NCBI GenBank assembly: GCA_963798485.1
Contig: CAWCTR010000008.1
Coordinates: 32,001 to 96,000 of the forward strand
DNA from: an uncultured delta proteobacterium
GTDB taxonomy: Bacteria; Desulfobacterota; Desulfomonilia; UBA1062
DNA: 64,000 bases
Reading direction: 5' to 3'
The translations under genes and the position numbers were made by a program. The notes below the pieces were generated by a model. That model had not been told where the DNA came from. It saw only the letters and a list, made by a program, of their open reading frames with translations, and ran no database searches. Shown piece after piece: positions 1 to 64,000 of this stretch. The stretch's first letter is position 1; every line of letters starts with the position of its first letter.

Positions 1-298
1 TAAGATGTTTGTTTTCCTTGTCAGTCACTACGCAGGTAATGGAATAAGAGCCGGGAGTTTTCGGCGCTATCCAGTAAGTGGAATAGGGTATGGTATCGGG
101 TACATCAAGCACCCCCCCTGTTGCCGTCCATTGGTAGGTCATAGGTGGGTTGTCGGTCAGTGAATTTGCCAGGACATAGATCCGCTGGCCTGAAACCACA
201 TTATCATTGGATACGCTGACATCCGACGGCACAGGGTTTGATGCGGAGCATCCAAGGACCATGACCAACATTATGCATGCAAAGAGAATTATTTTCAA
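1..298 (-). CDS. Putative lipoprotein with Ig/PKD-like domain (runs off window edge; not in ORF track)
   Basis: Manual translation from TTG at 298 with GGAGG RBS: MKIILFACIMLVMVLGC (lipobox-like), then beta-rich ...MTYQWTATGG...WIAPKTPGSYSITCVVTD; open to base 1. Confidence 0.65.
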   Translation of the reverse strand, partial: MKIILFACIMLVMVLGCSASNPVPSDVSVSNDNVVSGQRIYVLANSLTDNPPMTYQWTATGGVLDVPDTIPYSTYWIAPKTPGSYSITCVVTDKENKHL

Positions 299-418
299 AT
301 CCGCCTCCAAGGGGTAATCACTTTTGTGATCTATCAGATCCATAAGATCAACGCAAGATTTCATGAAGGATTGTCATTTCAGGCATGAATTGGTATGGTT
401 TGGAGTGAAGGAGTCTTT

Positions 419-2074
419 ATGATTTTAGGTATCGATATCGGCGGCACGCACACGGATGCAGTATGTCTGGCAGGAAGAAAAATCTTTTCTACGGTCAAAA
501 CCGCTACAGGAGATGACCTTGTGGGCTCCATCCTGGAGGCTGTTAACAGCCTCGGTATCGATTACAAGGGCGTCAAGAGGGTGGTTCTGTCTACAACGTT
601 ATCCACAAATGCCATCGTGGAGAAGAAATATGCAAAGACCGGCATGATCGTCTCTGCAGGGCCGGGTATAGATCCCAGCCATTATTTTCTGACTGATGCG
701 TTCCATCTGGTCTCTGGCGCAATTGACCACCGGGGCCGTGAATATGTGCCGATTGATAAAAAAGAGGTTCTTCGTGCATCACGGAGCATGTTAGACTCCA
801 ATGTAGCAGGTGTTGGTGTTGTCTCTAAATTCTCAGTCAGGAACACCGCCCATGAATCGATCATAGCATCATTAATAAAGGATGATTTCAACTATATTAG
901 CCAGGGTCATACCATGAGTGGTAGTCTGAATTTCCCGAGACGTCTGAACACCACGTATCTCAATGTAGCGGTTATGCCTGTGCAGGAAGGCTTTGTTTCA
1001 GCCGTACAGAAGGCGCTGGCCAAGCTGGGGATTGATGCCCCATTGCTGTTTCTCAAGGCGGACGGCGGGACCTATGCCTCATCAGCTGCGAACAGGCTCC
1101 CGGTGGAGACCATCCTGTCCGGCCCTGCGGCAAGCATGATGGGGGCCTTAGCACTGACAAAAATGCAGGAAGGGACAGCATTGGTGCTGGATGTCGGCGG
1201 TACTACAACGGACATCGGGATCCTCCTGAATGGCAGCCCCCTCCTGGAGCCGCAAGGGGTGGACATTGGCGGTCTCAAGACACTGGTGCGCGGACTTAAT
1301 GTAATCTCTGTGGGCGTCGGCGGCGATTCATGCGTGCGGGCCGAAGACGGCGGGCTCAAGGTTGGTCCTGGAAGAAGCGGCCCGCCGGCCTGTATGGGGG
1401 GTGTTGCGCCTACGCCCATGGATGCATTCGCCGTGCTTGGCGATCACACTATAGGAGACCTTAGAAAGGCCAAAGACGCACTCTTGCCGCTTAGTGAGGC
1501 CTTGGGTATGGATTCAACCGAGCTCAGCTCCAGGGTTATTTCGGTTATGGTTGCAAATATCAAGAAGGCGACCCTGGACTTTGTAGATGAGGTGAACAGC
1601 CACCCTGTTTATACCATCTATGAGATGCTCCACCCCGACATTATCAGGCCGTCTCGGGTGATACTCATCGGAGGTCCGTCACGGTTGCTTAAGCCTTATA
1701 TCGAGGCTGCGTTCAATATGGAATGTGAGGTGCCCGAGCATGCAATGGTGGCCAATGCCCTGGGCGCCGCCCTTGCGCGAACAACGGCCCAGATAACCTT
1801 GCTTGCCGATACCCAGCTAAAGAGGATAATCTGTCCTGAACTGCACCTGGAAAAGGAGGCCGCCCAGACCCTGAGTATCGATGAGCTGAAGGCCTTTGGA
1901 TTTGACGCCATCAGGGCGAATGCCTCCCTGCTGGGGCTTAGTGATGATATGGAACTTAGCGTCATCGAGGAACATTGCTTCAACATGATAAGGGGATTTT
2001 CCACCGTGGGCAGGAACATGAGGGTCAAGATACAGACAAGGCCCGGGATCCTGCGTGAATGGAGCTCTCAATGA
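419..2074 (+). CDS. Hydantoinase/oxoprolinase A-subunit family protein (actin-like ATPase fold)
   Basis: GIDIGGTHTDAV, STTLSTNAIVE, SGPAAS, DVGGTTTDI, GVGGDS and GPACMGG motifs. Confidence 0.88.
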   Translation: MILGIDIGGTHTDAVCLAGRKIFSTVKTATGDDLVGSILEAVNSLGIDYKGVKRVVLSTTLSTNAIVEKKYAKTGMIVSAGPGIDPSHYFLTDAFHLVSGAIDHRGREYVPIDKKEVLRASRSMLDSNVAGVGVVSKFSVRNTAHESIIASLIKDDFNYISQGHTMSGSLNFPRRLNTTYLNVAVMPVQEGFVSAVQKALAKLGIDAPLLFLKADGGTYASSAANRLPVETILSGPAASMMGALALTKMQEGTALVLDVGGTTTDIGILLNGSPLLEPQGVDIGGLKTLVRGLNVISVGVGGDSCVRAEDGGLKVGPGRSGPPACMGGVAPTPMDAFAVLGDHTIGDLRKAKDALLPLSEALGMDSTELSSRVISVMVANIKKATLDFVDEVNSHPVYTIYEMLHPDIIRPSRVILIGGPSRLLKPYIEAAFNMECEVPEHAMVANALGAALARTTAQITLLADTQLKRIICPELHLEKEAAQTLSIDELKAFGFDAIRANASLLGLSDDMELSVIEEHCFNMIRGFSTVGRNMRVKIQTRPGILREWSSQ

Positions 2075-3378
2075 TCAAGGCAAAAAAAAGGACAGGGCTT
2101 ATCTTTTTTCCTGCATACGATTGGGAGATCACACCCACCCATCCTGAACGCAAGGAGAGACTCCTCTATACCCAGGATCAGGTCTTGGAAGAGGGTATCC
2201 TCGATATTGAGGGCATCCGTGAGTTCAAGGCAGGTCTTGCAGATGAGCATGACATCAACCGTGCCCATTTCTGCGTCCCTGATGTCGGTTCACGGATTAC
2301 ACAATCGCACAATATCTCGGCAGGCGGCTGCATCGAGGCTGCCCGTCTTGTTCTGGAAGGCGTAGTGGACAACGCCTTTGCCCTGGTGAGGCCCCCGGGA
2401 CACCATGCCATGAGGGTGGTCCAGGGCGCCCGCGGTTTCTGCAACATCAATATCGAGGCCGTGATGGTAGAATGGGTGAGGAGCCATTACCCAAGGATTA
2501 AAAAGGTCGCAATCGTTGATACGGATTGCCACCATGGAGACGGCACCCAGGACATCTATTGGCATGACCCCGATGTATTGTATATCTCTATCCATCAAGA
2601 CGGCAGAACCTTGTATCCCGGGTCCGGGTTCCCATCCGAGTATGGCGGGCCCAATGCCTGTGGGTATACCTTGAATATCCCTTTGCCACCTAAGACCTGT
2701 GATGAGGGCATCCTCTATGCAATGGAAAACCTTGTGATGCCGGTCATCAAGGAATTCAAACCCGACCTTATCATCAACTCCGCAGGTCAGGATAATCATT
2801 ATTCCGATCCCATCACCAATATGTCGTTTACTGCCGGGGGCTATGCAAGGCTCAACGAAATTCTTAGGCCCGACATTTGCGTGCTCGAAGGCGGGTACTC
2901 CATAGAAGCGGCGCTTCCCTATGTGAATACGGGTATTATTCTTGCCCTGGCCGGGGTGGATTATTCTTACGTAAAGGAACCGGACCTCAATAGGGAAAAA
3001 TTAAAGCAAGACCCGAGAATCTCAGACTACACGAAACGGCTGTGCGATGAGATTCTGGCTATGTGGCAGGCCCGTGAGGGCTTGAGGCCGGAGAGAAGGC
3101 CTTTCGTAGAAAGGTTCAGGAACATCTTTTATGACACGGACGGCATCACGGAAAACCAGCAAGAGGTATTCCGTTATTGCGATGCCTGCCCGGGTGCATT
3201 CAAGCTCGACTCGGCTGCATCCACGGGCTATCGCATCTTGGGCATACATGTGCCGCATGGAGCCTGCAAGGCATGCCGGGATCAGGGTATGAGCTGGTAT
3301 AATAACCCTGATGAAAGCTATTATGCCGTTTATTTACAGGATATGGATCAGGACCGGTATCTCGTAAGGAAGCTTTGA
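2071..3378 (+). CDS. Histone deacetylase family Zn-dependent amidohydrolase with Cys-containing C-terminal extension
   Basis: HPER, RPPGHH, GFC, DTDCHHGDGTQ, SAGQD and LEGGY motifs; ATGA overlap with upstream gene. Confidence 0.9.
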   Translation: MIKAKKRTGLIFFPAYDWEITPTHPERKERLLYTQDQVLEEGILDIEGIREFKAGLADEHDINRAHFCVPDVGSRITQSHNISAGGCIEAARLVLEGVVDNAFALVRPPGHHAMRVVQGARGFCNINIEAVMVEWVRSHYPRIKKVAIVDTDCHHGDGTQDIYWHDPDVLYISIHQDGRTLYPGSGFPSEYGGPNACGYTLNIPLPPKTCDEGILYAMENLVMPVIKEFKPDLIINSAGQDNHYSDPITNMSFTAGGYARLNEILRPDICVLEGGYSIEAALPYVNTGIILALAGVDYSYVKEPDLNREKLKQDPRISDYTKRLCDEILAMWQAREGLRPERRPFVERFRNIFYDTDGITENQQEVFRYCDACPGAFKLDSAASTGYRILGIHVPHGACKACRDQGMSWYNNPDESYYAVYLQDMDQDRYLVRKL

Positions 3379-3391
3379 GGCTAAGAAAGAG

Positions 3392-3418
3392 GGAGAGGGG
3401 GTTAACAGCCCCCTCTTC
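3392..3418. terminator. Hairpin between convergent genes, probable terminator
   Basis: agagggggt-taaca-gccccctct inverted repeat. Confidence 0.5.
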
Positions 3419-3441
3419 ACAAGGGTTTATCTTGTTTATTA

Positions 3442-4227
3442 TTACTTTGCCGCCATTCCTCCGTCTAAGGGGATAATGGTCCCTGTCATGAAATCCGATG
3501 CCTTGGATGCGAGGAACACTGCAAGGCCCTTGACGTGATCCTCCTCCCCATATTTGAGCAGCGGAATCTGGGCCACGGTCAGGTCGAGGATAGGCTTCAT
3601 ATCGGGTTTGAAGATGTATTCCATCATGTCTGTCCGGAAGAATCCGGGTGCGATGCAATTGATGTAGATGTTATAGCGGGCGAGCTTCACGGCAAGGTTC
3701 TTGGTAAGTACCTCAATGGCTGCCTTGGATGAGTTGTAGGCAATGGCAGGATGCCCTTCCTCAATGGACCCGCGGGAGCCGAAGATGGACGAGATGTTTA
3801 TGATCTTACCTCCGCCCTTTTCCTTCATAATGTTGGCAACCTTCTGGGTAAGGATCCAAACGCCCCGCACATTCACCTCAAAGATCTTGTCCCATCTGTC
3901 CAGAGGAAATTCCAGGGTGGGTGCACCCCATGTGATGCCTGCATTATTCACCAGGATGTCGATTTTACCGAACGCCTTCATGGTGGCCTCAACCAGGTTT
4001 GTGATATCTTCCTCAGAGGCGGTATCACACTTCAGTGCGAGCGTCTTTATCCCGAGCTTGGCCAGTTCCTGGGCTACCTTTTCGCAGTTGGCCACTTTCC
4101 TGGAAGCGATAACTACATGAGCGCCTGCCTCTGCCATTCCGTACGCAATGAATTTGCCGATGCCCCTGCCGCCACCGGTGATAATGGCGACCTTACCCTT
4201 AAGATCAAACATCTCTTGTACGTTCAT
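3442..4227 (-). CDS. SDR family oxidoreductase (gluconate 5-dehydrogenase/FabG-like)
   Basis: TGGGRGIG, NNAG, YNSSK catalytic motif. Confidence 0.9.
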   Translation of the reverse strand: MNVQEMFDLKGKVAIITGGGRGIGKFIAYGMAEAGAHVVIASRKVANCEKVAQELAKLGIKTLALKCDTASEEDITNLVEATMKAFGKIDILVNNAGITWGAPTLEFPLDRWDKIFEVNVRGVWILTQKVANIMKEKGGGKIINISSIFGSRGSIEEGHPAIAYNSSKAAIEVLTKNLAVKLARYNIYINCIAPGFFRTDMMEYIFKPDMKPILDLTVAQIPLLKYGEEDHVKGLAVFLASKASDFMTGTIIPLDGGMAAK

Positions 4228-4267
4228 TAGACTACCTCCTGTGGTGGTTTGTTTATGTCACGTATGA

Positions 4268-4858
4268 CTATCTTTCTGTAAATGGGTGATCGTATAACGC
4301 CTTGAGCCGTTTTGATGATTCATCAAGGATATGTCCGTGAAGCGACCTGCCATGAGAGTCCATGGTCACCAGGGCCGGGAAATTGTGCACGGTAAGAACC
4401 CACATGGCCTCCGGCTGCCCGAACTCGGTAAGATATACCCCCTCTACCTGAACAATTCGTTCTGCCAAATACTGCGCGGCGCCACCGGTTGCATGGAGAT
4501 ACACGCACCCGTACGCGGACATGGCCTTCAGGGTCTTTTCCCCCATGCCGCCTTTCCCCATAATGGCGCCGGGCTTGAAGTGTGAAATAATATCCGCTTC
4601 AAAGGGTTCCTCTCGCATGGAGGTCGTGGGGCCTGCCGCCACGATCTTCCATAGGCCGCTTTCCTCTTTGACGAGAGGGCCGCAATGGTAGATCACCAGA
4701 CCTTCGAGATTGATGGGCGGCTCGCCACCCGTGAAAAGGTATTTGTGTACCTGGTCGCGGCCTGTCACGATCCGGCCGGAGATGTTCACCATGTCGCCTG
4801 CGCAAAGTCCTTTAATGACATCGGGCTTGAGTGGAGAGGTGATCTGTTTCAGATCCAT
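4268..4858 (-). CDS. Fe-S hydro-lyase (class I fumarate hydratase/tartrate dehydratase) beta subunit
   Basis: GRDQVH, YHCGP, GPTTSMR, GKGGM, DSHG motifs. Confidence 0.9.
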   Translation of the reverse strand: MDLKQITSPLKPDVIKGLCAGDMVNISGRIVTGRDQVHKYLFTGGEPPINLEGLVIYHCGPLVKEESGLWKIVAAGPTTSMREEPFEADIISHFKPGAIMGKGGMGEKTLKAMSAYGCVYLHATGGAAQYLAERIVQVEGVYLTEFGQPEAMWVLTVHNFPALVTMDSHGRSLHGHILDESSKRLKALYDHPFTER

Positions 4859-5727
4859 TCCCGGATATCTCCCTCATTCGTGAGCTCAACCATGAAACGC
4901 CTGGTGGCCCAGCATGAATAGCTCACGCTCACGAAGTAGCTTGCAGGGTGCCTTCCGGCCGTGCCTATCTTCACCCCTAAAAGCGTGGTATTGCCCCCGA
5001 GGCCCATGGGCCCAATCCCTAAGGTGTTCGCCTCGGCAAGGATCGTCTGCTCCAAAGATGCCAGGACAGGCATTGTGTTCACATCCTGGAGTTTACGGAA
5101 AAGCTGTTTCTTGGCAACCAGATAACCTGACGCCCGGTCGCCTCCTATGCATACCCCGAGGATCCCGGGCGCGCAGCCCAAGCCCTGGGCCTGGAGCACA
5201 CAGTCCAGGATGCAGCGCCTTACGCCTTCCCTATCTCTGAAGGCCTGTATCCTCTGAAGGGGAAGGCTGTATTGGGTGCTCATGTTTTCAGAGCCCCCGC
5301 CCTTGAGCATAATGCCTATCCGTGTGGGTCCATCTTTGGGTTCGAAGTGGATCTGGGGGACGTATGCACCGGTATTGTCGAGGGTGTTTTCCTCGCTCAA
5401 AGGGTCTACGCAGTTCTGCCTGAGCATGCCTTCTTTGGTGAGTGCCCTTGTTGCATCTATGATGGCATCTTCTATCAGGAAGACCGATTTATCCGGGCGA
5501 CCCTCAATGATGGCCAGGAGAGCCCCGGTATCCTGACAGACAGGGAGCCTTTTCTCGCATGAAAGGGATGCGCTTTGCATGATGATGCCCAGCGTCTCAT
5601 GCGCAATAGAACTATTATCTTCATGGGCAAGGGCATTCTCAAGGGCCGAAGTGATGTCTTGGGGCAGCACGGTGCATGTCCGGTGAATGAGTTCATACAT
5701 GCTTTTCTGAACCCGTCTGTTGTCCAT
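4849..5727 (-). CDS. Fe-S hydro-lyase (class I fumarate hydratase/tartrate dehydratase) alpha subunit
   Basis: PVCQDTG, KGGGSEN, GCAPG, GIGPMGLGG, HPAS and CWA motifs. Confidence 0.9.
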   Translation of the reverse strand: MDNRRVQKSMYELIHRTCTVLPQDITSALENALAHEDNSSIAHETLGIIMQSASLSCEKRLPVCQDTGALLAIIEGRPDKSVFLIEDAIIDATRALTKEGMLRQNCVDPLSEENTLDNTGAYVPQIHFEPKDGPTRIGIMLKGGGSENMSTQYSLPLQRIQAFRDREGVRRCILDCVLQAQGLGCAPGILGVCIGGDRASGYLVAKKQLFRKLQDVNTMPVLASLEQTILAEANTLGIGPMGLGGNTTLLGVKIGTAGRHPASYFVSVSYSCWATRRFMVELTNEGDIREWI

Positions 5728-5808
5728 GGCACCACCTATAGCACAAGGGGGTAATGGTTATCAAAGGGTATGGGGTAGAGAAGGATTTCCTTAAGAGAAG
5801 ACGATATA

Positions 5809-6372
5809 TTAGGAAGTGATATGCCTCAGGTCGCGCTGGGTGTTGATATTCGAGAACAGAACTGCCGGGTCGCCGTACTTCCTGATGGTTTCTTCAGGGA
5901 CGAATAGGGTATCAGTCTGTTCAATGAGAGAGAAGATCTTCAGTATCTTACGGTCCAGCAATGCAGCAATAGCTGAAATAATCGACCTTCGATAGACGGC
6001 ATGGAGCGGCTCCCGGCCCTTGGACCACATGGGCATGACGATATCATGGCCATATGCCTGGGAGATCATGTGCGAAATGAGGCCGGCATTCAGGTTGGGC
6101 ATATCTGCGGCACAGACAAAGCAATATTCGGCATCAGTGGCCATAAGGCCGGTATAGATGCCCCCTAGTGGGCCGCAACCCGGCCTGATGTCTTCTACTA
6201 CCCGGAAGTTTTCCAGGTCTTTCCGTTTATGCCCAATAAGGATAATCTCATCGAAGAGAGGTTGTATGGTATCGACCACATGCCCTATAAGCGGCTTGCC
6301 CTTGAATTGCGAGAGAACCTTATCGCTGCCGTACCTCTCGGATTTACCACCAATGAGTACAACCCCGGTCAT
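5809..6372 (-). CDS. mobA: Molybdenum cofactor guanylyltransferase
   Basis: LIGGKSERYGSDK, GPLGGI, ADMP, EPLHAVY, NINT motifs. Confidence 0.88.
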   Translation of the reverse strand: MTGVVLIGGKSERYGSDKVLSQFKGKPLIGHVVDTIQPLFDEIILIGHKRKDLENFRVVEDIRPGCGPLGGIYTGLMATDAEYCFVCAADMPNLNAGLISHMISQAYGHDIVMPMWSKGREPLHAVYRRSIISAIAALLDRKILKIFSLIEQTDTLFVPEETIRKYGDPAVLFSNINTQRDLRHITS

Positions 6373-6503
6373 GAAAGGTTTTGTAAAGTCCTGGTGTATC
6401 CACAGTCAAGTATAAAGTCTGATTCGGTTCGTTCATTTTGAATACGATGTTTCTTGCTTGACATGTTGCCTGTTCTCATAAAAAATAGGTTAAATGGGAA
6501 CCT

Positions 6504-6538
6504 AAAGGCCATGGGCGATAAAGTCCATGGCCTTTTTT
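6504..6538 (+). promoter_or_regulatory. Terminator-like hairpin plus T-tract in the leuA leader
   Basis: aaaggccatgggc-gataaa-gtccatggcctttttt; TTGACA at 6458-6463 upstream. Confidence 0.55.
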
Positions 6539-6556
6539 ATATGAAAGGAGAATGAA

Positions 6557-8104
6557 ATGGATGACTCTCAGAACAAGGTATTTATCTTTGACACCACCCT
6601 CAGGGATGGCGAGCAGTCTCCCGGCTGCAGCATGAACCTGGATGAAAAACTCCATCTGGCCAGAGCGCTTGAAAAGCTCGGGGTCGACATAATCGAAGCA
6701 GGTTTCCCCGTGGCATCCGAGGGTGACTTTGTTTCTGTCAGACAGATTGCCCGCGAAATAAGGGGGGTGCAGGTTGCAGGGCTTGCCAGGGCAAACCTGA
6801 AGGATATCGATCGCGCATGGGAAGCCATCAAAGATGCCGCACATCCTCGTATCCATACGTTCATTTCCTCATCCGATATCCACCTCAAGTATCAGCTCCG
6901 TAAGACAAGGGAAGAGGTCTTGAAAGAGGCGTGCGCGGCTGTTAAGCATGCCTGCGGGTATACGAAGAACGTCGAGTTTTCTCCCATGGATGCCACCAGG
7001 AGCGACAAAGGGTATCTGTGCGAGATGGTGGAGGCGGTCATTGCGTGCGGGGCCACTACGGTCAACATCCCGGACACGGTCGGTTATGCTATCCCGGAGG
7101 AATTCGGTGCATTGATCGCCCATCTGTTTGAAAAGGTGAAAAACATCTCTCAGGCTATTATCTCCGTGCACTGCCACAACGACCTCGGCCTGGCGGTTGC
7201 CAACTCTCTGGCCGCCATACGCAGCGGTGCAAGGCAGGTTGAATGCACCATAAACGGCATCGGCGAGCGGGCGGGCAATGCCGCCATGGAAGAGCTTGTC
7301 ATGGCTATTACGACACGCAAAGACCTGTTCGGACTCCATATGGGGATCAAAACGGAGAACCTCTACCAGACCTCCCGGCTGCTCACCCAGATTACCGGTG
7401 TGCGTGTCCAGCCGAACAAGGCCATTGTGGGTGCCAATGCCTTTGCCCATGAATCCGGCATTCACCAGGACGGCCTGATCAAAGAAAAGCTTACTTATGA
7501 GATCATGACGCCACAGTCAGTGGGAATACCTGACAGCCATATCGTTTTAGGAAAGCATTCCGGACGGCATGCCATTATCAATCATCTCAAGCAGCTTGGG
7601 TATGACCTGAACGATGAAGAATTGAACAGGGTCTTTGTCCGCTTCAAGGAACTGGCCGACATGAAGAAGGAAATCTTCGATGAAGACCTCGAGACCATCC
7701 TCTACGAAGAGGTTTTGAGGATTGAAGAGAAGTACAAACTTGTCTATCTCAATGTGGTGAGCGGCAATGTCGCCATCCCTACTGCGACCATGCAGATGGA
7801 GATAGACGCTAAGATCGTCCAGGATGCAGGGTTTGGCGTGGGGCCTGTGGATGCAACCTTTGCTGCCATCCGGAAGATCACCGGCACCGGCTATGACCTG
7901 ATGAAATATACGGTCAATGCCGTAACCGGCGGAACGGATGCCCAGGGCGAAGCCACGGTGCAATTGAAATACAACAACCGCTCCGTTACCGGACACGGGG
8001 CACACCCTGATGTACTGGTGGCCTCGGCCAAGGCCTATATCAATGCGCTGAACCGTATCGAGTGGCTCAAGAAAGACGAGGGTAGTAATCCGGCAGACAA
8101 ATAA
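6557..8104 (+). CDS. leuA: 2-isopropylmalate synthase
   Basis: [38 protein letters not shown]; C-terminal regulatory domain (GPVDA). Confidence 0.95.
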
Positions 8105-8110
8105 GATTTA

Positions 8111-8593
8111 TCACAGATGCTTCACGTAGATAATCTTGCTGTCGCCCGGTGAATAATAATCATGAAGCGTGGCCTCTTGGTGGTAGCCGGCATTGAGGTA
8201 GAACCCCTGGGTGCGCTTGTAGAGGTCTCTGGAGGAAGTCTCTATGTATACGCGCATGCCTTTTATGGCACGGATCTTTTTCTCAGTCCTCACTAAGAGA
8301 TCTTTACCGATGCCTGACCCCTGGTGGTCACTGTGAACAGCGATCCAATAGAGGTCGAAGCTGCCTACCGTGCAGGGGATACGGCCGTAGCAGGTATAAC
8401 CCAGGACTTTACCGCTCTTGTCTGCGCAGAAGAGAAAGAGGTAGTCGCTGATCGACCCTCCTGAGGCGCCCGCATCGACGAGCTCCACTGCTACCTCGAT
8501 CTCCTCGGCAGTGAAGAACCCGGTGGACTCCACAATCCCTTTCACGGTTTTCATGTCTGCAGGGGTAACATAATCTCGAAAGGTGTATTTCAT
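8111..8593 (-). CDS. GNAT family N-acetyltransferase
   Basis: LYWIAV...QGSGIG acetyl-CoA motif, FY..GY. Confidence 0.88.
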   Translation of the reverse strand: MKYTFRDYVTPADMKTVKGIVESTGFFTAEEIEVAVELVDAGASGGSISDYLFLFCADKSGKVLGYTCYGRIPCTVGSFDLYWIAVHSDHQGSGIGKDLLVRTEKKIRAIKGMRVYIETSSRDLYKRTQGFYLNAGYHQEATLHDYYSPGDSKIIYVKHL

Positions 8594-8629
8594 GTGCGGG
8601 TGTGTTTTCTTGGCGCGGATGCCCCTGGA

Positions 8630-9619
8630 TTACTGACGCAAGGCGTCCTTTACAATGCGTGCTATCATGTCATGGTAGAGGACGCCCGACTTTTCGGAAG
8701 CCGCCATGAAGCCGCCGTTGGGTGAGATGCACGGGTTGGCATTTATCTCAAGGACCCAGGGCTTGTTATCGGCGTCCACCCTGACATCTACCCGGGCATA
8801 ACCCTTAAGATCAAAGCCTTCCCAACACTTCTGCGCAAGACACCTGAGCTCTGAGAGCAGTGGTGCATCTTCGGGCGGAAAGTCAAGCACACGCGTCGTG
8901 CCTTCATATTCAGGTGAGCCCTCTATCCACTTGGCCTTATAGTCCACTATCTTGGGCATGTGCTCCGCGTAGTCAAAGGTTATCTCGGCAGGCAGCAGGA
9001 CTTGTGGGCCGTCAATGCCTGCAAGCAGTGCAAGGTTGAACTCCCGGCCGTCTATATAACGCTCTGCAAAGCACGGCTTCCCGAGTTTCAGGGTCTTCTG
9101 ATGGAGAAGGTCCATGAGCTCGTCCAGGTCACGCACATCCACTACTGATTCACTATCGAGTCCGATGGATGCCTCCTCCCACTGGGCCTTTATAATATAC
9201 CGGCAAGGGAAGGGGGGCTCACATTCGATCTGTTTACCCGGCACGACCCACTCCGGGGTAGGTATTTCGATAAGCCGCATCCATCTTTTGGTCAATACCT
9301 TGTTTGATGTGATGAACATGGCCTCAGCCCCGGCGCCGGTATAGGGAATCTTGAGATGGTCAAGGTAGGAGCAGGCCAGGTGAATGAGCTGTCCATCGCC
9401 GTTGATGCACTCCACCAAGTTAAAGACACAAAGGGGTTTTAGATTTTTCAGTCCGGATGAGAAGCCTCTTTTTCCGAGCTCAAAAGGCATGATTTGAGTA
9501 TCATAGCCCATCTTCTTCAGTTCAATGTCCACGGCCTCTACCTGGTCCAGTACATCCCAGTCATCAGGCCCTGCTTTTTTCGGGACCGGCTGATGGAGGA
9601 TAAGAATAGTCTCGCTCAT
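8630..9619 (-). CDS. D-Ala-D-Ala ligase-like ATP-grasp ligase (copy 2)
   Basis: VFNLVE, IPYTGA, EEASIG, ERYIDGREF, YARVD, LEINANP. Confidence 0.85.
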   Translation of the reverse strand: MSETILILHQPVPKKAGPDDWDVLDQVEAVDIELKKMGYDTQIMPFELGKRGFSSGLKNLKPLCVFNLVECINGDGQLIHLACSYLDHLKIPYTGAGAEAMFITSNKVLTKRWMRLIEIPTPEWVVPGKQIECEPPFPCRYIIKAQWEEASIGLDSESVVDVRDLDELMDLLHQKTLKLGKPCFAERYIDGREFNLALLAGIDGPQVLLPAEITFDYAEHMPKIVDYKAKWIEGSPEYEGTTRVLDFPPEDAPLLSELRCLAQKCWEGFDLKGYARVDVRVDADNKPWVLEINANPCISPNGGFMAASEKSGVLYHDMIARIVKDALRQ

Positions 9620-9629
9620 AAATGCTCTT

Positions 9630-10607
9630 TTAAGAGATTCTCTTCATTGTGCTTGCCAGGATACGCTCGATGAGATCGTGGTATGAGATGTTAAGAAGCC
9701 TGCATATAATGGGCAGGTCCGAGTGGACAGGGTTGAGGCCCGCCAGGGGATTTACCTCGATGAAGTTCAGCTTACCTAGTCCGTCCATTCTGATATCAAC
9801 CCTTCCGCCATCCCTGCACCCAAGGGCTTTCCATGATTTAAGTGCAATATCGCTACATGCCCGGACAGTTTCCTGCTCGGGGATATGATAGTCGATGACC
9901 GACTCGTAATTCGACTTGTTGCTGAAAGAGTAAATCTTCTCACCCTCATGGTGTTTCCTGAACAGGACCTCCATAACGCCTACGACTTGCGCCCCCTGAC
10001 CAGTTCCTACGATTCCTGCGGTGAATTCACGGCCGGGCAGGTAAGTCTCCACAAGCACCGGCTGGTTGAACTCTTCCAACAGATGCGTACATAGTACAGA
10101 GAGTTGTTCTATTGTGTCAACCTTTGATGAATCATTAATGCCTTTTCCCGTACCTTCTGCTACGGGTTTGGCAAACAGTGGAAAGGGCAGGTGTATGGAA
10201 TCCACTTCATTAGGTGTTTCGATGACCACGAAATCTGCAGTGCGAATCCCGGCGGCACGGATGACGGCCTTGGTCATGCCCTTATGCAGGGTGAGCGTGA
10301 GCACGAATGGATCGGAGAATGTGTAGGGGATACGGTATGCGTCCAGAAGTGCCGGCACCAGTGCCTCTCGCCCTGCGCCATACATGCCCTCGGCAATGTT
10401 GAACACCAGGTCCCACCTATTGCCTGTGGAGAGTCTTTTGACGAGCTGTTTGACATTGCCGATGCGGTCCGTGGTGTGCCCGAGGGCCTGAAGGGCGTTA
10501 TCGATCCCGTCAATCGTGTCGATGCGGTCGAACTCGGCGGTCTCCTCGTAACCGTATCCCTCGTTCAGGTAGTCGTCTCTCAGGTCATACGTGATGCCGA
10601 TGTTCAT
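9630..10607 (-). CDS. D-Ala-D-Ala ligase-like ATP-grasp ligase (copy 1)
   Basis: VFNIAEG, KPVAEGTGKG, LPGREFT, GRVD, EVNPLAG. Confidence 0.85.
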   Translation of the reverse strand: MNIGITYDLRDDYLNEGYGYEETAEFDRIDTIDGIDNALQALGHTTDRIGNVKQLVKRLSTGNRWDLVFNIAEGMYGAGREALVPALLDAYRIPYTFSDPFVLTLTLHKGMTKAVIRAAGIRTADFVVIETPNEVDSIHLPFPLFAKPVAEGTGKGINDSSKVDTIEQLSVLCTHLLEEFNQPVLVETYLPGREFTAGIVGTGQGAQVVGVMEVLFRKHHEGEKIYSFSNKSNYESVIDYHIPEQETVRACSDIALKSWKALGCRDGGRVDIRMDGLGKLNFIEVNPLAGLNPVHSDLPIICRLLNISYHDLIERILASTMKRIS

Positions 10608-10609
10608 AT

Positions 10610-11917
10610 CTAAGGCGCCGCAGGGCACTCGGTATGTTTGTCCGGATATCTGAACGTCCTGCCCTCATAGTTCCTCAAGATAACCTCATCTTTCTGACGG
10701 CCCTGATAGTAATCGGGCAAGAGCGGGATCTTGCCGCCGCCGCCGGGTGCATCAATCACATAATGCGGCACGGCATAGCCCGAGGTATGCCCCCTCAGGC
10801 CCTCGATCATCTCGAGACCTTTCTCCACAGTGGTCCTGAAATGCGAGGAGCCGAGGATAGGGTCACACTGGTAGAGGTAGTACGGTCGTACACGGATTTT
10901 CATAAGGCCATGGAAGAGCGCCTTTAAGGTCGGGATATCGTCATTGATGCCCTTGAGCAAAACGGTCTGGCTGCCGAGCGGTATGCCGGCGTCTGCCAGG
11001 AGATTGCACGCAGCGTTTGTCTCGGGGGTCAGCTCATCTTGATGGGTAAAGTGGATGCTTATCCACAGCGGCTGGTACTTTTTCAGGATCTTCAGCAGCC
11101 GGGCCGTCAATCTCTGCGGCAACACCACGGGAACCTTGGTGCCGATCCGGATGACCTCCACGTGCGGTATGCGGGCTATGCTGGAAAGGAGATAGTCCAA
11201 GTGGCTGTCTGTCAGGGTCAGCGGATCACCACCCGAGAGGAGGACGTCGCGGATCTGCGGTGTCTTTTCGATATAGGCAATGGCTTCCTGCCACTGGGCG
11301 ATGCTGCCCTTGAACTTGCCATGGTTGCCCACCATGCGTGAACGGGTGCAATACCTGCAGTATGTGGAGCAGAAGCCTGTGGTCAGGAACAGTGCCCGGT
11401 CGGGGTAGCGATGGACCAGCCCCTGCACTGGGCTCTGGTTTTCCTCGCCCAGCGGGTCTAACGCCTCACCGGGCGATGAGAGAAATTCATCATTGACAGG
11501 GACCACGGCGCGCCTGATGGACTGTGACGGATCCCAGGCGTTTATCAGGCTGGCATAATAGGGAGTGATTCGGAGAGGCAGGCCCGATGTGTGCCTCAAG
11601 ATAGCGGTGTATTCACCGTGCGTGAGGTTAACGATTCTCTTTATCTGTTCAAGGCCGGTAATACTGTTGCGGATCTGCCAGTGCCAGTTGGACCAGTCGG
11701 CCTCAGAGACCTTGGGGTAGAACCGGTGAAGGAAATAGCGCGAATGCTGGCTGACAGGGATGCGGCCTACAATGGATAATTTCTGCGCAGGCTCGGTTTT
11801 GAACAACAGTTCTTGGACGAGAAAGCGTGATATCGATGGGGGCTCCTCGGGGGGTTCCGTACCTAAGGGGTCGGGATCATCACGGGGAACAGAAACTGCA
11901 GGGCCGTTGTTCTTCAT
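10610..11917 (-). CDS. kamA: KamA-family radical SAM/PLP enzyme, lysine 2,3-aminomutase-like
   Basis: HRYPDR, CSTYCRYC (CxxxCxxC), SGGDPL, YLYQCD, DAPGGGGKIP (PLP Lys); GGAGG RBS before ATG 11917. Confidence 0.88.
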   Translation of the reverse strand: MKNNGPAVSVPRDDPDPLGTEPPEEPPSISRFLVQELLFKTEPAQKLSIVGRIPVSQHSRYFLHRFYPKVSEADWSNWHWQIRNSITGLEQIKRIVNLTHGEYTAILRHTSGLPLRITPYYASLINAWDPSQSIRRAVVPVNDEFLSSPGEALDPLGEENQSPVQGLVHRYPDRALFLTTGFCSTYCRYCTRSRMVGNHGKFKGSIAQWQEAIAYIEKTPQIRDVLLSGGDPLTLTDSHLDYLLSSIARIPHVEVIRIGTKVPVVLPQRLTARLLKILKKYQPLWISIHFTHQDELTPETNAACNLLADAGIPLGSQTVLLKGINDDIPTLKALFHGLMKIRVRPYYLYQCDPILGSSHFRTTVEKGLEMIEGLRGHTSGYAVPHYVIDAPGGGGKIPLLPDYYQGRQKDEVILRNYEGRTFRYPDKHTECPAAP

Positions 11918-12329
11918 TTTATAACTCCTCCTTTGGTGAAATATCGGCATGATATTTTTCGATGATGAATAATAATTGCTGAAAAAATAGGATTACACCG
12001 GGGGGGGAGGTTTGTATGCCCGAGAGCGACCATCATCTTAATGGTTGTCAATGCGGTGCGGCATCTATCCACCGTGCCGCCGGGATCTGAAATGAATGCC
12101 CATTCACTCTCATCGCTCCTAAAAACCGCCTGTCCTTCAAATGGTCTGTTTCCAGCCCTCTATGAGGTGGTGCCTCTTTTTTTTCTTTTAGACGTTCTTA
12201 TAAAAATTGCAAGCGATAAATGCAAAGTTTTGAAAATAAATTTCATCATGATCAATCACCTTTCGAGGATGGAGAATAGTATGGTATTGATGAATCGTTT
12301 CATAAAGACCACGTTAGCGAGGATATACC

Positions 12330-13547
12330 ATGCAAGGTGACAATCTCGACAAACTCGCCATCGCCAGAACCGCCAAGGATAAACGTGCACTGAGAAGGAC
12401 CAGACCGCTATACCTCGCCCTTTACGGTGCGATGGCGGTAGCAATTGTCATTCTCCTCGCATGGCTGTTTCTGTCAAAAGGACAGGAGGTCAGGGTTGCA
12501 AGCGTATCCCGTGTTTATCCGGCACAGCTGCTGGCAAAACTCAGGGCGAGCGGTTATGTGGTGGCGCAGCGCAAGGCCGATGTCGCTGCAAAGGTAACGG
12601 GCCAGCTCACTGCAATCATGGTTGAAGAAGGCAGCCTGGTGAAGAAAGGACAGTTGATTGCGCGCCTCGAGAGTGCGGATGTTTCATCCCAGGTGGACCA
12701 GGGCAGGGCAAACCTCAGCGCAGCAAAGGCCAGGGTCGAACAGATCAGCGCGGAGATGGGGGATATCGCCCTCGACTATGAACGCAAGAAAAAGCTTGTG
12801 AGCTCGGGTGCGGTTTCCAGGGCCGAATACGATACAGCCGAGTCCCGCTACCTCAGCGCCAAGGCCTCACTGGATGCGGCCCGCTCCGATGTGCAATCGA
12901 GCGCGGCAGCGCTCAGGACCGCCGAGGTGACCCTGTCGTACTACGAAATCCGCTCTCCCTTTGACGCCGTGGTATTGACCAAGAACGCGGATGTGGGAGA
13001 CATCATCACCCCTTTAGGTGCAGCGGCCAACGCCAAGGCCGCCGTCGTTTCAATTGCCGACCTCAACTCACTACAGGTCGAGGTGGACGTATCAGAGTCC
13101 AACATAGGTATGGTGCGGGTGGGCCTCCCCTGTGACATCCTGCTGGATGCCCTTCCTGACGATCGGTTCGGCGGCGTGGTGGATACCATCGTGCCCACCG
13201 TGGACAAATCCAAGGCCACTGTTCTGGTCAAGGTCCGATTCTCAAGCCGTGACCCGCGCATTCTCCCGGAGATGAGTGCCAAGGTGGGGTTCCTCTCGAA
13301 GGCGTTGAAGCCCGGCGAGCAGGGGCCCCGGACCATGGTGAGCGTATCCGCCCTCAAGGGAGGCGGCACCAGGAGATACGTATTTGTTGTTCAGGGCCAG
13401 CGCGTCCATAAGAGAGAGGTGGAAACCGGCGTGGTGATAGGGGACATGGTGGAGGTGAAAGACGGGCTCAAGCCGGCGGAAACCGTGGTTATCGATCCCC
13501 CCAAGGGTCTGAGGGACAATTCAAAGATAGGAATCATCCAGCAATGA
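12330..13547 (+). CDS. Efflux periplasmic adaptor (MFP, MacA-like)
   Basis: N-terminal TM, lipoyl half motifs (V.EG..V.KG, IRSPFDA), helical hairpin. Confidence 0.9.
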   Translation: MQGDNLDKLAIARTAKDKRALRRTRPLYLALYGAMAVAIVILLAWLFLSKGQEVRVASVSRVYPAQLLAKLRASGYVVAQRKADVAAKVTGQLTAIMVEEGSLVKKGQLIARLESADVSSQVDQGRANLSAAKARVEQISAEMGDIALDYERKKKLVSSGAVSRAEYDTAESRYLSAKASLDAARSDVQSSAAALRTAEVTLSYYEIRSPFDAVVLTKNADVGDIITPLGAAANAKAAVVSIADLNSLQVEVDVSESNIGMVRVGLPCDILLDALPDDRFGGVVDTIVPTVDKSKATVLVKVRFSSRDPRILPEMSAKVGFLSKALKPGEQGPRTMVSVSALKGGGTRRYVFVVQGQRVHKREVETGVVIGDMVEVKDGLKPAETVVIDPPKGLRDNSKIGIIQQ

Positions 13548-14233
13548 ACATGAATACGAATGAACCCATTGTAGAGATCCGTAACGTCTATAAATCGTAC
13601 CACCGAGGGAGCCTTCCGGTCCCGGTGCTCGAAGACATAACCTTTAGTATCGCACAAGGCGAATTCCTTGCCATCATGGGTCCGTCAGGATCGGGCAAGA
13701 GCACCCTGCTGAACCTCATTGCAGGTATCGACCGGGTGGACAGCGGATCAATCATGGTGGAGGGCGTTGAGATTACATCCTTCTCCGAGACCGAGCTTGC
13801 AAAGTGGCGTGCCGGCAATGTCGGATTCATCTTCCAGTTCTACAACCTCATCCCGGTGCTCACTGCATTCGAGAATGTGGACCTGCCGCTTCACCTTACG
13901 ACCCTGTCCAGGGCTCAAAGGCGCGAGCATGTGGAGATGGCGCTGTCGATGGTGAGCCTGACGGAGCGCATGGACCACTATCCGGGTCAGCTCTCCGGCG
14001 GTGAACAGCAGCGCGTGGCCATTGCACGGGCCATTGTCATCGACCCTGCCATCCTGGTGGCCGACGAACCCACCGGCGACCTGGACAGGAAATCTGCAGA
14101 GGACGTGCTCAACCTGATGGAGAGGCTGAACACCGAGATGGGCAAGACCATTATCGTGGTGACCCACGACCCGCATGCAGCAGGGCGGGCGCAAGTGATG
14201 AGGCACCTGGAAAAGGGCGTGTTCAATTCATGA
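13544..14233 (+). CDS. ABC ATP-binding protein (LolD/MacB-like)
   Basis: GPSGSGKS, LSGGEQQR, ADEPTG, VTHD. Confidence 0.95.
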   Translation: MNMNTNEPIVEIRNVYKSYHRGSLPVPVLEDITFSIAQGEFLAIMGPSGSGKSTLLNLIAGIDRVDSGSIMVEGVEITSFSETELAKWRAGNVGFIFQFYNLIPVLTAFENVDLPLHLTTLSRAQRREHVEMALSMVSLTERMDHYPGQLSGGEQQRVAIARAIVIDPAILVADEPTGDLDRKSAEDVLNLMERLNTEMGKTIIVVTHDPHAAGRAQVMRHLEKGVFNS

Positions 14234-15387
14234 TTCTCCCCAAGATGATCATGAAAAACGCCTTCAGGCGCAAGGTCAGGACGGGGCTCACTATTGTTGC
14301 CATAAGCATCGCCATCCTTGCATTCGGGCTGCTGCGCACCGTGCTCTCCACCATGGATGCAGGGATAAACGCAACCTCGGCCACCAGGCTCGTGACCAGG
14401 AATTCCGTCTCGCTCGTCTTCCCGCTTCCCCTTGCATACTATGACAAAATCCGACACGTGAGCGGCGTGAAGGCGGTATCGTACGGCAACTGGTTCGGCG
14501 GGATCTATATCGATGAGAAAAATTTCTTTGCCAATTTCGCGGTAGAGCCCACAAGCTACCTGGATCTCTACCCCGAGTTCATGGTGCCCGAGGCCCAGAA
14601 GGCGGATTTTTTACGGGACAGGCAGGGTTTTGTTGCTGGAAAGAAACTGGTGGAGCGGTTCGGGTGGCGCCTGGGAGACATCGTGACGCTCAAGGGTACC
14701 ATCTACCCCGGCGACTGGCCGTTTGTGCTCAGGGGGATCTATAAGGGGCGTACCCGGACTGCAGACGAGACACAGTTCTTTTTCCACTGGGACTACCTGA
14801 ATGAGAGAATGAAGAAGATATACCCGGCCATGGCCGATCAGGTGGGGTTTTACCTGGTCGGCGTAACCGATCCCCATCTCTCGGCGGATGTTGCCACCCA
14901 GATCGATGCCATGTTCAAGAATTCGAGTGCCGAGACGCTCACAGAGACTGAAAGGGCCTTTGTCCTGGGGTTCGTCTCCATGAGCGAGGCCATTGTAAAC
15001 GTCATCAAGGTTCTCTCGATCCTGGTGATCGTCATCATCATGGCAGTGGTGGCCAACACCATGGCCATGACCACCAGGGAGCGGATCGGGGAGTATGCCG
15101 TGCTCAAGACATTGGGGTATTCAGGCCTCCAGATAGGGGCCTTGATAATGGGGGAGGCCCTGGTGATCACGCTGGCCGGCTGCGTGCTGGGAATTGCCTG
15201 GACGTATCCGGTGGCCGACTACTTCACCACGGCCCTGGCGGCCTATTTCCCCGTATTCTTCGTGGAACCCTCCACGGTCATGCTCGACTTCGGCGCAACG
15301 TTTATTGTGGGGGTGATCGCGGCAATAATCCCCATCCGGCAGGCCGCCTACATCCGCATCGCCGAAGGTCTGAGGAGGATCGGCTAG
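14230..15387 (+). CDS. FtsX/MacB-type ABC permease
   Basis: TM1, periplasmic domain, three C-terminal TMs; ERIGEYAVLKTLG motif. Confidence 0.9.
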   Translation: MILPKMIMKNAFRRKVRTGLTIVAISIAILAFGLLRTVLSTMDAGINATSATRLVTRNSVSLVFPLPLAYYDKIRHVSGVKAVSYGNWFGGIYIDEKNFFANFAVEPTSYLDLYPEFMVPEAQKADFLRDRQGFVAGKKLVERFGWRLGDIVTLKGTIYPGDWPFVLRGIYKGRTRTADETQFFFHWDYLNERMKKIYPAMADQVGFYLVGVTDPHLSADVATQIDAMFKNSSAETLTETERAFVLGFVSMSEAIVNVIKVLSILVIVIIMAVVANTMAMTTRERIGEYAVLKTLGYSGLQIGALIMGEALVITLAGCVLGIAWTYPVADYFTTALAAYFPVFFVEPSTVMLDFGATFIVGVIAAIIPIRQAAYIRIAEGLRRIG

Positions 15388-16551
15388 ATGGCGGTGCCGT
15401 TCTCGTACAGCTTCCGCAACCTCCTGACCAGGAAGGTCACCACCTTCCTGACCGCCTCGGGCATGGCGCTGGTGGTCTTTGTCTTTGCAGCCGTCCTCAT
15501 GCTGGCCGAAGGCCTGCAGAAGACACTGGTGGCGACCGGCTCTTACGACAACGTAGTGGTGCTGCGCAAGGGCTCCACCAGCGAGGTGGACAGCGGCATT
15601 GAACGGGAAAAGGCATCCATTGTGGAGACGCTGCCGCAAATCGCCACGGACGAAAAGGGCGGTGCGCTTGCGGCAAGGGAGGTGGTCATCCTGATCACGC
15701 TGAAGAAAAAGCAGGGCGGGACATCGAATGTCACCATCCGGGGGATCGGTGAAGACTCGCTTCGGCTCAGGCCTCAGATCAGACTCGTCCAGGGACGCAT
15801 GCCCCGCTTCGGAGTCACGGAGATGGTTGCGGGCTCAAGCCTTGTCAGGAGGTTCCGCGGGCTTGAGGTGGGGGAGAGCCTGGGAGGCGGCCTGAAGGAA
15901 TGGAGGATCGTGGGCATCATGGATGCAGGCAACACCGCGTTCAACTCCGAGATATGGGCTGATGCGGACCAGGTCATGCAGTCATTCAGGAGGCCGGTCT
16001 ACTCATCGATTATCTTCAGGCTGGCCGATACTGCCGGCTTCGATGCGGCAAGGAGGCTTATTGAGAACGACCCTCGACTCAGCCTCTCAGCAAAGCGCGA
16101 GACCAGGTTCTACCTCGACCAATCCGAGATGATGGCAAGGCTCCTGAGGATACTCGGCGTCTCCCTCACCATGATCTTCTCGCTTGGTGCGATTATCGGC
16201 GCCATGATCACCATGTATGCCGCAGTTGCCAACCGTACCGCCGAGATCGGGACGCTGCGCGCCCTGGGTTTTCAGCGGCGTGCAATCCTCCTGAGCTTTC
16301 TCATGGAGTCGCTTTTCCTCGGTATGACCGGCGGATGCATGGGGCTCTTTCTCGCATCGTTCATGCAGCTTATCACCATATCCACGGTAAATTTCCAGAC
16401 CCTGTCCGAACTCGCATTCCGGTTCGCCATTACGCCTTCTATTATCATCGAGTCACTGGCATTCTCGCTCATCATGGGTCTTTTAGGCGGCGTCCTGCCT
16501 GCATACAGGGCATCGCGCATGAATATCGTGGAGTCGCTGCGGACGAGCTGA
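15388..16551 (+). CDS. FtsX/MacB-type ABC permease
   Basis: Same topology; RTAEIGTLRALGF and PAYRASR motifs. Confidence 0.9.
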   Translation: MAVPFSYSFRNLLTRKVTTFLTASGMALVVFVFAAVLMLAEGLQKTLVATGSYDNVVVLRKGSTSEVDSGIEREKASIVETLPQIATDEKGGALAAREVVILITLKKKQGGTSNVTIRGIGEDSLRLRPQIRLVQGRMPRFGVTEMVAGSSLVRRFRGLEVGESLGGGLKEWRIVGIMDAGNTAFNSEIWADADQVMQSFRRPVYSSIIFRLADTAGFDAARRLIENDPRLSLSAKRETRFYLDQSEMMARLLRILGVSLTMIFSLGAIIGAMITMYAAVANRTAEIGTLRALGFQRRAILLSFLMESLFLGMTGGCMGLFLASFMQLITISTVNFQTLSELAFRFAITPSIIIESLAFSLIMGLLGGVLPAYRASRMNIVESLRTS

Positions 16552-17490
16552 TCACGGGGTAAAGAACCGGGAAAAGAGCATGAGCATGGCAGGCAGGCTT
16601 AACAGCGAGAACAGGAAGCTTGCCACCATGAACTGGTTCACTATATTCCTGTTGCCGCCCTCGCGCTCGGTGATCACGGGTATGGCGGTCACCGGCGGCA
16701 CCGAGGCCTGCATCATGATGAGGAACGCAATAGGGTATGGTGGTCTTACGATCATGAGCACCCCGAGGGTCACCAGGGGGAACATGAGATTCTTCATGAT
16801 CACGAACTTCAGGTTTTCCCGGTATGCGGGTCTTTCGCTTCCCTTCATGTCGATATAGACATTGCCCCCGAGTACCAGCATGAGGAGCGGCACGGACATG
16901 GAGCCCACCATCCTGACGCCATCGATCAGGAACCTCGGTATGAGGGCATCAAGTCCTGCATAGCGGACCACTACGGCCAGGATAGTGGCCACGAGCACCG
17001 GGTTGAAAACCTTGGCGGGATCCACCTTGAGACCCTTGCTGAAGAACAGGGGAGATGCATTAAAGAAGAACACCGGGTAGAACAGCGTGAAGAGGAAGAG
17101 TTCCACCAGCAGCACAGAGTTTGTTCCGTACATCTCGGCTATAATAGCCAGCGGGAAGAAGATCCCGTTCTGGAAGAGCAGGCTTACCCGGAACTCCCGG
17201 CGGTATTCGGCCCTGGCGAACGTGGAACAGATGAAGGTAAGCACTATGAACAGCGCTGTGGATGCAAACCACCACAAGGGCAGGGTCCACCAGGTGGTAT
17301 TCTTTTCGGGATGGAAGTTTGTGAGGATGCCTGCAAAGGTAAGGCAGGGGAGCGAGATGTCGATGGCGAGAGCGGACAGCGATCCAAGAACCGGACCGGC
17401 GATCACCTTTCTGCTCAGCATCCAGTACCCCAGGATGCCGATGGTAAGCAGCATGGCAACAGCGGTGAAGGTACTCAGGAAGATCTGCAT
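16552..17490 (-). CDS. AEC (auxin efflux carrier/malate permease) family transporter
   Basis: About 10 TMs; ISLPCL, FQNGIFFPL, NPVLVA and PP motifs. Confidence 0.8.
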   Translation of the reverse strand: MQIFLSTFTAVAMLLTIGILGYWMLSRKVIAGPVLGSLSALAIDISLPCLTFAGILTNFHPEKNTTWWTLPLWWFASTALFIVLTFICSTFARAEYRREFRVSLLFQNGIFFPLAIIAEMYGTNSVLLVELFLFTLFYPVFFFNASPLFFSKGLKVDPAKVFNPVLVATILAVVVRYAGLDALIPRFLIDGVRMVGSMSVPLLMLVLGGNVYIDMKGSERPAYRENLKFVIMKNLMFPLVTLGVLMIVRPPYPIAFLIMMQASVPPVTAIPVITEREGGNRNIVNQFMVASFLFSLLSLPAMLMLFSRFFTP

Positions 17491-17499
17491 GGATACACC

Positions 17500-19561
17500 C
17501 TAACCATTATTTATAAGAGATTCGAGCATTTTTTCTATCTCAGTGGTCGGCTCCAGGCAGGTCGAACCAGTGCAGACATAGGCCGTTGCCCTGCCTTTAA
17601 GGGGGCGCTTACCCTGTATTAAAAGCGGCCGGTTCTTGTCCACTGTATCCGTGGCTAGCGCTATTATTGCATGGGGTAGGAAACGTCTCTGCAGCTCATC
17701 GATCATTCGCCGGGTGTCATCCTTGGACAGTTCTCCTGCGACGACAATCTCCTGGGCCGGACCTTCCATAAACCCCAGTCCGCAGAGCATGAAGGTGAAG
17801 CCGGTCGGGATATGGCTCGCCTGGCCGGAAAAGGTCTTTCCTATCATGGTGGCCCGATCTTTATAAGAGCGATCCCCGGTGAGCCCTCCAAGCCTTAAGA
17901 GGTCAAGCATGGCCACCGAATTGCCCGAAGGTATCGCATTGTCATATCCGGTCTTTGTCCGTGCAATGGGCACGGGGGTATCGTCTGCTGCAGCAAAGAA
18001 CCCGCCCTCAGTAATATCCCAGAAATGGTCGATCATGACTCCGGCGAGGTTCATGGCCGACGCCAGGTACTTCTCCTTAAAGACGGCCTCATAAAGCTCT
18101 ATAAGCCCCCAGATAAGGAAGGCATAGTCGTCGAGTCCTGCCTTACGATCGGCCTTTCCGTTCACAAAGACATGACTAAGCCTTCCTTCCGCCAGCATCT
18201 TCTCCAGGATGAAGTCAGCGGCCTTTTGAGCCGCATCGAGATACTCGGGGCTTGAAAAGGTTGCACCGGCCTTTGCAAGGGCCGCTATCATGAGCCCGTT
18301 CCAGTCGGTGAGCGCCTTGGTGTCTTTCATCGGTGGGATTCTATGTGAGCGGGCCTTTCTGAGCGTGCTCAGGATAGATTGAAGACGCACTGCAATGAAC
18401 TCGCTGTCCGTACCGTGCATCGTTGCAAGGGATGCAAGGTCCTGCCCCTGGCGGATGATGTTGGGCCCTTCCGGTGGATCGGAAGGAAAGTTCCCGGTTT
18501 CTTGCAGCCCGAAGGCTTGCGCTGCAAGGGCATAATCGGCATCGTCGAGGATGGCCTTCACCTCCGAGGTTCTCCAGAGGTAGTATTTCCCCTCCCCGCC
18601 TTCGCTGTCTGCGTCTTGTGCCCCGGCAAACAGGCCCTCGGGGGTGCGCAGGTCGCGGAGCACATAGGTGATGATCTCGCCGGCAATCCTGCGGAAGTCT
18701 ACGCGAAGAGTCACCTGAAAGGCCTCGGTATAGGCTATGGCGAGAAGGGCCTGGTCATAGAGCATCTTCTCGAAGTGGGGGACAAGCCACTTATCATCGG
18801 TCGCATACCGGTGGAACCCGAATCCGACATGGTCGTACATGCCGCCTGCATGCATGGCATGAAGGGTCTTCAGGGCCATGTCCAAAGCCTCCTCATTCTT
18901 AGTGCGGTAGTGATACCGCAGGAGGAACATGATGGTCTGGGGCATGGGGAATTTCGGTGCAGCGCCGAAACCGCCCTGTTCCCTGTCAAAACGTGACTTG
19001 AGCTCTTCATAGGCCTGGTCGAGGAGCTTCGGGTTCATGTCCGGCCCGGTCCGTACAATGCCTGAACGCCTGACCATCTGAGTAATCTCGGCAGCCTCGC
19101 TGATGACCCGGTCTCTCTTGTCTCGCCAGAGGGTTCCGAGACGCCCTTACGAGGTCCATCATCCCCATGAGGCCGGGTCTGGAGTGTTTGGGCAGGTAGG
19201 TGGCGGCGAAGAAAGGCTCTTTCTCTGGCGTCATGACGATTGTCAGCGGCCAGCCGCCGCTACCGGTAAGGACCTGGCATGTCTGCATGTAGATGTGGTC
19301 AATGTGCGGCAGCTCCTCCCTGTCAACCTTCACATTCACAAAGGTGTCGTTCATAAGGGATGCCACCTCGTTGTCCTCGAAGCACTCGTGGGCCATGACA
19401 TGGCACCAGTGGCAGGAGGAGTAACCGATGGAGAGGAATACGGGCTTGCATTCAGCCTTAGCCTTCTCGAAGGCCTCCTCGCCCCAAGGGAACCAGTCCA
19501 CCGGGTTATGGGCATGCTGGAGTAGGTAGGGACTTGACTCATTTAAGAGTCGGTTGTGCAT
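17500..19561 (-). pseudogene. YyaL/SPATA20-like thioredoxin-domain protein, split by a single-base frameshift near 19145
   Basis: NRL...[14 protein letters not shown] and CHWCH in one frame, APKFP, PHFEKMLYD and D.A.PSGNS in another; removing one G restores ...[17 protein letters not shown]... Confidence 0.85.
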
Positions 19562-19656
19562 GGTAAAGCCCTCCTGAACCACGGTCTGAGAATATCATAT
19601 AGCCCCTGGTTTTCCTTCAATAGGGAGGCGCTCCGTGATGATCAAGGGTTCCGGGT

Positions 19657-19758
19657 TCAGGGCACTTGGAAGAAAGGCCTCACCCATGAGTCGAGCCTGT
19701 GTATGCCGGCTGCCCGGGCAGCCTCGAGGGCCTCCTCGTACTCAGCATGGGTAGTAGC
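19657..19758 (-). pseudogene. Orphan C-terminal gene fragment, PflX-like radical SAM tail
   Basis: TTHAEYEEALEAARAAGIHRLDSWVRPFFQVP* with no matching upstream sequence; resemblance judged by eye. Confidence 0.45.
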
Positions 19759-19903
19759 ATGATGGTAAAAAAGAAAGTACACTTTTCATGGCATTTGTCC
19801 CTCGTTTATTTTATACTTGTATTTATTACGAATGCAATATTTCTTATTGAGATGTGATATCTTAAGGATTGAGAAAGTCCTTAAAGATAATGTGGAGTTT
19901 GGC

Positions 19904-20218
19904 ATGAAGACAAGCAAGATCATAATGAGTCTGGTTATCATGATAAGTTTCGGACTATTCTCTGCTCATGACGCTTTTGCTGCCCATAAGCATTTATTAA
20001 ACAGTCACCGTGAGAGAATGGAATTTGCAATAGGTCTTTTGGTAACGGATATACTGATCGGTGTATATTTATATATGGCCGATTCAAAGGTCTCAAATCA
20101 TCAGTTTGAACGAGAACAATCCTTGCATTACAATAATTCATCAGGTTCGAATATCATTATGAACATATCTGAAGATCAGATTTCATCACCAGGGGAGTTT
20201 GTCATTCTTGAGTGGTGA
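19904..20218 (+). CDS. Hypothetical exported/membrane protein
   Basis: GGAG RBS, signal peptide ending AFA, second hydrophobic segment. Confidence 0.5.
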   Translation: MKTSKIIMSLVIMISFGLFSAHDAFAAHKHLLNSHRERMEFAIGLLVTDILIGVYLYMADSKVSNHQFEREQSLHYNNSSGSNIIMNISEDQISSPGEFVILEW

Positions 20219-20277
20219 AAAGGGGGTAAGAGTGACGTGGCAATCCGCATGATGACGAATTTTATACCTTCACGGGG

Positions 20278-20868
20278 CTAACCCTTGAAAGGTCCTTCAC
20301 AGACCGTTTCCGTGAGTTTTCGTCTATTGTTCGGTGATTCGCGCTCCTGAAGGTAGTCGGGCAGGCCTTCCTTGTTACCAGGCATGCCTATTGCTGCCAT
20401 GGCCTCAACCGTGAACCCGTCAGGGATGTTCAGGGAAGACCGGGCGAGATCGTAATCGAAACCCTGCATTCCGTGGACAATATAACCCCTGAGGTTCCCT
20501 TGCAGTGCCAGATTCTCCCATGCCGCACCGGCATCATAGGAGTGGGTTCGCGACGGCTGTCCGTTATCAAAGGTGTCTTTCGAAATGATGAGGATGAGTG
20601 CGGAAGAATTCTTGGCCCAAAGCTTGTTGGAATCGTTCAGCAGGTTGAAGAAGAGAGGCCAGTATCCTGTATTCCGTCTGGCATACAGGATGCGCCATGG
20701 CTGGTTGTTGTTGGATGACGGCGCCCATCTTGCCGCTTCAAACAGGGACATAAGCCCTGTTTCGGGGATTTCCTCGCCCGACATGGCGCGCGGCGACCAG
20801 CGATCAAGAAAGATAGTATCAATCGGGTGATCGGCTTTCCGTATCTCGCTTCCTTTGATCATGGGCAT
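20278..20868 (-). CDS. Nitroreductase family protein
   Basis: RWSPRA, AARWAPSSNNNQPW, HGMQGFD. Confidence 0.9.
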   Translation of the reverse strand: MPMIKGSEIRKADHPIDTIFLDRWSPRAMSGEEIPETGLMSLFEAARWAPSSNNNQPWRILYARRNTGYWPLFFNLLNDSNKLWAKNSSALILIISKDTFDNGQPSRTHSYDAGAAWENLALQGNLRGYIVHGMQGFDYDLARSSLNIPDGFTVEAMAAIGMPGNKEGLPDYLQERESPNNRRKLTETVCEGPFKG

Positions 20869-20895
20869 GGTCGAATCCTCCTCCCAATTGCAAGA

Positions 20896-21477
20896 TTATT
20901 TCTTCTCCGGCTTTACACCTCTCAACCCTTCTATCATCAAGTTCAGCAGTCGAATCTGTTCCTTCTGCATGTCGATCAACTCTTCCCACTGATGCTCCCG
21001 CAATGCATCCAGCTTCTGATGCAAGGCCATAATCTCGAGCTCAGCCTTCAGGTTTACCTCGTAATCATGGGTTGCATCGAGCCTGTCCTTCTGTGTCTGG
21101 CGGTTTTGACTCATCATGATTATCGGCGCCTGAATCCCGGCCATCATGGACAACACCAGATTCAGGAGTATGTAGGGAAAAGGATCGAAGACATGCCTAT
21201 TCAATTGGATCAGCAAATAAGAATTGATGACTATCCAGACGGCCATTACAGCAAAGAAAATACCAATGAACGTCCACGATCCTCCAAAAGAGGCAACCAG
21301 ATCGGCGGTTCTTTGTCCGAATGTGTAGTGCTCTTCGTGCTCTTCTATGACATTCCTGCTTATATGCTCGTTTCGAGCCATGTGGTGTAAGACATGTTGC
21401 TGCGGGGAGGGAAGGTCGTCAAAGTCCTTGTTCAACAACCTCTGCGACAATTCATGCACATCTCGTTTCATGATCAC
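20896..21477 (-). CDS. DUF1003 membrane protein
   Basis: FGGSWTFI, FDPFPYILLNL, QAPIIMMSQNRQ, DYEVNLKAELEI. Confidence 0.88.
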   Translation of the reverse strand: MIMKRDVHELSQRLLNKDFDDLPSPQQHVLHHMARNEHISRNVIEEHEEHYTFGQRTADLVASFGGSWTFIGIFFAVMAVWIVINSYLLIQLNRHVFDPFPYILLNLVLSMMAGIQAPIIMMSQNRQTQKDRLDATHDYEVNLKAELEIMALHQKLDALREHQWEELIDMQKEQIRLLNLMIEGLRGVKPEKK

Positions 21478-21492
21478 ATTATCCTTCTGAAT

Positions 21493-23925
21493 TTAATTCG
21501 GCTTCTTTTTATAGGTATTGCGGGGCCCGCCGCTGTTACCCTTGCTGCCGGAACCCTCCGGCAGGCGGTGCGCCTGGAAGGTCTCTGCACGTTGTTGCCC
21601 TATGTTGCGCGCTGTTCGCTCCTGTTCCAGGCGCGGCGTCACCCGGCCCTGTTCCTGCCCCTGAGCCGCTCTGGGGGCGCTAACGTGCTGCCAGGCTCCG
21701 GTCTGGCCTTGATGGAGGTAGACATTTCCTTCGTGTGTTGCATAGGCGTTGTTTCCCTCGGTTTCGCTCGGTTTTTCCCTGGAGGGTATGATTACCCGGG
21801 CAGGTGGGAGTTTCCCCTCGGTCAGGGCACCTTCAATCTTTTTTCCACCCTTCCCGATTACCTGCCTGGATTGTGGCGTTGCCATGCCGGCAGGCGACGG
21901 CCTGTTGTAAGCGGTTTTATTTCCTGATGGGAGTATCCCTCGAGATGGTGCGGCAAGATTGACGTTCGTACCTGAAGGATTTTTCATGCTGTACACGTTT
22001 CTTTCAGCATTACGGTGTCCTGTGATAAGCGTTCCGGTTGTGGAGTTATAGGCCATGCCGTATCTCGTGGATGAGCCACTGCCGGTGATGGGTCGATATT
22101 CGGCGGCAGGCCTTGACACCTTAGCATCTTTCCCCCACAGGCGGTATATATTGCTCGTTGTGCGTGCCCATCCGTCGGGGCCCCATGCCCTGATACGGGA
22201 TTGAGGGTGATGGCGCCAACCCCAATAGGGTCCCCACCAAGGCGCAGGCGGGTAATACCAGTATGGTCCCGAACCCCAAAACCACCCGAAGCCGAAGCTG
22301 AAACTCCAGCCCCCCCACGGGGTCCAGCTTATATCGGCCCCGTTGCAATATGTAACAGGGGGGCCATACCAGTACCTGCCGATCCAGGGCTGGTAATGAT
22401 AGCCCGTACCGTAGACCACAACATAATCAGGGCTTACCATACATCCATAATAACCAGGGGTGTAGCCGCTGTACACATAGTCAGGATCGGCATTGTAAAT
22501 CCGCACATACGTGACGAAGTGAAGGGGGGAGCCAGGTGGGATGGAATATATCACTCCCGGCACATGATCCGCCACCACCCAAGGACCGTCCAGTGAGTTT
22601 GCAAAAAACCAGACACCGTTTTCGCACGCATACCACGACCGTTCATTTTGCTTGATGATGGGGGTAGGGCTGTTGACTACATAGAAAAGCGGGGTTCCCT
22701 CGATTGGGGAAATTTGGGCCACGCCGTCTATCTGGGGTATGAAGGCGGCCTCTTTTCGGTCTATCTTTGCGGTCTGGGGAATGGAATTGGCAATAAGGGC
22801 CTCTTCTGCCTGGTCCGTTCCGGGTACTGACGCCTTCACATTCTCTTGCGGGCTCTCATCAGGAATACCGGCGAAGTCAGCAGGCAGGTGTTTACCGGGA
22901 ACATATTCCCATGGACCATTGAATGATACCGCCTTGAACCAGCGCCCACAGAGGAGGACATAGGTCTTCTGATCACCAAGATACTTGAACACATGTGCGC
23001 TCGTATTCTTCACATAGAGGAGTTTTGTCCCTTGTATGGGCACATAATTCGGTACACCGTCGGTCACGATGAGCTCTGCGGGTGTTGTAGAGACAAATAC
23101 AAGGGGCCCGACCTCTTCAAGGGTCGGATACTTGTTGGTTTGAGGATCGGCTTGACCTTCGAGCAGGTCTATCTGTTCCAGGCTGCGGGCCTCATTCATG
23201 GCTACAGAGATGTCCCTGGGTAGTTTTCTCGCAATAGTCCAGGGTCCATTCAGGCTCTGCGCCTCCATGAAGCCATTGAAAAGGTGGAAATAGTATTTCG
23301 CAGCCTTATCCTTGAGGAGGAGCACACGGGTATTTATGAGGCGCATGAGGGAACTGCCCTTGACAGGCATATAGCGGGGCTCGCCGTCGATGAACACCAG
23401 AACAGATGGCCGCTGTGAGAAGATGATGCGAGGGGGGGTGTTGTTAAGGGGTAGGGTTTTAACCTTTTTTTGTTCCTTGGTGACAGCCAGGCTCGCTTCC
23501 AGCCGGTCGAGGGACATGTTCTTCATCTGTGGCGGCCATGCCTGGCGCAATTCCGCGAGGATGGATGACTCTCTTGCCGGGTCGGATGGAAACTGTACGC
23601 TGGTAATGGCAAGGTCATTGAAATAAACCATGCGGTCGTTCTTGTCCACGATGGTATGTGCGGTGAGATAGGCCACTCCATAAAGGGATTGCTGCTTGCC
23701 GGGATTTCTCACGGCAAAGGCTGCATATGCCTTGAGCGTGAATCCGTCCCACGAGTCGAGTTGCGGCTGGAAAACCGTGTTCATGGTTCCGTCTGAGGCC
23801 TGGAATACCCTCGGCCAGCCATGATCCATGGGTTTTTCATCCTGTGCGGAAGACCTGGTTGATGGCAGGACGAGAGTAAGGATCATAACAGCCATGACGA
23901 ATGCTCGTCTTATATATATATCCAT
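21493..23925 (-). CDS. Large exported protein of unknown function with Gly/Trp/Tyr/Pro-rich region and basic low-complexity tail
   Basis: AGGAGG RBS before ATG 23925; signal peptide; three repeated W/F...S..GPW segments. Confidence 0.75.
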   Translation of the reverse strand: MDIYIRRAFVMAVMILTLVLPSTRSSAQDEKPMDHGWPRVFQASDGTMNTVFQPQLDSWDGFTLKAYAAFAVRNPGKQQSLYGVAYLTAHTIVDKNDRMVYFNDLAITSVQFPSDPARESSILAELRQAWPPQMKNMSLDRLEASLAVTKEQKKVKTLPLNNTPPRIIFSQRPSVLVFIDGEPRYMPVKGSSLMRLINTRVLLLKDKAAKYYFHLFNGFMEAQSLNGPWTIARKLPRDISVAMNEARSLEQIDLLEGQADPQTNKYPTLEEVGPLVFVSTTPAELIVTDGVPNYVPIQGTKLLYVKNTSAHVFKYLGDQKTYVLLCGRWFKAVSFNGPWEYVPGKHLPADFAGIPDESPQENVKASVPGTDQAEEALIANSIPQTAKIDRKEAAFIPQIDGVAQISPIEGTPLFYVVNSPTPIIKQNERSWYACENGVWFFANSLDGPWVVADHVPGVIYSIPPGSPLHFVTYVRIYNADPDYVYSGYTPGYYGCMVSPDYVVVYGTGYHYQPWIGRYWYGPPVTYCNGADISWTPWGGWSFSFGFGWFWGSGPYWYYPPAPWWGPYWGWRHHPQSRIRAWGPDGWARTTSNIYRLWGKDAKVSRPAAEYRPITGSGSSTRYGMAYNSTTGTLITGHRNAERNVYSMKNPSGTNVNLAAPSRGILPSGNKTAYNRPSPAGMATPQSRQVIGKGGKKIEGALTEGKLPPARVIIPSREKPSETEGNNAYATHEGNVYLHQGQTGAWQHVSAPRAAQGQEQGRVTPRLEQERTARNIGQQRAETFQAHRLPEGSGSKGNSGGPRNTYKKKPN

Positions 23926-23996
23926 ACAGGAGACCTCCTTAGTTTCAGGACATTTATAATGGCTCATCGATGTGTCTTGGCCGGCACATGCCGGTG

Positions 23997-24668
23997 TTAC
24001 TCCAGCCAGCCTTTGTCCTGCCAATACCGATATTCCCAGTCCCAGCGGTCTTTGCGCTTGATCATGATGTCCCGGAAATACCCGCGCATCCCTGCAATTG
24101 TCTGGAGCTGATCGGGGAATCGGCGTTTCTCTGCGATGGCCCTGACCAGATCCCGGCCCAGTTCGCCTGAGCGTTGCATGATATCCGATCCGGCCGCCAT
24201 GGGACCATCATCCAGGATACAGGCTATCTTTCCCACATCCTGCACCCCCAAACGGTTCAGGAGCGAGTGCAAGTAATCCGAGGTTTCAACCTGCCCGGAC
24301 CCCCCCGCCGTGGCCGCCACGGCGCCGTACTTGCCGAGCAGCCGCTGGCAGTGAATGGCATTCCCGAGCCGGTCGATGAAGGCCTTTAACTGGGCCGTGA
24401 CTTGGTAGATGTACACCGGGCTGCCGAGCACGATACCGTCGCTGGCGCACATCTTCTCGAACAGACCATTGAAATCGTCCTTCTGCACGCATACGCCCAG
24501 GTGATGGCACCGATCGCACCCGATGCAGCCGCCGATGGTCAGGGTGGTGATATCGATGTATTCCGTTTGCGCCCCGGCCGCCCCCGCCCCCGCAAGGATC
24601 TCTCCTACGATCTGTCCGGTACGGCTGAGACCCTTCCTGGGACTGCCGTTTACGGCTATGATTTTCAT
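23997..24668 (-). CDS. Flavodoxin family / iron-sulfur flavoprotein (Isf-like)
   Basis: NGSPRK, CIGCDRC...C, GSPVY, LKAFIDR. Confidence 0.88.
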   Translation of the reverse strand: MKIIAVNGSPRKGLSRTGQIVGEILAGAGAAGAQTEYIDITTLTIGGCIGCDRCHHLGVCVQKDDFNGLFEKMCASDGIVLGSPVYIYQVTAQLKAFIDRLGNAIHCQRLLGKYGAVAATAGGSGQVETSDYLHSLLNRLGVQDVGKIACILDDGPMAAGSDIMQRSGELGRDLVRAIAEKRRFPDQLQTIAGMRGYFRDIMIKRKDRWDWEYRYWQDKGWLE

Positions 24669-24725
24669 GCGTCTGCACCTCCGTTTCTTATGACTATGTA
24701 GCACTGAATCCCAATTACATCAAAC

Positions 24726-24812
24726 AGGAGGTTGTCTTCCACCTCTATGAGTCCGTTTTCATAGCGTTCTCTGGCGAGCCGGCTTTCCCGCTCACCTGGC
24801 ACCATGCATGTC
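24726..24812 (-). pseudogene. Possible orphan C-terminal fragment of an Ldh_2 (malate/L-lactate dehydrogenase family) gene
   Basis: MVPGERESRLARERYENGLIEVEDNLL resembles the PGE.E...R..R...G tail of the family; judged by eye. Confidence 0.35.
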
Positions 24813-24987
24813 TTAAAAAGCCAAAAACAAGACCTAACATCCTCGCTTTCCAGGACATTATAAAAGAGTCGAGAGACACAAATTTGCATCTCGTATTGTT
24901 TACTCCAAAATTTTGTTTACTGTTTATATTAACAAGTGATAGCAGTCTTCCTGGATTGGTCATATGACTGCTGATGTGGGAGGGGGC

Positions 24988-25893
24988 ATGGTACCGGTAG
25001 TCATCTTTGAGCTTTTCCTCTGGTTTGTGTTCATCCTTGCAATCGTAGACGGATTCCACAGATTCGGATTCAAGAATGGCCTTATCTTCTTTATTCCCCT
25101 GATCATCTATGGCTGGATCCTGGAAGAATCGGCCATTGCCATTTTTCACCGCTATGCATATACGCAGGGATTTCTGATCAAATTCCTGGATGCACCGTTC
25201 TGTATTGCTGCAGGCTGGGCTGCAATCCTGTATTCCGGGATCGTCATCGCAGAAGGCTTGAGGTTGAGCAGATTCAAAGCAGCTCTCTTCGTAGCCCTTT
25301 GGGGGCTGAGCATCGACTTTTCCATGGATGCACTAGCCGTGCGTTTCGGTTACTGGACCTGGTTTCCCCCTGCTGATGTAAGACTTCCGTATTTTAATGT
25401 ACCTGTGTCGAATTTCATCGGCTGGTTCATTATTCTGTCCTGCTTCACCTACTTCCACTTAATGGGCAGGAATAAACGGTACCGGAAAATTCTTATGGGT
25501 TTCGATGCCATTCTCCCGTCTTTACCCCTGTTGCTCATCGCTATCTATGTCATGCTCGAAACCGAATATGAACGTGCATTCACCAACCTGTCCTGGTGGC
25601 ACATGGTCGTTATCTTCCCCTTACCGCTGATGACCTTCTTCACGGTGTGGATAATGAAGTTATCACACTCAGGCAGGCAGTATGATCGAACGGCCTTGCT
25701 TATTACGGAAAGTTTTCACCTGTTTTTCGTCGTCTCAGCACTGTATGTTTGGCTTGTCACCGGAATATGGACCTATGCTGTTGCAGCTGCTGTTGCCCTG
25801 CTGCCCGTGGTTGCTTTCACCATTCAAAGCATGATCCATGGGCGGTCAAGTGAGGGACAATTCGAACTTCAGACTAGTGAAGATGCATTCTAA
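24988..25893 (+). CDS. CruF/DUF422-like membrane hydratase (carotenoid biosynthesis family)
   Basis: Multi-TM; LEE, P..I..GW, D..MD..AV..GYW.W, YFNVP.SNF.GWF. Confidence 0.7.
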   Translation: MVPVVIFELFLWFVFILAIVDGFHRFGFKNGLIFFIPLIIYGWILEESAIAIFHRYAYTQGFLIKFLDAPFCIAAGWAAILYSGIVIAEGLRLSRFKAALFVALWGLSIDFSMDALAVRFGYWTWFPPADVRLPYFNVPVSNFIGWFIILSCFTYFHLMGRNKRYRKILMGFDAILPSLPLLLIAIYVMLETEYERAFTNLSWWHMVVIFPLPLMTFFTVWIMKLSHSGRQYDRTALLITESFHLFFVVSALYVWLVTGIWTYAVAAAVALLPVVAFTIQSMIHGRSSEGQFELQTSEDAF

Positions 25894-25906
25894 AAGGAGA
25901 TCATGC

Positions 25907-26815
25907 ATGGAAGACCTCGGAAAACCTGACATTCCAGTCTGGATTGAAGACATGCTCCCTGCAGGGGTTCACCGCAAGGTCGTGGATGTCGGCGGGCAAC
26001 TCATGCATGTCATGGAGTGGGGTGAGGGAATGCCGGTGCTCATGCTCCATGGCAACCCCACCTGGGGCTTCCTATATCGTAAAATAGTACACCTCCTGAA
26101 AGATATGCCGGTGCATTGCATTGTCCCGGATATCATCGGTCTCGGCTTTTCCAGTAAGCCGCGATCATTTAAGGATCATAGCCTTATCAACCACGCCTCA
26201 TGGTTAGGTTCATTTGTAGAATCCGAGGGACTTGAAGGTATGATCCTCGTATGCCAGGACTGGGGAGGACCCATCGGGGTAAGGACCCTTGCAGACAGGC
26301 CCCATTTATTAAAAGGTTTGGTGGTCCTGAACACCGCACTCCGACCACCCCACCAAGGATTTCGACCCACATTGTTCCACCGATTCAGTAATCTTCCCTT
26401 CATAAGCGATTTTGTTTTCAGGCTCCTGGGTTTTCCGCAGAACGTCCTATATAAGACACAGGGAGATCAATCGTCAATTCAGGGCAAGGTTGCATGGGCC
26501 TACCGATATCCCCTTCGCCATATATCCGACCGAATTGCACCCCTGGCCCTTGCACGCATGGTGCCGTCATCTCTCACACACCCAAGCGTTAAGGGGCTTA
26601 AGGTATGTGAGGAATTCATCCGGACCTTCCATGGACCTGGCGCTATTGTATGGGGAGAGAAAGACCCTATCCTGGGCAGAGTGCTCCGCAAGACAATGGA
26701 AATCATGCCCGATGCATCAGTGCAGCGCACAAAGGCCGGCCACTTTATCCAGGAAGAGGAGCCTGATGCAATAGCCCAGGCAATAAGAGAGGTTTATGAA
26801 CACTGCAAAACATGA
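25907..26815 (+). CDS. Alpha/beta hydrolase, haloalkane dehalogenase/OleB-like
   Basis: HGNPTW, QDWGG (Asp nucleophile), WGEKD, GHFIQEE. Confidence 0.85.
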   Translation: MEDLGKPDIPVWIEDMLPAGVHRKVVDVGGQLMHVMEWGEGMPVLMLHGNPTWGFLYRKIVHLLKDMPVHCIVPDIIGLGFSSKPRSFKDHSLINHASWLGSFVESEGLEGMILVCQDWGGPIGVRTLADRPHLLKGLVVLNTALRPPHQGFRPTLFHRFSNLPFISDFVFRLLGFPQNVLYKTQGDQSSIQGKVAWAYRYPLRHISDRIAPLALARMVPSSLTHPSVKGLKVCEEFIRTFHGPGAIVWGEKDPILGRVLRKTMEIMPDASVQRTKAGHFIQEEEPDAIAQAIREVYEHCKT

Positions 26816-26904
26816 TGGAAGAAGCTATTGATTTCTCTTACGACGACTTTATTTAAAAGCTATACTCTATGGCATTGAGCTTTCCTGGAATAAAGGGTGT
26901 GTTC

Positions 26905-27041
26905 ATGAAAAGAATACTTATAGGTATCTTGATGATATTGATTCCGTGAAAGGTCGTGGAATAATGCAGCCTGTTGCCCTGAAGCCCGACGAGATCAAGG
27001 CGGTGATTGAATACATGACACACACTTTTAAAAAACAATGA
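26905..27041 (+). pseudogene. Internally deleted monoheme cytochrome c
   Basis: Signal-like MKRILIGILMILIP* followed out of frame by KGRGIMQPVALKPDEIKAVIEYMTHTFKKQ*, closely matching the C-terminus of the cytochrome at 31793-32134; no CxxCH. Confidence 0.8.
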
Positions 27042-27087
27042 ATATCACCAAACATTGTGTTCAGGCAAAATCCGAAGGAGGAAAGAG

Positions 27088-28449
27088 ATGAAGAGAATGA
27101 TATTCAAGAACTTGATTATCGTTCCGGTTTTCTTCTGTGTGTTCCTGTTCTTATTATCACTCAATGCTTATGCAATACCGAGTTATGCACGCCAGACAGG
27201 TATGTCCTGCAGTGCCTGTCACACTTCTTTCCCTGAGCTGACGCCCTTCGGCAGGCTCTTCAAACTGGGCGGTTATACCCTGAGCACGAGCGATAAACCC
27301 TATGAATTTCCTCCTCCCTTGTCGGCCCAGGCCCAGTTTTCTTATACGAATACGGGGAAAGCCCAGCCTCCGGATACAGTGGAGAGAGATTGGGCAACGA
27401 GGATGTCTTCTCAACAGAATAACTTTCTTAATGTACCGCAGAGTTTGAGCCTGTTCTATGGCGGCAAGATCTATTCCGGCATAGGCGCCTTTATCCAGGG
27501 CACGTATGATGGCGTCGATGATAGAACCGCGCTTGACACGATGGACATCCGTTTTGCCCAGAGCGTGGCCTACGGTGAAAGGAACCTCATATATGGCATT
27601 ACCATCAACAACAATCCCACAGCCCAGGATGTCTGGAACAGCACTCCCGCCTTCGGCTACCCTTACTCCGGATCGAGCGTTGCCCCGACTCCGACCGCAG
27701 CTGCGATCATCGATGGTACTCTCGGGGGGCAAGTGAGCGGCATCGGAGCTTATCTCTTCTGGGACAATATGATCTATGGTGAGGTTTCCGTATACCACTC
27801 AAACGAGAGCGGCCCCGGTCAGATCTTCAAAGGGAATAACGTGATCGATACGGTACTGGACGGCGTTGCTCCTTACTGGCGGATAGCTATTGAACATCAA
27901 TGGGATAAGCATTGCGCATCCATAGGCACGTACGGGATGGTGTCAAAGATATTTCCTGGCGGCGTAGACAGCGGACCAAGCGATAGTTTCAGGGATTTTG
28001 CCGTGGATGCACAATATCAGTATATCGGCGTCGAGCATGTCTTTTCAGCCCAGACATCATGGATTCATGAGAATCAGGACTGGGGTGCGAGTTTTGATCA
28101 GGGGGACACTGCCAATAAGACCGACCACCTTAATACATACAAGCTGAATTTGAAATATTATCACCGGGGAAGTATGGGCGACATGGGGGGTACGCTGGCC
28201 TATTTCTCAACGTGCGGTGATAAGGATACAGGGCTGTATAACCCCGACGACACCCCAGGCATCAACGGCAAACCCGATAGCAGCGGTTTCATCTACGAAC
28301 TGAATTATGTTCCCTCGAAATGGAGTAAGATAACCCTTCAATATATTTCATATAACAAATTCGACGGCGCCCGTTCAAACTATGACGGATCGGGAAGGGA
28401 TGCCTCAGACAACAACACGTTTTATTTTCTTCTCTGGCTGATTATCTGA
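27088..28449 (+). CDS. cyc2: Cyc2-like fused monoheme cytochrome c / outer-membrane beta-barrel protein
   Basis: Signal peptide, then IPSYARQTGMSCSACHTSFPELTPFGRLFKLGGYT (Cyc2 N-terminal signature); remainder is amphipathic, aromatic-rich beta strands. Confidence 0.8.
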   Translation: MKRMIFKNLIIVPVFFCVFLFLLSLNAYAIPSYARQTGMSCSACHTSFPELTPFGRLFKLGGYTLSTSDKPYEFPPPLSAQAQFSYTNTGKAQPPDTVERDWATRMSSQQNNFLNVPQSLSLFYGGKIYSGIGAFIQGTYDGVDDRTALDTMDIRFAQSVAYGERNLIYGITINNNPTAQDVWNSTPAFGYPYSGSSVAPTPTAAAIIDGTLGGQVSGIGAYLFWDNMIYGEVSVYHSNESGPGQIFKGNNVIDTVLDGVAPYWRIAIEHQWDKHCASIGTYGMVSKIFPGGVDSGPSDSFRDFAVDAQYQYIGVEHVFSAQTSWIHENQDWGASFDQGDTANKTDHLNTYKLNLKYYHRGSMGDMGGTLAYFSTCGDKDTGLYNPDDTPGINGKPDSSGFIYELNYVPSKWSKITLQYISYNKFDGARSNYDGSGRDASDNNTFYFLLWLII

Positions 28450-28771
28450 TTGTTTAGGTGACGAGACGGTTATTCGACTGTTGACTGTACAGACATGATC
28501 CCATAGTTTTGAAGGCCGCGATGGGGTGCTCTTATCTTCATCCTACCCTTTGTGCTGTTCTGGGTCATCAGTCATATTTTCCCCATTTTTGAACAAGAAA
28601 AGGCTCACTAAATCTGCAAGAGCCTTCTCTCACGGGAGACCCGCTGTCAGCAGAGGACGCTCAAAAAATTGAATGTAATGTTGTATTCTCTTCGAAATTA
28701 TTCTACAATGTGCACCATATTTGCATTTTTCCTTGAATAACGCCGATCCAACACTGCCCCGGGGAGATGAT

Positions 28772-29287
28772 ATGGAAGAAGGAAACAATGCATCCTGGCG
28801 TTGCTGTCTCATTGCATTCCTGACAGTGGTCTTTTTCTCTGCAAATATGTATGCGGAAGAACAGGATATACCGAAAAAGTTCTTCGTCACGCCGCCCCCG
28901 TTCAGTGCAGGCATCTATCCTTGCTCAATGTGCCACAAAGGCTTGCCCGCCAACACACAACCAAGAAAACTTCAGTTCCATGGTAACATCGTTCTGAAGC
29001 ATATGCCCGGCGGCTGGTGCTTCGAATGCCATAATCCGGACAACAGGGACAAATTACGGCTCGCGAACGGCAAATTGATCAGCTTTGAGGAATCATACAA
29101 TCTCTGCGGCCAGTGCCACGGAACGATACTGCGAGAATGGAAGGCCGGCCTGCACGGGAAGAGGACCGGCATGTGGAAAGGCGATAAGCAGTACTATCTT
29201 TGCGTAAGCTGCCATTCGCCGCATGAACCGCGGTTTAAGCCGATCAAACCGTCTCCACCGCCGGTGAGTCCGATGGAGATCAAGTAA
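28772..29287 (+). CDS. Tetraheme cytochrome c
   Basis: Signal/anchor; CSMCH, CFECH, CGQCH, CVSCH. Confidence 0.88.
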   Translation: MEEGNNASWRCCLIAFLTVVFFSANMYAEEQDIPKKFFVTPPPFSAGIYPCSMCHKGLPANTQPRKLQFHGNIVLKHMPGGWCFECHNPDNRDKLRLANGKLISFEESYNLCGQCHGTILREWKAGLHGKRTGMWKGDKQYYLCVSCHSPHEPRFKPIKPSPPPVSPMEIK

Positions 29288-29311
29288 TACATAACGAGGA
29301 CGAGAAGACCG

Positions 29312-30238
29312 ATGCAAAAAACCGTGAAGAAAATGGATGTAATTCATCTTGACCGCAGGACCTTTCTCAAGGGCGTGGCCCTCGGCCTGGCGGGGACAGC
29401 GCTCCCGCTGAACAAGGCCGATGCCTCGTTCTGGGAATCGTTTTTTCAGAAGCACTTTAAGGAAATGAATGATGCCGAGATCAAGCAGGTGCTCGGCCGT
29501 CTGGAGCGGGAATACGAAGAAAAATATAAAAAAGTGATCAAGGTTGGCAATCAGAAAGCGATGCCGGGAGTTATCTTCGGTTACGGGCTCGATCTTTCCC
29601 GATGCATCGGCTGCAGGAGATGCGTTTATGCCTGCGTTGAGGAGAACAATCAATCCAGGGACCCGCAGATCCACTGGATATCGGTCCTCAGATTCAAAAA
29701 AGGGGAAAAGTGGGTCGATCTTGTGGAATCGGAGAAGTATTACAACCCGGAAAAGGTGCCTGAAGAGGGATATTTTTATATGCCGGTCCAATGCCAGCAG
29801 TGCAAGAACCCGCCCTGTGTAAGGGTCTGTCCTACGCAGGCCACCTGGAAAGAGCCGGACGGGATCGTGGTCATCGATTATAACTGGTGCATTGGCTGTC
29901 GCTACTGCATGGCCGCCTGTCCCTATGGGGCGCGCCACTTTAATTGGACCGATCCGGGCCGCAAGTCAGGCGAGATCAATCCGCAGACGCATTATCTCGG
30001 GAACCGCCCGCGCTATAAAGGAGTGGTTGAGAAGTGCACCTTTTGTATCCAGCGGACGAGGAACGGACGCTACCCGGCGTGCGTTGAGGCCTGCCCCGTA
30101 GGCGCGCGCAAATTCGGGAACCTCCTTGATCCGAACAGCGAGATCAGGTACGCCATTGAGCACAAGCGGGTGTTCCGGTTGAAAGAGGACTTGAATACGT
30201 ATCCCACGTTCTATTATTTCTTTGCGTACGGCGTGTAG
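29312..30238 (+). CDS. Tat-exported 4x[4Fe-4S] protein (NrfC/DsrO/HmcB-like)
   Basis: RRTFLK; CIGCRRCVYAC, CQQC..PPC..VCP, CIGCRYCMAACP, CTFC...CVEACP. Confidence 0.9.
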   Translation: MQKTVKKMDVIHLDRRTFLKGVALGLAGTALPLNKADASFWESFFQKHFKEMNDAEIKQVLGRLEREYEEKYKKVIKVGNQKAMPGVIFGYGLDLSRCIGCRRCVYACVEENNQSRDPQIHWISVLRFKKGEKWVDLVESEKYYNPEKVPEEGYFYMPVQCQQCKNPPCVRVCPTQATWKEPDGIVVIDYNWCIGCRYCMAACPYGARHFNWTDPGRKSGEINPQTHYLGNRPRYKGVVEKCTFCIQRTRNGRYPACVEACPVGARKFGNLLDPNSEIRYAIEHKRVFRLKEDLNTYPTFYYFFAYGV

Positions 30239-30249
30239 GAGACCCACGT

Positions 30250-31482
30250 ATGGCAAGTTTGATCAAAAATTCTTTTATCGCCTTCCGTCAGATATTCATC
30301 GGCAACCGGGCTTACTACCTCTGGGTCGGCTTCCTGACGTTTTTTATTCTCCTCGGACTGGGCGCGTATATTGATCAGTACCACCGGGGACTCATAGTAA
30401 CCGCCATGAGGGATCAGGTTTCGTGGGGGCTGTACCTCTCGAATTTCACCTTTCTTGTCGGTGTGGCTGCCGCCGCAGTGTTGCTCGTGGTTCCGGCTTA
30501 CGTGTATAACTTCAAGCCGATCAAGGAAATCGTGCTGTTCGGCGAGCTGCTCGCCATCACGGCCATAACCATGTGTATCCTCTTCATAATGATCGACATG
30601 GGGCAGCCTCTGCGGGTATGGCATATTTTGCCGTTCATCGGCGCCATGAATTTCCCTTCGTCACTGCTCACCTGGGACGTGATCGTCTTAAGCGGATATC
30701 TCGCCATCAATGTAATCATTGCATTTTACGTTCTCTCCCGGCTTTCGATCGGGAAGGAGTACAGTATGGCCGTGATTTGGCCGCTGATCATTCTGTCCAT
30801 TCCATGGGCGGTGAGCATCCACACGGTGACGGCGTTCCTCTATAACGGACTCTCGGCCAGGCCCTTCTGGAACGCCTCGATCCTGGCCCCGAGGTTTCTT
30901 GCTTCGGCGTTCTGTTCCGGACCCGCCATCATGCTGGTCCTGTTCCAGATCATCAGAAAACGTTCTGAGGTAGAGATCGATAACAAGGCGATCTTCAAAA
31001 TCGCCGAATTGATCGCCTATGCCATGGCGATCAATTTGTTCCTTCTGGGCGCAGAGGCATTCAAGGAATTTTATTCGGGCGCCGTTGACAGCTATTCCAT
31101 AGAGTATCTGTACTTCGGCCTAAAGGGGAAAGCGAGCCTGGTGCCCTGGATGTGGGCCGCATCCCTGTTCAATATCACGGCGTTCTTTCTCTTTCTCTTT
31201 CCGAGGACACGTGAGAATTTCACGACGCTAAACATCGGATGTGTGCTGATCATTATGGGCGTGTATATAGAGAAGGGGATTGGGCTTATTGTACCCGGCT
31301 TTGTTCCGGATACACTCGGGGAGATTTATGAATACTCTCCGAGCTCAACGGAGATTGTCATTACCATGGGCGTATGGGCTTTCGGTGCGCTTATCTACAC
31401 GATCCTGCTGAAAATTGCAGTGCCGATCTATACGGGAAAACTTCGGTTCGAGATAAAAGAACGGAACGTTATCACGCGGTAA
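30250..31482 (+). CDS. NrfD/PsrC/DsrP-family quinone-interacting membrane subunit
   Basis: About 10 TMs; WGLYLSNFTFLVGVAA, DMGQP.R, SIHTVTAF, APRFLASAF. Confidence 0.9.
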   Translation: MASLIKNSFIAFRQIFIGNRAYYLWVGFLTFFILLGLGAYIDQYHRGLIVTAMRDQVSWGLYLSNFTFLVGVAAAAVLLVVPAYVYNFKPIKEIVLFGELLAITAITMCILFIMIDMGQPLRVWHILPFIGAMNFPSSLLTWDVIVLSGYLAINVIIAFYVLSRLSIGKEYSMAVIWPLIILSIPWAVSIHTVTAFLYNGLSARPFWNASILAPRFLASAFCSGPAIMLVLFQIIRKRSEVEIDNKAIFKIAELIAYAMAINLFLLGAEAFKEFYSGAVDSYSIEYLYFGLKGKASLVPWMWAASLFNITAFFLFLFPRTRENFTTLNIGCVLIIMGVYIEKGIGLIVPGFVPDTLGEIYEYSPSSTEIVITMGVWAFGALIYTILLKIAVPIYTGKLRFEIKERNVITR

Positions 31483-31584
31483 TGCAGCATTCAGTGAGTT
31501 GCGTCCGGGCTCTCGGCTAGGAAGCAGGTGTTTACGAGCGGTCGACGTGATCACCTCATGGGCGCCATCTACGCTCCGGTGGGT

Positions 31585-31664
31585 CTGTACATCTACTGAT
31601 AACAGACTTAGCACACAGAAAAAACAGGAACAATAAATAGCTTGTTTAATAACATACTATTCAT
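31585..31664 (-). pseudogene. 5' remnant (RBS plus signal peptide) of a second cyc2-like gene
   Basis: ggaggaagagaaagATG... MNSMLLNKLFIVPVF/FCVLSLLSVDV aligns with the intact gene's ggaggaaagagATG MKRMIFKNLIIVPVFFCVFLFLLSLNA. Confidence 0.65.
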
Positions 31665-31792
31665 CTTTCTCTTCCTCCTGTAATAATTGTGCTGTGTGTC
31701 CATCACAGGTGAAGGTTACTCTATAAAGACCTCCATATATCGCCATGAGGGACGTATGTCCGATGGCTACTTTATTCGATAAATATCTCTCA

Positions 31793-32134
31793 CTATTTTT
31801 TGAATGAATTTGCCATATATTCGGTTATGGCTTTGATCTCATCAGGTTTTAAGGCAATAGGCTGCATGATGCCAGATCCTTTTGTGATGGCTTTGGCAAT
31901 CTCAGTGTCGGTGTTTTTCTTCCAGAAGTTTGATTTTGTAAAATTGGTCGGCTTTGGTTTGAGCGCAGGTGCTGCCTGACCTTTCCCATCACCGTTTACG
32001 CCATGGCAAACCTTGCAGTTATTGTTATAAAGATCTTTTCCATTGTCAGTCTTATCTGCCGCCCTTGATAAGCCCTGTAAGGCAAGCATTGATAAGAACA
32101 ATACCACTATTGAAAATATCATAAGTTTTTTCAT
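31793..32134 (-). CDS. Periplasmic monoheme class I cytochrome c
   Basis: Signal peptide, CKVCH, PKPTNF, distal Met in GIMQP. Confidence 0.9.
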   Translation of the reverse strand: MKKLMIFSIVVLFLSMLALQGLSRAADKTDNGKDLYNNNCKVCHGVNGDGKGQAAPALKPKPTNFTKSNFWKKNTDTEIAKAITKGSGIMQPIALKPDEIKAITEYMANSFKK

Positions 32135-32285
32135 AACATCACCTTTCATTTTTTAATATGAAATGGAATCTAACCCAATATATCAAACTCTACAACAGGT
32201 TTATTATAAGAATTTTAAAATATCTCATTATCTATATCTATTAGATATAACCTCATGATCACAATTATCAAGTAATGAATATTAG

Positions 32286-32570
32286 ATAGTTAATCATTCT
32301 GCGGAGGAAATACTGGTAGGTGAAAAGATATTTGAAGCAAATTGCAGAAGCTGCCACCCCCAAGGTGGAAACATCATCAACCCCAAACTCTCTTTACGGA
32401 ATTCGCCACAGCTGGCAGATCTCAATGCTTTCATTGCCTACAATCGCAATCCGAAGCAGCCTGACGGATCAAAAGGCATAATGCCGCCATACCCTCCCGA
32501 TAAGATATCGGACCAGCAGATGAGAGATCTGTATAACTATAGTAAAGCCGGTTTTGGGAACAAGCCATAG
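32286..32570 (+). pseudogene. Cytochrome c6-like domain lacking start codon and signal peptide (not in ORF track)
   Basis: GEKIFEANCRSCHPQGGNIINP...GIMPPY...ISDQQMRDLYNY; in-frame TAG at 32283. Confidence 0.78.
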
Positions 32571-32814
32571 TTAATGAAATAACAACAAACATTTTCCCGT
32601 GCATTTGCGCATGTCTACGACAGCCTACAGCCGCCGCTGATACCTATTGTTTTGCCGTTGCGCACAGCTACGCATTATATGTTAGAATACGCACTACAAC
32701 TTAAGAGTGCAGCGGAGGCGCTGGAATGGGCAGCTTGGTCTTTTGAGGTTACTCCCATGCCAAGGTAGTAATGGGCAACCCTGCTCTCACCACCAATCCA
32801 TGAGGAGATTTGAT

Positions 32815-34662
32815 ATGAAGCGAATATCTTTGAAATCAATCATCCGCACCTGGCTCTGGTTTGTAAATTTCAGTACCATGATTCGTCTGACCATGTGGTG
32901 GCTGTGGCCTCGGCGCAACCGGATCTTCTTTATCTTTGAAGGCCGGGAGTACACCTATCGCGAGGTCTACCGGCAAGCCGAGCAATATGCCAATTTCTTC
33001 CTCGCCGAGCGCAAGAGGCTGCTTGATAGTGGGAAGTTGGGCCTGAACGAGCGCTTCGCGCTGGGTATTTACATGGAAAACACCCCGGAATTTATTTTTG
33101 CGGCCCTGGGGGCCGGACTCAGCAATTCGATCCTTTTCGCCATCAACACCGGTTTCCGTGGCGAGATCCTGGCAAAGGTCATCAACCAGGCGAACATTAC
33201 GCGCCTGATCATGAATGCGAGCACGGCCGTGGAGGTGGAGCGCGTTATGGGCGAGGTGTCCGTGCTCGGGCCTGCGGATATTCTGTATGTCGGCGGGGGG
33301 AGCGAGATCGCAGGCAAGGGCTATCGGGACATGGAACGCTCTGTTGCCAATGCCGAGCCCGACGTCCCGCGGAGCTACCGGGTGCCTATCGACAATTTCA
33401 GCCCGGTGATCGTCATCTACACCTCAGGCACGACCGGTATGCCCAAAGGGGTTCCGTGTACGCATATCAAGCTCGTGGGTGCGGGGTTCGTCGTACGAAA
33501 CGACACCAAGCTCACGAAAAAAGACCGCGGGTACATCTCCATGCCGCTCTTCCACTCGAATGCCTGGTACGTCGGCATCCTGTCGCAATTGGTCGCGGGC
33601 GGGAGCTTTGTGCTCAAGCGCCGTTTCGGGGCCCGCGCCTTTGAAGAAGACATGCTGGACTATGGGGTGACCTTCCTGAATTATGTCGGCCAGCCGCTGC
33701 ACTACATCCTGGATGCACTGGAAAAGAAATACGGCGGTAGCGAGGCGGTGGAGAAGGCCCTGGCGACGCATCCGAAGAACAAGTTCCGGATCGCGTACGG
33801 CAACGGGGCCTCGGCAGTGGACCGGAAAAAACTTATGCGTTACCTCGGCATGGAGCACATCTATGAGATCTATGGATCGACCGAGGCGGTCATCACCACG
33901 GCCAACCGGCCCGGCGACCCCATCGAATCCGTGGGCCGGGTGGATAAATCCATCCTGATCCTGGATGAAAAGGACCGGGAATGCCCCCCGGGGATCGCGG
34001 ATGCAAACGGCAGGCTCACCAACTATGACCAGGCGGTGGGTGAGATATGCCGCAAGGTCGGCGACAACAACCTCAGGTTTGAGGGCTACTTCGGTAATGC
34101 CCAGGCCACCACGCAAAAATTCCGGGGCGGCATCTACCATTCCGGGGATATCGGCCATATCCGGGTCGCGGGCAACAAGCGCTATCTGTATTTCAACGGC
34201 CGCACCGACGACTGGATCCGCAAGGACGGCGAGAATTTTTCGGCCGAGAATGTCTTGCAGTATGCCCAGGAGATGCCCGGTGTGGATTCCGCCATCGCCT
34301 ACGGCGCACCCTGTGATGTCTCGGATGAGAAGGTCATGGTTGCGGTCCAACTCAAGAAAGGTGAGGAATTCTGCCCGGATGCGGTCTATGATTGGTTGAT
34401 CCGGCAACAGAAAGAGGGTGGTATGGATCCGAAATGGATGCCTGACTTTATCCGCGTCATCGAGAGTTTCCCCGTGACCGATACCCATAAGATAGTGGTA
34501 CGTCCCTATAAACGGGAGCACTACAATATCGAGAACAACCCTGCGATGCAGATCTATTACCGTGCCAAGGGGGACACCACCTATCACCCGCTGACACTTG
34601 AAAAGTACCAGGCCATGAAGACCTGCTTCATCAACAACGGCCGCGATTCCCTGCTGGGTTAG
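32815..34662 (+). CDS. Long-chain acyl-CoA synthetase (FATP/FadD17-like)
   Basis: YTSGTTGMPKG, PLFHSNA, YGSTE, SGD, GRTDDWIRKDGEN. Confidence 0.9.
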   Translation: MKRISLKSIIRTWLWFVNFSTMIRLTMWWLWPRRNRIFFIFEGREYTYREVYRQAEQYANFFLAERKRLLDSGKLGLNERFALGIYMENTPEFIFAALGAGLSNSILFAINTGFRGEILAKVINQANITRLIMNASTAVEVERVMGEVSVLGPADILYVGGGSEIAGKGYRDMERSVANAEPDVPRSYRVPIDNFSPVIVIYTSGTTGMPKGVPCTHIKLVGAGFVVRNDTKLTKKDRGYISMPLFHSNAWYVGILSQLVAGGSFVLKRRFGARAFEEDMLDYGVTFLNYVGQPLHYILDALEKKYGGSEAVEKALATHPKNKFRIAYGNGASAVDRKKLMRYLGMEHIYEIYGSTEAVITTANRPGDPIESVGRVDKSILILDEKDRECPPGIADANGRLTNYDQAVGEICRKVGDNNLRFEGYFGNAQATTQKFRGGIYHSGDIGHIRVAGNKRYLYFNGRTDDWIRKDGENFSAENVLQYAQEMPGVDSAIAYGAPCDVSDEKVMVAVQLKKGEEFCPDAVYDWLIRQQKEGGMDPKWMPDFIRVIESFPVTDTHKIVVRPYKREHYNIENNPAMQIYYRAKGDTTYHPLTLEKYQAMKTCFINNGRDSLLG

Positions 34663-34725
34663 GGGCGCATAAAGGGGGAGAGGGACAGCCCCTCATTATA
34701 TTAATGTTCGGCTATCGAGAGAACC

Positions 34726-37407
34726 TTAATACCGCTTGTTTCTGTCTTTAACGTGTGTCCCCGGATCCGCTTTCTCCTTGCTCATCAACTTAACACGGGG
34801 AAGCCCTTCATCAAGGTTAAGGATTCTCTCGGTTCCGGCCGTGTCGGCCATCTCAACGAAATCTTCCGCAACCTCTCTCTTAAATCCGAGCTCGGGCAGA
34901 TAAATGTCAAAAGTGGTTCCTTGTCCCGGAGCGCTCTTACAGCTGATTGCGCCTCCATGGCTTTTCACAATCCCATGAACAATCGACAACCCCAGACCCG
35001 TACCATGGCCTTTCCACTTGGTGGTAAAATAGGGGTCAAAGATTCGCGCCATAACCTTTGAGGTCATTCCATGACCGGTATCCCTAACCGTCATCCTGAG
35101 ATAAGGTCCGGGCGGTACATCCAGATTAAGGGCGGCATCACTGTCGATAAAAGCTCTCTGAAGGCTCACTTCCAATTCCCCTCCGGTCTCACCCATAGCA
35201 TGGGCTGCATTGGTACAAAGGTTCGTCATAACCAGGTGGATCTGAGCCGGATCTCCCAGGACCTGTCCTGAAGGTTCAAGCATCTCACGAATCTTGATGT
35301 TCGAGGGTAATGACGGCCGCAACATTTTGAGCGATTCCCGTATGACAGGATCGAGCACGAGCGGGACATATTCTTTTTCAGCATGCCGGCTGAAGGCAAG
35401 GATCTGATTGACAAGGTCTCTCGCCCGGATAGCCGCCTTACGCACTTCATTGAGGTCGCCGTGTACTACGTTTAAGTCTTTATCCCCCCTCGTCAGGCCC
35501 ATAATATCTTTCATCGACATCTTGGTGTAGCCGAGAATGGTTGTCAGAATGTTATTGAAATCATGGGCTATACCGCCTGAGAGTGTTCCGATAGACTCCA
35601 TTTTCTTTGTTTGAATCTCCAGCCTCTTCTTCTGTTCTTCTATCTCTTTAAGAGCGGTAATATCGGTCATTACCATGACCATACAGTCTTCTCCACTGTA
35701 GTGCACCGGCCTGGCAGATACGAGGGTATCTAAAATAATCCCACCTTTTGACCGGCACTGGCACTCCAGGCTATCAACCAATTCGTCGTTTTTTATGAGC
35801 TTAATATAATAATCAAAATCTTCGGAACTCACAGGCAGATTCAGGTCAAGAGGCGTTTTCCCGATGGTTTCTTCAAGGGAATATCCGGTTATCTTGCAGA
35901 ATGTATCATTTACATAGAGATAGCGTATATCTTTGATTTTTATAATACTCACGGCATCCGGCATGCTCTGAAGGGTGATACGGTATCTTTCCTCGCTTTC
36001 CTGCAAAGAATTTTCCATCTCGATACGCTTGGTGATATCTCTGACCACCGTGATCATCGCGACAACGCGGCCATCACGAATGACCGGAACACCGTTTGAC
36101 TCCCCAAATTTCACTTCCCCGTCTTTGGTGATAAACCGGTAAATGTTGGTATAGACTGTCTTCCCCGAGAGCACATGCAGGGCATTCTCAAAGGCATCAC
36201 CCACGTCATCGGGATGCACGAGCATCGTGAGATCTTGAAAGTGCTTCCCGATCAGTTCCTCGGGCTTGTACCCAAGTGCCCTCTCTACGTTCGGAGAGAC
36301 GCTCAGGACCTTGAACTGGCTATCGTATGAGAACATAACATCATCGGTGAGGGAGAAATAGCTGCGGTATTTTTCATCACTCTTCTGCAACGTTTTCTCT
36401 ATATGTTTACGCTCCTCAATTTCCTGCTTGAGCTTCTCATTTACCTTCGTGAGTTTCAGTGTACGATCTTTGACCAAGTCTTCCAGATGGTCACGATGGC
36501 TCTTAAGTTCTTCCTCAGCCCGCCTGCGCTCGGTGATATCACGTACGATTGCCCACATACCGGTGGGTTTCCCGATATCGTCCTTGAGGAGGAACATCCT
36601 CAACTCCACAGGGAAGACCGTACCATCTTCCTTGCGGTATTCCTTTTCATAGATATCCGAATACCCCCTTTGAAGAACCTGTTTTTCAACGATGGCGGCT
36701 TCAAGCGCATGCCATTTCTCAGGGGTAAGGTCGGAATAGGTCCGCGCGCTGATCTCTTCCGGCTTATAGCCGAGCATATTCCTGTACGTTTCATTATATT
36801 CCTTTACCTGACCGTCCATATCAGTACTGACAAAGGCATCCATCATACTGTCATATAATCGGCGATACTTGGCCTCCGAAGCCCTTAGCGCCTCCTCAGC
36901 CTGTTTGCGCTCGGAAATATCGCGGGTAATCCCCATAATGCCTTTGATCCAGCCTTTTTCATTGTAAAGAAGGTTCAGCGTAACCTCTGTCCAAACTTTC
37001 GAGCCATCCTTCCGGAACATCTCAAGCTCGATGGTCTTTGACCAGTCAGGACCATGCCGCTGTCCAGCCGCCTCAAGGAAACGTTCTTTTGCAAATATCT
37101 CCATTGCCTTTGTGTAGGAATCAGGCGTGAGTACTTCATTAAGCCTAAGTTTCATGGCCTCTTCAACAGTATATCCCCTGAGATGTTTGACTGATGGGCT
37201 CACATAGGTGTAGCCGAAGTTGAGGTCGAAGACCCAGATCAAATCATGGGCATTCTCGGCAAGGATTCGGTAGCGCTCTTCGCTCCCTTTGATAGCCTCT
37301 TCCATGCATTTGCCCTCATAAACCGAATTTTCCAGTTCAGCGATGCGCCGGCGTGCCTCTGATAACTCTTCAATGAACTGCTGGCTTGTCGTAATGTCAT
37401 CTTTCAT
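34726..37407 (-). CDS. Cytoplasmic multi-PAS (4) sensor histidine kinase with receiver-domain stub
   Basis: Four PAS/PAC repeats ending RDIT/S; GIAHDFNN H-box; NLCTNA, DTGHG, FTTK, GTGLGL. Confidence 0.92.
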   Translation of the reverse strand: MKDDITTSQQFIEELSEARRRIAELENSVYEGKCMEEAIKGSEERYRILAENAHDLIWVFDLNFGYTYVSPSVKHLRGYTVEEAMKLRLNEVLTPDSYTKAMEIFAKERFLEAAGQRHGPDWSKTIELEMFRKDGSKVWTEVTLNLLYNEKGWIKGIMGITRDISERKQAEEALRASEAKYRRLYDSMMDAFVSTDMDGQVKEYNETYRNMLGYKPEEISARTYSDLTPEKWHALEAAIVEKQVLQRGYSDIYEKEYRKEDGTVFPVELRMFLLKDDIGKPTGMWAIVRDITERRRAEEELKSHRDHLEDLVKDRTLKLTKVNEKLKQEIEERKHIEKTLQKSDEKYRSYFSLTDDVMFSYDSQFKVLSVSPNVERALGYKPEELIGKHFQDLTMLVHPDDVGDAFENALHVLSGKTVYTNIYRFITKDGEVKFGESNGVPVIRDGRVVAMITVVRDITKRIEMENSLQESEERYRITLQSMPDAVSIIKIKDIRYLYVNDTFCKITGYSLEETIGKTPLDLNLPVSSEDFDYYIKLIKNDELVDSLECQCRSKGGIILDTLVSARPVHYSGEDCMVMVMTDITALKEIEEQKKRLEIQTKKMESIGTLSGGIAHDFNNILTTILGYTKMSMKDIMGLTRGDKDLNVVHGDLNEVRKAAIRARDLVNQILAFSRHAEKEYVPLVLDPVIRESLKMLRPSLPSNIKIREMLEPSGQVLGDPAQIHLVMTNLCTNAAHAMGETGGELEVSLQRAFIDSDAALNLDVPPGPYLRMTVRDTGHGMTSKVMARIFDPYFTTKWKGHGTGLGLSIVHGIVKSHGGAISCKSAPGQGTTFDIYLPELGFKREVAEDFVEMADTAGTERILNLDEGLPRVKLMSKEKADPGTHVKDRNKRY

Positions 37408-37655
37408 ATCATCCCCATGTAAAATCATTGAGCACTCATGATTATAATAACAATATAATTAAATTGTGGACCGATGCAATGATATATGAATAACGGACCT
37501 ATTAAAATCTTCGATTTCCCCGTTTATCGCCATAAAAAGGCACTTGTGTTGATAAAGAATCCATGTATGATCATAACAAGTAATACCTTTTAATATACGC
37601 ACCAGGGGGTAGGATAATTTAGATACCATATCATTCACGATAGGGGGGGTATACA

Positions 37656-39761
37656 ATGGGCATTGATGTTCATAGCGGGGAAGAACTCCGGAAAAATTCT
37701 TTACTTGATAACCCTTACCTTATCCCTTTCAGGCGATCGGACCTCAAGCGATCCCCATTTTTCTCGTCCGGCATTGATCAAAAACAATTCGTGAATGCAA
37801 TGAATTTCAGGAACTTTGTTGACGATCAGATTTTTGCACACATGATCTTCCCTCATACCAAAGAGGAGTTTCTCTTCAAGGTAATCCCGGGGCCATGCAC
37901 CGGAAGCGAGGTAACTTTCTCGCTTCCGGAAGGATCCATCCAAGACTTTGAAGACTTCATTTTCAAGGGCCTCCTGGTGGACAACGGAAAGTCCGTGATA
38001 ATGATGCAGGCGGACCCTCTTTTTGTCACATCCCGTCTTTTGGCTGTCAAGCTTCGGAAGACAGGCGTCATATATCAGGCCCGTCATGCCGGAAGGCATC
38101 TGTGCCAAAATGTGAATGCACGGGTCAGTCATGATGACATCGAATATGCCGGGGCCCTTTACGAGTTTAATCCTGCAGGGCTGCGGATCGAATTGAAAGG
38201 CATCCCATGGACGTCTTCCGGGTCCCAGGCCTCAGCCGAGCCCATTAAAGTAGATCTTATGCGCGGTGGCAGGCTGATATTTTCGGGTATGTCAAAACTC
38301 ATCCGTACCGAGAACCAGGGCAAAACCATTGTTCTCACACCCCTGAACATCCCCCAGAAAAAAAACGGCGGGCGGAAAAACCGTAATCCGCGCCTGAATC
38401 TTGTTCCAAGCCCTGAGGTGAAATTCACGCATCCTCTGACAGGGATGAGGGTATCCTACGACATAGTCGACATCAACTCTTCGGGCTTCTCCGTGATGGT
38501 GGAATCAGACTCGTCGCTCCTTATGCCGGGCATGATTATTGAAGAAGCCTTCATAGACTTTGCAGGCGGCCTCAACCTGAAGTGCCCGGTCAAGGTCGTC
38601 TATGGGGAAAAGAAGAAAAAGAACTGCATCCAGTACGGTTTTCTGATCACTGATATCGATGTCGCTTCCTACAATCAGCTGTTCAACGTTATATCAAGGG
38701 CCGACGACCCCTATGCGCGGGTATCTTATGACGTGGATATGGCATCCTTATGGAACTTCTTTTTCGAGTCCGGGTTTATATACCCGGAGAGATACACGGG
38801 CATCGCCCAGTATAAAGACGATTTTAAAGAAACATATAAAAAATTGTACCATCAATGTCCTGATATATTCGCGAACTTGACGTATGAGCGCAACGGTGTG
38901 ATCTATGGCCACGTTTCCCTGATCAAGGCATATGAAAGGTCATGGCTGGTCAACCACCTTGCCACCAAGGACATCGGTATGAAAATTACCGGGCACTATG
39001 TCCTGAAACAAATACTCAACTATCTCGACAGCATCACCCGGATGCCGTCAATCGGCATGGATTATATGATCATCTATTTCCCCCCTGAAAACCGTTTTCC
39101 CAATAATTTTTTCAGCAACGCCTACAGGGCGGTGAACAACCCTTCGCACCTCTCCATGGACACGTTTGCCTATCTGAACATAGACCTGCCCCAATCAATT
39201 CCCGACCTGCCCAAGGGCTGGACGGTGAGTGAGAGCTCCCCCAAAGACATCCTTAATCTTGGCGCCGCATACAAGCAGCTCTCCGACGGCATCCTGGTGG
39301 ATGCCTTAGGTCTCGATTCACAGAAACGCACCGGGGAATCCATCGGGGAAACTTATAAAAAATACGGGCTCAGCAGGATATGCAGTTCATATACCTTGTT
39401 CCATGACAACAATCCCCAGGCATACTTTGTAGTCGACCAGAGCGACAGGGGCGTTAATCTTTCCGATCTGATCAACAGTATTAAGGTTATTGTGCCTCAA
39501 AGCAGCTCTGTCCCATGGTATGTGCTCCATGCAGCCATCTGTGAGTGCGGCAAAGATTACGATATAAAGACGATAACGGTACAGATCTTCCCTTGCGAAT
39601 ACATGGACAGGGCAGGTGTCCCGTATAAGAAACGTCATGTAATATGGGTGCTGGACACCCACTATCTGAACGCCAACATCGATATCATAAAGAATATGGC
39701 CCGGATCAATCCTGCCCAATACCTGAAAGGTGTCGTCAGCAGTTTTATCAGGGGCGGCTGA
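37656..39761 (+). CDS. PilZ-like domain protein with large C-terminal domain
   Basis: RHAGR...EFNPAG and RNPR...DINSSGFSV...YGF degenerate PilZ motifs. Confidence 0.65.
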   Translation: MGIDVHSGEELRKNSLLDNPYLIPFRRSDLKRSPFFSSGIDQKQFVNAMNFRNFVDDQIFAHMIFPHTKEEFLFKVIPGPCTGSEVTFSLPEGSIQDFEDFIFKGLLVDNGKSVIMMQADPLFVTSRLLAVKLRKTGVIYQARHAGRHLCQNVNARVSHDDIEYAGALYEFNPAGLRIELKGIPWTSSGSQASAEPIKVDLMRGGRLIFSGMSKLIRTENQGKTIVLTPLNIPQKKNGGRKNRNPRLNLVPSPEVKFTHPLTGMRVSYDIVDINSSGFSVMVESDSSLLMPGMIIEEAFIDFAGGLNLKCPVKVVYGEKKKKNCIQYGFLITDIDVASYNQLFNVISRADDPYARVSYDVDMASLWNFFFESGFIYPERYTGIAQYKDDFKETYKKLYHQCPDIFANLTYERNGVIYGHVSLIKAYERSWLVNHLATKDIGMKITGHYVLKQILNYLDSITRMPSIGMDYMIIYFPPENRFPNNFFSNAYRAVNNPSHLSMDTFAYLNIDLPQSIPDLPKGWTVSESSPKDILNLGAAYKQLSDGILVDALGLDSQKRTGESIGETYKKYGLSRICSSYTLFHDNNPQAYFVVDQSDRGVNLSDLINSIKVIVPQSSSVPWYVLHAAICECGKDYDIKTITVQIFPCEYMDRAGVPYKKRHVIWVLDTHYLNANIDIIKNMARINPAQYLKGVVSSFIRGG

Positions 39762-40251
39762 GGGCCCGGCAATCATTTAAATCACAGAGATTTCTACTTT
39801 TGTTTGAGTAAGGTGTTCTTATAGAACGATATACAGTACCTCTCTACGTAGCGTGTCGAGATCTCCGAATGATAGCTTCAGTATTAACTGACTAGAGATA
39901 ACCTCACGAAAGCATAACTTTTTGAACCGAGCCATAATTCAAGGTTTCGTGCCAGTATCGTCATTCCAGACATGGAACTCAAACAACATAGATATCATCA
40001 GCAGATCTTCAGTTTCAAAATATATTAAAACCTGAACATTTATCGCAGGAATCAACGATCCAGCAAATGATCTCATATTTATGATTATACTGTAGAGAAT
40101 TCTCAGGTCTTGTAATCCAACCATAATGCTATATAATTAAAACAATGGCTCTTTCCTCCTTTGTGATTTCCTATTCATCCAGAGAGCCCTTTGTTTTGGC
40201 ATTCTGAGTTACAGTATCATTGTTTATTATCGAAAGTGATAAGGAGAAACA

Positions 40252-41037
40252 ATGCACATAGAATTAATAAGGCACAAACCAGTGAATGAAGTAAAATCAA
40301 CTCCGATATTGTTTGTTCATGGAGCATGGCATGGCGCTTGGTGCTGGGAAGAACATTTTTTGCCTTACTTTGCTGATCATGGATACGATTCATACGCTCT
40401 AAGTCTTCGTGGCCATGGAAATAGCGAAGGACGTGAAGGTCTACGTTGGTGGAGTATTTCTGATTACGTGGATGATGTTTCTCAAGTCATTACTCAACTG
40501 CCTAATGTTCCAATTTTAGTGGGACATTCAATGGGTGGACTCATTGTTCAAAAATACTTGCAGTTTCATAGAGTTCCTTTAGCAGTATTGTTGGCGCCGG
40601 TCCCAACTACAGGAGTGATGAAGACAACATTAAGAATAGCCAGTCGACATTTTTCAATTTTGTTAAAGGTATTCTCCTCATTTAGCCTATATCCAGTAAT
40701 TGCTACTCCAAATTTAGCTCGCGAAGCTTTCTTCTCATCCGATATTTCTGAGGATAAGCTGGATAAGTACTTCAAACAGTTACAAGATGAATCATTTAGA
40801 GGGTTTTTAGATATGACCTTCTGTTTGCCAAGGCCCAAAAAGGTTTATGATCCTATATTATTGGTCGGTGCTCAAGATGATAATATTTTCTCAACAAAGC
40901 AGATGGATGCGACAGCTAGAGCTTATCACAGTAAAGCTGTGATATTCAATAATATGGCCCATGATATGATGCTTGAAAAGGATTGGCAAGATGTCGCAGA
41001 TCATATCCTTGACTGGTTGAAAGCCCAAAAGTTTTAA
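40252..41037 (+). CDS. Alpha/beta hydrolase (esterase/lysophospholipase-like)
   Basis: HGAWHG, LRGHG.S, GHSMGG, AHDMML. Confidence 0.9.
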   Translation: MHIELIRHKPVNEVKSTPILFVHGAWHGAWCWEEHFLPYFADHGYDSYALSLRGHGNSEGREGLRWWSISDYVDDVSQVITQLPNVPILVGHSMGGLIVQKYLQFHRVPLAVLLAPVPTTGVMKTTLRIASRHFSILLKVFSSFSLYPVIATPNLAREAFFSSDISEDKLDKYFKQLQDESFRGFLDMTFCLPRPKKVYDPILLVGAQDDNIFSTKQMDATARAYHSKAVIFNNMAHDMMLEKDWQDVADHILDWLKAQKF

Positions 41038-41183
41038 AACCAGAGACAAACTCAGTGATGATTTCGTTCCAGGATCGGCACTCAGCGCTTGTAGCCTGAA
41101 TATCATAGATTTGAAAACGAAATGTTCAGTTTTCAGCCTTCTCAAAACCGTGATGAAATCGCAGAGATCTACGGTTTCATAAA

Positions 41184-41211
41184 AAGGCAGAGCCACAATT
41201 GACTCTGCCTT
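41184..41211. terminator. Hairpin, probable terminator
   Basis: aaggcagagcca-caat-tgactctgcctt. Confidence 0.5.
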
Positions 41212-41283
41212 AAATTATTCATAGGATCTATCAGGTCAAGAGGGTATTGCGTGTGCCATTATCAAAGGAGATAGAATATATTT

Positions 41284-42264
41284 ATGAAACCAGAATTAGT
41301 TCTCAGCTTATGTATGAAATTTATGGAATCAAGGATCCTACTAACTGCTACTGAACTTGATATATTCAGTCTCTTAACACATCCGATGTATGCCCGGGAA
41401 ATTGCGGATAAAACACAGGCCACCTTGCGCGGTGTCACGATATTACTTGATGCGCTTGTGTCTATAGGCTTACTCGAAAAGAAACAAACGAAATATTGTT
41501 GTTCACAGGAAGTATCCTCATTGTTATCGAAAGACTCACCGACTTCAATAGTACCAATGGTCATGCATACAGTTGGACTATGGAAAAGATGGTCAGATCT
41601 AACTGAGATCGTTCGACACGGTATACAAGAAACAAAACCTTTAGGACCTGCCAGGAGTGAAATCGAACAAGAGGCGTTCATTGGAGCCATGCATGCGATC
41701 GCATCCAGAATAGCCCCTGGTATCGTTGCAGCTATCAATCCTGGAGCAGCGAAAAATTTACTCGACATAGGTGGTGCATCAGGATCGTATACGCAAGCTT
41801 TTCTTGAGGTCTCCCCTGAAATGAGAGCGACAATATATGACTTACCTTCAGTTATTAACATGGCTCAAAAGCGTCTTGCTGCCACTGATTTTCATAATCG
41901 GATTACATACATTGCCGGCGATTTTTATTTAGATGAATTACCTGCAGGTTATGACCTTGTTCTCGTATCAGCTATCATTCACCAGAATAGTAATGAACAG
42001 AATATTGAACTGTACCGCAAGATTTATCGTTCTCTAATCTCAGGTGGAAGGCTTGTTATACGAGACCATGTCATGAGTCCTGATCATACCCATCCTACAA
42101 CGGGAGCCATTTTTGCTGTGAATATGCTGGTTGGGACCCTTGGTGGTTCCACCTACAGTTTTAAAGAAATCGATGAAGGACTTAAAACAGCTGGGTTTAC
42201 TAAAATCAGGCTTATTCAACCCGATAAGCACATGGATGGATTGGTGGAGGCATCTAAGATTTGA
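41284..42264 (+). CDS. SAM-dependent O-methyltransferase with dimerisation domain
   Basis: LLDIGGASG, YDLP, AGDF, GGRLVIRD. Confidence 0.88.
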   Translation: MKPELVLSLCMKFMESRILLTATELDIFSLLTHPMYAREIADKTQATLRGVTILLDALVSIGLLEKKQTKYCCSQEVSSLLSKDSPTSIVPMVMHTVGLWKRWSDLTEIVRHGIQETKPLGPARSEIEQEAFIGAMHAIASRIAPGIVAAINPGAAKNLLDIGGASGSYTQAFLEVSPEMRATIYDLPSVINMAQKRLAATDFHNRITYIAGDFYLDELPAGYDLVLVSAIIHQNSNEQNIELYRKIYRSLISGGRLVIRDHVMSPDHTHPTTGAIFAVNMLVGTLGGSTYSFKEIDEGLKTAGFTKIRLIQPDKHMDGLVEASKI

Positions 42265-42383
42265 TTTACAAGATCAGAGGTCTCTCATATAGGGAGATGA
42301 ATGTCCTGGAAAGTTCTCAACCTACCTCCCTGTTATTTATTTCTGATTTCATTATAATAAGTGAAAAACTCCAGGAGGGAGAT

Positions 42384-43052
42384 ATGGACGTCATTGATGC
42401 TATGAAGTCGCGATTCACATGCCGGGCTTTCACCTCTGAACCAGTGGACAATAAGACGATCCTCACGATTATGGAGGCTGCGCTGCGGGCCCCTTCATGG
42501 GGGAATACGCAGCCCTGGGAGATATTCGTCGCCAGCGGGAAGGCAGCGAACAGGTTACGGGAGGCCTATACGGAGAGGTTTGCCGGGGAAATGCCCGTTA
42601 ACCCGGATATTCCCAGGCCGCTTCCGAAGGACTGGCCTCCTGCACTCAAGGAACGGTATGAGAAATTGAGAAATGACCGTTCAGATTTTCTGGGGCTGAA
42701 TCGTGATAATGAGAAGGACATGCGTGAGCTCATGGTTCGTAACTTTTGCTTTTTCGATGCGCCTACTGTCATCTTCCTCTGCATGGACCGCACCCTGACA
42801 CCTTGGTCCTTATTCGACCTGGGTGCACTATCGCAGAGTATCATGCTCATCGCCTGTGAGAATGGGCTGGGCTCTGCAGTGGCGGTCCAGCTGGCTTCAT
42901 ATCCAGACCTGGTCCGCAAAGAGCTGGGTATCCCTGAGAAGCTGGCTGTGTGCATCGGGATAGCTATCGGCCACATCGACCCTTCGAACCCACAAAATAC
43001 ATTCAGAAGCACACGCAGGCCTGTGGACGAGATCGTAAGGATTAAGGACTAG
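42384..43052 (+). CDS. Nitroreductase family protein
   Basis: RFTCRAF, APSWGNTQPW, FFDAP. Confidence 0.9.
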   Translation: MDVIDAMKSRFTCRAFTSEPVDNKTILTIMEAALRAPSWGNTQPWEIFVASGKAANRLREAYTERFAGEMPVNPDIPRPLPKDWPPALKERYEKLRNDRSDFLGLNRDNEKDMRELMVRNFCFFDAPTVIFLCMDRTLTPWSLFDLGALSQSIMLIACENGLGSAVAVQLASYPDLVRKELGIPEKLAVCIGIAIGHIDPSNPQNTFRSTRRPVDEIVRIKD

Positions 43053-43103
43053 GCAGGAGATATCCCAAGGGACACTGATGATCTTGAGAAAGGAGATTCA
43101 TTC

Positions 43104-43862
43104 ATGGAAAACCATCTTGCACAAAAGACAGCCATTATCACTGGAGCAAGTTCCGGTATTGGGCGTGCAACAGCGTTAGCCCTGGCAAAGGCAGGTGCAT
43201 CGGTTGTTATTTATGCCCGTCGAAAAGACAGGCTTGACGAACTGGCTTTAGAGATTGCGGCCTTGGGTGGCAAAGCCCTTGTTGTGGCAGGTGATGCAAG
43301 TAATCAATCTGAGATCGATCTGCTTCTGGATAGTACGTTGGCCTGGAATGATGGTGGAAACAAGTATGACATTGTTATCGTAAACGCAGGTCGTGGACTT
43401 GCAGGAGGAATCCTCAGCAGTGAAGAATCACAATGGGAAGATCTTTATCAGATTAATGTCCTTGGCGCTGCACATCTGATGCGCCGTGCGGGGCAATACA
43501 TGGTTCAGCGAAAAAGTGGTGATATCGTGGTTCTCGGTTCGGTTGCCGGGAGGAATATCTCTCCTTTTAGTGGTTTTTACGGTTCAACCAAATTCGCTAT
43601 TGGGGCCATTGCAGAAGGTCTTCGTCGTGAGGTATGTCAGCATGGTGTGCGGGTTGCCACTGTCATGCCGGGGGTGGTTCTCAGTGAATTCCAGGAAGTG
43701 GCCGGCTATAATGAAGAGAATTTTGGAAAAGGTGTAGCCCAATTCGGCACACTGCTGGAGCCCAAGGCCATTGCCGACGGAATTTGTTGGTTACTCACAT
43801 TGCCGCCGTATGTCAACGTTAACGAGATCATGATCCGACCTACAGGTCAAAGCTACCCATGA
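43104..43862 (+). CDS. SDR family oxidoreductase
   Basis: TGASSGIG, ARR, YGSTK, IMIRPT. Confidence 0.9.
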   Translation: MENHLAQKTAIITGASSGIGRATALALAKAGASVVIYARRKDRLDELALEIAALGGKALVVAGDASNQSEIDLLLDSTLAWNDGGNKYDIVIVNAGRGLAGGILSSEESQWEDLYQINVLGAAHLMRRAGQYMVQRKSGDIVVLGSVAGRNISPFSGFYGSTKFAIGAIAEGLRREVCQHGVRVATVMPGVVLSEFQEVAGYNEENFGKGVAQFGTLLEPKAIADGICWLLTLPPYVNVNEIMIRPTGQSYP

Positions 43863-44083
43863 CATAAGATGCAATAAGGTTAGATTGTTATCGAAGTGGG
43901 ACTGATAGTAATGTTTAAGGCATGTGTTAGTTCACATAAGATATTAGAAGCTCGCCTTCCATAAAAGTTGCGATATCTGTAATGGATGACAGCTTTTATA
44001 AGCTCGCAAAAGTTATGCTATCCAAGATATATTATTCCAGAAAGATGGGGAAAGGGTGAACAGAGTCCACCCATTCCCATTTG

Positions 44084-44227
44084 TTAGCAGTACAGGTTAT
44101 CAATCCATCGTGAGGCTTCTTTATCAGTGACCATACAAACATTGATGCCTTGTGATAGTAACACTATATACCACCAAATATCATCAAGATCGGCTGCAGC
44201 CAGTGGCCGTCTAAAAACCTTTGGCAT
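44084..44227 (-). pseudogene. parE: Truncated ParE/RelE toxin
   Basis: Starts in TGATG overlap with parD; MPKVFRRPLAAADLDDIWWYI then unrelated sequence, 47 aa in total. Confidence 0.7.
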
Positions 44228-44493
44228 CAGGATTTCGATTTCCCCTGTTGTGCTGCAAGGCGTTTGCGACCTCGTGCTTTAATTCCTCCTATATCCAAGG
44301 GAGTAGGATCACCGCTGTCTATACCCTTCTTTATTTCGGCTCTAAGTTCTTCCAGGCGCACGGCCCGTAGCCGGTCACGCTCGTCGAGAAGTCTCAATGC
44401 ATCTCGCATGACCTCACTTGCGGAACCATAAAGTCCGCTGTCGACTTTGCTTTTGACTAATTCTTCAAGTTGAGGGGTAAGGGATATATTCAT
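44227..44493 (-). CDS. parD: ParD-family (RHH) antitoxin
   Basis: MNISLTPQLE...SGLYGSASEVMRDALRLL...LRAEI..G..SG. Confidence 0.9.
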   Translation of the reverse strand: MNISLTPQLEELVKSKVDSGLYGSASEVMRDALRLLDERDRLRAVRLEELRAEIKKGIDSGDPTPLDIGGIKARGRKRLAAQQGKSKS

Positions 44494-44947
44494 AGTAAGC
44501 TCCTAATATTTAATAAACATGATAACAATAAATGTCAATCTTTGTTATCATCAGATTTTATCGGCAGATAAAAAATGATGGATTAATAAAGACCCGATTG
44601 AGATCAGGAAAGTTAAGATATTCAAGAGAGATCGAAAAGAGCTTCAAGACTTATTTTGATAGGAAGATCCTCACGATATCTGTACTTTCTGAGATGCTGA
44701 TTTGCGAAACAGTTCGCGATACGATGTGGATTCTGAAAAGATTAGCTCACGAGTATAGCTATCATCACAAGAGTTACACTTTGCCCACGCCGAAGATTTT
44801 GAAACAGAACATCTACTCTTCCTTTTAGCCTTCTACTCGGTGGAGGATGTGCCTTTCGTAAGCGAGGCGGTTACGCCTTACCGGCTGCCGCTCCCGCGCA
44901 GGTGGGAACATTTTGTATTGAAGATGTGTAAGAGAAAAGATTGATGT

Positions 44948-47900
44948 TTATAATTGAATAAGCTCTTTTGCCAGCTGCAGGGTCTTCCGGCTCAAAGGGC
45001 AGCCGAGATCGGCAACAATACGATTTTTGCACCGTTCATAGGTCTTGCGCACCATGGGGTTGTTTCCTGAAAGGGCATATAGGCGCATGAGATGAAGGTA
45101 GATATTTTCTGCATAGGCATCCACTGCAAGGTGCTTAATGCAGTAATCAATGGCCTTTGAATATTCTTTTTTTGAAAAAAAGAAGTCAATGATGCACTCA
45201 AGGACCGAGAGATACAACTCCTTGATGCGGTCACGTTCCTCCATACACCATGGCTCGTAGAGATCCTCGGTAAAAAGGTCGCCCTGATAGAGCTGCTCGG
45301 CCTCAAAGAGATGATCAATAGCCCTTGCAGGATCATGTGCAGTCTTAGCCTTGCGGCAAGCCTCTACAAATGACTCCAGGTCCACCGCGCCTTCTTTCCC
45401 GAGATCAAGCAGGTAGGTATCTCCATCGCTTTTCAGATAGGCTGAAGGGAGGCCACGTTTGAGGCCAGGTTCGAGTATCCTTCGCAGTGTCGTGAGTGCC
45501 ACATGGAAGCGGGCCGAGGTCTTTTCAGGATTGCCCTCCGGCCACAAATGCTCCATGAAGATCTCTTTACTTACAAAGCCTTTGCTGCGATAATGGATGA
45601 ACAGCTTGAAGAGCATCTTTGCCTTGCTGCTCGTCCACTTCTCGGGCTTTATCTCTTCCTGGCCTCTAAATACCTGGAACCTCCCCAGACAATGGACCCT
45701 CAATCCCGGCCGGGATGCCTCGGGAAGGGCCTTTAAGATGTCAGATATGGCCTGTGCCGATTCCCGGTCCACCTGTCTCTGGAAACCAATCAAACTCACA
45801 CGGGCACTGTCGCCTGCAATCATGAAGATCTTCTGGATATAGCCCTTCATAATGCCTTTCGAAAAGAGCATTACCAGGAGTGGCATCATCCATTCCCATT
45901 CACGGGCGACCCATCCCTCGTATCCATTGTCCTGTGCTATCCGGAGACATCTTTGAAGCCAAGCAAGTGCCTCTTCCCTCCGGCCCTTAAGCCAATAAAA
46001 AAGGGCATATATCCTGAAGATGAGACAATCAAAATAGGTCGAATAAGAGTTCTCGGCATGCACCTCCTGAAGAAGCCTCTCAGCCTCATCCATCCTGCTT
46101 TTCAATATAAAAACAGTAGCAAGTATGCATTTGGCCGGTACGGTTATATATGGCAGACTGATACCTCTGAGGGCTTCCAGGCATGCATCTGCCATTTGCT
46201 CTGCAAGGTCGACTTGCCTGGAATAGATATAGATTGTCCCGAGGGTGAGGTAGGCGCAACCTTCACCAAAATATGATCCCAGCTTTTGAAAATGCTTGAG
46301 ACTGTCTTCTGCATAGAGGATGGCTTCTTCAAACTTTCCAAGACCCGAAGCATTCATTCCCGCGAAGCACAGGATCCATCCGTATGAAAAATCCAGAAAA
46401 CCCTTTTCTTTTGACAGGGCCAGACCTTTGCAGGCCTCTTCAAGGCCAATCGCAAATGAGCCGAGAAAAAAATGCGCTATGGAGGTGAGTTGATAACAGA
46501 TGGTCAGAATACGTTGACTTTGGTATTTATAAAGTTTTTTCTTGGCAGCTTCCGCCAGATCGAGGGCCTTGAACATATCTCCGGAATTAACGTGCCGGAA
46601 GCCGTGATAGAGCATGAGATTGGCATGAGACACTTCCCTTAAAACAGGTTCTTCGATACCAGGCATGAACATGAGGGCCTTTTCATAATACCTGTCCGAT
46701 TCTTCGAGCTTACCGTATTGAGACGTTATGAACACCAGATGGATAAGCGCCTCCACCCGTGAAGAAAGGCTTAAGGAGGGACTCTTTAGCAATTCTTCAA
46801 AGATCTTCTCAGCCGAGGCGAAATCGCCTCTCAAGTAGAGACCTATTGCCATGGTATTCAAACAACTGTCTATACCGTGCTGATCCTGTTTCTCTTTGAA
46901 GAGAACCAGCGCCTTGAAGAAGCAGTTCCTCGCCTCCATGAACCTACCCGAGAAGATGTGGGTAAACCCACGCTGATATTCGAGCCATGGGTGGGGATGG
47001 AAAAAAGGCTCAGGGATCTTTTCCAGAAATGCATTCATGAGCTCAAGCCTGCCCGACCCGATCAGGGCCATGCTCATCCTTTCCAGAATAGGACAGGCTA
47101 GCTCGAATGCGCCGGCATTGAGATAGTGCCGGGCAGCTTCTTCATCATCACCGCTCTCTTCCAGGATCTGAGCCGCTTGAAGGTGCAGGCGGTCCTTTTC
47201 CTCACTGCCCATTTCACGGCTGAGTGCGGTCTGTAGATATTCCTGGAAGAGATGGTGATAGCAATATTCCTGCCCTTCTTCATCCAGGACAAAGGTGAAG
47301 AGGTGGCTCTTCTGGAGTCTTCTCAGGATCTTCGCCGCATTCGAAATATTAAGGAGCCGGTTGCAGAACAACGCGTTCAGCCTGGAGAGGATGGAAGTCT
47401 TGAGAAGGAAACTTTTCAACTCCGTATGGAGCAGGGCATACACGTTTTCCGCCAGGTAATCGGATATGAGCCTTCCCGAGCCCTTGAGCCTATGTATTTC
47501 CTGTTCGATATCCATGGTATTTTTTTGTCTAATGGAATGGAAAAAGAGGATCAGGGCGCTGACCCAGCCGGCTGTCTTTGCGTAAAGCACCTCAAGGGAG
47601 TCTTCCGTCAAGTCGATCCGGAAGAGCTGCTGGAAAAACTCGCCGGATCTCCTCGGAGGTGAAGATGAGGTCATCCTGGGAGATGTCGAGGACCTCGCGC
47701 ATGGTCCTCAGACGGGAGAGCTGCAGCGGATACCTCGGCGCGGCTGATGATGATAAGATGCGCCCGCGGGCAAAGGTTCTCCGCCAGAAGCTGAACCGTA
47801 TCACGGATCAGGGAGGTGTCCTGCACATGGTGATAATCATCCAGCACGATCATTAAATCTTTCTTCGAGTTCCGAACCGAGCTCATGGATAAAGAGGGCG

Positions 47901-48241
47901 ACCACCCCTTTATACTCCAGGCTTAAGGTTTCGCCTTCCTCCAATCGTTTTGCCGTTTCCTTCCCGAAGTCAGGATAAATCCTTCGGATGCCTGCGACAA
48001 GATGGGAAAGGAAGGTGGCAAAGTCACGGTCAAGGTCGTCCAGCCGATACCACGCCGTGTCATACCCCTGTACGGCCTGGGCGATCAGGGTGGTCTTGCC
48101 GTAACCTGCACCGGCTGTAACAACAGCAACCCTCTTTTCAGGAATCTCCAGTGTGAGCGGCCTGAGCTTGTTCCGGATGATAGTATCCAAAGTGCGCGGA
48201 ACCATCAGCTTCGAGAATAATATCGGAAATTCTTTTGCCAT
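44948..48241 (-). pseudogene. MalT-like STAND ATPase/TPR transcriptional regulator with C-terminal BTAD/SARP domain; three +1 frameshifts at about 47640-47870
   Basis: AGAGYGKTT, LDDYH, GW, YHHLF, LGRF, YQGD and E..Y..LM motifs spread over four consecutive ORF segments. Confidence 0.85.
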
Positions 48242-48331
48242 GATAGCAGTATATCGATTCGGGCAAATTAATTCACCATTAATTGTACTGTGATACAATG
48301 ATATGCATCAAACATTGAGGAGGTTTCTGTT

Positions 48332-48694
48332 ATGAGAAAGTTTGTTGCCATGTGTTTGCTTTGTTGTTTTGTCGGCTGCGGATCATTGGCCTATGCCGCG
48401 GACAGTGAATGCGACTGCAACTGCAAGACCGGAGGGTTGGGCATCAAGATCGGCAAATTCGTCTGTGGTTTCGGGTTTAAAAAGTTCAATTCGAAACTGG
48501 GATGTGATAAAAACATCGGTATTGGTCTCGGATTGGGTAGCGAGCTTCACCGGATTCAATTGGGTTTCGGGTTTGATGAGGGGGTATTCGGTTTCGGCAT
48601 CGGGTTAAAAGGCCCGGAAGAGACCACCAGTATGGGTTTCAGTCTGGGATACAACTATGGCGACTGCAGGATGGTCTGGCCCATAGAAGAATAA
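48332..48694 (+). CDS. Small exported Gly/aromatic-rich protein with Cys residues
   Basis: GAGGAGG RBS; signal peptide ending AYA; GxGxG alternating strands. Confidence 0.75.
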   Translation: MRKFVAMCLLCCFVGCGSLAYAADSECDCNCKTGGLGIKIGKFVCGFGFKKFNSKLGCDKNIGIGLGLGSELHRIQLGFGFDEGVFGFGIGLKGPEETTSMGFSLGYNYGDCRMVWPIEE

Positions 48695-48755
48695 TTATTC
48701 CATTCTCCTTTGATTTGTTTGATATTGGAGTGGGGAGATTTGAAAGGGGGGTCAT

Positions 48756-49652
48756 ATGATGATTTTGCGTCTTTCACGGCATTTTGTACTGTTCCTTTTT
48801 GTTTCGGCAAGCTTTCTCACCGGCTGCGCATCCACCATGGCCAAAATGACGGTGGACGGCATGAAGCCCCTCATGGAGGACATGCACACTGCAACGAACA
48901 GGAACCCCGATGTGGACCTGGTACGTACCGCCATGCCGGCGATGCTCGTGCAGATGGACGGGTTCATCAGGGTCTCTCCGGAAAACAGATACCTCCTGTA
49001 CAGTGCGGCTGAAGCAAACATGGGCTATGCATTCCTGTTCGTGGAAGACACGGACAAGGAACGGGCCAAGGCACAGTATCTGAAAGCCAGGGATTATGCC
49101 CTGCGAAACCTGGAGCTGAATCAGACATTCAAACATGCCCTGGAACAGGACGATGTCCAGGTTTTCACCAAGGCCCTGAATACTATCCATAAACGGGATA
49201 TCGCGGCCCTGTATTTTGCAACGAATTCCTGGCTGCAATGGATCAACCTCTCCCTCGGCGACCACCCGGAAGTTTTGAAAGATCTGCCCAAGGTGGAAGC
49301 CATGATGGACCGAGTGCTCGTTCTGGACGATACCTTTTATCATGGCGGCATCCATGCGCTTTTCGGCGTCTATTATGTTGCCCGGCCCGAGATGTTCGGA
49401 GGGCAGCCCGAGGAGTCACAAAAACATTTCAAGGAAGCATTCGATATATCGGAATCAAAGTATCTCATCTGGCATTTTCTGTATGCAAAATACTATGCGG
49501 TGCAGACCAAGGACAGGGAGCTCTTTGTATCCACGTTGAACAAGATCATGACCGCGCCGGATGATCTCCTGCCGGAAGAAGCCTTTGCGAATGCGGCAGT
49601 CAAACAGAAAGCCAGGGAGCTACTGCTCCATGTCGATGATTACTTTAAATGA
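48756..49652 (+). CDS. TatT-family (TRAP-T) TPR-like lipoprotein
   Basis: Lipobox LTGC; D..LV..A.PA, GYA..F.E, Y..AR.YA, P.MFGG.PE, YA..YA, N..AK.KA pattern. Confidence 0.8.
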   Translation: MMILRLSRHFVLFLFVSASFLTGCASTMAKMTVDGMKPLMEDMHTATNRNPDVDLVRTAMPAMLVQMDGFIRVSPENRYLLYSAAEANMGYAFLFVEDTDKERAKAQYLKARDYALRNLELNQTFKHALEQDDVQVFTKALNTIHKRDIAALYFATNSWLQWINLSLGDHPEVLKDLPKVEAMMDRVLVLDDTFYHGGIHALFGVYYVARPEMFGGQPEESQKHFKEAFDISESKYLIWHFLYAKYYAVQTKDRELFVSTLNKIMTAPDDLLPEEAFANAAVKQKARELLLHVDDYFK

Positions 49653-50614
49653 ACATGAGACAGTACATCATCAGAAGAATCCTCTATTCCCTGTTGATCC
49701 TGTTTCTTGTCTCCATTCTCATTTTCATCCTGGGGAGGGTATTGCCCGGAGATCCGGTGCGCGCCGCAATCCTTTCCTCAAGAATCGATGCCGTCAACAA
49801 CGAGATCATCCAGGAGCTCCGGATCCAGTTCGGGTTGGATAAGCCCCTTCCCGTACAATACTTCATCTGGATCAAAAGCTTCATCCGGGGTGACTGGGGC
49901 GTATCCATCGCCAGCGGAGAGCAGGTGTTCCCCATGTTCATGACCAGGCTGCCCATCACCCTGGAGCTCTTTGCAGGCTCTGTTTTCTGGGCCTCTCTCA
50001 TCGGGTTTCCGTTCGGGATCATCTCTGCGCTCAGACGCAATTCGTGGCTCGACGTATCCGTAACCACCAGCGCCATCATCGGTGTTTCCATCCCGGTATT
50101 CTGGGAGGGGATTATCATGATCTACCTCTTTGCAGTGATCACCCATATCTTCCCTCCATCAGGCTATGTACCCTTTTCAGAGAACGCATGGGGCAACCTC
50201 CTTTCCGTGGCCATGCCCACCTTTATCATGGGAACCCAGGGCGCGGGACTTCTGAGCAGATTCGTGCGGTCGAGCCTGCTGGAGGTTCTGGGCCAGGACT
50301 ACATCAGGACTGCATATGCCAAAGGCCTGCGGGAAAAGGCCGTGCTCCTCAGACACGCCATGAAGCCCGCCATGATACCCGTGGTCACGGTCATAGGGCT
50401 GACCTGGGGCTATGTGGTGGCAGGTTCCTTCATCGTCGAGTATATGTTCGCCATCCCCGGTCTTGGCCGCATGGGGGTGAATGCGATCTTTGCCAAAGAT
50501 TTCCCCGTGATCCAGGCCACCCTGATCATGGTCGCCGCCAACATCCTGCTGGTGAATCTTCTTGTGGACCTCTTATACGGGCTCATCGACCCGCGGGTGA
50601 GGGTGCAGCAATGA
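49649..50614 (+). CDS. dppB: Dpp/Opp/Nik ABC permease B
   Basis: LPGDP, GLDKP, QDYIRTAYAKG, FAIPGLG, DPRVR. Confidence 0.9.
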   Translation: MNMRQYIIRRILYSLLILFLVSILIFILGRVLPGDPVRAAILSSRIDAVNNEIIQELRIQFGLDKPLPVQYFIWIKSFIRGDWGVSIASGEQVFPMFMTRLPITLELFAGSVFWASLIGFPFGIISALRRNSWLDVSVTTSAIIGVSIPVFWEGIIMIYLFAVITHIFPPSGYVPFSENAWGNLLSVAMPTFIMGTQGAGLLSRFVRSSLLEVLGQDYIRTAYAKGLREKAVLLRHAMKPAMIPVVTVIGLTWGYVVAGSFIVEYMFAIPGLGRMGVNAIFAKDFPVIQATLIMVAANILLVNLLVDLLYGLIDPRVRVQQ

Positions 50615-51507
50615 ACAGCAATTATGAACAGAGTAACGGCCTTCTTCCCGGCCGAACCCATGGGCGGGCGGTCATACACACCCTTGCACATCACCGGATC
50701 GCATCCACAGGGATCATCATCTTTCTCTGCATCGCAGCCATGGCGATCTTCGCCCCTTTCCTTGTACCGTACAATCCGAACCAGCAGGATCTTTATCATG
50801 TCCTGGAAGGTCCTTCCCGGCTGCACCTGCTCGGCACCGACGACGTGGGCCGCGATCTGCTGTCCCGGGTCATCTATGGGTCCCGTGCCACGCTGCTCAT
50901 GGGAGGGCTTTCGACCTTGTTTTCAGCCGTCATAGGCGTGCTGCTGGGCTTGGTGGCCGGATACAAAGGCGGCATCATGGATATGATCATCATGCGCACC
51001 ACCGACACCTTCATGTGCATGCCTTCACTCGTATTGCTGCTCGCCATAGTGGCCGCTTTGGGGCCGGGCATTCAAAGCGTGATCATATCCATCACAGTTC
51101 TCTCGTGGACCGGGTTCGCGCGCATCGTCCGGGGCCAGGTGATGCAGGTGCGGGAGCTTCCTTATATCGAGGCGTCTCAGGCGCTGGGCGCTTCGGGTTT
51201 AAGGATCATGTTCAAACACCTCCTGCCCAATGTCATGGCCCCGATAATCGTCACCGCCTCTATTGCCCTTGGTGGAAACATCATGCTGGAAAGCGCGGTA
51301 TCATTCCTTGGACTCGGCGTGCAGCCTCCCACGCCGAGCTGGGGGAACGAGCTGAGAATAGGTTATTCTTATCTGGAGATCGTGCCTCTGTTTTCCTTTG
51401 CACCGGGATTGATGATAACGCTTTCCGTCCTTGCCTTCAACTTCATGGGCGACGGCCTGAGGGACGCCCTCGACCCGCGCCTGCGAGGTAATAACAGAAC
51501 AATATAA
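50611..51507 (+). CDS. dppC: Dpp/Opp/Nik ABC permease C
   Basis: HLLGTDDVGRD, YIEAS.ALG, HLLPN, GDGLRDALDPR. Confidence 0.9.
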   Translation: MNSNYEQSNGLLPGRTHGRAVIHTLAHHRIASTGIIIFLCIAAMAIFAPFLVPYNPNQQDLYHVLEGPSRLHLLGTDDVGRDLLSRVIYGSRATLLMGGLSTLFSAVIGVLLGLVAGYKGGIMDMIIMRTTDTFMCMPSLVLLLAIVAALGPGIQSVIISITVLSWTGFARIVRGQVMQVRELPYIEASQALGASGLRIMFKHLLPNVMAPIIVTASIALGGNIMLESAVSFLGLGVQPPTPSWGNELRIGYSYLEIVPLFSFAPGLMITLSVLAFNFMGDGLRDALDPRLRGNNRTI

Positions 51508-51515
51508 TAAACAAT

Positions 51516-52478
51516 ATGCTGCTGAAGGTTAACAACCTGACCACCCATTTTTATTCCGACGACGGCATCATCAAGGCCGTGGATGATATCTCATACGACC
51601 TTAAGGAAGGAGAGACGCTTGCCATTGTCGGAGAAAGCGGCTGCGGCAAGACCGTCAGCGCCCTTTCCCTTATGCGGCTCATCCCCGATCCTCCTGGGAG
51701 AATCGTGAATGGCGAAGTCATATTTGAAGGACGGGATCTTCTGAAAATGAGCGATGAGGAGATCTGCGACATCAGGGGCAACCGGATCGCCATGATCTTC
51801 CAGGAACCCATGACATCCCTCAATCCGGTGCTCTCTGTCGGCCTTCAGGTCATGGAACCCCTGATGCTCCACAAGGCCATGAGCAGAAAATCGGCGCTGA
51901 TTACATGCATCGATCTTCTCAAGAAGGTGCAGATCCCTGACGCCGAGACCATGACGAACGCATACCCGCATCAGCTCAGCGGCGGTATGAGGCAGCGGGT
52001 CATGATCTCCATGGGTCTTGCCTGCAACCCCAGGCTCATCATCGCAGACGAGCCCACCACCGCCCTTGATGTGACCATCCAGGCAGAGCTCCTGGAGCTC
52101 ATGAAGAATCTTACCCGGGACCGGGGCACAGCCCTGATCATCATCACCCACAACCTTGGTATTGTGGCACGGTATGCAGACAGGGTCATGGTCATGTATG
52201 CCGGTAAAATCATCGAGAAGGCTGTGACAAGGGACCTCTACCGCACCCCGCGGCATCCCTATACCATCGGGCTTCTTGAGTCGGTCCCGAGGCTCGATCA
52301 GGATATCAAACAGAAGCTCATCTCCATTGAAGGCCGGCCGCCGGACCTGGCCTGCCTGCCTTCCGGCTGTTCCTTCCATCCGCGGTGCAGGTATGCCCTC
52401 GACAGATGCGCTCAGGAAGCACCGATACTCAGAGAAACAGACGACGGTCATGAAGTTGCGTGCTGGATAGGGGTTTGA
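51516..52478 (+). CDS. dppD: Dpp/Opp ABC ATPase D
   Basis: GESGCGKT, LSGGMRQR, HPYT, C-terminal Cys motif. Confidence 0.92.
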   Translation: MLLKVNNLTTHFYSDDGIIKAVDDISYDLKEGETLAIVGESGCGKTVSALSLMRLIPDPPGRIVNGEVIFEGRDLLKMSDEEICDIRGNRIAMIFQEPMTSLNPVLSVGLQVMEPLMLHKAMSRKSALITCIDLLKKVQIPDAETMTNAYPHQLSGGMRQRVMISMGLACNPRLIIADEPTTALDVTIQAELLELMKNLTRDRGTALIIITHNLGIVARYADRVMVMYAGKIIEKAVTRDLYRTPRHPYTIGLLESVPRLDQDIKQKLISIEGRPPDLACLPSGCSFHPRCRYALDRCAQEAPILRETDDGHEVACWIGV

Positions 52479-52479
52479 C

Positions 52480-53463
52480 ATGAACGATACGCTTATCCAT
52501 GTAAACGGGCTTTCAAAGCACTTCCCCATCTATCACGGCGCGATCTTCAAGAAGAAAATAGGCGATCTGAAGGCCCTGGACGGGGTCAGCTTCGATATCT
52601 CAAAAGGGGAAACTCTCGGGCTCGTGGGAGAAAGCGGGTGCGGCAAAACGACAACCGGCCGGACCGTCCTCCAGCTCGAGCGACCCACATCCGGGGAGGT
52701 CCTCTTTCAGGGCAACGATATAACCAGGCTTAAGGAATACGAGCGCAGGAAGCTTAGGAAGCATATGCAGATCATCTACCAGGATCCCTTCGGGTCTCTG
52801 GACCCCAGGATGACGGTGGGCGATATTGTAGGCGAAGCGCTCCTGATCCATAATCTAACCCAAGGGAAAGGCGAATACGCCGAGAAGGTCCGTCACCTGC
52901 TGGAGATCGTGGGCTTGAACCCCGCCATGGCCGTGAGATATCCCCACGAGTTCAGCGGGGGGCAGCGGCAGCGCATCGGGATAGCACGGGCTCTGGCGGC
53001 AAGCCCGAGCTTCATCGTGTGCGATGAACCGGTCTCGGCCCTGGATGTATCGATACAGGCGCAGATCATCAACCTGCTGGAAGACCTTAAGGAAAAGCTC
53101 AACCTGACCTACTTGTTCATCGCCCATGACCTGTCGGTGGTCAGGCATATCAGCGACAGGATAGCGGTCATGTATCTGGGCGGGATCGTCGAGATCGCAA
53201 GCAGGGAGGACTTGTATCATAACCCGGGGCACCCCTACACAAAAGCGCTGCTTGCCGCTGTGCCCATACCCGACCCTGAGAAGGAGTACGGCCGGGAACA
53301 CTGCATGATCAAAGGAGAGGTCCCGAGCCTGTTCAATACCCCTCGGGGCTGCAAATTTCATCCCCGCTGCCCTCTCGCGCAGAAGACCTGCACGGAATCC
53401 AAGCCCGTGCTGAAGAGAATAAACAACAAAGATCATCTGGTGGCCTGCCACCTGGAAATTTGA
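52480..53463 (+). CDS. dppF: Dpp/Opp ABC ATPase F
   Basis: GESGCGKTT, FSGGQRQR, CDEPVSALD, VACH. Confidence 0.92.
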   Translation: MNDTLIHVNGLSKHFPIYHGAIFKKKIGDLKALDGVSFDISKGETLGLVGESGCGKTTTGRTVLQLERPTSGEVLFQGNDITRLKEYERRKLRKHMQIIYQDPFGSLDPRMTVGDIVGEALLIHNLTQGKGEYAEKVRHLLEIVGLNPAMAVRYPHEFSGGQRQRIGIARALAASPSFIVCDEPVSALDVSIQAQIINLLEDLKEKLNLTYLFIAHDLSVVRHISDRIAVMYLGGIVEIASREDLYHNPGHPYTKALLAAVPIPDPEKEYGREHCMIKGEVPSLFNTPRGCKFHPRCPLAQKTCTESKPVLKRINNKDHLVACHLEI

Positions 53464-53482
53464 TGTGAATGAGGAGGTTATC

Positions 53483-55456
53483 ATGATGAAACATTCTCAA
53501 AGAGAAAGAAATCTCACCACGAAGAACACAAAGGGAAAAGAATCACTTTGGTTTGGGAAACAAGTTCCTCCCTTTTGTAAAGGGAGGACAGGAGGGATTT
53601 TACGCCCATGCACTAAAATCTCCCCTGTCCCCTCCTTAAAAAGGAGGGGAACCTTATACCCTGCTTTTCTTCGTGCCCTTCGTGGTAAAAATATTATTGT
53701 GGCAGGCCTAGCCCTCGTTCTCTGTCTGACATTTTTAATCGATCATCCTGCTCAAGCACAGGACAATACTAAGGAAAAGTCGGGGTGGATGGAATGGGGG
53801 ACCAAATACTGTCCCGACAAGCCGGTCAGGGGCGGGTATGTCCGCGCTGCAGCGCCTCTGTACATCGGGTCCATGAATCCCAACCATTTCCCGGTCATGG
53901 ACTGGATAACCATGAGCACCATGTACGAGAAACTCATCAACCTGGACGGCAGCTACAAACCGACAATACCCTGGTTGGCCGAGTCCTGGGAGTATCTTGA
54001 CGATGTCACCGTGGTCATGAAGCTGAGAAAGGGCGTCATGTTCCATGACGGCTCGCCCTTCAATGCCAAGAGCCTGAAGTATCAGATGGACTGGATAATG
54101 GATAAGGACAACGCAGCATGGACCAGGGCCTGGATCGAGCCGCTGAAATCCGTAGACGTGATGGATGAGTACACGGTGAAATGGCATTTCAAAAGGTCAT
54201 GGGGTGCTTTTCTCGGTACCATGGCAAGTGTACCCGGATTTGCTGTTTCAGCAAAAGCGCTGGAACGTGATGCCGCCATGACAAAGACAAAAAAGATCGA
54301 ACGTGAACTCGTAACAGCAAGACGGAAGGCTGCCAATGAAAATGATGCCTGGAAGGCTGCAGAGGCAAAAAAGAGAGTGGCTGACCTGGAAGCACAGCTG
54401 AAAAGTTTCTCCGCGATTGCTCAAAATGCAAAGCCCCTCGACACCAACCCGGTGGGCACCGGACCGTATATGCTGGAGGCAGCAAGCACGGATAACTATG
54501 TAACGCTGAAAAGAAACCCGAACTGGTGGTTCGGCAGGAGCATCGGCATGCCGGACATGCCGTACTTCGACGGGATGAAGATATCCGTCATTCCCGACCC
54601 GTCCGTAAGGCTTGCAAATCTCAAGGCCGGCACAATCGACTTCATCGTGCTGAACGCCAACCAGTACAAACTGGTAAAAGACGATCCGAACTTTGATGTA
54701 GCCACCTTTCCCGTGAACTGGCTGGTATTTCTGACCTTCAACAATGCAAAGGGGCCTTGCGCGGATATCCGTGTCCGCCAGGCAATCTCCCACGCAATCG
54801 ATAGGAAAGCGCTGGTCATGGGAACCCAGTTCGGCCTCGGCAGAGTCTCCAGCTGCATATATCCGAACGATCACTGGGCCCACAATCCTGACTTGAAGCC
54901 CGTCAGCTACGATCCTGAATTATCCAGGAAGCTCCTTGCTCAAGCCGGTTATGGCGGTGGCCTCACCATAAAAGGGTTCACCCTCAATTCACCCGAGGCC
55001 CAGGCCTTCGCAAAGGCAGTGATGGCCATGCTCGAAAAGGTCGACATCACGTGGAAGCCGGTATTTCTGGGCGTTACCGGCATGATGGAGCCGTTTAAGA
55101 AAATGGATTTCGATATGATCGGGAACCTGTATCCCTGGATACAGGAACCGGATCATGTAGCCACCCTTCTCTATGACCCGGACAGCCCGTTCAACAATGG
55201 CCGGAGCCGTAATACAAAGGCCATTGCACTGATAAAGGCAGGGAGAGAAACAACCGACGTTGCAAAAAGGGCAAAGATCTACCACCAGCTGGAAAAGGTG
55301 CTCTACGACAACTACGAGGACGCCTGGCTCTGGTGGCCCAATGCAGTCCTGGCTTCCAGCAGGAATGTACGGGGATTCAACCTTGACATGAATATTAAAT
55401 ACGGGGAAGGGTACTATTTCTCACATCCGCAATGGTTCAGAGATGGGCATCCTTGA
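53483..55456 (+). CDS. Family 5 (cluster C) ABC substrate-binding protein
   Basis: LAESW, LRKGV.FHDG, PVGTGPY, VRQAISHAIDR; GAGGAGG RBS. Confidence 0.9.
   Translation: MMKHSQRERNLTTKNTKGKESLWFGKQVPPFCKGRTGGILRPCTKISPVPSLKRRGTLYPAFLRALRGKNIIVAGLALVLCLTFLIDHPAQAQDNTKEKSGWMEWGTKYCPDKPVRGGYVRAAAPLYIGSMNPNHFPVMDWITMSTMYEKLINLDGSYKPTIPWLAESWEYLDDVTVVMKLRKGVMFHDGSPFNAKSLKYQMDWIMDKDNAAWTRAWIEPLKSVDVMDEYTVKWHFKRSWGAFLGTMASVPGFAVSAKALERDAAMTKTKKIERELVTARRKAANENDAWKAAEAKKRVADLEAQLKSFSAIAQNAKPLDTNPVGTGPYMLEAASTDNYVTLKRNPNWWFGRSIGMPDMPYFDGMKISVIPDPSVRLANLKAGTIDFIVLNANQYKLVKDDPNFDVATFPVNWLVFLTFNNAKGPCADIRVRQAISHAIDRKALVMGTQFGLGRVSSCIYPNDHWAHNPDLKPVSYDPELSRKLLAQAGYGGGLTIKGFTLNSPEAQAFAKAVMAMLEKVDITWKPVFLGVTGMMEPFKKMDFDMIGNLYPWIQEPDHVATLLYDPDSPFNNGRSRNTKAIALIKAGRETTDVAKRAKIYHQLEKVLYDNYEDAWLWWPNAVLASSRNVRGFNLDMNIKYGEGYYFSHPQWFRDGHP
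53516..53686. repeat. Nested palindromic element within the 5' coding region of the binding protein
   Basis: Outer IR accacgaag.../...cttcgtggt; inner 39-bp IR 53564-53602 / 53614-53652. Confidence 0.8.
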
Positions 55457-55490
55457 GTATAAAGTCCGACACAATACGAGGTATGATAAA

Positions 55491-56790
55491 ATGGAAACAT
55501 TTCAGGAGCGCATTGCGTATTTGGATAACATAAGAAATATTCTAGTATATAATGTCGTTCTTGTTCATATCATCTTAATGTTCGCCTATCCTTTGAGTTT
55601 CTGGTGGTCGGTTATCGATAAAAATGGGTCATCCAGTGTCTATAAAAATCATCTCGTTATAATGGATATTTACTTGATGCCTCATCTTATGTTCATTGCC
55701 GCACTTTTTATATTCCCTTCCCTGAATGCTACATCTACAATAATTTATATTAAAAAAAGATTTTTTAGAATCTTTGTACCGATAATTGTATTTACTTTTT
55801 GCGCAGGAGATATTTTTTATCAAATCCTATTTAAACGATTAGACAACTCCAATCCAACCTATATCCTTACATTCCTTGATTACTGGCGTGACTTTATAAA
55901 TTTTTAAAGTAATTACTTTTATCGGGGAAGGTAAAATGTTGAACCAGATTAGTTTTAATATGTCTCATGCCTGGTTTTTATCATTTCTTTTTTTCATGAC
56001 ATTAGTAGCCGTCTTATTGACTATACCCTTCAAGAAAAAAGAAAAAGTGCAGAGTGAAGTTGAAAGCAGGAAAAAAATAATAATTAAAACAATTATCCTG
56101 GCCGTGATACTCGGCTTTTTCTATGCAGTGCTCGCAATATTGTTTTCTGTTAAGGGTATTCGTTTTGATTCATGGATACGGGTATTCGGATTGGTTCAGG
56201 TTCGGCTTAATCAATTCTTTATACTTCTACCCTTGTTTCTACTTGGTTTATTTATGTACAGGAAGGATTGGCTGACCAGAGGAGATATCGGGAGCTGGAA
56301 AATGTGGGGCATGATATCAGCAGTTTTGATTTTTGTTTATGTCTTGCTTTTCCATAACAGACTTTCCCCCACTTTGGACGAATTATATAAGATTGCTGAA
56401 CATAATATGATTTACTCGGATAAAATACCATTCCCGGTAATTACAGATTCTTTTAAACAGACCGGTTTGATTATTTATATTCTGACTGTGCCGATATGTA
56501 TATTTCTTTTAATGTTTTTTCTTTCTTTTACTAAGAAATATTTTAACAAACACAATAAAATAACGGAATTTTGTTCAAAGCATTCCATCAATGTATATCC
56601 TCATCCACTGATTGCTCTATCATTTTTTGTAATACTAAAACTGGTCTCGCTATTTATAGGCTTTGACTTTTATTATATAGCTCTTTTGACCGTGATTTTT
56701 ATTTCTTTTGCAGGCGCCATCTATGAATCTGTAAGGTTACTGGTATCTGGAAAAGCCAGCGGACAGAAATTTATAAGTTCGCAGTTATAA
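55491..56790 (+). pseudogene. Acyltransferase_3 (OpgC/MdoC-like) membrane protein, frameshifted at T-run 55901-55905
   Basis: RIAYLDNIR...H, KKRFFRIFVP, HAWFL; AT-rich; removing one T joins the two ORFs. Confidence 0.78.
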
Positions 56791-56909
56791 CATCATAGCA
56801 GATTTGATTACAAGTCAGTTTTATAATAGCTTTATTTTTAGTTCAGCAGATGTGAAGATGTATGTACCACATGACAAAGGGAATAAATAATAATATAGAT
56901 TAGCAACTA

Positions 56910-56957
56910 GGGGCGGTTTTATTGGTAGTGAATGACAATCAACTGAATCGCCCCCCT
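56910..56957. repeat. Imperfect inverted repeat (REP-like)
   Basis: ggggcggttttattg ... caactgaatcgcccc. Confidence 0.45.
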
Positions 56958-56985
56958 ATCTGGTTAAGAAAGGAGAAGAAAACAG

Positions 56986-57270
56986 ATGTCAACATTCATT
57001 TTATTCGGAAGGTATTCACCCGAGGCATTAAAAGGGGTAAGTTCAGCTCGAACCAAGAAGGCATTGACCCTGGTTAAAAAATTCAATGGCAAGATCCTTT
57101 CCATGTATGCCCTGCTTGGAGAAAAGGACCTCATGTTCATTGCAGATTTTCCCGGAATTGAAGAGGTCATGCAGGCATCGGTTGCCTTGCACAAACTTAC
57201 AGGCATCTCATTTTCCACATCAGCTGCTGTTTCAGTCGATAAGTTCGACAAACTGATGGCAGAGATCTGA
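56986..57270 (+). CDS. GYD domain-containing protein
   Basis: 94 aa; G..LSMYALLGEKDL pattern; AGGAG RBS. Confidence 0.75.
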   Translation: MSTFILFGRYSPEALKGVSSARTKKALTLVKKFNGKILSMYALLGEKDLMFIADFPGIEEVMQASVALHKLTGISFSTSAAVSVDKFDKLMAEI

Positions 57271-57326
57271 TCAAGGCCAGTTAAACAATAACTGGATAGA
57301 TCCATAAAAACTGAAGGGGTGGATCT

Positions 57327-57398
57327 GGGGTCAGGTCTTGCTTTTTGCTTTTCATAAACCGTGCATGTCCCTATAAGCAAAAAACAATACCAGACCCC
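57327..57398. repeat. REPIN/MITE-like inverted repeat
   Basis: 24-bp arms ggggtcaggtcttgctttttgctt / aagcaaaaaacaataccagacccc with 24-bp spacer. Confidence 0.7.
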
Positions 57399-57654
57399 GC
57401 GCTTTCCTTATCTCCGCTCCAGCGGAGATTAACAGAAAATCGACCCTATTTGCCTCGTGTAGGCATAGACGCCAGAGGTGCCAATCAAGGTCTTGATGGA
57501 GCTGAGGGGCGCAGAATATTATCTATCTTCCTGGGCAAGCCTTCGGCTTTGCCCAGGCCACCCAGAAACCAGTCTGTCATTTATTTAGGCCACCCGCCCA
57601 TGCTTGTAAGGCACGGCATGGCGCAGCTCTACTCCCATCAGGCACAGGCTAAGG

Positions 57655-58623
57655 TCAATTGACCAAGCTCTCCGGTATCTGACCCTGCATTACCTTAACA
57701 ATATTGGAGATGGTCATGGTGATGATGCGCCCCTGGGCCTCCTGGGAGACGCCCGCGACATGCGGGGATAGGATGACATTGTCCGCGGCTGTCGCGAGCA
57801 GCGGATTCGTCTGATCGATGGGTTCTGCGCTGAAGACATCGAGGGCCGCTCCGCCGAGTTTCCCGCCCCGCAACGCCTCGGCCAGGGCCGGCTCATCGAT
57901 GACCTCGCCGCGGGCCACGTTGATGACCACGGCCCTGGGTTTCATGAGGGCGATATTGTCCCGGCTGATGAGGCCCGTCGTCTCCTTTGTCAGCGGACAA
58001 TGCAGGCTGAGCACGTCGGCGCTTCTGAGCACGTCTTCCAATCCGGCAAAGATTACCTGGTAGCGTTTTTCTTCCGCGGCCTCTATCCGGAAGGGATCGA
58101 AATAGATCATCCGGGGGCCGAAGGGGATCAACCGCTCGGCCACGGCCTTGCCGATCCGTCCGAATCCCACGAATCCCCATGTCTTGCCGAAGAGCTCGAC
58201 CGGCCGCACTTCCATTTGCCGCCATTCACCCGAGGCCGTCGTACGGGCGGCGTAGAAGATGTTCTTGAGAAGACACAGGGCGGTCATGACGGTGTGCTCG
58301 GCCACGGCGATGGTATTGGCCCCGGCGGTGTTGGCGACCTTGATGCCGAACTCCGTGCAGGCGGCGACGTCGATGTGCTGATAGCCCACGCTCGGCTGTT
58401 GGATGAGCTTCACCCGCCGGGCGGCCTGTGCTACCTCGCGCGTGATCCGGCGCTGGAAGGTGTAATCGCCGATGATATACCCGGCGTCCTTGACGGCCTC
58501 AACGATCTGCTCAGGGTTGAATCCGCTCCCATCGACTACCTCGAGCCCCTCCACTCCTTGCATCTTGAACAATTCATTGATGATTACGGCCGGCAGCGGC
58601 GCCAGGGAAACAATCTTCTCCAT
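57655..58623 (-). CDS. D-isomer-specific 2-hydroxyacid dehydrogenase
   Basis: AVAEH, GFGRIG, HCPLT, NVARG, DVF..EP, SPHVAG. Confidence 0.92.
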   Translation of the reverse strand: MEKIVSLAPLPAVIINELFKMQGVEGLEVVDGSGFNPEQIVEAVKDAGYIIGDYTFQRRITREVAQAARRVKLIQQPSVGYQHIDVAACTEFGIKVANTAGANTIAVAEHTVMTALCLLKNIFYAARTTASGEWRQMEVRPVELFGKTWGFVGFGRIGKAVAERLIPFGPRMIYFDPFRIEAAEEKRYQVIFAGLEDVLRSADVLSLHCPLTKETTGLISRDNIALMKPRAVVINVARGEVIDEPALAEALRGGKLGGAALDVFSAEPIDQTNPLLATAADNVILSPHVAGVSQEAQGRIITMTISNIVKVMQGQIPESLVN

Positions 58624-58744
58624 ACCCTTGCCTCCTTTCCCGATTTCACTCACCTCACGAGGGGAAATGTAATGAAAGCGCATACCCCCCCAACACCGAA
58701 GGTCTCACCCCTCGTGAGGCCAAGGGGGGATTCAGCTTCTTTTC

Positions 58745-59666
58745 CTATTCCAGGACAGCGCCGCGGGCGGCAGAGCCGACCATTTTAATATAGCGGCGCA
58801 TATACCCCGGCGGGATCTCACGCAGAACCGGTTTCCAGGCCGCCAGACGCCTCTTGATCTCCTCGTCGCTGAGGTTGACGGTGAGTGCGCGGGCCGGGAT
58901 ATCGATGGTGATCATGTCGCCGTCGCGGATGACGGCGATCGGTCCGCCGCAGTCCGCCTCCGGCGAGACGTGGCCGATGCACGGTCCGGCCGTGGCCCCG
59001 GAGAAACGCCCATCCGTAATGAGGGCCACGCGGGTAAAGCCCGCCAGGTCGAGGCCCATGGTCACGGCCAAGGTTTCGGGCATGCCGGGGCCGCCCTCGG
59101 GGAGCGGATGACAGAAGGCCCATGGGCCTTGTCCGGGATGACGCGCCTCGGCGTATCTTGACCACGGCCTGCTCCACGATCTCGCGCACCGTCAGGCCTG
59201 AGACCGTCATGGGACCCGGGTGCAGGTCGTCGGCGAGCATCTTCATGACGGCAGGTATGCCGCCGGCCACGAAGAGGTCGATGATCCCGTGCGGACCGTT
59301 GGGGGAGATCCCGCACAAGGTGGGGATAATGCGGTTGAAATCATTGATATCGGCGATGAGATCGCGCTGCGCCGGAACGAAGTGCATCCCCGGGTGGCCT
59401 TCGGTCATTCCGTCGCAGGGGGCGGGGACGTTGAACTCAAAAGGCAGTCCCCCGGCTGCGTGTACCCCTTCCTTGACCCGCTGGGCAATGGGCCCGAGGT
59501 GCATGTGACCGGGGTTGATCTCAGTCAGCGAGTTCGCGATGCCGATGATCGGTTTGGCGCGGCCCTCGTCCAGGTCGACGCCCGTGCCTTGAAAGATCGA
59601 CTTCCGTACGATGCTGATGGGAAAATCGCTATCGTCGAAGATAGGTGTACTCTGCGGTTTCTTCAT
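58745..59666 (-). pseudogene. ilvD: Dihydroxy-acid dehydratase (IlvD/Edd family) with large internal deletions and frameshifts
   Basis: [36 protein letters not shown] and HVSPE motifs in only about 920 bp. Confidence 0.85.
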
Positions 59667-59971
59667 GTACCTCCTTCTATGTTCATGCCTGCGGTACAAG
59701 CTTACCATACTAGAAATAGCATGACGTTGGAAGACCTACCCCATTATCTCGCTCGTCATGACAAATCAATTTTTGATGATGCAATAGAACACTATGATGC
59801 CATCGGCCTGGCAGGTAACACGAACCCTGATCTTGCAGAGCCTTCCTGGATGCCGGCCTGGAACAGGGAGAAATACCCCGATAGTCACCCGTTGTCTGTC
59901 CAGGAGGCGCATGTTATATAACCGCCAGGTGAGGATATGTTTGTAGTTGTTCTTACAAAGGAGGTTCCTGA

Positions 59972-62560
59972 ATGAAAAAGACAGCCGTTGGCGTCGCCAT
60001 CTTCATCGGGGTGGTCATCCTCATTCTTGCAATAGTGCCCTTTGCCATAGATCTGAACAAGCACAAGGGCACAATCCTTACACAGATTAAAACCTATACG
60101 AACAGGCAGGTGGATTTTCAGAGTATCAGGCTCACGATCCTGACAGGCCTGGGCGCCGAGATCAAAGGCCTTCGCATTTCCGATGACCCTGCATTCTCTC
60201 ATGAAGATTTTGTTTCTCTCAATGCGGCAAAGGTTAAGGTTGCACTTCTCCCCCTGTTAAGCAGACAGATCAAGATCAAGACCGTTGTTCTCAAGGAGCC
60301 GCAGGTTCATATTGTGAAGAATGCCTCGGGTGTATTCAACTTCACGACCCTGCTCATACCAAAGCCCGGGGAGGAAGCAAAAAAAGAGACCTCGAAATCA
60401 AGGGCAAAACCCGGGGCTTTTGCTGCGCTGCTGGTGAGCAATGTAGTGATCAAGCATGGGCTCATCACCTATAGCGATGACACGCTCAAGAACAGGGCCA
60501 AACCCTTTACCATCAGCAACATCGACCTTGAATCCCAGGATATCTCCACGCTCAGGCCCGTCTCCTTTTCTCTGTCTGCTTCGGTCATGAACCCTAACGG
60601 CCAGAACTTGGCCCTGGCTGGCGCCATCGGTCCTGTCCCCCGGGAGGGGGGTCTTTCTCAGACCCCGATAGACGTGCATCTCCTCCTTGATGCCCTGCCG
60701 CTCAATACCTTGCCCGTGAATATGCCCATTCAGGCAGGCACCATGAAGATAGACATCACGGCAAAGGGGATATTGAAGGACAAGGTTACATCCAAGGCCG
60801 TTATGGATGTTGCCGGCCTTGTGCTCGGAAGTCCGGCCGGGACACGGCAGGTAAAGGATCAGAAAGGCATATCGTGCAGGTTTTCCAGCGGCCTGGCCCT
60901 TGAGATTGAAAGGCAGCAGCTTGTGATCGATAACGGGACATTCGATATCGGCCAGGACCATGGCAATTTCGAGGGCTCGGTGCAAAATCTCAAGACAATC
61001 CCGACCTGGAATATAACGCTTAAGTCCAGCTGTATAACCCCAGGGCCCATCCTTGCTCAGCTACCCATGTTTGCCGGGATTATACCGGGGAAGATCATGC
61101 TTACAGGCCCTGCCGGTCTCAGTGTCACTTCAACAGGCAATAAAGAGGCCTTTCAGGTTGACACGGCAATAGAGATGAGTCCCATGGCCATAACCTTCGG
61201 GAAGATCTTCGATAAACCGGTAAACAGCCCCATGGGCCTTTCAAGCCGGATGATAATGAAGAAGGACGTCACGGAGATTAGCTCCCTTGATATCAATCTG
61301 GGTGCCATCACCGCCTCGGGCACGGGTGAGGTAAGAAAGGTCCAGGACAAATCAAGCTACCAGATCAGAATCCAGACAAACCCGGCTCCGCTTGAGACCG
61401 CACAGGCCCTCATCCCCATGCTCAAGGATTTCAAGCCCACAGGAAATATCGTGTTGAAGACAGCCATCAACGGCGGGGCAGGGGCCATGACCGTGAATGT
61501 GGCAGCACTCTCTGAGCACATGGGCCTCGTTCTGACCAAGCCGGCGGTTGAAGATCAGGCCGAGGGAAAGTTCATTGCCGGACCGGTCACGGCGAGTCTG
61601 AATGGGGTAACCCTTTCAATGGAAGCCCTGAAAAAGGAAAAGGGCATGGGCATGAATGGAACCATCAAGTCGCGCCAGGGAACAATTAAGGATCTGCCGT
61701 TCACAAGCCTCACCAGTACATTCACCTATGCCGACGATCAGTTTAAGGTTAAGTCCTTTGACATTGAGGCCCTGAAGGGGTCCATCAAGGGTGCGGTTTC
61801 CTACGACCTCAAGACCAAGGCATGGGCGGCATCCCCCACCTTTAACAATGTCCAGGCAGGCAACGTTCTGGATACAATGACAAGCTTCAAGGGTGTCTTC
61901 GCAGGAATACTCACAGGCGATGTCAAGGCGCAGGGAGTGGCCGGCGCTCCTGCGTTGAACAACCTGGGCGCCCAGGTGAATCTCCGCATCAATAAGGGCG
62001 AATGGAAGAACTTCGACCTTGAGGGAAAGGTTCTGGGCACCCTGGTGGGTGTTCCAGGCCTGTCCGAGGCCTTCGGGATGGCCCCGTCCGAGATTAAGAA
62101 ATATCAGACTACCCGTTTTGAGACAATGAACGCGCAGGTCGATCTTGCCCACAAGGTGATCAAGGTGAATTCCATGCAGCTTTTGAATATTTCGAGCGGC
62201 AAGGATCTGGATATAGAGTCCGACTTGAAGGGCACCATCAGCATGGAGACCAACAAGCTCGATCTCAACGGCCAAGTGATACTGCCCAAGAGGTTCTCCC
62301 AGCGCATGGGCGCCAGGGCCGATGCCTTCTCAACGCTTATGAACGAACAGAAGAGGCTCGTGCTGCCCATGACGATAACCGGCTCTCTCAAGAAACCCAT
62401 ACCCATGGTTGACGCGAGATCGTTAAGAAGCGCAATGACCCGGTACTATGCAACCAAGGCCCTCAAGAAGCTCCAGGACAAGGTCGGGCTTCCGCAAGGC
62501 AACGAGGATACGATGAAGAACATTCAAAACACGCTGGAAGGTCTGTTCAAGAAGAAATAG
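59972..62560 (+). CDS. AsmA family protein
   Basis: N-terminal anchor, LLPLL...I..V.L..P, G.FNF..L; beta-rich; C-terminal LP..ITG.L..P. Confidence 0.85.
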   Translation: MKKTAVGVAIFIGVVILILAIVPFAIDLNKHKGTILTQIKTYTNRQVDFQSIRLTILTGLGAEIKGLRISDDPAFSHEDFVSLNAAKVKVALLPLLSRQIKIKTVVLKEPQVHIVKNASGVFNFTTLLIPKPGEEAKKETSKSRAKPGAFAALLVSNVVIKHGLITYSDDTLKNRAKPFTISNIDLESQDISTLRPVSFSLSASVMNPNGQNLALAGAIGPVPREGGLSQTPIDVHLLLDALPLNTLPVNMPIQAGTMKIDITAKGILKDKVTSKAVMDVAGLVLGSPAGTRQVKDQKGISCRFSSGLALEIERQQLVIDNGTFDIGQDHGNFEGSVQNLKTIPTWNITLKSSCITPGPILAQLPMFAGIIPGKIMLTGPAGLSVTSTGNKEAFQVDTAIEMSPMAITFGKIFDKPVNSPMGLSSRMIMKKDVTEISSLDINLGAITASGTGEVRKVQDKSSYQIRIQTNPAPLETAQALIPMLKDFKPTGNIVLKTAINGGAGAMTVNVAALSEHMGLVLTKPAVEDQAEGKFIAGPVTASLNGVTLSMEALKKEKGMGMNGTIKSRQGTIKDLPFTSLTSTFTYADDQFKVKSFDIEALKGSIKGAVSYDLKTKAWAASPTFNNVQAGNVLDTMTSFKGVFAGILTGDVKAQGVAGAPALNNLGAQVNLRINKGEWKNFDLEGKVLGTLVGVPGLSEAFGMAPSEIKKYQTTRFETMNAQVDLAHKVIKVNSMQLLNISSGKDLDIESDLKGTISMETNKLDLNGQVILPKRFSQRMGARADAFSTLMNEQKRLVLPMTITGSLKKPIPMVDARSLRSAMTRYYATKALKKLQDKVGLPQGNEDTMKNIQNTLEGLFKKK

Positions 62561-62630
62561 GAGAGGCTGCCGGGGTGAAGGCCTGTTCGGCCGTTGTTAC
62601 CGTGAGATTTTCTATGGCTGATAGCCGGGT

Positions 62631-63485
62631 TCATACCGCACACTTGAAGGCCCTGCCGGGGATCAGGCCCATGGTGAGCGGACGAACGGGGAGCTTGTCC
62701 TTCTCAAGGCCCGATGCTACTTCATGCAACGGGCAGATCCGGTAACCGAGCGAGACGGCCAGGGTCAGCATCTCCTTGAATTGGCCCTGGTATACCAGGC
62801 CCTCCACCTCTGCATGAACGGGCAGTACCTGGGGCACCTGGATATCAGAGCGGTCTTTGATGGCTGCCATGACGCCGTCTACGCCCACTTCCTCAATGCA
62901 CGGCATATTCGAGGGGACCTCGATCATGGAGTTATCCTCAAAGACGAACGGGGCTTGGGCCCTGGTGCAGCTCAGATACGAGAGTTTATAGGTTTCAACG
63001 ACCTCGAGCGAGCGTTCATCAATCATCCAGCCGGGCGCGCCGAAGGCCTTCGGCTGTGTACCTGTAATCTGGACATAGGCCCCTACCATCTTGGCAAACC
63101 ATGCCTCTATGGAGTTTCTGCTCATGAGAAAGAGCCAGTCCTGCCAGAGGCGGTGGTCCCAGGCGTGGCAGGCTACCTCGTGTCCGGCCTTTATGAGGCC
63201 TTGGATTATGTCCGGAAAATCCATGCCGATCATGGGCGCTCTCAGCAGGGTGCCGTATAGGGCCGTCTTCCACCCGTAGAGGCCGGGTGCGTTGGTGCGG
63301 ATCATCTTTTTTAAAAACGAAGGCCGCAGGAGCTGCAGCACGGCCAGGCCCGACCTGTCCGGGCCGAAGCTGATGAAGAAGCTCGCTTTCAGACCGTACG
63401 CTGAGAGGATTCCGGCGATAGCCGGAACACCCTCCTTCATGCCGCGGAAGGTGTCAACGTCAACCTTGAGGGCCAGATCAGGCAT
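62631..63485 (-). CDS. arnD: ArnD-like undecaprenyl-P-L-Ara4FN deformylase (polysaccharide deacetylase fold)
   Basis: LKVDVDT.RG..EGVP, GPD.SG, HAWDH..WQ, HAEVEG; follows arnA. Confidence 0.8.
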   Translation of the reverse strand: MPDLALKVDVDTFRGMKEGVPAIAGILSAYGLKASFFISFGPDRSGLAVLQLLRPSFLKKMIRTNAPGLYGWKTALYGTLLRAPMIGMDFPDIIQGLIKAGHEVACHAWDHRLWQDWLFLMSRNSIEAWFAKMVGAYVQITGTQPKAFGAPGWMIDERSLEVVETYKLSYLSCTRAQAPFVFEDNSMIEVPSNMPCIEEVGVDGVMAAIKDRSDIQVPQVLPVHAEVEGLVYQGQFKEMLTLAVSLGYRICPLHEVASGLEKDKLPVRPLTMGLIPGRAFKCAV

Positions 63486-64000
63486 TATCGGTAGCTATTT
63501 CTTCAAGGAAGCTGTCCAGTGTCCGCTTGAGGGCCTCATCAAGGCCCACCTTGGGCTCCCATCCGAGCCTTGTTTTGGCATTCTTTATTGAAGGGACCCT
63601 GGTCTGTATGTCCTGGTAGCCGACGCCGTAGAATTCACCTGACGGCTTTATGATGATTTCGGAAAAGGTCTTATCTTTCTTATGGTCCGGGTGCTGCTTG
63701 AACATCTCGAGAAGCTTATGGGCAAGATCCTTGATGGAAAGGTTATTGGCCGGGTTGCCTATGTTGAAGATCTGCTTGCTCGCTTGAGAGCCCTCATTGT
63801 GAAGGATCTTCATGAGTGCGCCGATGCCGTCGTCTATATAGGTGAAGGACCTGCTCTGCATGCCGCCATCCACCAAGGCGATCGGGGTCTTGAAGACCAG
63901 CGATGCTATGAACTGGGTCACCACCCGTGAGGAACCTTCCTTTGCCGTCTCCAGTGAATCCAGCCTCGGGCCGATCCAGTTGAAGGGCCTTATCAAGGTA
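63478..64000 (-). CDS. arnA: ArnA-like UDP-glucuronate decarboxylase, C-terminal part (cut by window edge)
   Basis: RPFNWIGPRLD, SSRVVTQ, LVDGG.Q.R.FT, FNIGNP, YGVGYQD...RVPSI. Confidence 0.88.
   Translation of the reverse strand, partial: TLIRPFNWIGPRLDSLETAKEGSSRVVTQFIASLVFKTPIALVDGGMQSRSFTYIDDGIGALMKILHNEGSQASKQIFNIGNPANNLSIKDLAHKLLEMFKQHPDHKKDKTFSEIIIKPSGEFYGVGYQDIQTRVPSIKNAKTRLGWEPKVGLDEALKRTLDSFLEEIATDNA

Follow-up and report, generated by a model that had tools for sequence, protein, structure and literature searches.

A cyc2-like cytochrome-porin gene beside a tetraheme cytochrome, FeS and NrfD cassette as a candidate electron conduit between the outer membrane and menaquinone

Cyc2 of Acidithiobacillus ferrooxidans and Cyc2 PV-1 of Mariprofundus ferrooxydans are proteins of ~450 aa with a signal peptide, a single CXXCH heme site and a 16-strand OprO/OprP-like barrel. 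The consensus criteria given in the accessible part of PMC8406198 are AXPXFAR[Q/K][T/Y] and a PXL four residues past the heme site, and the filter used there for tree building required the F. A small c-type cytochrome gene is often found before or after cyc2, as in the cyc2-cyc1 pair of the rus operon. A model leading from outer-membrane Cyc2 through a periplasmic cytochrome and ACIII or bc1 to the quinone has already been published for iron oxidisers, ACIII containing NrfC- and NrfD-type subunits (PMC4643136, available portion); the genes of Cyc2 and of ACIII/bc1 generally lie in separate operons in these organisms.

Triplets of cytochrome, FeS and NrfD-type subunits have been published as well. 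In Cbc4 of Geobacter sulfurreducens (CbcS-CbcT-CbcU), a tetraheme cytochrome that has an N-terminal helix and whose four hemes are all bis-His ligated is combined with a 4x[4Fe-4S] protein and a subunit integral to the membrane; the portion of the report available describes a role in extracellular electron transfer and proposes a menaquinol:periplasmic cytochrome oxidoreductase (bioRxiv 10.1101/2025.04.14.648717). In Ferrigenium straubiae, an Fe(II) oxidiser that also has Cyc2, a 'novel membrane-bound redox complex' (IMG genes 2878408594-96) is encoded by adjacent multiheme cytochrome, 4x[4Fe-4S] and NrfD/PsrC-like genes, its membrane subunit having an ACIII-like quinone pocket and its cytochrome four bis-His and two His-Met hemes (bioRxiv 10.64898/2026.01.22.701106). 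Periplasm-facing sets of cytochrome c, FeS and NrfD subunits also occur in the DsrJOP half of DsrMKJOP and in Nhc and Qrc of Desulfovibrio (PMC8076601, as far as available). With the Cyc2-ACIII/bc1 model, Cbc4 and the F. straubiae triplet published, the gene combination described below is less novel than an earlier sequence-only reading of this DNA had claimed.

The window, that is, the whole stretch of 64,000 nucleotides that was analysed, was found to contain the following features:

26938..26965, + strand: promoter-like site 5' of the cyc2-like gene, TTGATT-16-AATAAT with TG (consensus scan; weak evidence)
27055..28449, + strand: gene of a predicted Cyc2-family fused monoheme cytochrome-porin (motif, single CXXCH, homologous family, AF2 model, porin fold)
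28450..28771, + strand: spacer of 322 bp between the cyc2-like and tetraheme genes (blastn start, pairwise alignment)
28523..31509, + strand: 3-kb cassette of an upstream region and the tetraheme, FeS and NrfD genes (96.2% DNA identity to positions 12471-9485 of locus L006)
28772..29287, + strand: tetraheme c-type cytochrome gene (four CXXCH; Pfam matches; conserved His)
29312..30238, + strand: gene of a predicted Tat-exported ferredoxin-type subunit of the NrfC/DsrO/QrcC type, 4x[4Fe-4S] (Pfam, NCBIfam, solved relatives)
30250..31482, + strand: gene of an NrfD-family integral membrane subunit with a presumed quinone site, closest to DsrP (Pfam, NCBIfam, solved relatives)
31793..32149, - strand: class I monoheme cytochrome c gene with signal peptide and CKVCH, convergent with the NrfD gene (Pfam Cytochrom_C 7.1e-13)

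The longest cyc2-like ORF opens at TTG 27055 and encodes 464 aa. Its start is likely ATG 27088 or 27097, and a comparison of N-termini showed that close relatives begin with MIFKNL... The product resembles the described Cyc2 proteins in carrying a signal peptide (ending ...LNAYA) and a sole CXXCH, the heme site CSACH. Its N-terminal motif, IPSYARQTGMSCSACHTSFPELTPFGRLFKLGGY, fits the Cyc2 signature that the sequence-only reading had noticed, and AIPSYARQT, CSACH and PEL match the published consensus except for Y in place of F. The beta-rich body noticed at the same time was modelled by AF2 as a 16-strand barrel (pLDDT 90.6, pTM 0.87), so that the barrel check left the reading standing; the model was matched by Foldseek to OmpF-type porins, OprP and OprO (OprP 2o4v, TMq 0.47). 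Homologues at E<=1e-3 made up 5443 of the 8000 scored candidates, and 3362 50%-identity clusters matched among 1.84 billion representatives, counts far above chance. Based on sequence and model, it was concluded that the 27055-28449(+) product is a Cyc2-family fused cytochrome-porin. The promoter-like site upstream was not significant alone, because the consensus scan of the region returned 12 sites versus 10.0 +/- 3.0 in shuffles.

Counted from ATG 28772, the tetraheme cytochrome has 171 aa, its ORF being open from TTG 28721. Besides the four CXXCH, it has four other conserved His and, at the N-terminus, a helix that serves as signal or anchor. It matched Pfam Cytochrome_C7 (6.4e-09) and Paired_CXXCH_1 (1.2e-07) and the solved NrfB 2ozy (E 0.0011). 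It has 1183 homologues, every one labelled 'hypothetical'. H70, H77, H128 and H151 are invariant or near-invariant; four conserved His outside the CXXCH sites suggest bis-His hemes, and the cytochrome is probably a low-potential, bis-His one. The signal of the FeS protein is of the twin-arginine type, with the motif RRTFLKG (Pfam TAT_signal, E 0.0035), and its 16 Cys form four ferredoxin motifs (Pfam Fer4_11, 2.6e-22). Its NCBIfam scores, all below the cut-offs, were highest for DsrO (196 bits/200) and QrcC (158/400), followed by NrfC (126/378), and its solved relatives were ArrB 6cz7_B (4.9e-35), PsrB 2vpw_B and ActB. The NrfD protein matched Pfam NrfD (E 1.6e-35) and scored 424 bits for NCBIfam DsrP, above the cut-off of 350, as against 47 for QrcD and 19 for NrfD; solved relatives were ActC 8k9e_C of ACIII (2.3e-09), 6btm_C and 6f0k_C. 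Its best 120 homologues were all 83-97% identical, and P0477, 86% identical, carries the source name DsrP. Because of the NrfD, DsrP, DsrO and QrcC matches and the solved ActC, ActB and PsrB, the module is assigned by sequence to the quinone-interacting type. The tetraheme, Tat 4x[4Fe-4S] and NrfD/DsrP genes thus lie on the same strand and belong to the NrfCD type, as had been read from the sequence earlier.

Compared by description, the module resembles both Cbc4 and the F. straubiae complex in composition. CbcS is described, in the available part of the Cbc4 report, as a NapC/NirT family member, whereas Pfam showed no NapC/NirT domain at E<=0.01 in the window tetraheme cytochrome and PF03264 was present on 1 of the 120 tetraheme homologues listed; Geobacter also employs multiheme porin-cytochrome conduits instead of Cyc2. 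The F. straubiae cytochrome has the cofactor set that the window tetraheme cytochrome and a class I cytochrome c have together, but all six hemes reside in one protein there, the authors link the complex to nitrite or denitrification, and the available part of their report mentions no adjacency to cyc2. Unlike ACIII, the window module is minimal, has no molybdopterin-like subunit and is physically clustered with cyc2, and unlike Qrc it has no molybdopterin-like QrcB.

Seven window ORFs of at least 60 aa bear CXXCH, and only that at 31793-32149 (-) is a class I cytochrome c, where several small ones had been supposed. A Pfam scan of 54 window ORFs (10 + 44) revealed no molybdopterin or hydrogenase family, in line with the sequence-only reading, and among the same ORFs neither a terminal reductase or oxidase nor another periplasmic enzyme partner for the cassette was encoded. 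The window also encodes a two-subunit Fe-S fumarase and a radical-SAM lysine aminomutase; from these, and from a Desulfomonilia MAG being the nearest cassette relative, an anaerobic host is plausible. Unlike known Cyc2 hosts, it is probably a Desulfomonilia-like anaerobe and no known iron oxidiser.

That relative is locus L006 of the Desulfomonilia MAG. The cassettes were aligned by blastn over 2988 bases at 96.2% identity, and the three proteins are 92%, 97% and 97% identical to their counterparts. The flanks are dissimilar save for weak cyc2 and cytochrome c matches: L006 also has, beside the cassette, a cyc2-like gene (48% aa identity) and a cytochrome c gene of class I (47%), differently arranged, the cassette and cyc2 being convergent. 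The two Cyc2 proteins fell into separate well-supported groups of a quickly built ML tree, whose starred branches force one origin only. The whole cluster may have a shared ancestry in the window and L006, and the two juxtapositions are therefore possibly non-independent. In the L006 clade, a membrane-anchored DUF2231-cytochrome c lies 3' of cyc2 in five of the six members; in L006 the cassette takes its place, a positional replacement.

The blastn match to L006 begins at 28523 and pairwise similarity sets in abruptly near 28531; ~240 bp of conserved, non-coding DNA upstream of the cassette travels with it. The conserved spacer DNA from ~28523-28531 probably holds the cassette's own regulatory region. 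Neither a convincing terminator (fold z-score 0.81) nor an Rfam match was found in the 322-bp spacer. Given the cassette's own upstream region and its convergence with cyc2 in L006, co-transcription with cyc2 is unneeded.

The neighbourhood was then surveyed at 80 loci of cyc2-like relatives, a sample from which the closest relatives, P0001-P0003, were left out. The co-occurrence with the NrfCD module expected by the sequence-only reading does exist but is rare, the window-type cassette being present at one locus (L006). A cyc2-like gene lies at most 4 kb from a quinone-interacting membrane complex at 8 of the 80 loci, and the complexes are of four unrelated types: in L006, the cassette; in L064, a Qrc/ACIII-like operon oriented like cyc2; in L029, L043, L070 and L078, a Rieske protein together with a cytochrome b-c fusion, again oriented like cyc2; and in L009 and L011, cytochrome b with an octaheme c. 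This recurrence of cyc2-like genes beside unrelated quinone complexes is a convergent pattern. A c-type cytochrome ORF lies on the same strand within 400 bp of cyc2 at 43 of the 80 loci, and at 15 of the 80 the ORF immediately 5' of cyc2 on the same strand encodes a homologue of the window class I cytochrome c (phmmer, 31-112 bits).

It was proposed, as a somewhat favoured reading, that the five genes encode one electron conduit between the outer membrane and menaquinone, whichever way electrons flow; gene neighbourhood is the evidence by which the five could be linked. The NrfD-type subunit would exchange electrons and protons with menaquinone/menaquinol, and the Tat-exported FeS subunit would connect it to the tetraheme cytochrome on the periplasmic side. 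The class I (His/Met-type) cytochrome c would shuttle electrons through the periplasm to or from the Cyc2-family porin, whose one heme at the mouth of the 16-strand barrel would exchange them with small soluble extracellular redox species, e.g. Fe(II)/Fe(III) complexes. The Cyc2 and NrfCD-type assignments of the sequence-only reading hold, while the joint working of the parts, their order, the substrate and the direction are what we infer. The conduit is favoured by the Cyc2-family identity, the quinone-type module, the recurrent neighbourhood and its convergent pattern, the periplasmic partner, the positional replacement and the precedents for direction. Outward flow, with menaquinol oxidation and electron export, is suggested tentatively because of a likely potential ladder, the lack of nearby genes for a terminal reductase or oxidase, and the examples set by Cbc4 and by anaerobic A. 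ferrooxidans, for which a path from quinol through bc1, cytochromes and Cyc2 to Fe3+ was proposed (PMC7735108, available part). Against this direction counts the published Cyc2 biochemistry, which is Fe(II) oxidation.

A doubtful but serious alternative is that the neighbours have no common job. The cassette would then work on its own as a periplasmic oxidoreductase linked to quinones, comparable to Cbc4, Nhc, Qrc or the Ferrigenium complex. It would have different donors or acceptors in the periplasm, such as nitrogen oxides, sulfur compounds or cytochrome pools that hydrogenase or formate dehydrogenase feeds, and Cyc2 with its cytochrome c would use other membrane partners. The cassette's own conserved upstream region, its distance of 322 bp from cyc2, the convergence in L006, its single occurrence in the survey and the possible shared ancestry of the two juxtapositions all count against the conduit. 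So does the wide distribution of the conserved NrfD and tetraheme subunits, most copies of which must therefore function without an adjacent Cyc2, and so does the F. straubiae analogue, which its authors tied to denitrification rather than Cyc2 and which the available part of their report describes as specific to nitrate-reducing conditions. Cassette autonomy does not account as readily for the same cassette adjoining two different cyc2/cytochrome c pairs within unrelated flanks, for the four complex kinds recurring near cyc2-like genes, or for the absence of another periplasmic enzyme partner from the scanned window ORFs.

Inward flow through the same conduit is considered unlikely. Cyc2 would oxidise Fe(II) or some other soluble reductant outside the cell, and the electrons would reach menaquinone by way of the cytochromes and the FeS subunit, driven if needed by the proton motive force; this would mirror the 'uphill' ACIII/bc1 branch proposed for iron oxidisers, the quinol going to an anaerobic reductase encoded elsewhere. 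Characterised Cyc2 proteins are indeed Fe(II) oxidases (Cyc2 PV-1, +208 mV; PMC8406198, available part), the Cyc2-Cyc1-ACIII model of iron oxidisers runs this way (PMC4643136, available part), and Qrc-type NrfD complexes reduce menaquinone (PMC8076601, available part). However, electrons would have to move uphill from a ~+200 mV heme to menaquinone, with no energy source evident in the window, the 54 scanned ORFs include no terminal reductase or oxidase, and the Cyc2 authors, in the part of PMC8406198 available, call function outside the well-supported iron-oxidiser clades most uncertain. Automatic annotation would label the FeS and NrfD genes as DsrO and DsrP of the DsrMKJOP sulfite-reduction complex, as the DsrP score, the DsrO score close to its cut-off and the name of P0477 would lead one to expect. 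Such an identity is highly improbable and was rejected, for DsrM, DsrK and DsrJ matches were absent beside the cassette and in the 54 scanned ORFs, dsrMK was absent from the 17 kb of L006 that were covered, the DsrO score fell under its cut-off, and the window cytochrome, without a DsrJ match at E<=0.01, has four hemes versus three in DsrJ (six in QrcA and nine in NhcA).

Two traits set the window Cyc2 apart from known ones. Its C-terminus, ...LII, is not aromatic, and the same holds for P0001-P0003, its closest relatives (68-94% identical). The strict PxFARQT was found in 173 of the 270 retrieved Cyc2 homologues and the Y form in 22; since the published filter required F, the Y-bearing subclade of the window protein is possibly missing from the published tree.

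The analysis was centred on five neighbouring genes, which were located in the window as follows.

27055..28449, plus strand: cyc2-like gene, longest ORF 464 aa
28772..29287, plus strand: tetraheme cytochrome gene, 171 aa, four CXXCH motifs
29312..30238, plus strand: Tat/ferredoxin-type FeS subunit gene, with a twin-arginine signal plus four Cys motifs of the ferredoxin type
30250..31482, plus strand: NrfD-family membrane protein gene (Pfam NrfD, E 1.6e-35)
31793..32149, minus strand: class I cytochrome c gene, 118 aa (Cytochrom_C, E 7e-13), convergent with the NrfD gene

The order was therefore cyc2, tetraheme, FeS and NrfD in one direction, followed by cytochrome c in the opposite one. The cyc2-like and tetraheme genes were separated by a spacer of 322 bp, in which no convincing terminator and no Rfam family were found, and the gaps between the tetraheme and FeS genes and between the FeS and NrfD genes were 24 and 11 bp. 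A sigma-54-like stretch spotted by eye 5' of the tetraheme gene was dropped, as it was not conserved in L006, a contig of a Desulfomonilia MAG with near-identical copies of the three downstream genes.

It had been claimed from the sequence-only reading that no catalytic molybdoenzyme or hydrogenase subunit was encoded nearby, and this was borne out, as molybdopterin, hydrogenase, DsrM, DsrK and terminal-oxidase domains were absent from all 54 window ORFs scanned. The same reading had mentioned small class I cytochromes in the plural. Only one was found, at 31793..32149 (minus strand), among the seven CXXCH-bearing ORFs of the window, so the plural had to be given up. The CXXCH-bearing ORFs outside the cluster were the following.

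12256..12444, minus strand: ORF of 62 aa
19007..19582: thioredoxin-like protein, by Pfam match
23997..24704: flavin reductase, by Pfam match
51591..52529, minus strand: ORF antisense to an ABC-transporter gene

Proteins of the Cyc2 kind have been defined by a signal peptide, a single CXXCH, the motif AXPXFAR[Q/K][T/Y] before the heme site, PXL four residues past CXXCH, a length of at least 365 residues and a 16-strand OprO/OprP-like porin (Keffer et al. 2021, PMC8406198). All of these features were found in the window protein, except that Y takes the place of the consensus F. The N-terminus, as read from the translation, was signal-peptide-like, with basic residues, a hydrophobic run and the ending LNAYA before IPSY; the segment that follows LNAYA, IPSYARQTGMSCSACHTSFPELTPFGRLFKLGGY, contains the sole CXXCH, at residue 52 of 464. 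The start of close relatives corresponds to the ATG at 27097, and the protein length was 450–464 aa. In the motif AIPSYARQT six of the seven specified positions agreed, the Y-for-F change being conservative, and the strict published filter excludes the protein. The strict PxFARQT form was present in 173 of 270 retrieved homologues and the Y form in 22, and the consensus of 138 aligned sequences was AVPSFARQTG. Exactly one CXXCH was carried by 257 of the 270. The PXL motif was read as CSACH-TSF-PEL; of the 196 homologues with a pattern match in the motif region, 175 carried it. The Cyc2 N-terminal signature reported earlier was recovered from the translation, with the single CXXCH and PEL in place and Y for F in the motif.

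The beta-rich body had been noted before as well, and it was identified here as a predicted barrel. The AF2 model (138 sequences; pLDDT 90.6, pTM 0.87) consisted of a helix at residues 22–33 preceding the mature part, a short helical heme-binding segment, and 16 strands at residues 89–463. A Foldseek search of the PDB matched this model to OmpF-type porins (E 1e-8), OprP (2o4v, TMq 0.47) and OprO (4rjx, TMq 0.45). The language-model atlas gave 'Cytochrome C family protein' clusters and, as a lead, Porin_O_P. No Pfam or NCBIfam family was matched by the protein, and a PDB sequence search gave chance-level matches only (E ~1). Homologues were numerous: 5443 of 8000 candidates scored at E<=1e-3, with values down to 1e-293, and 3362 clusters at 50% identity matched at E<=1e-3 and 443 at <=1e-30. 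Relatives occurred in Paraburkholderia and Burkholderiales (L025, L033), both of which are listed among taxa with Cyc2 homologues (PMC8406198 and other Cyc2 papers). Judged by its translation and relatives, the first gene belongs to the Cyc2 kind or is at least closely homologous to it, and its motif is a variant one.

The comparison of the window with L006 by blastn gave one match of 2988 bp at 96.2% identity (28523..31509 against L006 12471..9485). It spanned about 240 bp of non-coding DNA 5' of the tetraheme gene and all three downstream genes, and stopped 27 bp past the NrfD stop codon. The tetraheme, FeS and NrfD proteins were 92%, 97% and 97% identical, respectively. Outside this unit the two contigs were unrelated, save for the cyc2-like gene (48%) and the class I cytochrome c (47%). 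No repeats were found at the boundaries. From this comparison, the three downstream genes are a discrete cassette. The gene order in L006 was cytochrome c and cyc2 followed, convergently, by NrfD, FeS and tetraheme. Co-transcription of the cassette with cyc2 is not needed, since conserved upstream DNA, probably with a separate promoter, belongs to the cassette itself and the cassette lies convergently in L006. When 89 Cyc2-like sequences were placed in a quick maximum-likelihood tree, the window protein grouped with P0001, P0002, P0003 and P0011 (support 95–100), the first three being its closest relatives, and the L006 protein fell into a different clade of six (support 100); the strongly supported branches by themselves do not require two origins. 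In five of the six members of the L006 clade a membrane-anchored DUF2231-cytochrome c fusion was encoded 3' of cyc2; in L006 this position was occupied by the cassette.

The cassette proteins are, across the homologues retrieved, widespread and strikingly conserved. The tetraheme cytochrome matched the Pfam families Cytochrome_C7 and Paired_CXXCH_1, and its sole solved relative by sequence was NrfB (E 0.0011). Four additional conserved His residues besides the four CXXCH motifs in an alignment of 61 sequences suggest four bis-His hemes. The AF2 model of this protein was poor overall (pLDDT 48.3, pTM 0.29), with a confident N-terminal helix at residues 6–24. There were 1183 homologues (94–300 aa), from Desulfomonilia, Nitrospirota and Thermodesulfovibrionia; wherever a source gave a name, it was either 'hypothetical protein' or else 'uncharacterized CHY-type Zn-finger protein'. 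The FeS subunit had 16 Cys in four motifs (4x[4Fe-4S]), and its top NCBIfam scores were 196 bits for DsrO (cut-off 200) and 158 for QrcC (cut-off 400). The NrfD-family subunit scored 424 bits against NCBIfam DsrP (cut-off 350), and its solved relatives were ActC subunits of alternative complex III. The best 120 homologues of this subunit were all 83–97% identical and bore such names as NrfD/PsrC anchor (Nitrospirota), polysulfide reductase (Nitrospirae) and DsrP (a Betaproteobacteria MAG).

Several established names were tried and rejected. For DsrMKJOP, the cytochrome has four CXXCH and gave no DsrJ match (E<=0.01), the FeS subunit fell narrowly below the DsrO cut-off, though the membrane subunit passes as DsrP, and DsrM/DsrK-type domains were found neither in the 54 window ORFs nor beside the cassette in L006. 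For NrfBCD, the scores were 126 against 378 bits for NrfC, 19 against 348 for NrfD and 21 against 184 for NrfB, with four hemes instead of five. For ACIII or QrcABCD, the window contained no molybdopterin-family ORF, and QrcC and QrcD scored 158 against 400 and 47 against 570 bits. Cbc4 (CbcSTU), compared with the cassette by published description, likewise combines three jointly encoded parts: a tetraheme cytochrome that has an N-terminal helix, a membrane subunit and a 4x[4Fe-4S] protein. The bis-His tetraheme of Cbc4 would be matched by the cassette cytochrome, on the axial ligation predicted for the latter. The NapC/NirT trait of CbcS was not found in it (no PF03264 match at E<=0.01), and PF03264 was carried by one of the 120 tetraheme homologues listed. 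In its presumed mode of action the cassette resembles Cbc4, Nhc, Qrc or DsrJOP, but the comparisons made here identify it with none of these.

The DsrP name given by automatic pipelines is misleading for this membrane subunit. An 86%-identical homologue, P0477, was already named 'DsrP' by its source. As the score exceeds the cut-off despite the absence of dsrMKJ genes, the NCBIfam DsrP 'equivalog' model probably over-annotates, in a systematic way, a widespread NrfD subfamily that is not part of Dsr. The common, uncharacterised tetraheme-FeS-NrfD cassette is prone to mislabelling as DsrP/DsrO.

Further, the neighbours of cyc2-like genes were examined in other genomes. A genome scan with a 26-sequence alignment yielded at least 587 relatives, of which the loci of the best 80 (40–52% identical) were used; the loci of P0001–P0003 lay outside this set, and classical iron oxidisers were not among these 80. 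The hosts were Thermodesulfobacteriota, Nitrospirota, Acidobacteriota, Bacteroidota, Ignavibacteriota, Gemmatimonadota and many Pseudomonadota, including Paraburkholderia. Locus ORFs were translated and searched with the window proteins, those within 4 kb of cyc2 were clustered, and recurrent clusters were named by Pfam/NCBIfam. A same-strand CXXCH ORF within 400 bp of cyc2 was present in at least 43 of the 80 loci; the number may be higher, as the filter for overlapping ORFs was greedy. A diheme cytochrome of about 220 aa was encoded downstream of cyc2 in 22 loci. Upstream of cyc2, clustering found a monoheme class I cytochrome in 11 loci and phmmer with the window cytochrome c found one in 15. 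HiPIP genes occurred in 9 loci. Judged by gene position, a small c-type cytochrome is a conserved partner of cyc2-like genes. Two side observations were made in the same set. A protein of about 240 aa in which a DUF2231 membrane domain is fused to a class I cytochrome c domain was found 3' of cyc2 in six loci (L003, L004, L007, L010, L012 and L026) and may be an inner-membrane anchor point for the pathway. Pairs of cyc2-like paralogues a few kb apart were seen at L039 (2377..3723 and 7962..9332) and L057 (6137..7549 and 7965..9371).

A quinone-interacting membrane complex was encoded within 4 kb of cyc2 in eight of the 80 loci, including the L006 cassette, which was the sole tetraheme-FeS-NrfD cassette among these best 80 of at least 587 relatives. 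The other arrangements were as follows.

L064, 7998..14656, one strand: cyc2, cytochrome c, pentaheme cytochrome, molybdopterin-like protein, FeS protein, NrfD
L029 (7980..12393), L043 (1602..5925), L070 (7555..12048) and L078 (7971..12718), same strand within each: cyc2, Rieske protein, cytochrome b-diheme c fusion
L009 and L011, divergent from cyc2: cytochrome b and octaheme cytochrome

The best matches of the L064 set were QrcA/B/C, all below cut-offs, and in some of the Rieske clusters a cytochrome c gene lay between cyc2 and the Rieske gene. L064 and the four Rieske loci belonged to Bacteroidota and Ignavibacteriota MAGs, and the cyc2-like gene headed each of these same-strand clusters, which, from their layout, look like operons coupling a Cyc2-type porin to a complex-III-type enzyme.

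The roles of the parts are well understood in their respective families. The FeS subunit is an electron wire, and electrons are carried on the periplasmic side by multiheme and class I cytochromes. NrfD-type subunits hold a quinone site and proton paths (PMC8076601), and for Cyc2 an exchange of electrons with dissolved iron entering its pore has been suggested (PMC8406198). We proposed that the five-gene cluster forms a conduit between the outer membrane and menaquinone, running in either direction, and we consider this somewhat probable. Quinol:cytochrome c oxidoreductases of four unrelated kinds were encoded next to cyc2-like genes, which argues for a common link between the family and the quinone pool. 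The same cassette placed by two different cyc2/cytochrome c pairs, with unrelated flanks, argues that the cassette is one such link, and these two observations together led to the conduit reading. Several points weigh against it. The adjacency of cassette and cyc2 was rare (one of the best 80 of at least 587 relatives), and most copies of the very common cassette must work without an adjacent Cyc2. Additionally, a similar complex of Ferrigenium straubiae joins an NrfD-like subunit and a 4x[4Fe-4S] protein to a hexaheme cytochrome (four bis-His and two His-Met hemes). Its genes rank with those most strongly up-regulated in nitrate-reducing Fe(II) oxidation, and it was assigned by its authors to nitrogen-oxide reduction (bioRxiv 10.64898/2026.01.22.701106). 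The hexaheme make-up equals that of the window tetraheme plus the class I cytochrome, a suggestive likeness drawn from the published description.

The direction of electron flow through the conduit can only be inferred. Membrane-near cofactors (FeS clusters and probably bis-His hemes) are usually low-potential, and class I cytochromes are high-potential. The single neutrophilic Cyc2 measured is likewise high-potential, at +208 mV (PMC8406198). With a low-potential FeS/bis-His side and a high-potential cytochrome c/Cyc2 side, outward flow would be downhill, and electrons would pass from menaquinol to FeS, tetraheme, cytochrome c, Cyc2 and an external oxidant. Outward flow also has precedents: Geobacter Cbc4, a tetraheme/4x[4Fe-4S]/membrane-subunit complex, was proposed to oxidise menaquinol (bioRxiv 10.1101/2025.04.14.648717), and in anaerobic A. 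ferrooxidans a route from quinol through bc1 and cytochromes to Cyc2 as Fe3+ reductase was proposed (PMC7735108). The same conduit could instead run inward, with Fe(II) oxidation feeding quinone reduction, which is the classical proposal for Cyc2 and ACIII of iron oxidisers (PMC4643136); for this cluster we regard inward flow as unlikely.

The general scheme of Cyc2, a periplasmic cytochrome and a quinone complex has already been published (PMC4643136). In the full texts searched, without supplements, neither cyc2 adjoining a tetraheme-NrfCD module nor such a cluster in a Desulfomonilia-like genome was found. A wider reading of the conduit can be put forward tentatively, its parts taken jointly being rather doubtful. 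Cyc2-family cytochrome-porins outside the classical iron oxidisers would be general outer-membrane gates, joined by a small cytochrome c to whichever quinol:cytochrome c oxidoreductase the lineage has, be it tetraheme-FeS-NrfD, Qrc/ACIII-like, Rieske/cytochrome b or cytochrome b with octaheme. The gates would run outward in anaerobes, and the Desulfomonilia-like anaerobe would respire outward, from menaquinol to soluble Fe(III) or humic-type acceptors. The 3-kb tetraheme-FeS-NrfD cassette would serve this gate as an interchangeable adaptor in the inner membrane that moves laterally.

To our knowledge, the majority of the cyc2 family resides in organisms without known iron metabolism. The gene is in wide use, for example by FeGenie, as a metagenome marker for microbial iron oxidation. 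If gates in anaerobes do run outward, cyc2 would be no marker of iron oxidation and environmental cyc2 counts would need reinterpretation; outward flow would also make the cluster a very small five-protein route of extracellular electron transfer for study and engineering. The main value of the cluster is as a compact case for the role of non-classical Cyc2 proteins. In a probable anaerobe, the genes of an outer-membrane gate, of periplasmic cytochromes and of a compact quinone module lie clustered, and this makes a small, testable system, which could reveal the electron direction through a non-classical Cyc2 and its connections.

Some features were observed elsewhere in the window. At 17500..19582 (minus strand) two overlapping ORFs, one of 191 aa with a DUF255 thioredoxin domain and one of 525 aa without a family at E<=1e-6, resemble halves of a single DUF255/YyaL-type gene that was interrupted by a frameshift or by an error in sequencing. 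An 843-aa ORF at 21493..24024 (minus strand), with no Pfam/NCBIfam match at E<=0.01, contained repeated 'NGPW'-type segments and a C-terminal part rich in Gly, Trp and Tyr, and a 701-aa ORF at 37656..39761 (plus strand) had no Pfam match at E<=1e-6. The G+C content of 40001..42000 was 0.395, compared with about 0.50 in adjoining windows; this stretch, with its alpha/beta hydrolase and O-methyltransferase genes, may be foreign DNA. Two stretches of a 296-aa ORF at 58818..59708 (minus strand; high local G+C, 0.599) matched the dihydroxy-acid/6-phosphogluconate dehydratase N-terminal domain only, and this ORF may be truncated or frameshifted. Finally, 8111..11950 (minus strand) held a lysine 2,3-aminomutase-like radical SAM gene, after which came two genes of the ATP-grasp type (D-Ala-D-Ala ligase-like) and one for a GNAT acetyltransferase; these genes may constitute a pathway for a beta-lysine-derived compatible solute or peptide.

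Follow-up and report, generated by a model that had tools for sequence, protein, structure and literature searches.

A TatT-family lipoprotein gene joined to the genes of an Opp/Dpp/Nik-type ABC importer in a conserved operon

TatT lipoproteins, which are of the lipid-chaperone type, have hitherto been regarded as accessories of TRAP transporters. According to the cited passages of PMC5812351, the TatT protein of Treponema pallidum binds its P component and has a hydrophobic pore. In the 64,000-nucleotide stretch of DNA from an uncultured delta proteobacterium analysed here (GCA_963798485.1 CAWCTR010000008.1:32001-96000, below called the window), a tatT-like gene is followed by the genes of an ABC importer (Table 1). 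This arrangement raises the question of whether TatT serves that importer and, if so, what kind of compound the two might handle.

Table 1. Features of the operon and its divergent neighbour, in positions of the window
Feature	Position	Strand	Remarks
STAND-NTPase/TPR/BTAD regulator-like gene, divergent	44948..48298	-	broken into at least 2 ORFs
Small secreted protein gene, first of the cluster	48332..48694	+	120 aa; signal peptide, Gly-rich part, four invariant Cys
TatT-family lipoprotein gene	48756..49652	+	298 aa; lipobox L-T-G-C with Cys24; Pfam PF16811
ABC permease 1, OppB/DppB/NikB type	49649..50614	+	BPD_transp_1 and BPD_transp_1_N
ABC permease 2, OppC/DppC/NikC type	50611..51507	+	OppC_N and BPD_transp_1
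ABC ATPase 1, OppD/DppD type	51516..52478	+	ABC_tran and oligo_HPY
ABC ATPase 2, OppF/DppF type	52480..53463	+	ABC_tran and oligo_HPY
Family-5 substrate-binding protein gene	53483..55456 (ORF 53465-55456)	+	SBP_bac_5, E 3.1e-71
Extra, strongly structured DNA, about 190 nt	53490..53690	+	in frame between start codon and signal-peptide core
Basic helical hairpin insert of the binding protein	54263..54439	+	mature residues 167-225

Composition of the operon

By its sequence, the second gene of the cluster is a true member of the TatT family. A Pfam scan, which the preliminary description had proposed as a check of its tatT assignment, matched the TAtT model PF16811 with 236.1 bits (E 5.6e-70) against a cut-off of 26.5, over positions 2-263 of 263 and hence over the full length of the profile. 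A phmmer search of the PDB aligned residues 50-297 with 3u64_A (Tp0956; E 5e-11) and residues 137-289 with 8g52_A (E 1e-16), the closest solved relative by sequence, so that homology extends to both solved TatTs and the assignment holds. The N-terminus, ending in FLTGC, is a lipoprotein signal peptide with a lipobox cysteine; in an alignment of 32 sequences Cys24 is invariant and G23 nearly so. The mature protein is acidic, with 31 K+R residues versus 40 D+E. The region singled out in the preliminary description begins at 48332, which belongs not to tatT but to a separate secreted protein gene.

The TatT stop codon overlaps the start of permease 1 in an ATGA at 49649-49652, as had been claimed, and the permease 1 stop overlaps the checked start codon of permease 2 in a second ATGA at 50611-50614. 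By Pfam, the domain set of an Opp/Dpp/Nik-type (PepT family) importer is complete, with two permeases, two ATPases and one SBP_bac_5 protein. The best NCBIfam match is the Opp2B nickel permease for permease 1 (293.5 bits, cut-off 350) and Opp4C for permease 2 (307.2 bits, cut-off 350); matches to Opp1C/NikC among the importer parts reach 277-283 bits, below the curated cut-off. ATPase 1 scores 382.5 bits with the OppD subfamily model (cut-off 575) and ATPase 2 404.8 bits with the OppF model (cut-off 540). No importer part exceeds an NCBIfam equivalog cut-off for Dpp, Opp, Nik or Gsi, and the names dppB, dppC, dppD and dppF given earlier are therefore appropriate at the family level only, although all of these genes and the family 5 binding protein are present on the plus strand as described.

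TRAP components are absent from the window. A Pfam scan of 57 ORFs of at least 90 aa detected no DctP, DctQ or DctM domain, and profiles for these proteins, built from related loci, matched none of the stop-to-stop ORFs of at least 60 aa. As had been proposed earlier, this TatT gene thus shares its operon with an Opp/Dpp/Nik-type ABC importer rather than with TRAP genes. The gene set of a TPAT (TPR-protein-associated TRAP transporter) system, namely TatT with DctP-type and DctQ/DctM-type genes, does not occur in the window, and the cited part of PMC5812351 defines TPAT systems in a way that does not cover this architecture. It is less novel than was assumed, since a 2024 review (PMC11713862) puts, in the part cited here, the share of TatTs whose genomic partners show no homology to P, Q or M at about 25%, BstC being an example.

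The T. pallidum TPAT system (Tp0956, the TatP(T) Tp0957 and TatQM) resembles this locus in that one operon combines a TatT lipoprotein, homologous over its full length, with a binding-protein-dependent importer. It is, however, a secondary TRAP transporter with a DctP family 7 binding protein, while here the importer is an ATP-driven ABC system without DctQ or DctM and the binding protein belongs to family 5 (cluster C type), secreted and unlipidated. The E. coli DppABCDF and NikABCDE systems possess the same five core parts and domain make-up, but in the window the binding-protein gene is last rather than first and the permease genes are preceded by TatT and, at this and many related loci, by the gene of the small secreted protein.

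That small protein has no Pfam or NCBIfam match. It ends in a conserved DCRMVWP motif, its glycine-rich part is predicted to form beta strands, and in an alignment of 15 copies C29, C31, C58 and C112 are invariant, forming a C-x-C pair and two further cysteines. An AF2 model (pLDDT 75.3) contains six strands, and a Foldseek search of the PDB returned nothing at E <= 0.001, the best E value being 0.16. Of 1.84 billion cluster representatives, only 15 match it at E <= 1e-3. Neither this protein nor the hairpin insert of the binding protein considered below was mentioned in the preliminary description.

Conservation of the linkage

A linkage unique to this genome had been named as a result that would refute the proposal, but the linkage recurs elsewhere and the proposal withstands this check. 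In a neighbourhood survey of 48 TatT loci from public genomes, collected in one scan with patterns from the window's TatT subfamily, the B-C-D-F(-SBP) genes lie downstream of TatT on the same strand in 21 of the 48, a share that describes this TatT clade and not the whole family. These 21 loci come from 21 different assemblies, all Desulfobacterota-type MAGs; 16 are complete and 5 are cut by a contig end. Among them permease B identities range from 64 to 83% and TatT identities from 48 to 79%, and the estimated distance from the TatT stop to the permease start is -10 to 246 nt. The locus-derived profiles detect no DctP, DctQ or DctM in the available DNA of these loci; the same profiles match DctQ/M in 9 other loci and DctP in 4 of those 9. 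Immediately before TatT, 15 of the 48 loci carry a homologue of the small cysteine protein, which 7 of the 21 ABC-linked loci lack.

The linkage is also co-inherited with the TatT tree, in which ABC-linked TatTs occupy a part of their own, apart from TRAP-linked ones. Among 47 rows, the window falls in a clade made up of 17 ABC-linked rows and a single exception, L008, with support of 100/97; at L008 the small gene and TatT are present, and the 1.6 kb that follow contain no ABC genes. The ABC label requires 3 changes on the tree, compared with 15.7 in shuffles. When all 22 ABC rows and L008 are forced into one clade the topology is not rejected (p-AU 0.576), and neither is a single origin of the linkage. 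In 13 operons the pairwise distances of TatT and of the binding protein correlate with r 0.888, a value reached in none of 5000 permutations, although shared descent alone can explain this.

The surroundings of the module are more variable. At L008, L009, L038 and L044 the module is immediately preceded, on its own strand, by ADC-family and acyl-CoA dehydrogenase genes; at L027 it is followed by an ADC-family gene, and a FadR-type GntR gene with a GlpD-like gene occurs at L003 and L014. Such lipid-type genes form a weak theme in the flanks; they are found at a minority of loci and are absent from the window. Control by the divergent MalT-like regulator, which had been suggested, is not borne out. 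The regulator-like gene matches Pfam TPR_MalT, BTAD and TPR_12 and, partially, NCBIfam MalT, and it contains at least 3 frame changes within about 47550-47850; it ends in the BTAD domain, and Pfam detects no HTH domain in it. A tblastn search found no homologue at any of the 48 TatT loci, where FadR-type GntR, TetR or no nearby regulators are present instead. The gene is outside the conserved module.

The binding protein and its hairpin insert

The binding-protein gene starts with a conserved Shine-Dalgarno sequence and ATG, as judged by comparison with three related loci (L001, L002 and L014). Its signal-peptide core, at 53693-53761, ends in AQA, with the mature part beginning at about 53765, and the protein is therefore not a lipoprotein. 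The intervening insert of about 190 nt is specific to the window, the same junction lacking it in the three loci just named. Its RNA fold is unusually stable (-78.2 kcal/mol, z -6.29; none of 200 shuffles folds as well); it has no Rfam match at E <= 0.1, and neither the window nor the loci contain another copy of it. With so odd an in-frame insert near its start, the window's copy of the gene may not be fully functional.

Homologues of the binding protein in 13 loci are 56-78% identical. Its best NCBIfam match is NikA (150.5 bits, cut-off 393) and its best PDB match is 5u4o_A (E 2.3e-38), with NikA chains also matching at E of about 4e-28; the generic binders of peptides and of heme/glutathione (5u4o, HbpA and DppA) score no lower than NikA. 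In the DppA chains 8z1y_F and 8z1z_F an R and a D position are the sole differences visible in the printed alignments, and we take these positions to be the contacts for the C- and N-terminus of the peptide, respectively. When phmmer aligns the window protein to DppA, it has gaps at both of these positions. Judged from this alignment, the binding protein is no plain peptide binder, as both peptide-end contacts of DppA are missing.

A further departure from E. coli Dpp and Nik is a helical hairpin of 54-76 aa, found in 59 of 59 aligned relatives of the binding protein. PDB relatives align as two stretches that flank it. It is modelled as two long helices, with a pLDDT of 77-88 for the block in a model that is otherwise poor. 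The net charge of the hairpin is +5 in the window protein and has a median of +4 over the 59 relatives, complementary to the acidic character of TatT.

A possible role for TatT and its alternatives

Taken together, we favour, with a probability of about 0.6, a TatT-assisted ABC importer in which TatT would supply the binding protein with a hydrophobic or amphipathic ligand. The analogy is with T. pallidum, where TatT is proposed to give a hydrophobic ligand to the periplasmic binding protein TatP, and with the ligands of TatT relatives, since long-chain fatty acids are bound by Es_TatT and Tp0956, and sterols by BstC (cited parts of PMC11713862 and PMC10942540). A periplasm-facing TatT would be co-transcribed and translationally coupled with a type I importer of the Opp/Dpp/Nik family. 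On the outer side of the periplasm it may capture a poorly water-soluble ligand, probably acyl-bearing or amphipathic. We infer that TatT contacts the binding protein and that transfer runs in this direction, and the subfamily-specific basic hairpin may be where the acidic TatT docks; from the binding protein the ligand would reach the permeases, and ATP hydrolysis would drive its import. In one subclade the small four-cysteine beta protein may be a further extracytoplasmic part. Against a TatT-assisted mechanism, just two alignment positions (G198 and E227) separate ABC-linked from other TatTs, which hardly suggests that the partner surface was remodelled, and the closest named relatives of permeases and binding protein alike belong to nickel/metallophore and peptide systems, which offers no hint of a lipid.

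Two solved or described relatives are relevant here. The closest solved relative by sequence, the palmitate-bound Es_TatT of Enhygromyxa salina (PDB 8G52), shares the Pfam family of the window protein, and the cited part of PMC11713862 describes it in a TRAP fatty-acid transport context. A precedent for a TatT-superfamily protein without P, Q and M is BstC of the Methylococcus capsulatus BstABC system, whose partner BstB has an ABC-type, PhnD-like binding-protein fold (PMC10942540, part cited). The resemblance is limited, as the model NF045602 for BstC, a sterol transporter outer membrane protein, scores only 18.7 bits with the window TatT (NCBIfam cut-off 350) and the membrane partner of Bst is an RND protein proposed, in the same source, to export sterols, while the window encodes a complete ABC importer and Pfam reveals neither RND nor sterol genes beside the operon.

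The nickel-type matches invite a different reading, a Nik/Cnt/Opp2-type importer of metals or metallophores, in which the small cysteine protein and the binding protein would handle a metal complex, and TatT would chaperone or tether that complex or the binding protein without any lipid. The best NCBIfam matches (Opp2B, Opp1C/NikC and NikA), the NikA chains among the PDB matches, the invariant C-x-C pair with its two further cysteines and the loss of the DppA peptide-end contacts all fit such a system. However, every nickel-type NCBIfam score is below its curated cut-off, the generic binders score at least as well as NikA, one third of the ABC-linked loci (7 of 21) lack the small protein, the flanks show neither a recurring metal-responsive regulator nor a recurring metalloenzyme gene, and all characterised TatT relatives in the cited parts of PMC11713862 and PMC10942540 bind lipids. 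We consider a metal importer unlikely.

It is likewise improbable that TatT is a TPR-like scaffold without a ligand, which would tether or concentrate the binding protein, itself soluble, close to a membrane, or assist its folding or docking, while the ABC system takes up an oligopeptide or some other ordinary hydrophilic compound. The TatT helices do resemble TPR motifs, which usually mediate protein-protein contacts (cited parts of PMC5812351 and PMC10942540), the binding protein itself lacks a lipid anchor, and the charges of hairpin and TatT are complementary. On the other hand, 46 TatT positions are at least 95% conserved across neighbours as different as ABC, TRAP, an AKR cluster and others, which fits a shared ligand-handling core better; solved relatives hold a lipid in the pore (PMC11713862, part cited), and the peptide contacts of DppA are missing. 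Adjacency without functional meaning, with TatT serving a TRAP transporter encoded elsewhere in a genome of which 64 kb were inspected, is very improbable and already disfavoured, for although some MAGs hold several TatT paralogues, one possibly TRAP-linked (in JBGSLR01, L027 is ABC-linked and L037 TRAP-linked), the stop and start codons overlap, the order recurs in 21 assemblies despite the divergence of their TatTs, these TatTs are separated from TRAP-linked ones on the tree, and TatT and binding-protein distances co-vary.

The TatT-assisted importer may be extended, tentatively, to a separate class of TPR-protein-associated ABC importers. Such a class would perform full trans-envelope uptake of lipids or other hydrophobic compounds in anaerobic Desulfobacterota, with the small protein located in or at the outer membrane, TatT chaperoning lipids in the periplasm, the family-5 protein with its hairpin as receiver and Opp-type permeases as the route of ATP-driven import; we regard this as doubtful.

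As a whole, these results place TatT, hitherto a TRAP accessory, in a conserved ABC operon, and they point to an undescribed uptake of poorly soluble compounds in sulfate-reducer-like bacteria. If the separate class of importers does exist, TatT would be a modular adaptor plugged by evolution into TRAP, ABC, RND and even redox-enzyme modules.

An ABC transporter operon with a TatT gene

TatT was originally described as a fourth component found in an uncommon type of TRAP transporter. In the window, ORF calls and Pfam matches place a TatT-family gene in a run of seven tightly packed, intact genes on the + strand (48332-55456), where it is followed by genes for two permeases, two ATPases and a family-5 binding protein of ABC type; the letters given to these ABC components are family-level names only. 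The preliminary description had reported a tatT-like gene overlapping the first permease gene, with ABC genes next, and this is borne out by Pfam and by an ATGA at 49649-49652 that is common to the TatT stop and the permease start. The permease genes share the same kind of overlap at 50611-50614. The Pfam profile for TatT, proposed earlier as a check on this gene, is matched well beyond its cut-off, and the N-terminus carries a lipobox (…FLTGC) whose cysteine is invariant in 32 aligned homologues. Position 48332, previously counted as part of tatT, belongs to a separate small gene. The reported lack of dctP, dctQ and dctM in the window also stands: Pfam finds none among 57 window ORFs of at least 90 aa, and DctP/Q/M profiles built from related loci have no match there.

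Features of the TatT-ABC operon and of other genes in the window
Feature	Position	Strand	Family match or observation
120-aa protein	48332-48694	+	no Pfam family
TatT-family protein	48756-49652	+	PF16811, E 5.6e-70, 236.1 bits vs cut-off 26.5, profile positions 2-263 of 263
Permease B	49649-50614	+	BPD_transp_1 with BPD_transp_1_N
Permease C	50611-51507	+	BPD_transp_1 with OppC_N
ATPase D	51516-52478	+	ABC_tran and oligo_HPY
ATPase F	52480-53463	+	ABC_tran and oligo_HPY
Family-5 binding protein (ORF)	53465-55456	+	SBP_bac_5, E 3.1e-71
Extra DNA in binding-protein gene	53490-53690		~190 nt
Divergent regulator-like gene	44948-48298	-	P-loop/MalT-like N-terminus, TPR_MalT region, C-terminal BTAD domain
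Acyl_transf_3 gene	55443-56790	+	split into two ORFs
Possibly split	17500-19582	-
Possibly split	58818-59708	-

A protein search with TatT gave 205 matches at E <= 0.001 among 1278 candidates, with identities up to 83%, and PF16811 is carried by all of the 120 listed among these matches. The closest proteins, where a source is named, come from MAGs labelled Desulfomonilia, Desulfobacterales and similar. No near match to the window stretch was found in E. coli genomes (megablast), nor any match to TatT in a plasmid collection (tblastn). Scans for promoter and terminator consensus sequences did not rise above shuffles (14 vs 12.0 and 8 vs 9.6, respectively), and a search of 44000-58000 against Rfam gave no match at E <= 0.1. 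The GC content is about 0.50-0.56 over the first five operon genes and 0.47 over most of the binding-protein gene. More widely, local dips to 0.395 (40001-42000) and to 0.43-0.47 (54001-58000) stand out from surroundings of about 0.50-0.56; the second, which takes in the split acyltransferase gene and the greater part of the binding-protein gene, may be recently acquired DNA.

The operon had been thought to be controlled by the divergent MalT-like regulator. The gene in question contains at least three reading-frame shifts within ~47550-47850, and tblastn finds no homologue of it in any of the 48 TatT loci described below. The Acyl_transf_3 gene, whose first ORF overlaps the binding-protein stop, was likewise considered as a member of the module and rejected, as tblastn finds it in no other locus. 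Because the regulator gene lies outside the conserved module, control by it is unsupported. The split genes are either pseudogenes or the result of assembly indel errors. Elsewhere in the window, breaks are also possible in a Thioredox_DsbH-type gene and in an ILVD_EDD_N fragment.

Linkage of TatT to ABC genes in other genomes

An alignment of the window TatT with 31 homologues (A1) was the basis of a scan of a species-representative genome collection, which returned 75 pattern matches; 51 of these encode a relative and represent 48 distinct loci (L001-L048). The search patterns came from this TatT subfamily, so the counts that follow hold for this clade rather than for TatTs at large. In 21 of the loci, which are from 21 different assemblies, TatT is immediately followed on its own strand by homologues of the permeases, ATPases and binding protein, as detected by tblastn with the window proteins. 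Among the carriers of the operon are MAGs labelled Desulfosudis oleivorans, Desulfonema limicola and Desulfobacterium. All five ABC genes are present in 16 of these and the other 5 are cut by a contig end, while the estimated gap from the TatT stop to the permease start ranges from -10 to 246 nt. Profiles for DctP, DctQ and DctM had no match in the 21 loci, with flanks of up to 10 kb on each side. The gene-neighbourhood survey proposed in the preliminary description thus reveals a linkage that is not unique to this genome. For the other 27 loci, 116 + 8 neighbouring ORFs were scanned.

Genes beside TatT in the 48 loci
Neighbours	Loci	Number
ABC genes	L001-L007, L009-L014, L025, L027, L032, L034, L038, L043, L044, L045	21
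TRAP genes	L018, L022, L028, L035, L037, L040, L041, L047, L048	9
Aldo/keto reductase	L017, L026, L029, L030, L033, L036, L039, L042	8
Beta-lactamase-fold, TetR and/or SulP genes	L015, L016, L019, L020	4
Peptidase M24 and MscS	L021, L023	2
Unclear or contig-truncated	L008, L024, L031, L046	4

A careful IQ-TREE analysis was carried out with 47 TatT rows, leaving out L014 (12 stops in the match) and L046 (only 150 aa). The window falls within an 18-row clade (ultrafast bootstrap 100, SH-aLRT 97) made up of 17 ABC-linked rows and L008, a 5.2-kb contig on which the small gene and TatT are followed by ~900 nt of non-coding DNA and then by an unrelated gene. The remaining ABC-linked rows (L025, L027, L032 and L045) lie on long branches just outside this clade and are weakly resolved. 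On this tree the ABC label requires 3 changes, compared with a mean of 15.7 in shuffles, and a quick tree of all 49 rows agrees with it. A tree constrained to unite all 22 ABC rows with L008 was not rejected by the AU test (p-AU 0.576), and its log-likelihood exceeded that of the unconstrained quick search by 1.36 units. Rooting on the distant L047 makes the TRAP-linked rows basal, with the root on a long branch that renders it unreliable.

The other contexts of TatT have features of their own. In a sister group of TatT paralogues (L026, L029, L030, L033, L036, L039 and L042, together with L017) the next gene downstream encodes a long aldo/keto reductase in place of a transporter. In seven of these eight loci the reductase gene is followed by at least one of DUF6599, DUF362 and a membrane polyferredoxin (Fer4_5), and across the group an acyl-CoA thioesterase is often encoded upstream. 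This setting suggests redox enzymes as further clients of TatT. At five of the TRAP-linked loci (L018, L022, L037, L040 and L048) TatT is followed by DctQ and DctM, and a profile search at E <= 1e-5 found no DctP-type gene in the locus DNA; in L037 and L040 an ORF of 312-323 aa without a Pfam match comes after DctM. A convergent beta-lactamase-fold (serine hydrolase) gene lies beside TatT in three of L015, L016, L019 and L020, where a TetR regulator and a SulP/STAS transporter also occur as far as the contig reaches. A multi-ankyrin-repeat protein, 35-51% identical among loci, is encoded next to TatT in three ABC-linked loci (L010, L043, L045) and in three that are TRAP-linked or cut (L028, L031, L035), and is possibly a further recurrent partner. 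Single MAGs carry three or more TatT paralogues with differing neighbours, as in DYJC01, which contains L011 (ABC), L015 (hydrolase) and L029 (aldo/keto reductase).

The small cysteine protein and the binding protein

The small gene upstream of TatT encodes a product with a signal peptide, a glycine-rich sequence and a conserved C-terminal motif, in which C29, C31, C58 and C112 are invariant in an alignment of 15 copies. Of the 48 loci, 15 have a homologue, in each case as the gene just before TatT, and no further copy occurs in the locus DNA searched. L008 is one of these 15 and the other 14 are ABC-linked. In the careful tree 14 small-gene loci are represented, and these group with the window in a clade of 15 rows (support 92/88); L014 carries the gene and is absent from that tree. 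AlphaFold2 predicts a fold of six beta strands with moderate confidence (pLDDT 75.3). Foldseek found nothing in the PDB at E <= 0.001 (best E 0.16), and the best score in the ESM Atlas, 0.78, is below the level worth following. A word-based search yielded 25 matches, all unnamed and without Pfam domains, and a profile search of 1.84 billion cluster representatives yielded 15. The protein is therefore a narrow orphan family tied to this type of operon.

The binding protein contains an insert of 54-76 residues between two conserved anchors, which is present in every one of the 59 relatives aligned (identity with the window protein 55-90%); solved family-5 proteins align as two separate stretches that flank it. 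The AlphaFold2 model of the whole protein, based on a 14-sequence alignment, is poor (mean pLDDT 63.4) and was consulted solely for the secondary structure of the insert, namely two long antiparallel helices with block pLDDT of 77-88. The insert is basic (net +5 in the window, median +4 over 59) and mature TatT is acidic (net -9 in the window, median -8 over 32). This complementarity of charge is circumstantial only, and the hairpin is a candidate docking element for TatT.

The start of this gene is peculiar in the window. The Shine-Dalgarno sequence and ATG are as in L001, L002 and L014, and between this ATG and the signal-peptide core there is extra in-frame, stop-free DNA that is missing from the same junction in those three loci. 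Translation from the conserved ATG would add ~70 basic residues ahead of the signal peptide. The extra DNA contains three adjacent hairpins (-78.2 kcal/mol, z -6.29, with 0 of 200 shuffles as good), and has no Rfam match at E <= 0.1 and no second copy in the window or the loci. A small inserted element, a regulatory structure and an assembly artefact are all conceivable explanations, and since the regulator-like and Acyl_transf_3 genes are also split, assembly indels remain a candidate cause.

Substrate and role of TatT

No ABC component reaches the cut-off of an NCBIfam equivalog. The nearest models are in part of the nickel type (Opp2B 293.5/350 and NikA 150.5/393, bits/cut-off) and in part of the Opp type (Opp4C 307.2/350, OppD 382.5/575 and OppF 404.8/540). 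An importer of a metal or metallophore, in which the four-cysteine protein matters, would fit the former models, and we consider it unlikely. The best solved relative of the binding protein is the unnamed 5u4o_A (E 2.3e-38), followed by HbpA, DppA and NikA. In the alignment with E. coli DppA, the Arg of PVQRP and the Asp of WTGDNG, which we take to be the contacts for the two ends of the peptide, are each aligned to a gap in the window protein; the printed alignments of chains 8z1y_F and 8z1z_F differ from one another at these two positions alone. A plain dipeptide is thus an unlikely substrate.

In the reading that we favor, with a probability of about 0.6, TatT plays the same part for this ABC importer that it plays for TRAP transporters in other systems: it would capture a ligand of low solubility, make contact with the binding protein, perhaps through the basic hairpin, and hand the ligand over to it. 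The family identities, the operon structure, its conservation and its inheritance as a unit are shown by the analyses; the contact, the ligand and the direction of the handover are inferred. Fatty-acid or sterol binding by TatT proteins is a recent finding. In published work, the TatT of T. pallidum is described as having a hydrophobic pore and as joining its P component in a complex (PMC5812351), long-chain fatty acids are ligands of both Es_TatT and Tp0956 (PMC11713862), and BstC binds sterols (PMC10942540).

The flanks of the operons were also considered, with 60 of 97 ORFs scanned in 20 loci, omitting shorter or more distant ones. The flanks of the 21 ABC-linked operons are not conserved. 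Several recurring neighbours have a lipid flavor, and none of these is in the window. In L008, L009, L038 and L044, a gene of the acetoacetate-decarboxylase (ADC) family and one for an acyl-CoA dehydrogenase come directly before the cluster on its own strand. Downstream, and again on that strand, L027 has an ADC-family gene and L013 a distant one. The recurring ADC-family gene may mark a catabolic pathway fed by the importer. L003 and L014 have a FadR-type GntR regulator with a GlpD-like gene, and L004 and L034 have TetR regulators.

Several observations speak against a handover by TatT. Among the 45 rows compared, only two alignment positions (G198 and E227) set the ABC-linked TatTs apart from the others, and conservation reaches 95% or more at 46 positions across the whole set. 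In addition, the nearest named transporters carry hydrophilic substrates, and L008 has no ABC genes. That TatT carries no ligand and acts as a scaffold for an ordinary peptide importer, a reading that fits poorly with the gaps at the peptide contacts, is to our minds also improbable. Over 13 operons the pairwise distances for TatT track those for the binding protein (r 0.888, the highest value of any gene pair compared, and equalled by 0 of 5000 permutations), which shows that the two are inherited as a unit and does not demonstrate contact; beside this, an adjacency without meaning is very improbable.

PMC5812351 defines TPATs as TRAP transporters that have a T component. The preliminary description had held the present architecture to lie outside that definition, and we agree: no TRAP transporter is part of the system and, because this defining feature is absent, it should not be filed as a TPAT. 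It belongs to the TatT family and to the Opp/Dpp/Nik family of ABC transporters. About 25% of TatTs, BstC being an example, are without P/Q/M partners, as PMC11713862 states with credit to a 2023 ChemBioChem paper. Full-text searches brought up no report of a TatT-ABC operon, nor of the small cysteine protein or of binding proteins with the hairpin, and the 2023 paper with its supplements may bear on this point.

If the coupling of TatT to Opp/Nik-type importers is stable and clade-wide, the lipid-chaperone step would be independent of the energy-coupling module. If true, such coupling would also widen the known substrate range of these importers, because our searches yielded neither a comparable accessory lipoprotein nor a comparable hydrophobic cargo for the family. 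The hairpin insert and the small cysteine protein provide concrete handles for experiments, and these systems offer testable candidates for the periplasmic crossing of insoluble substrates in anaerobic bacteria that degrade fatty acids and hydrocarbons.
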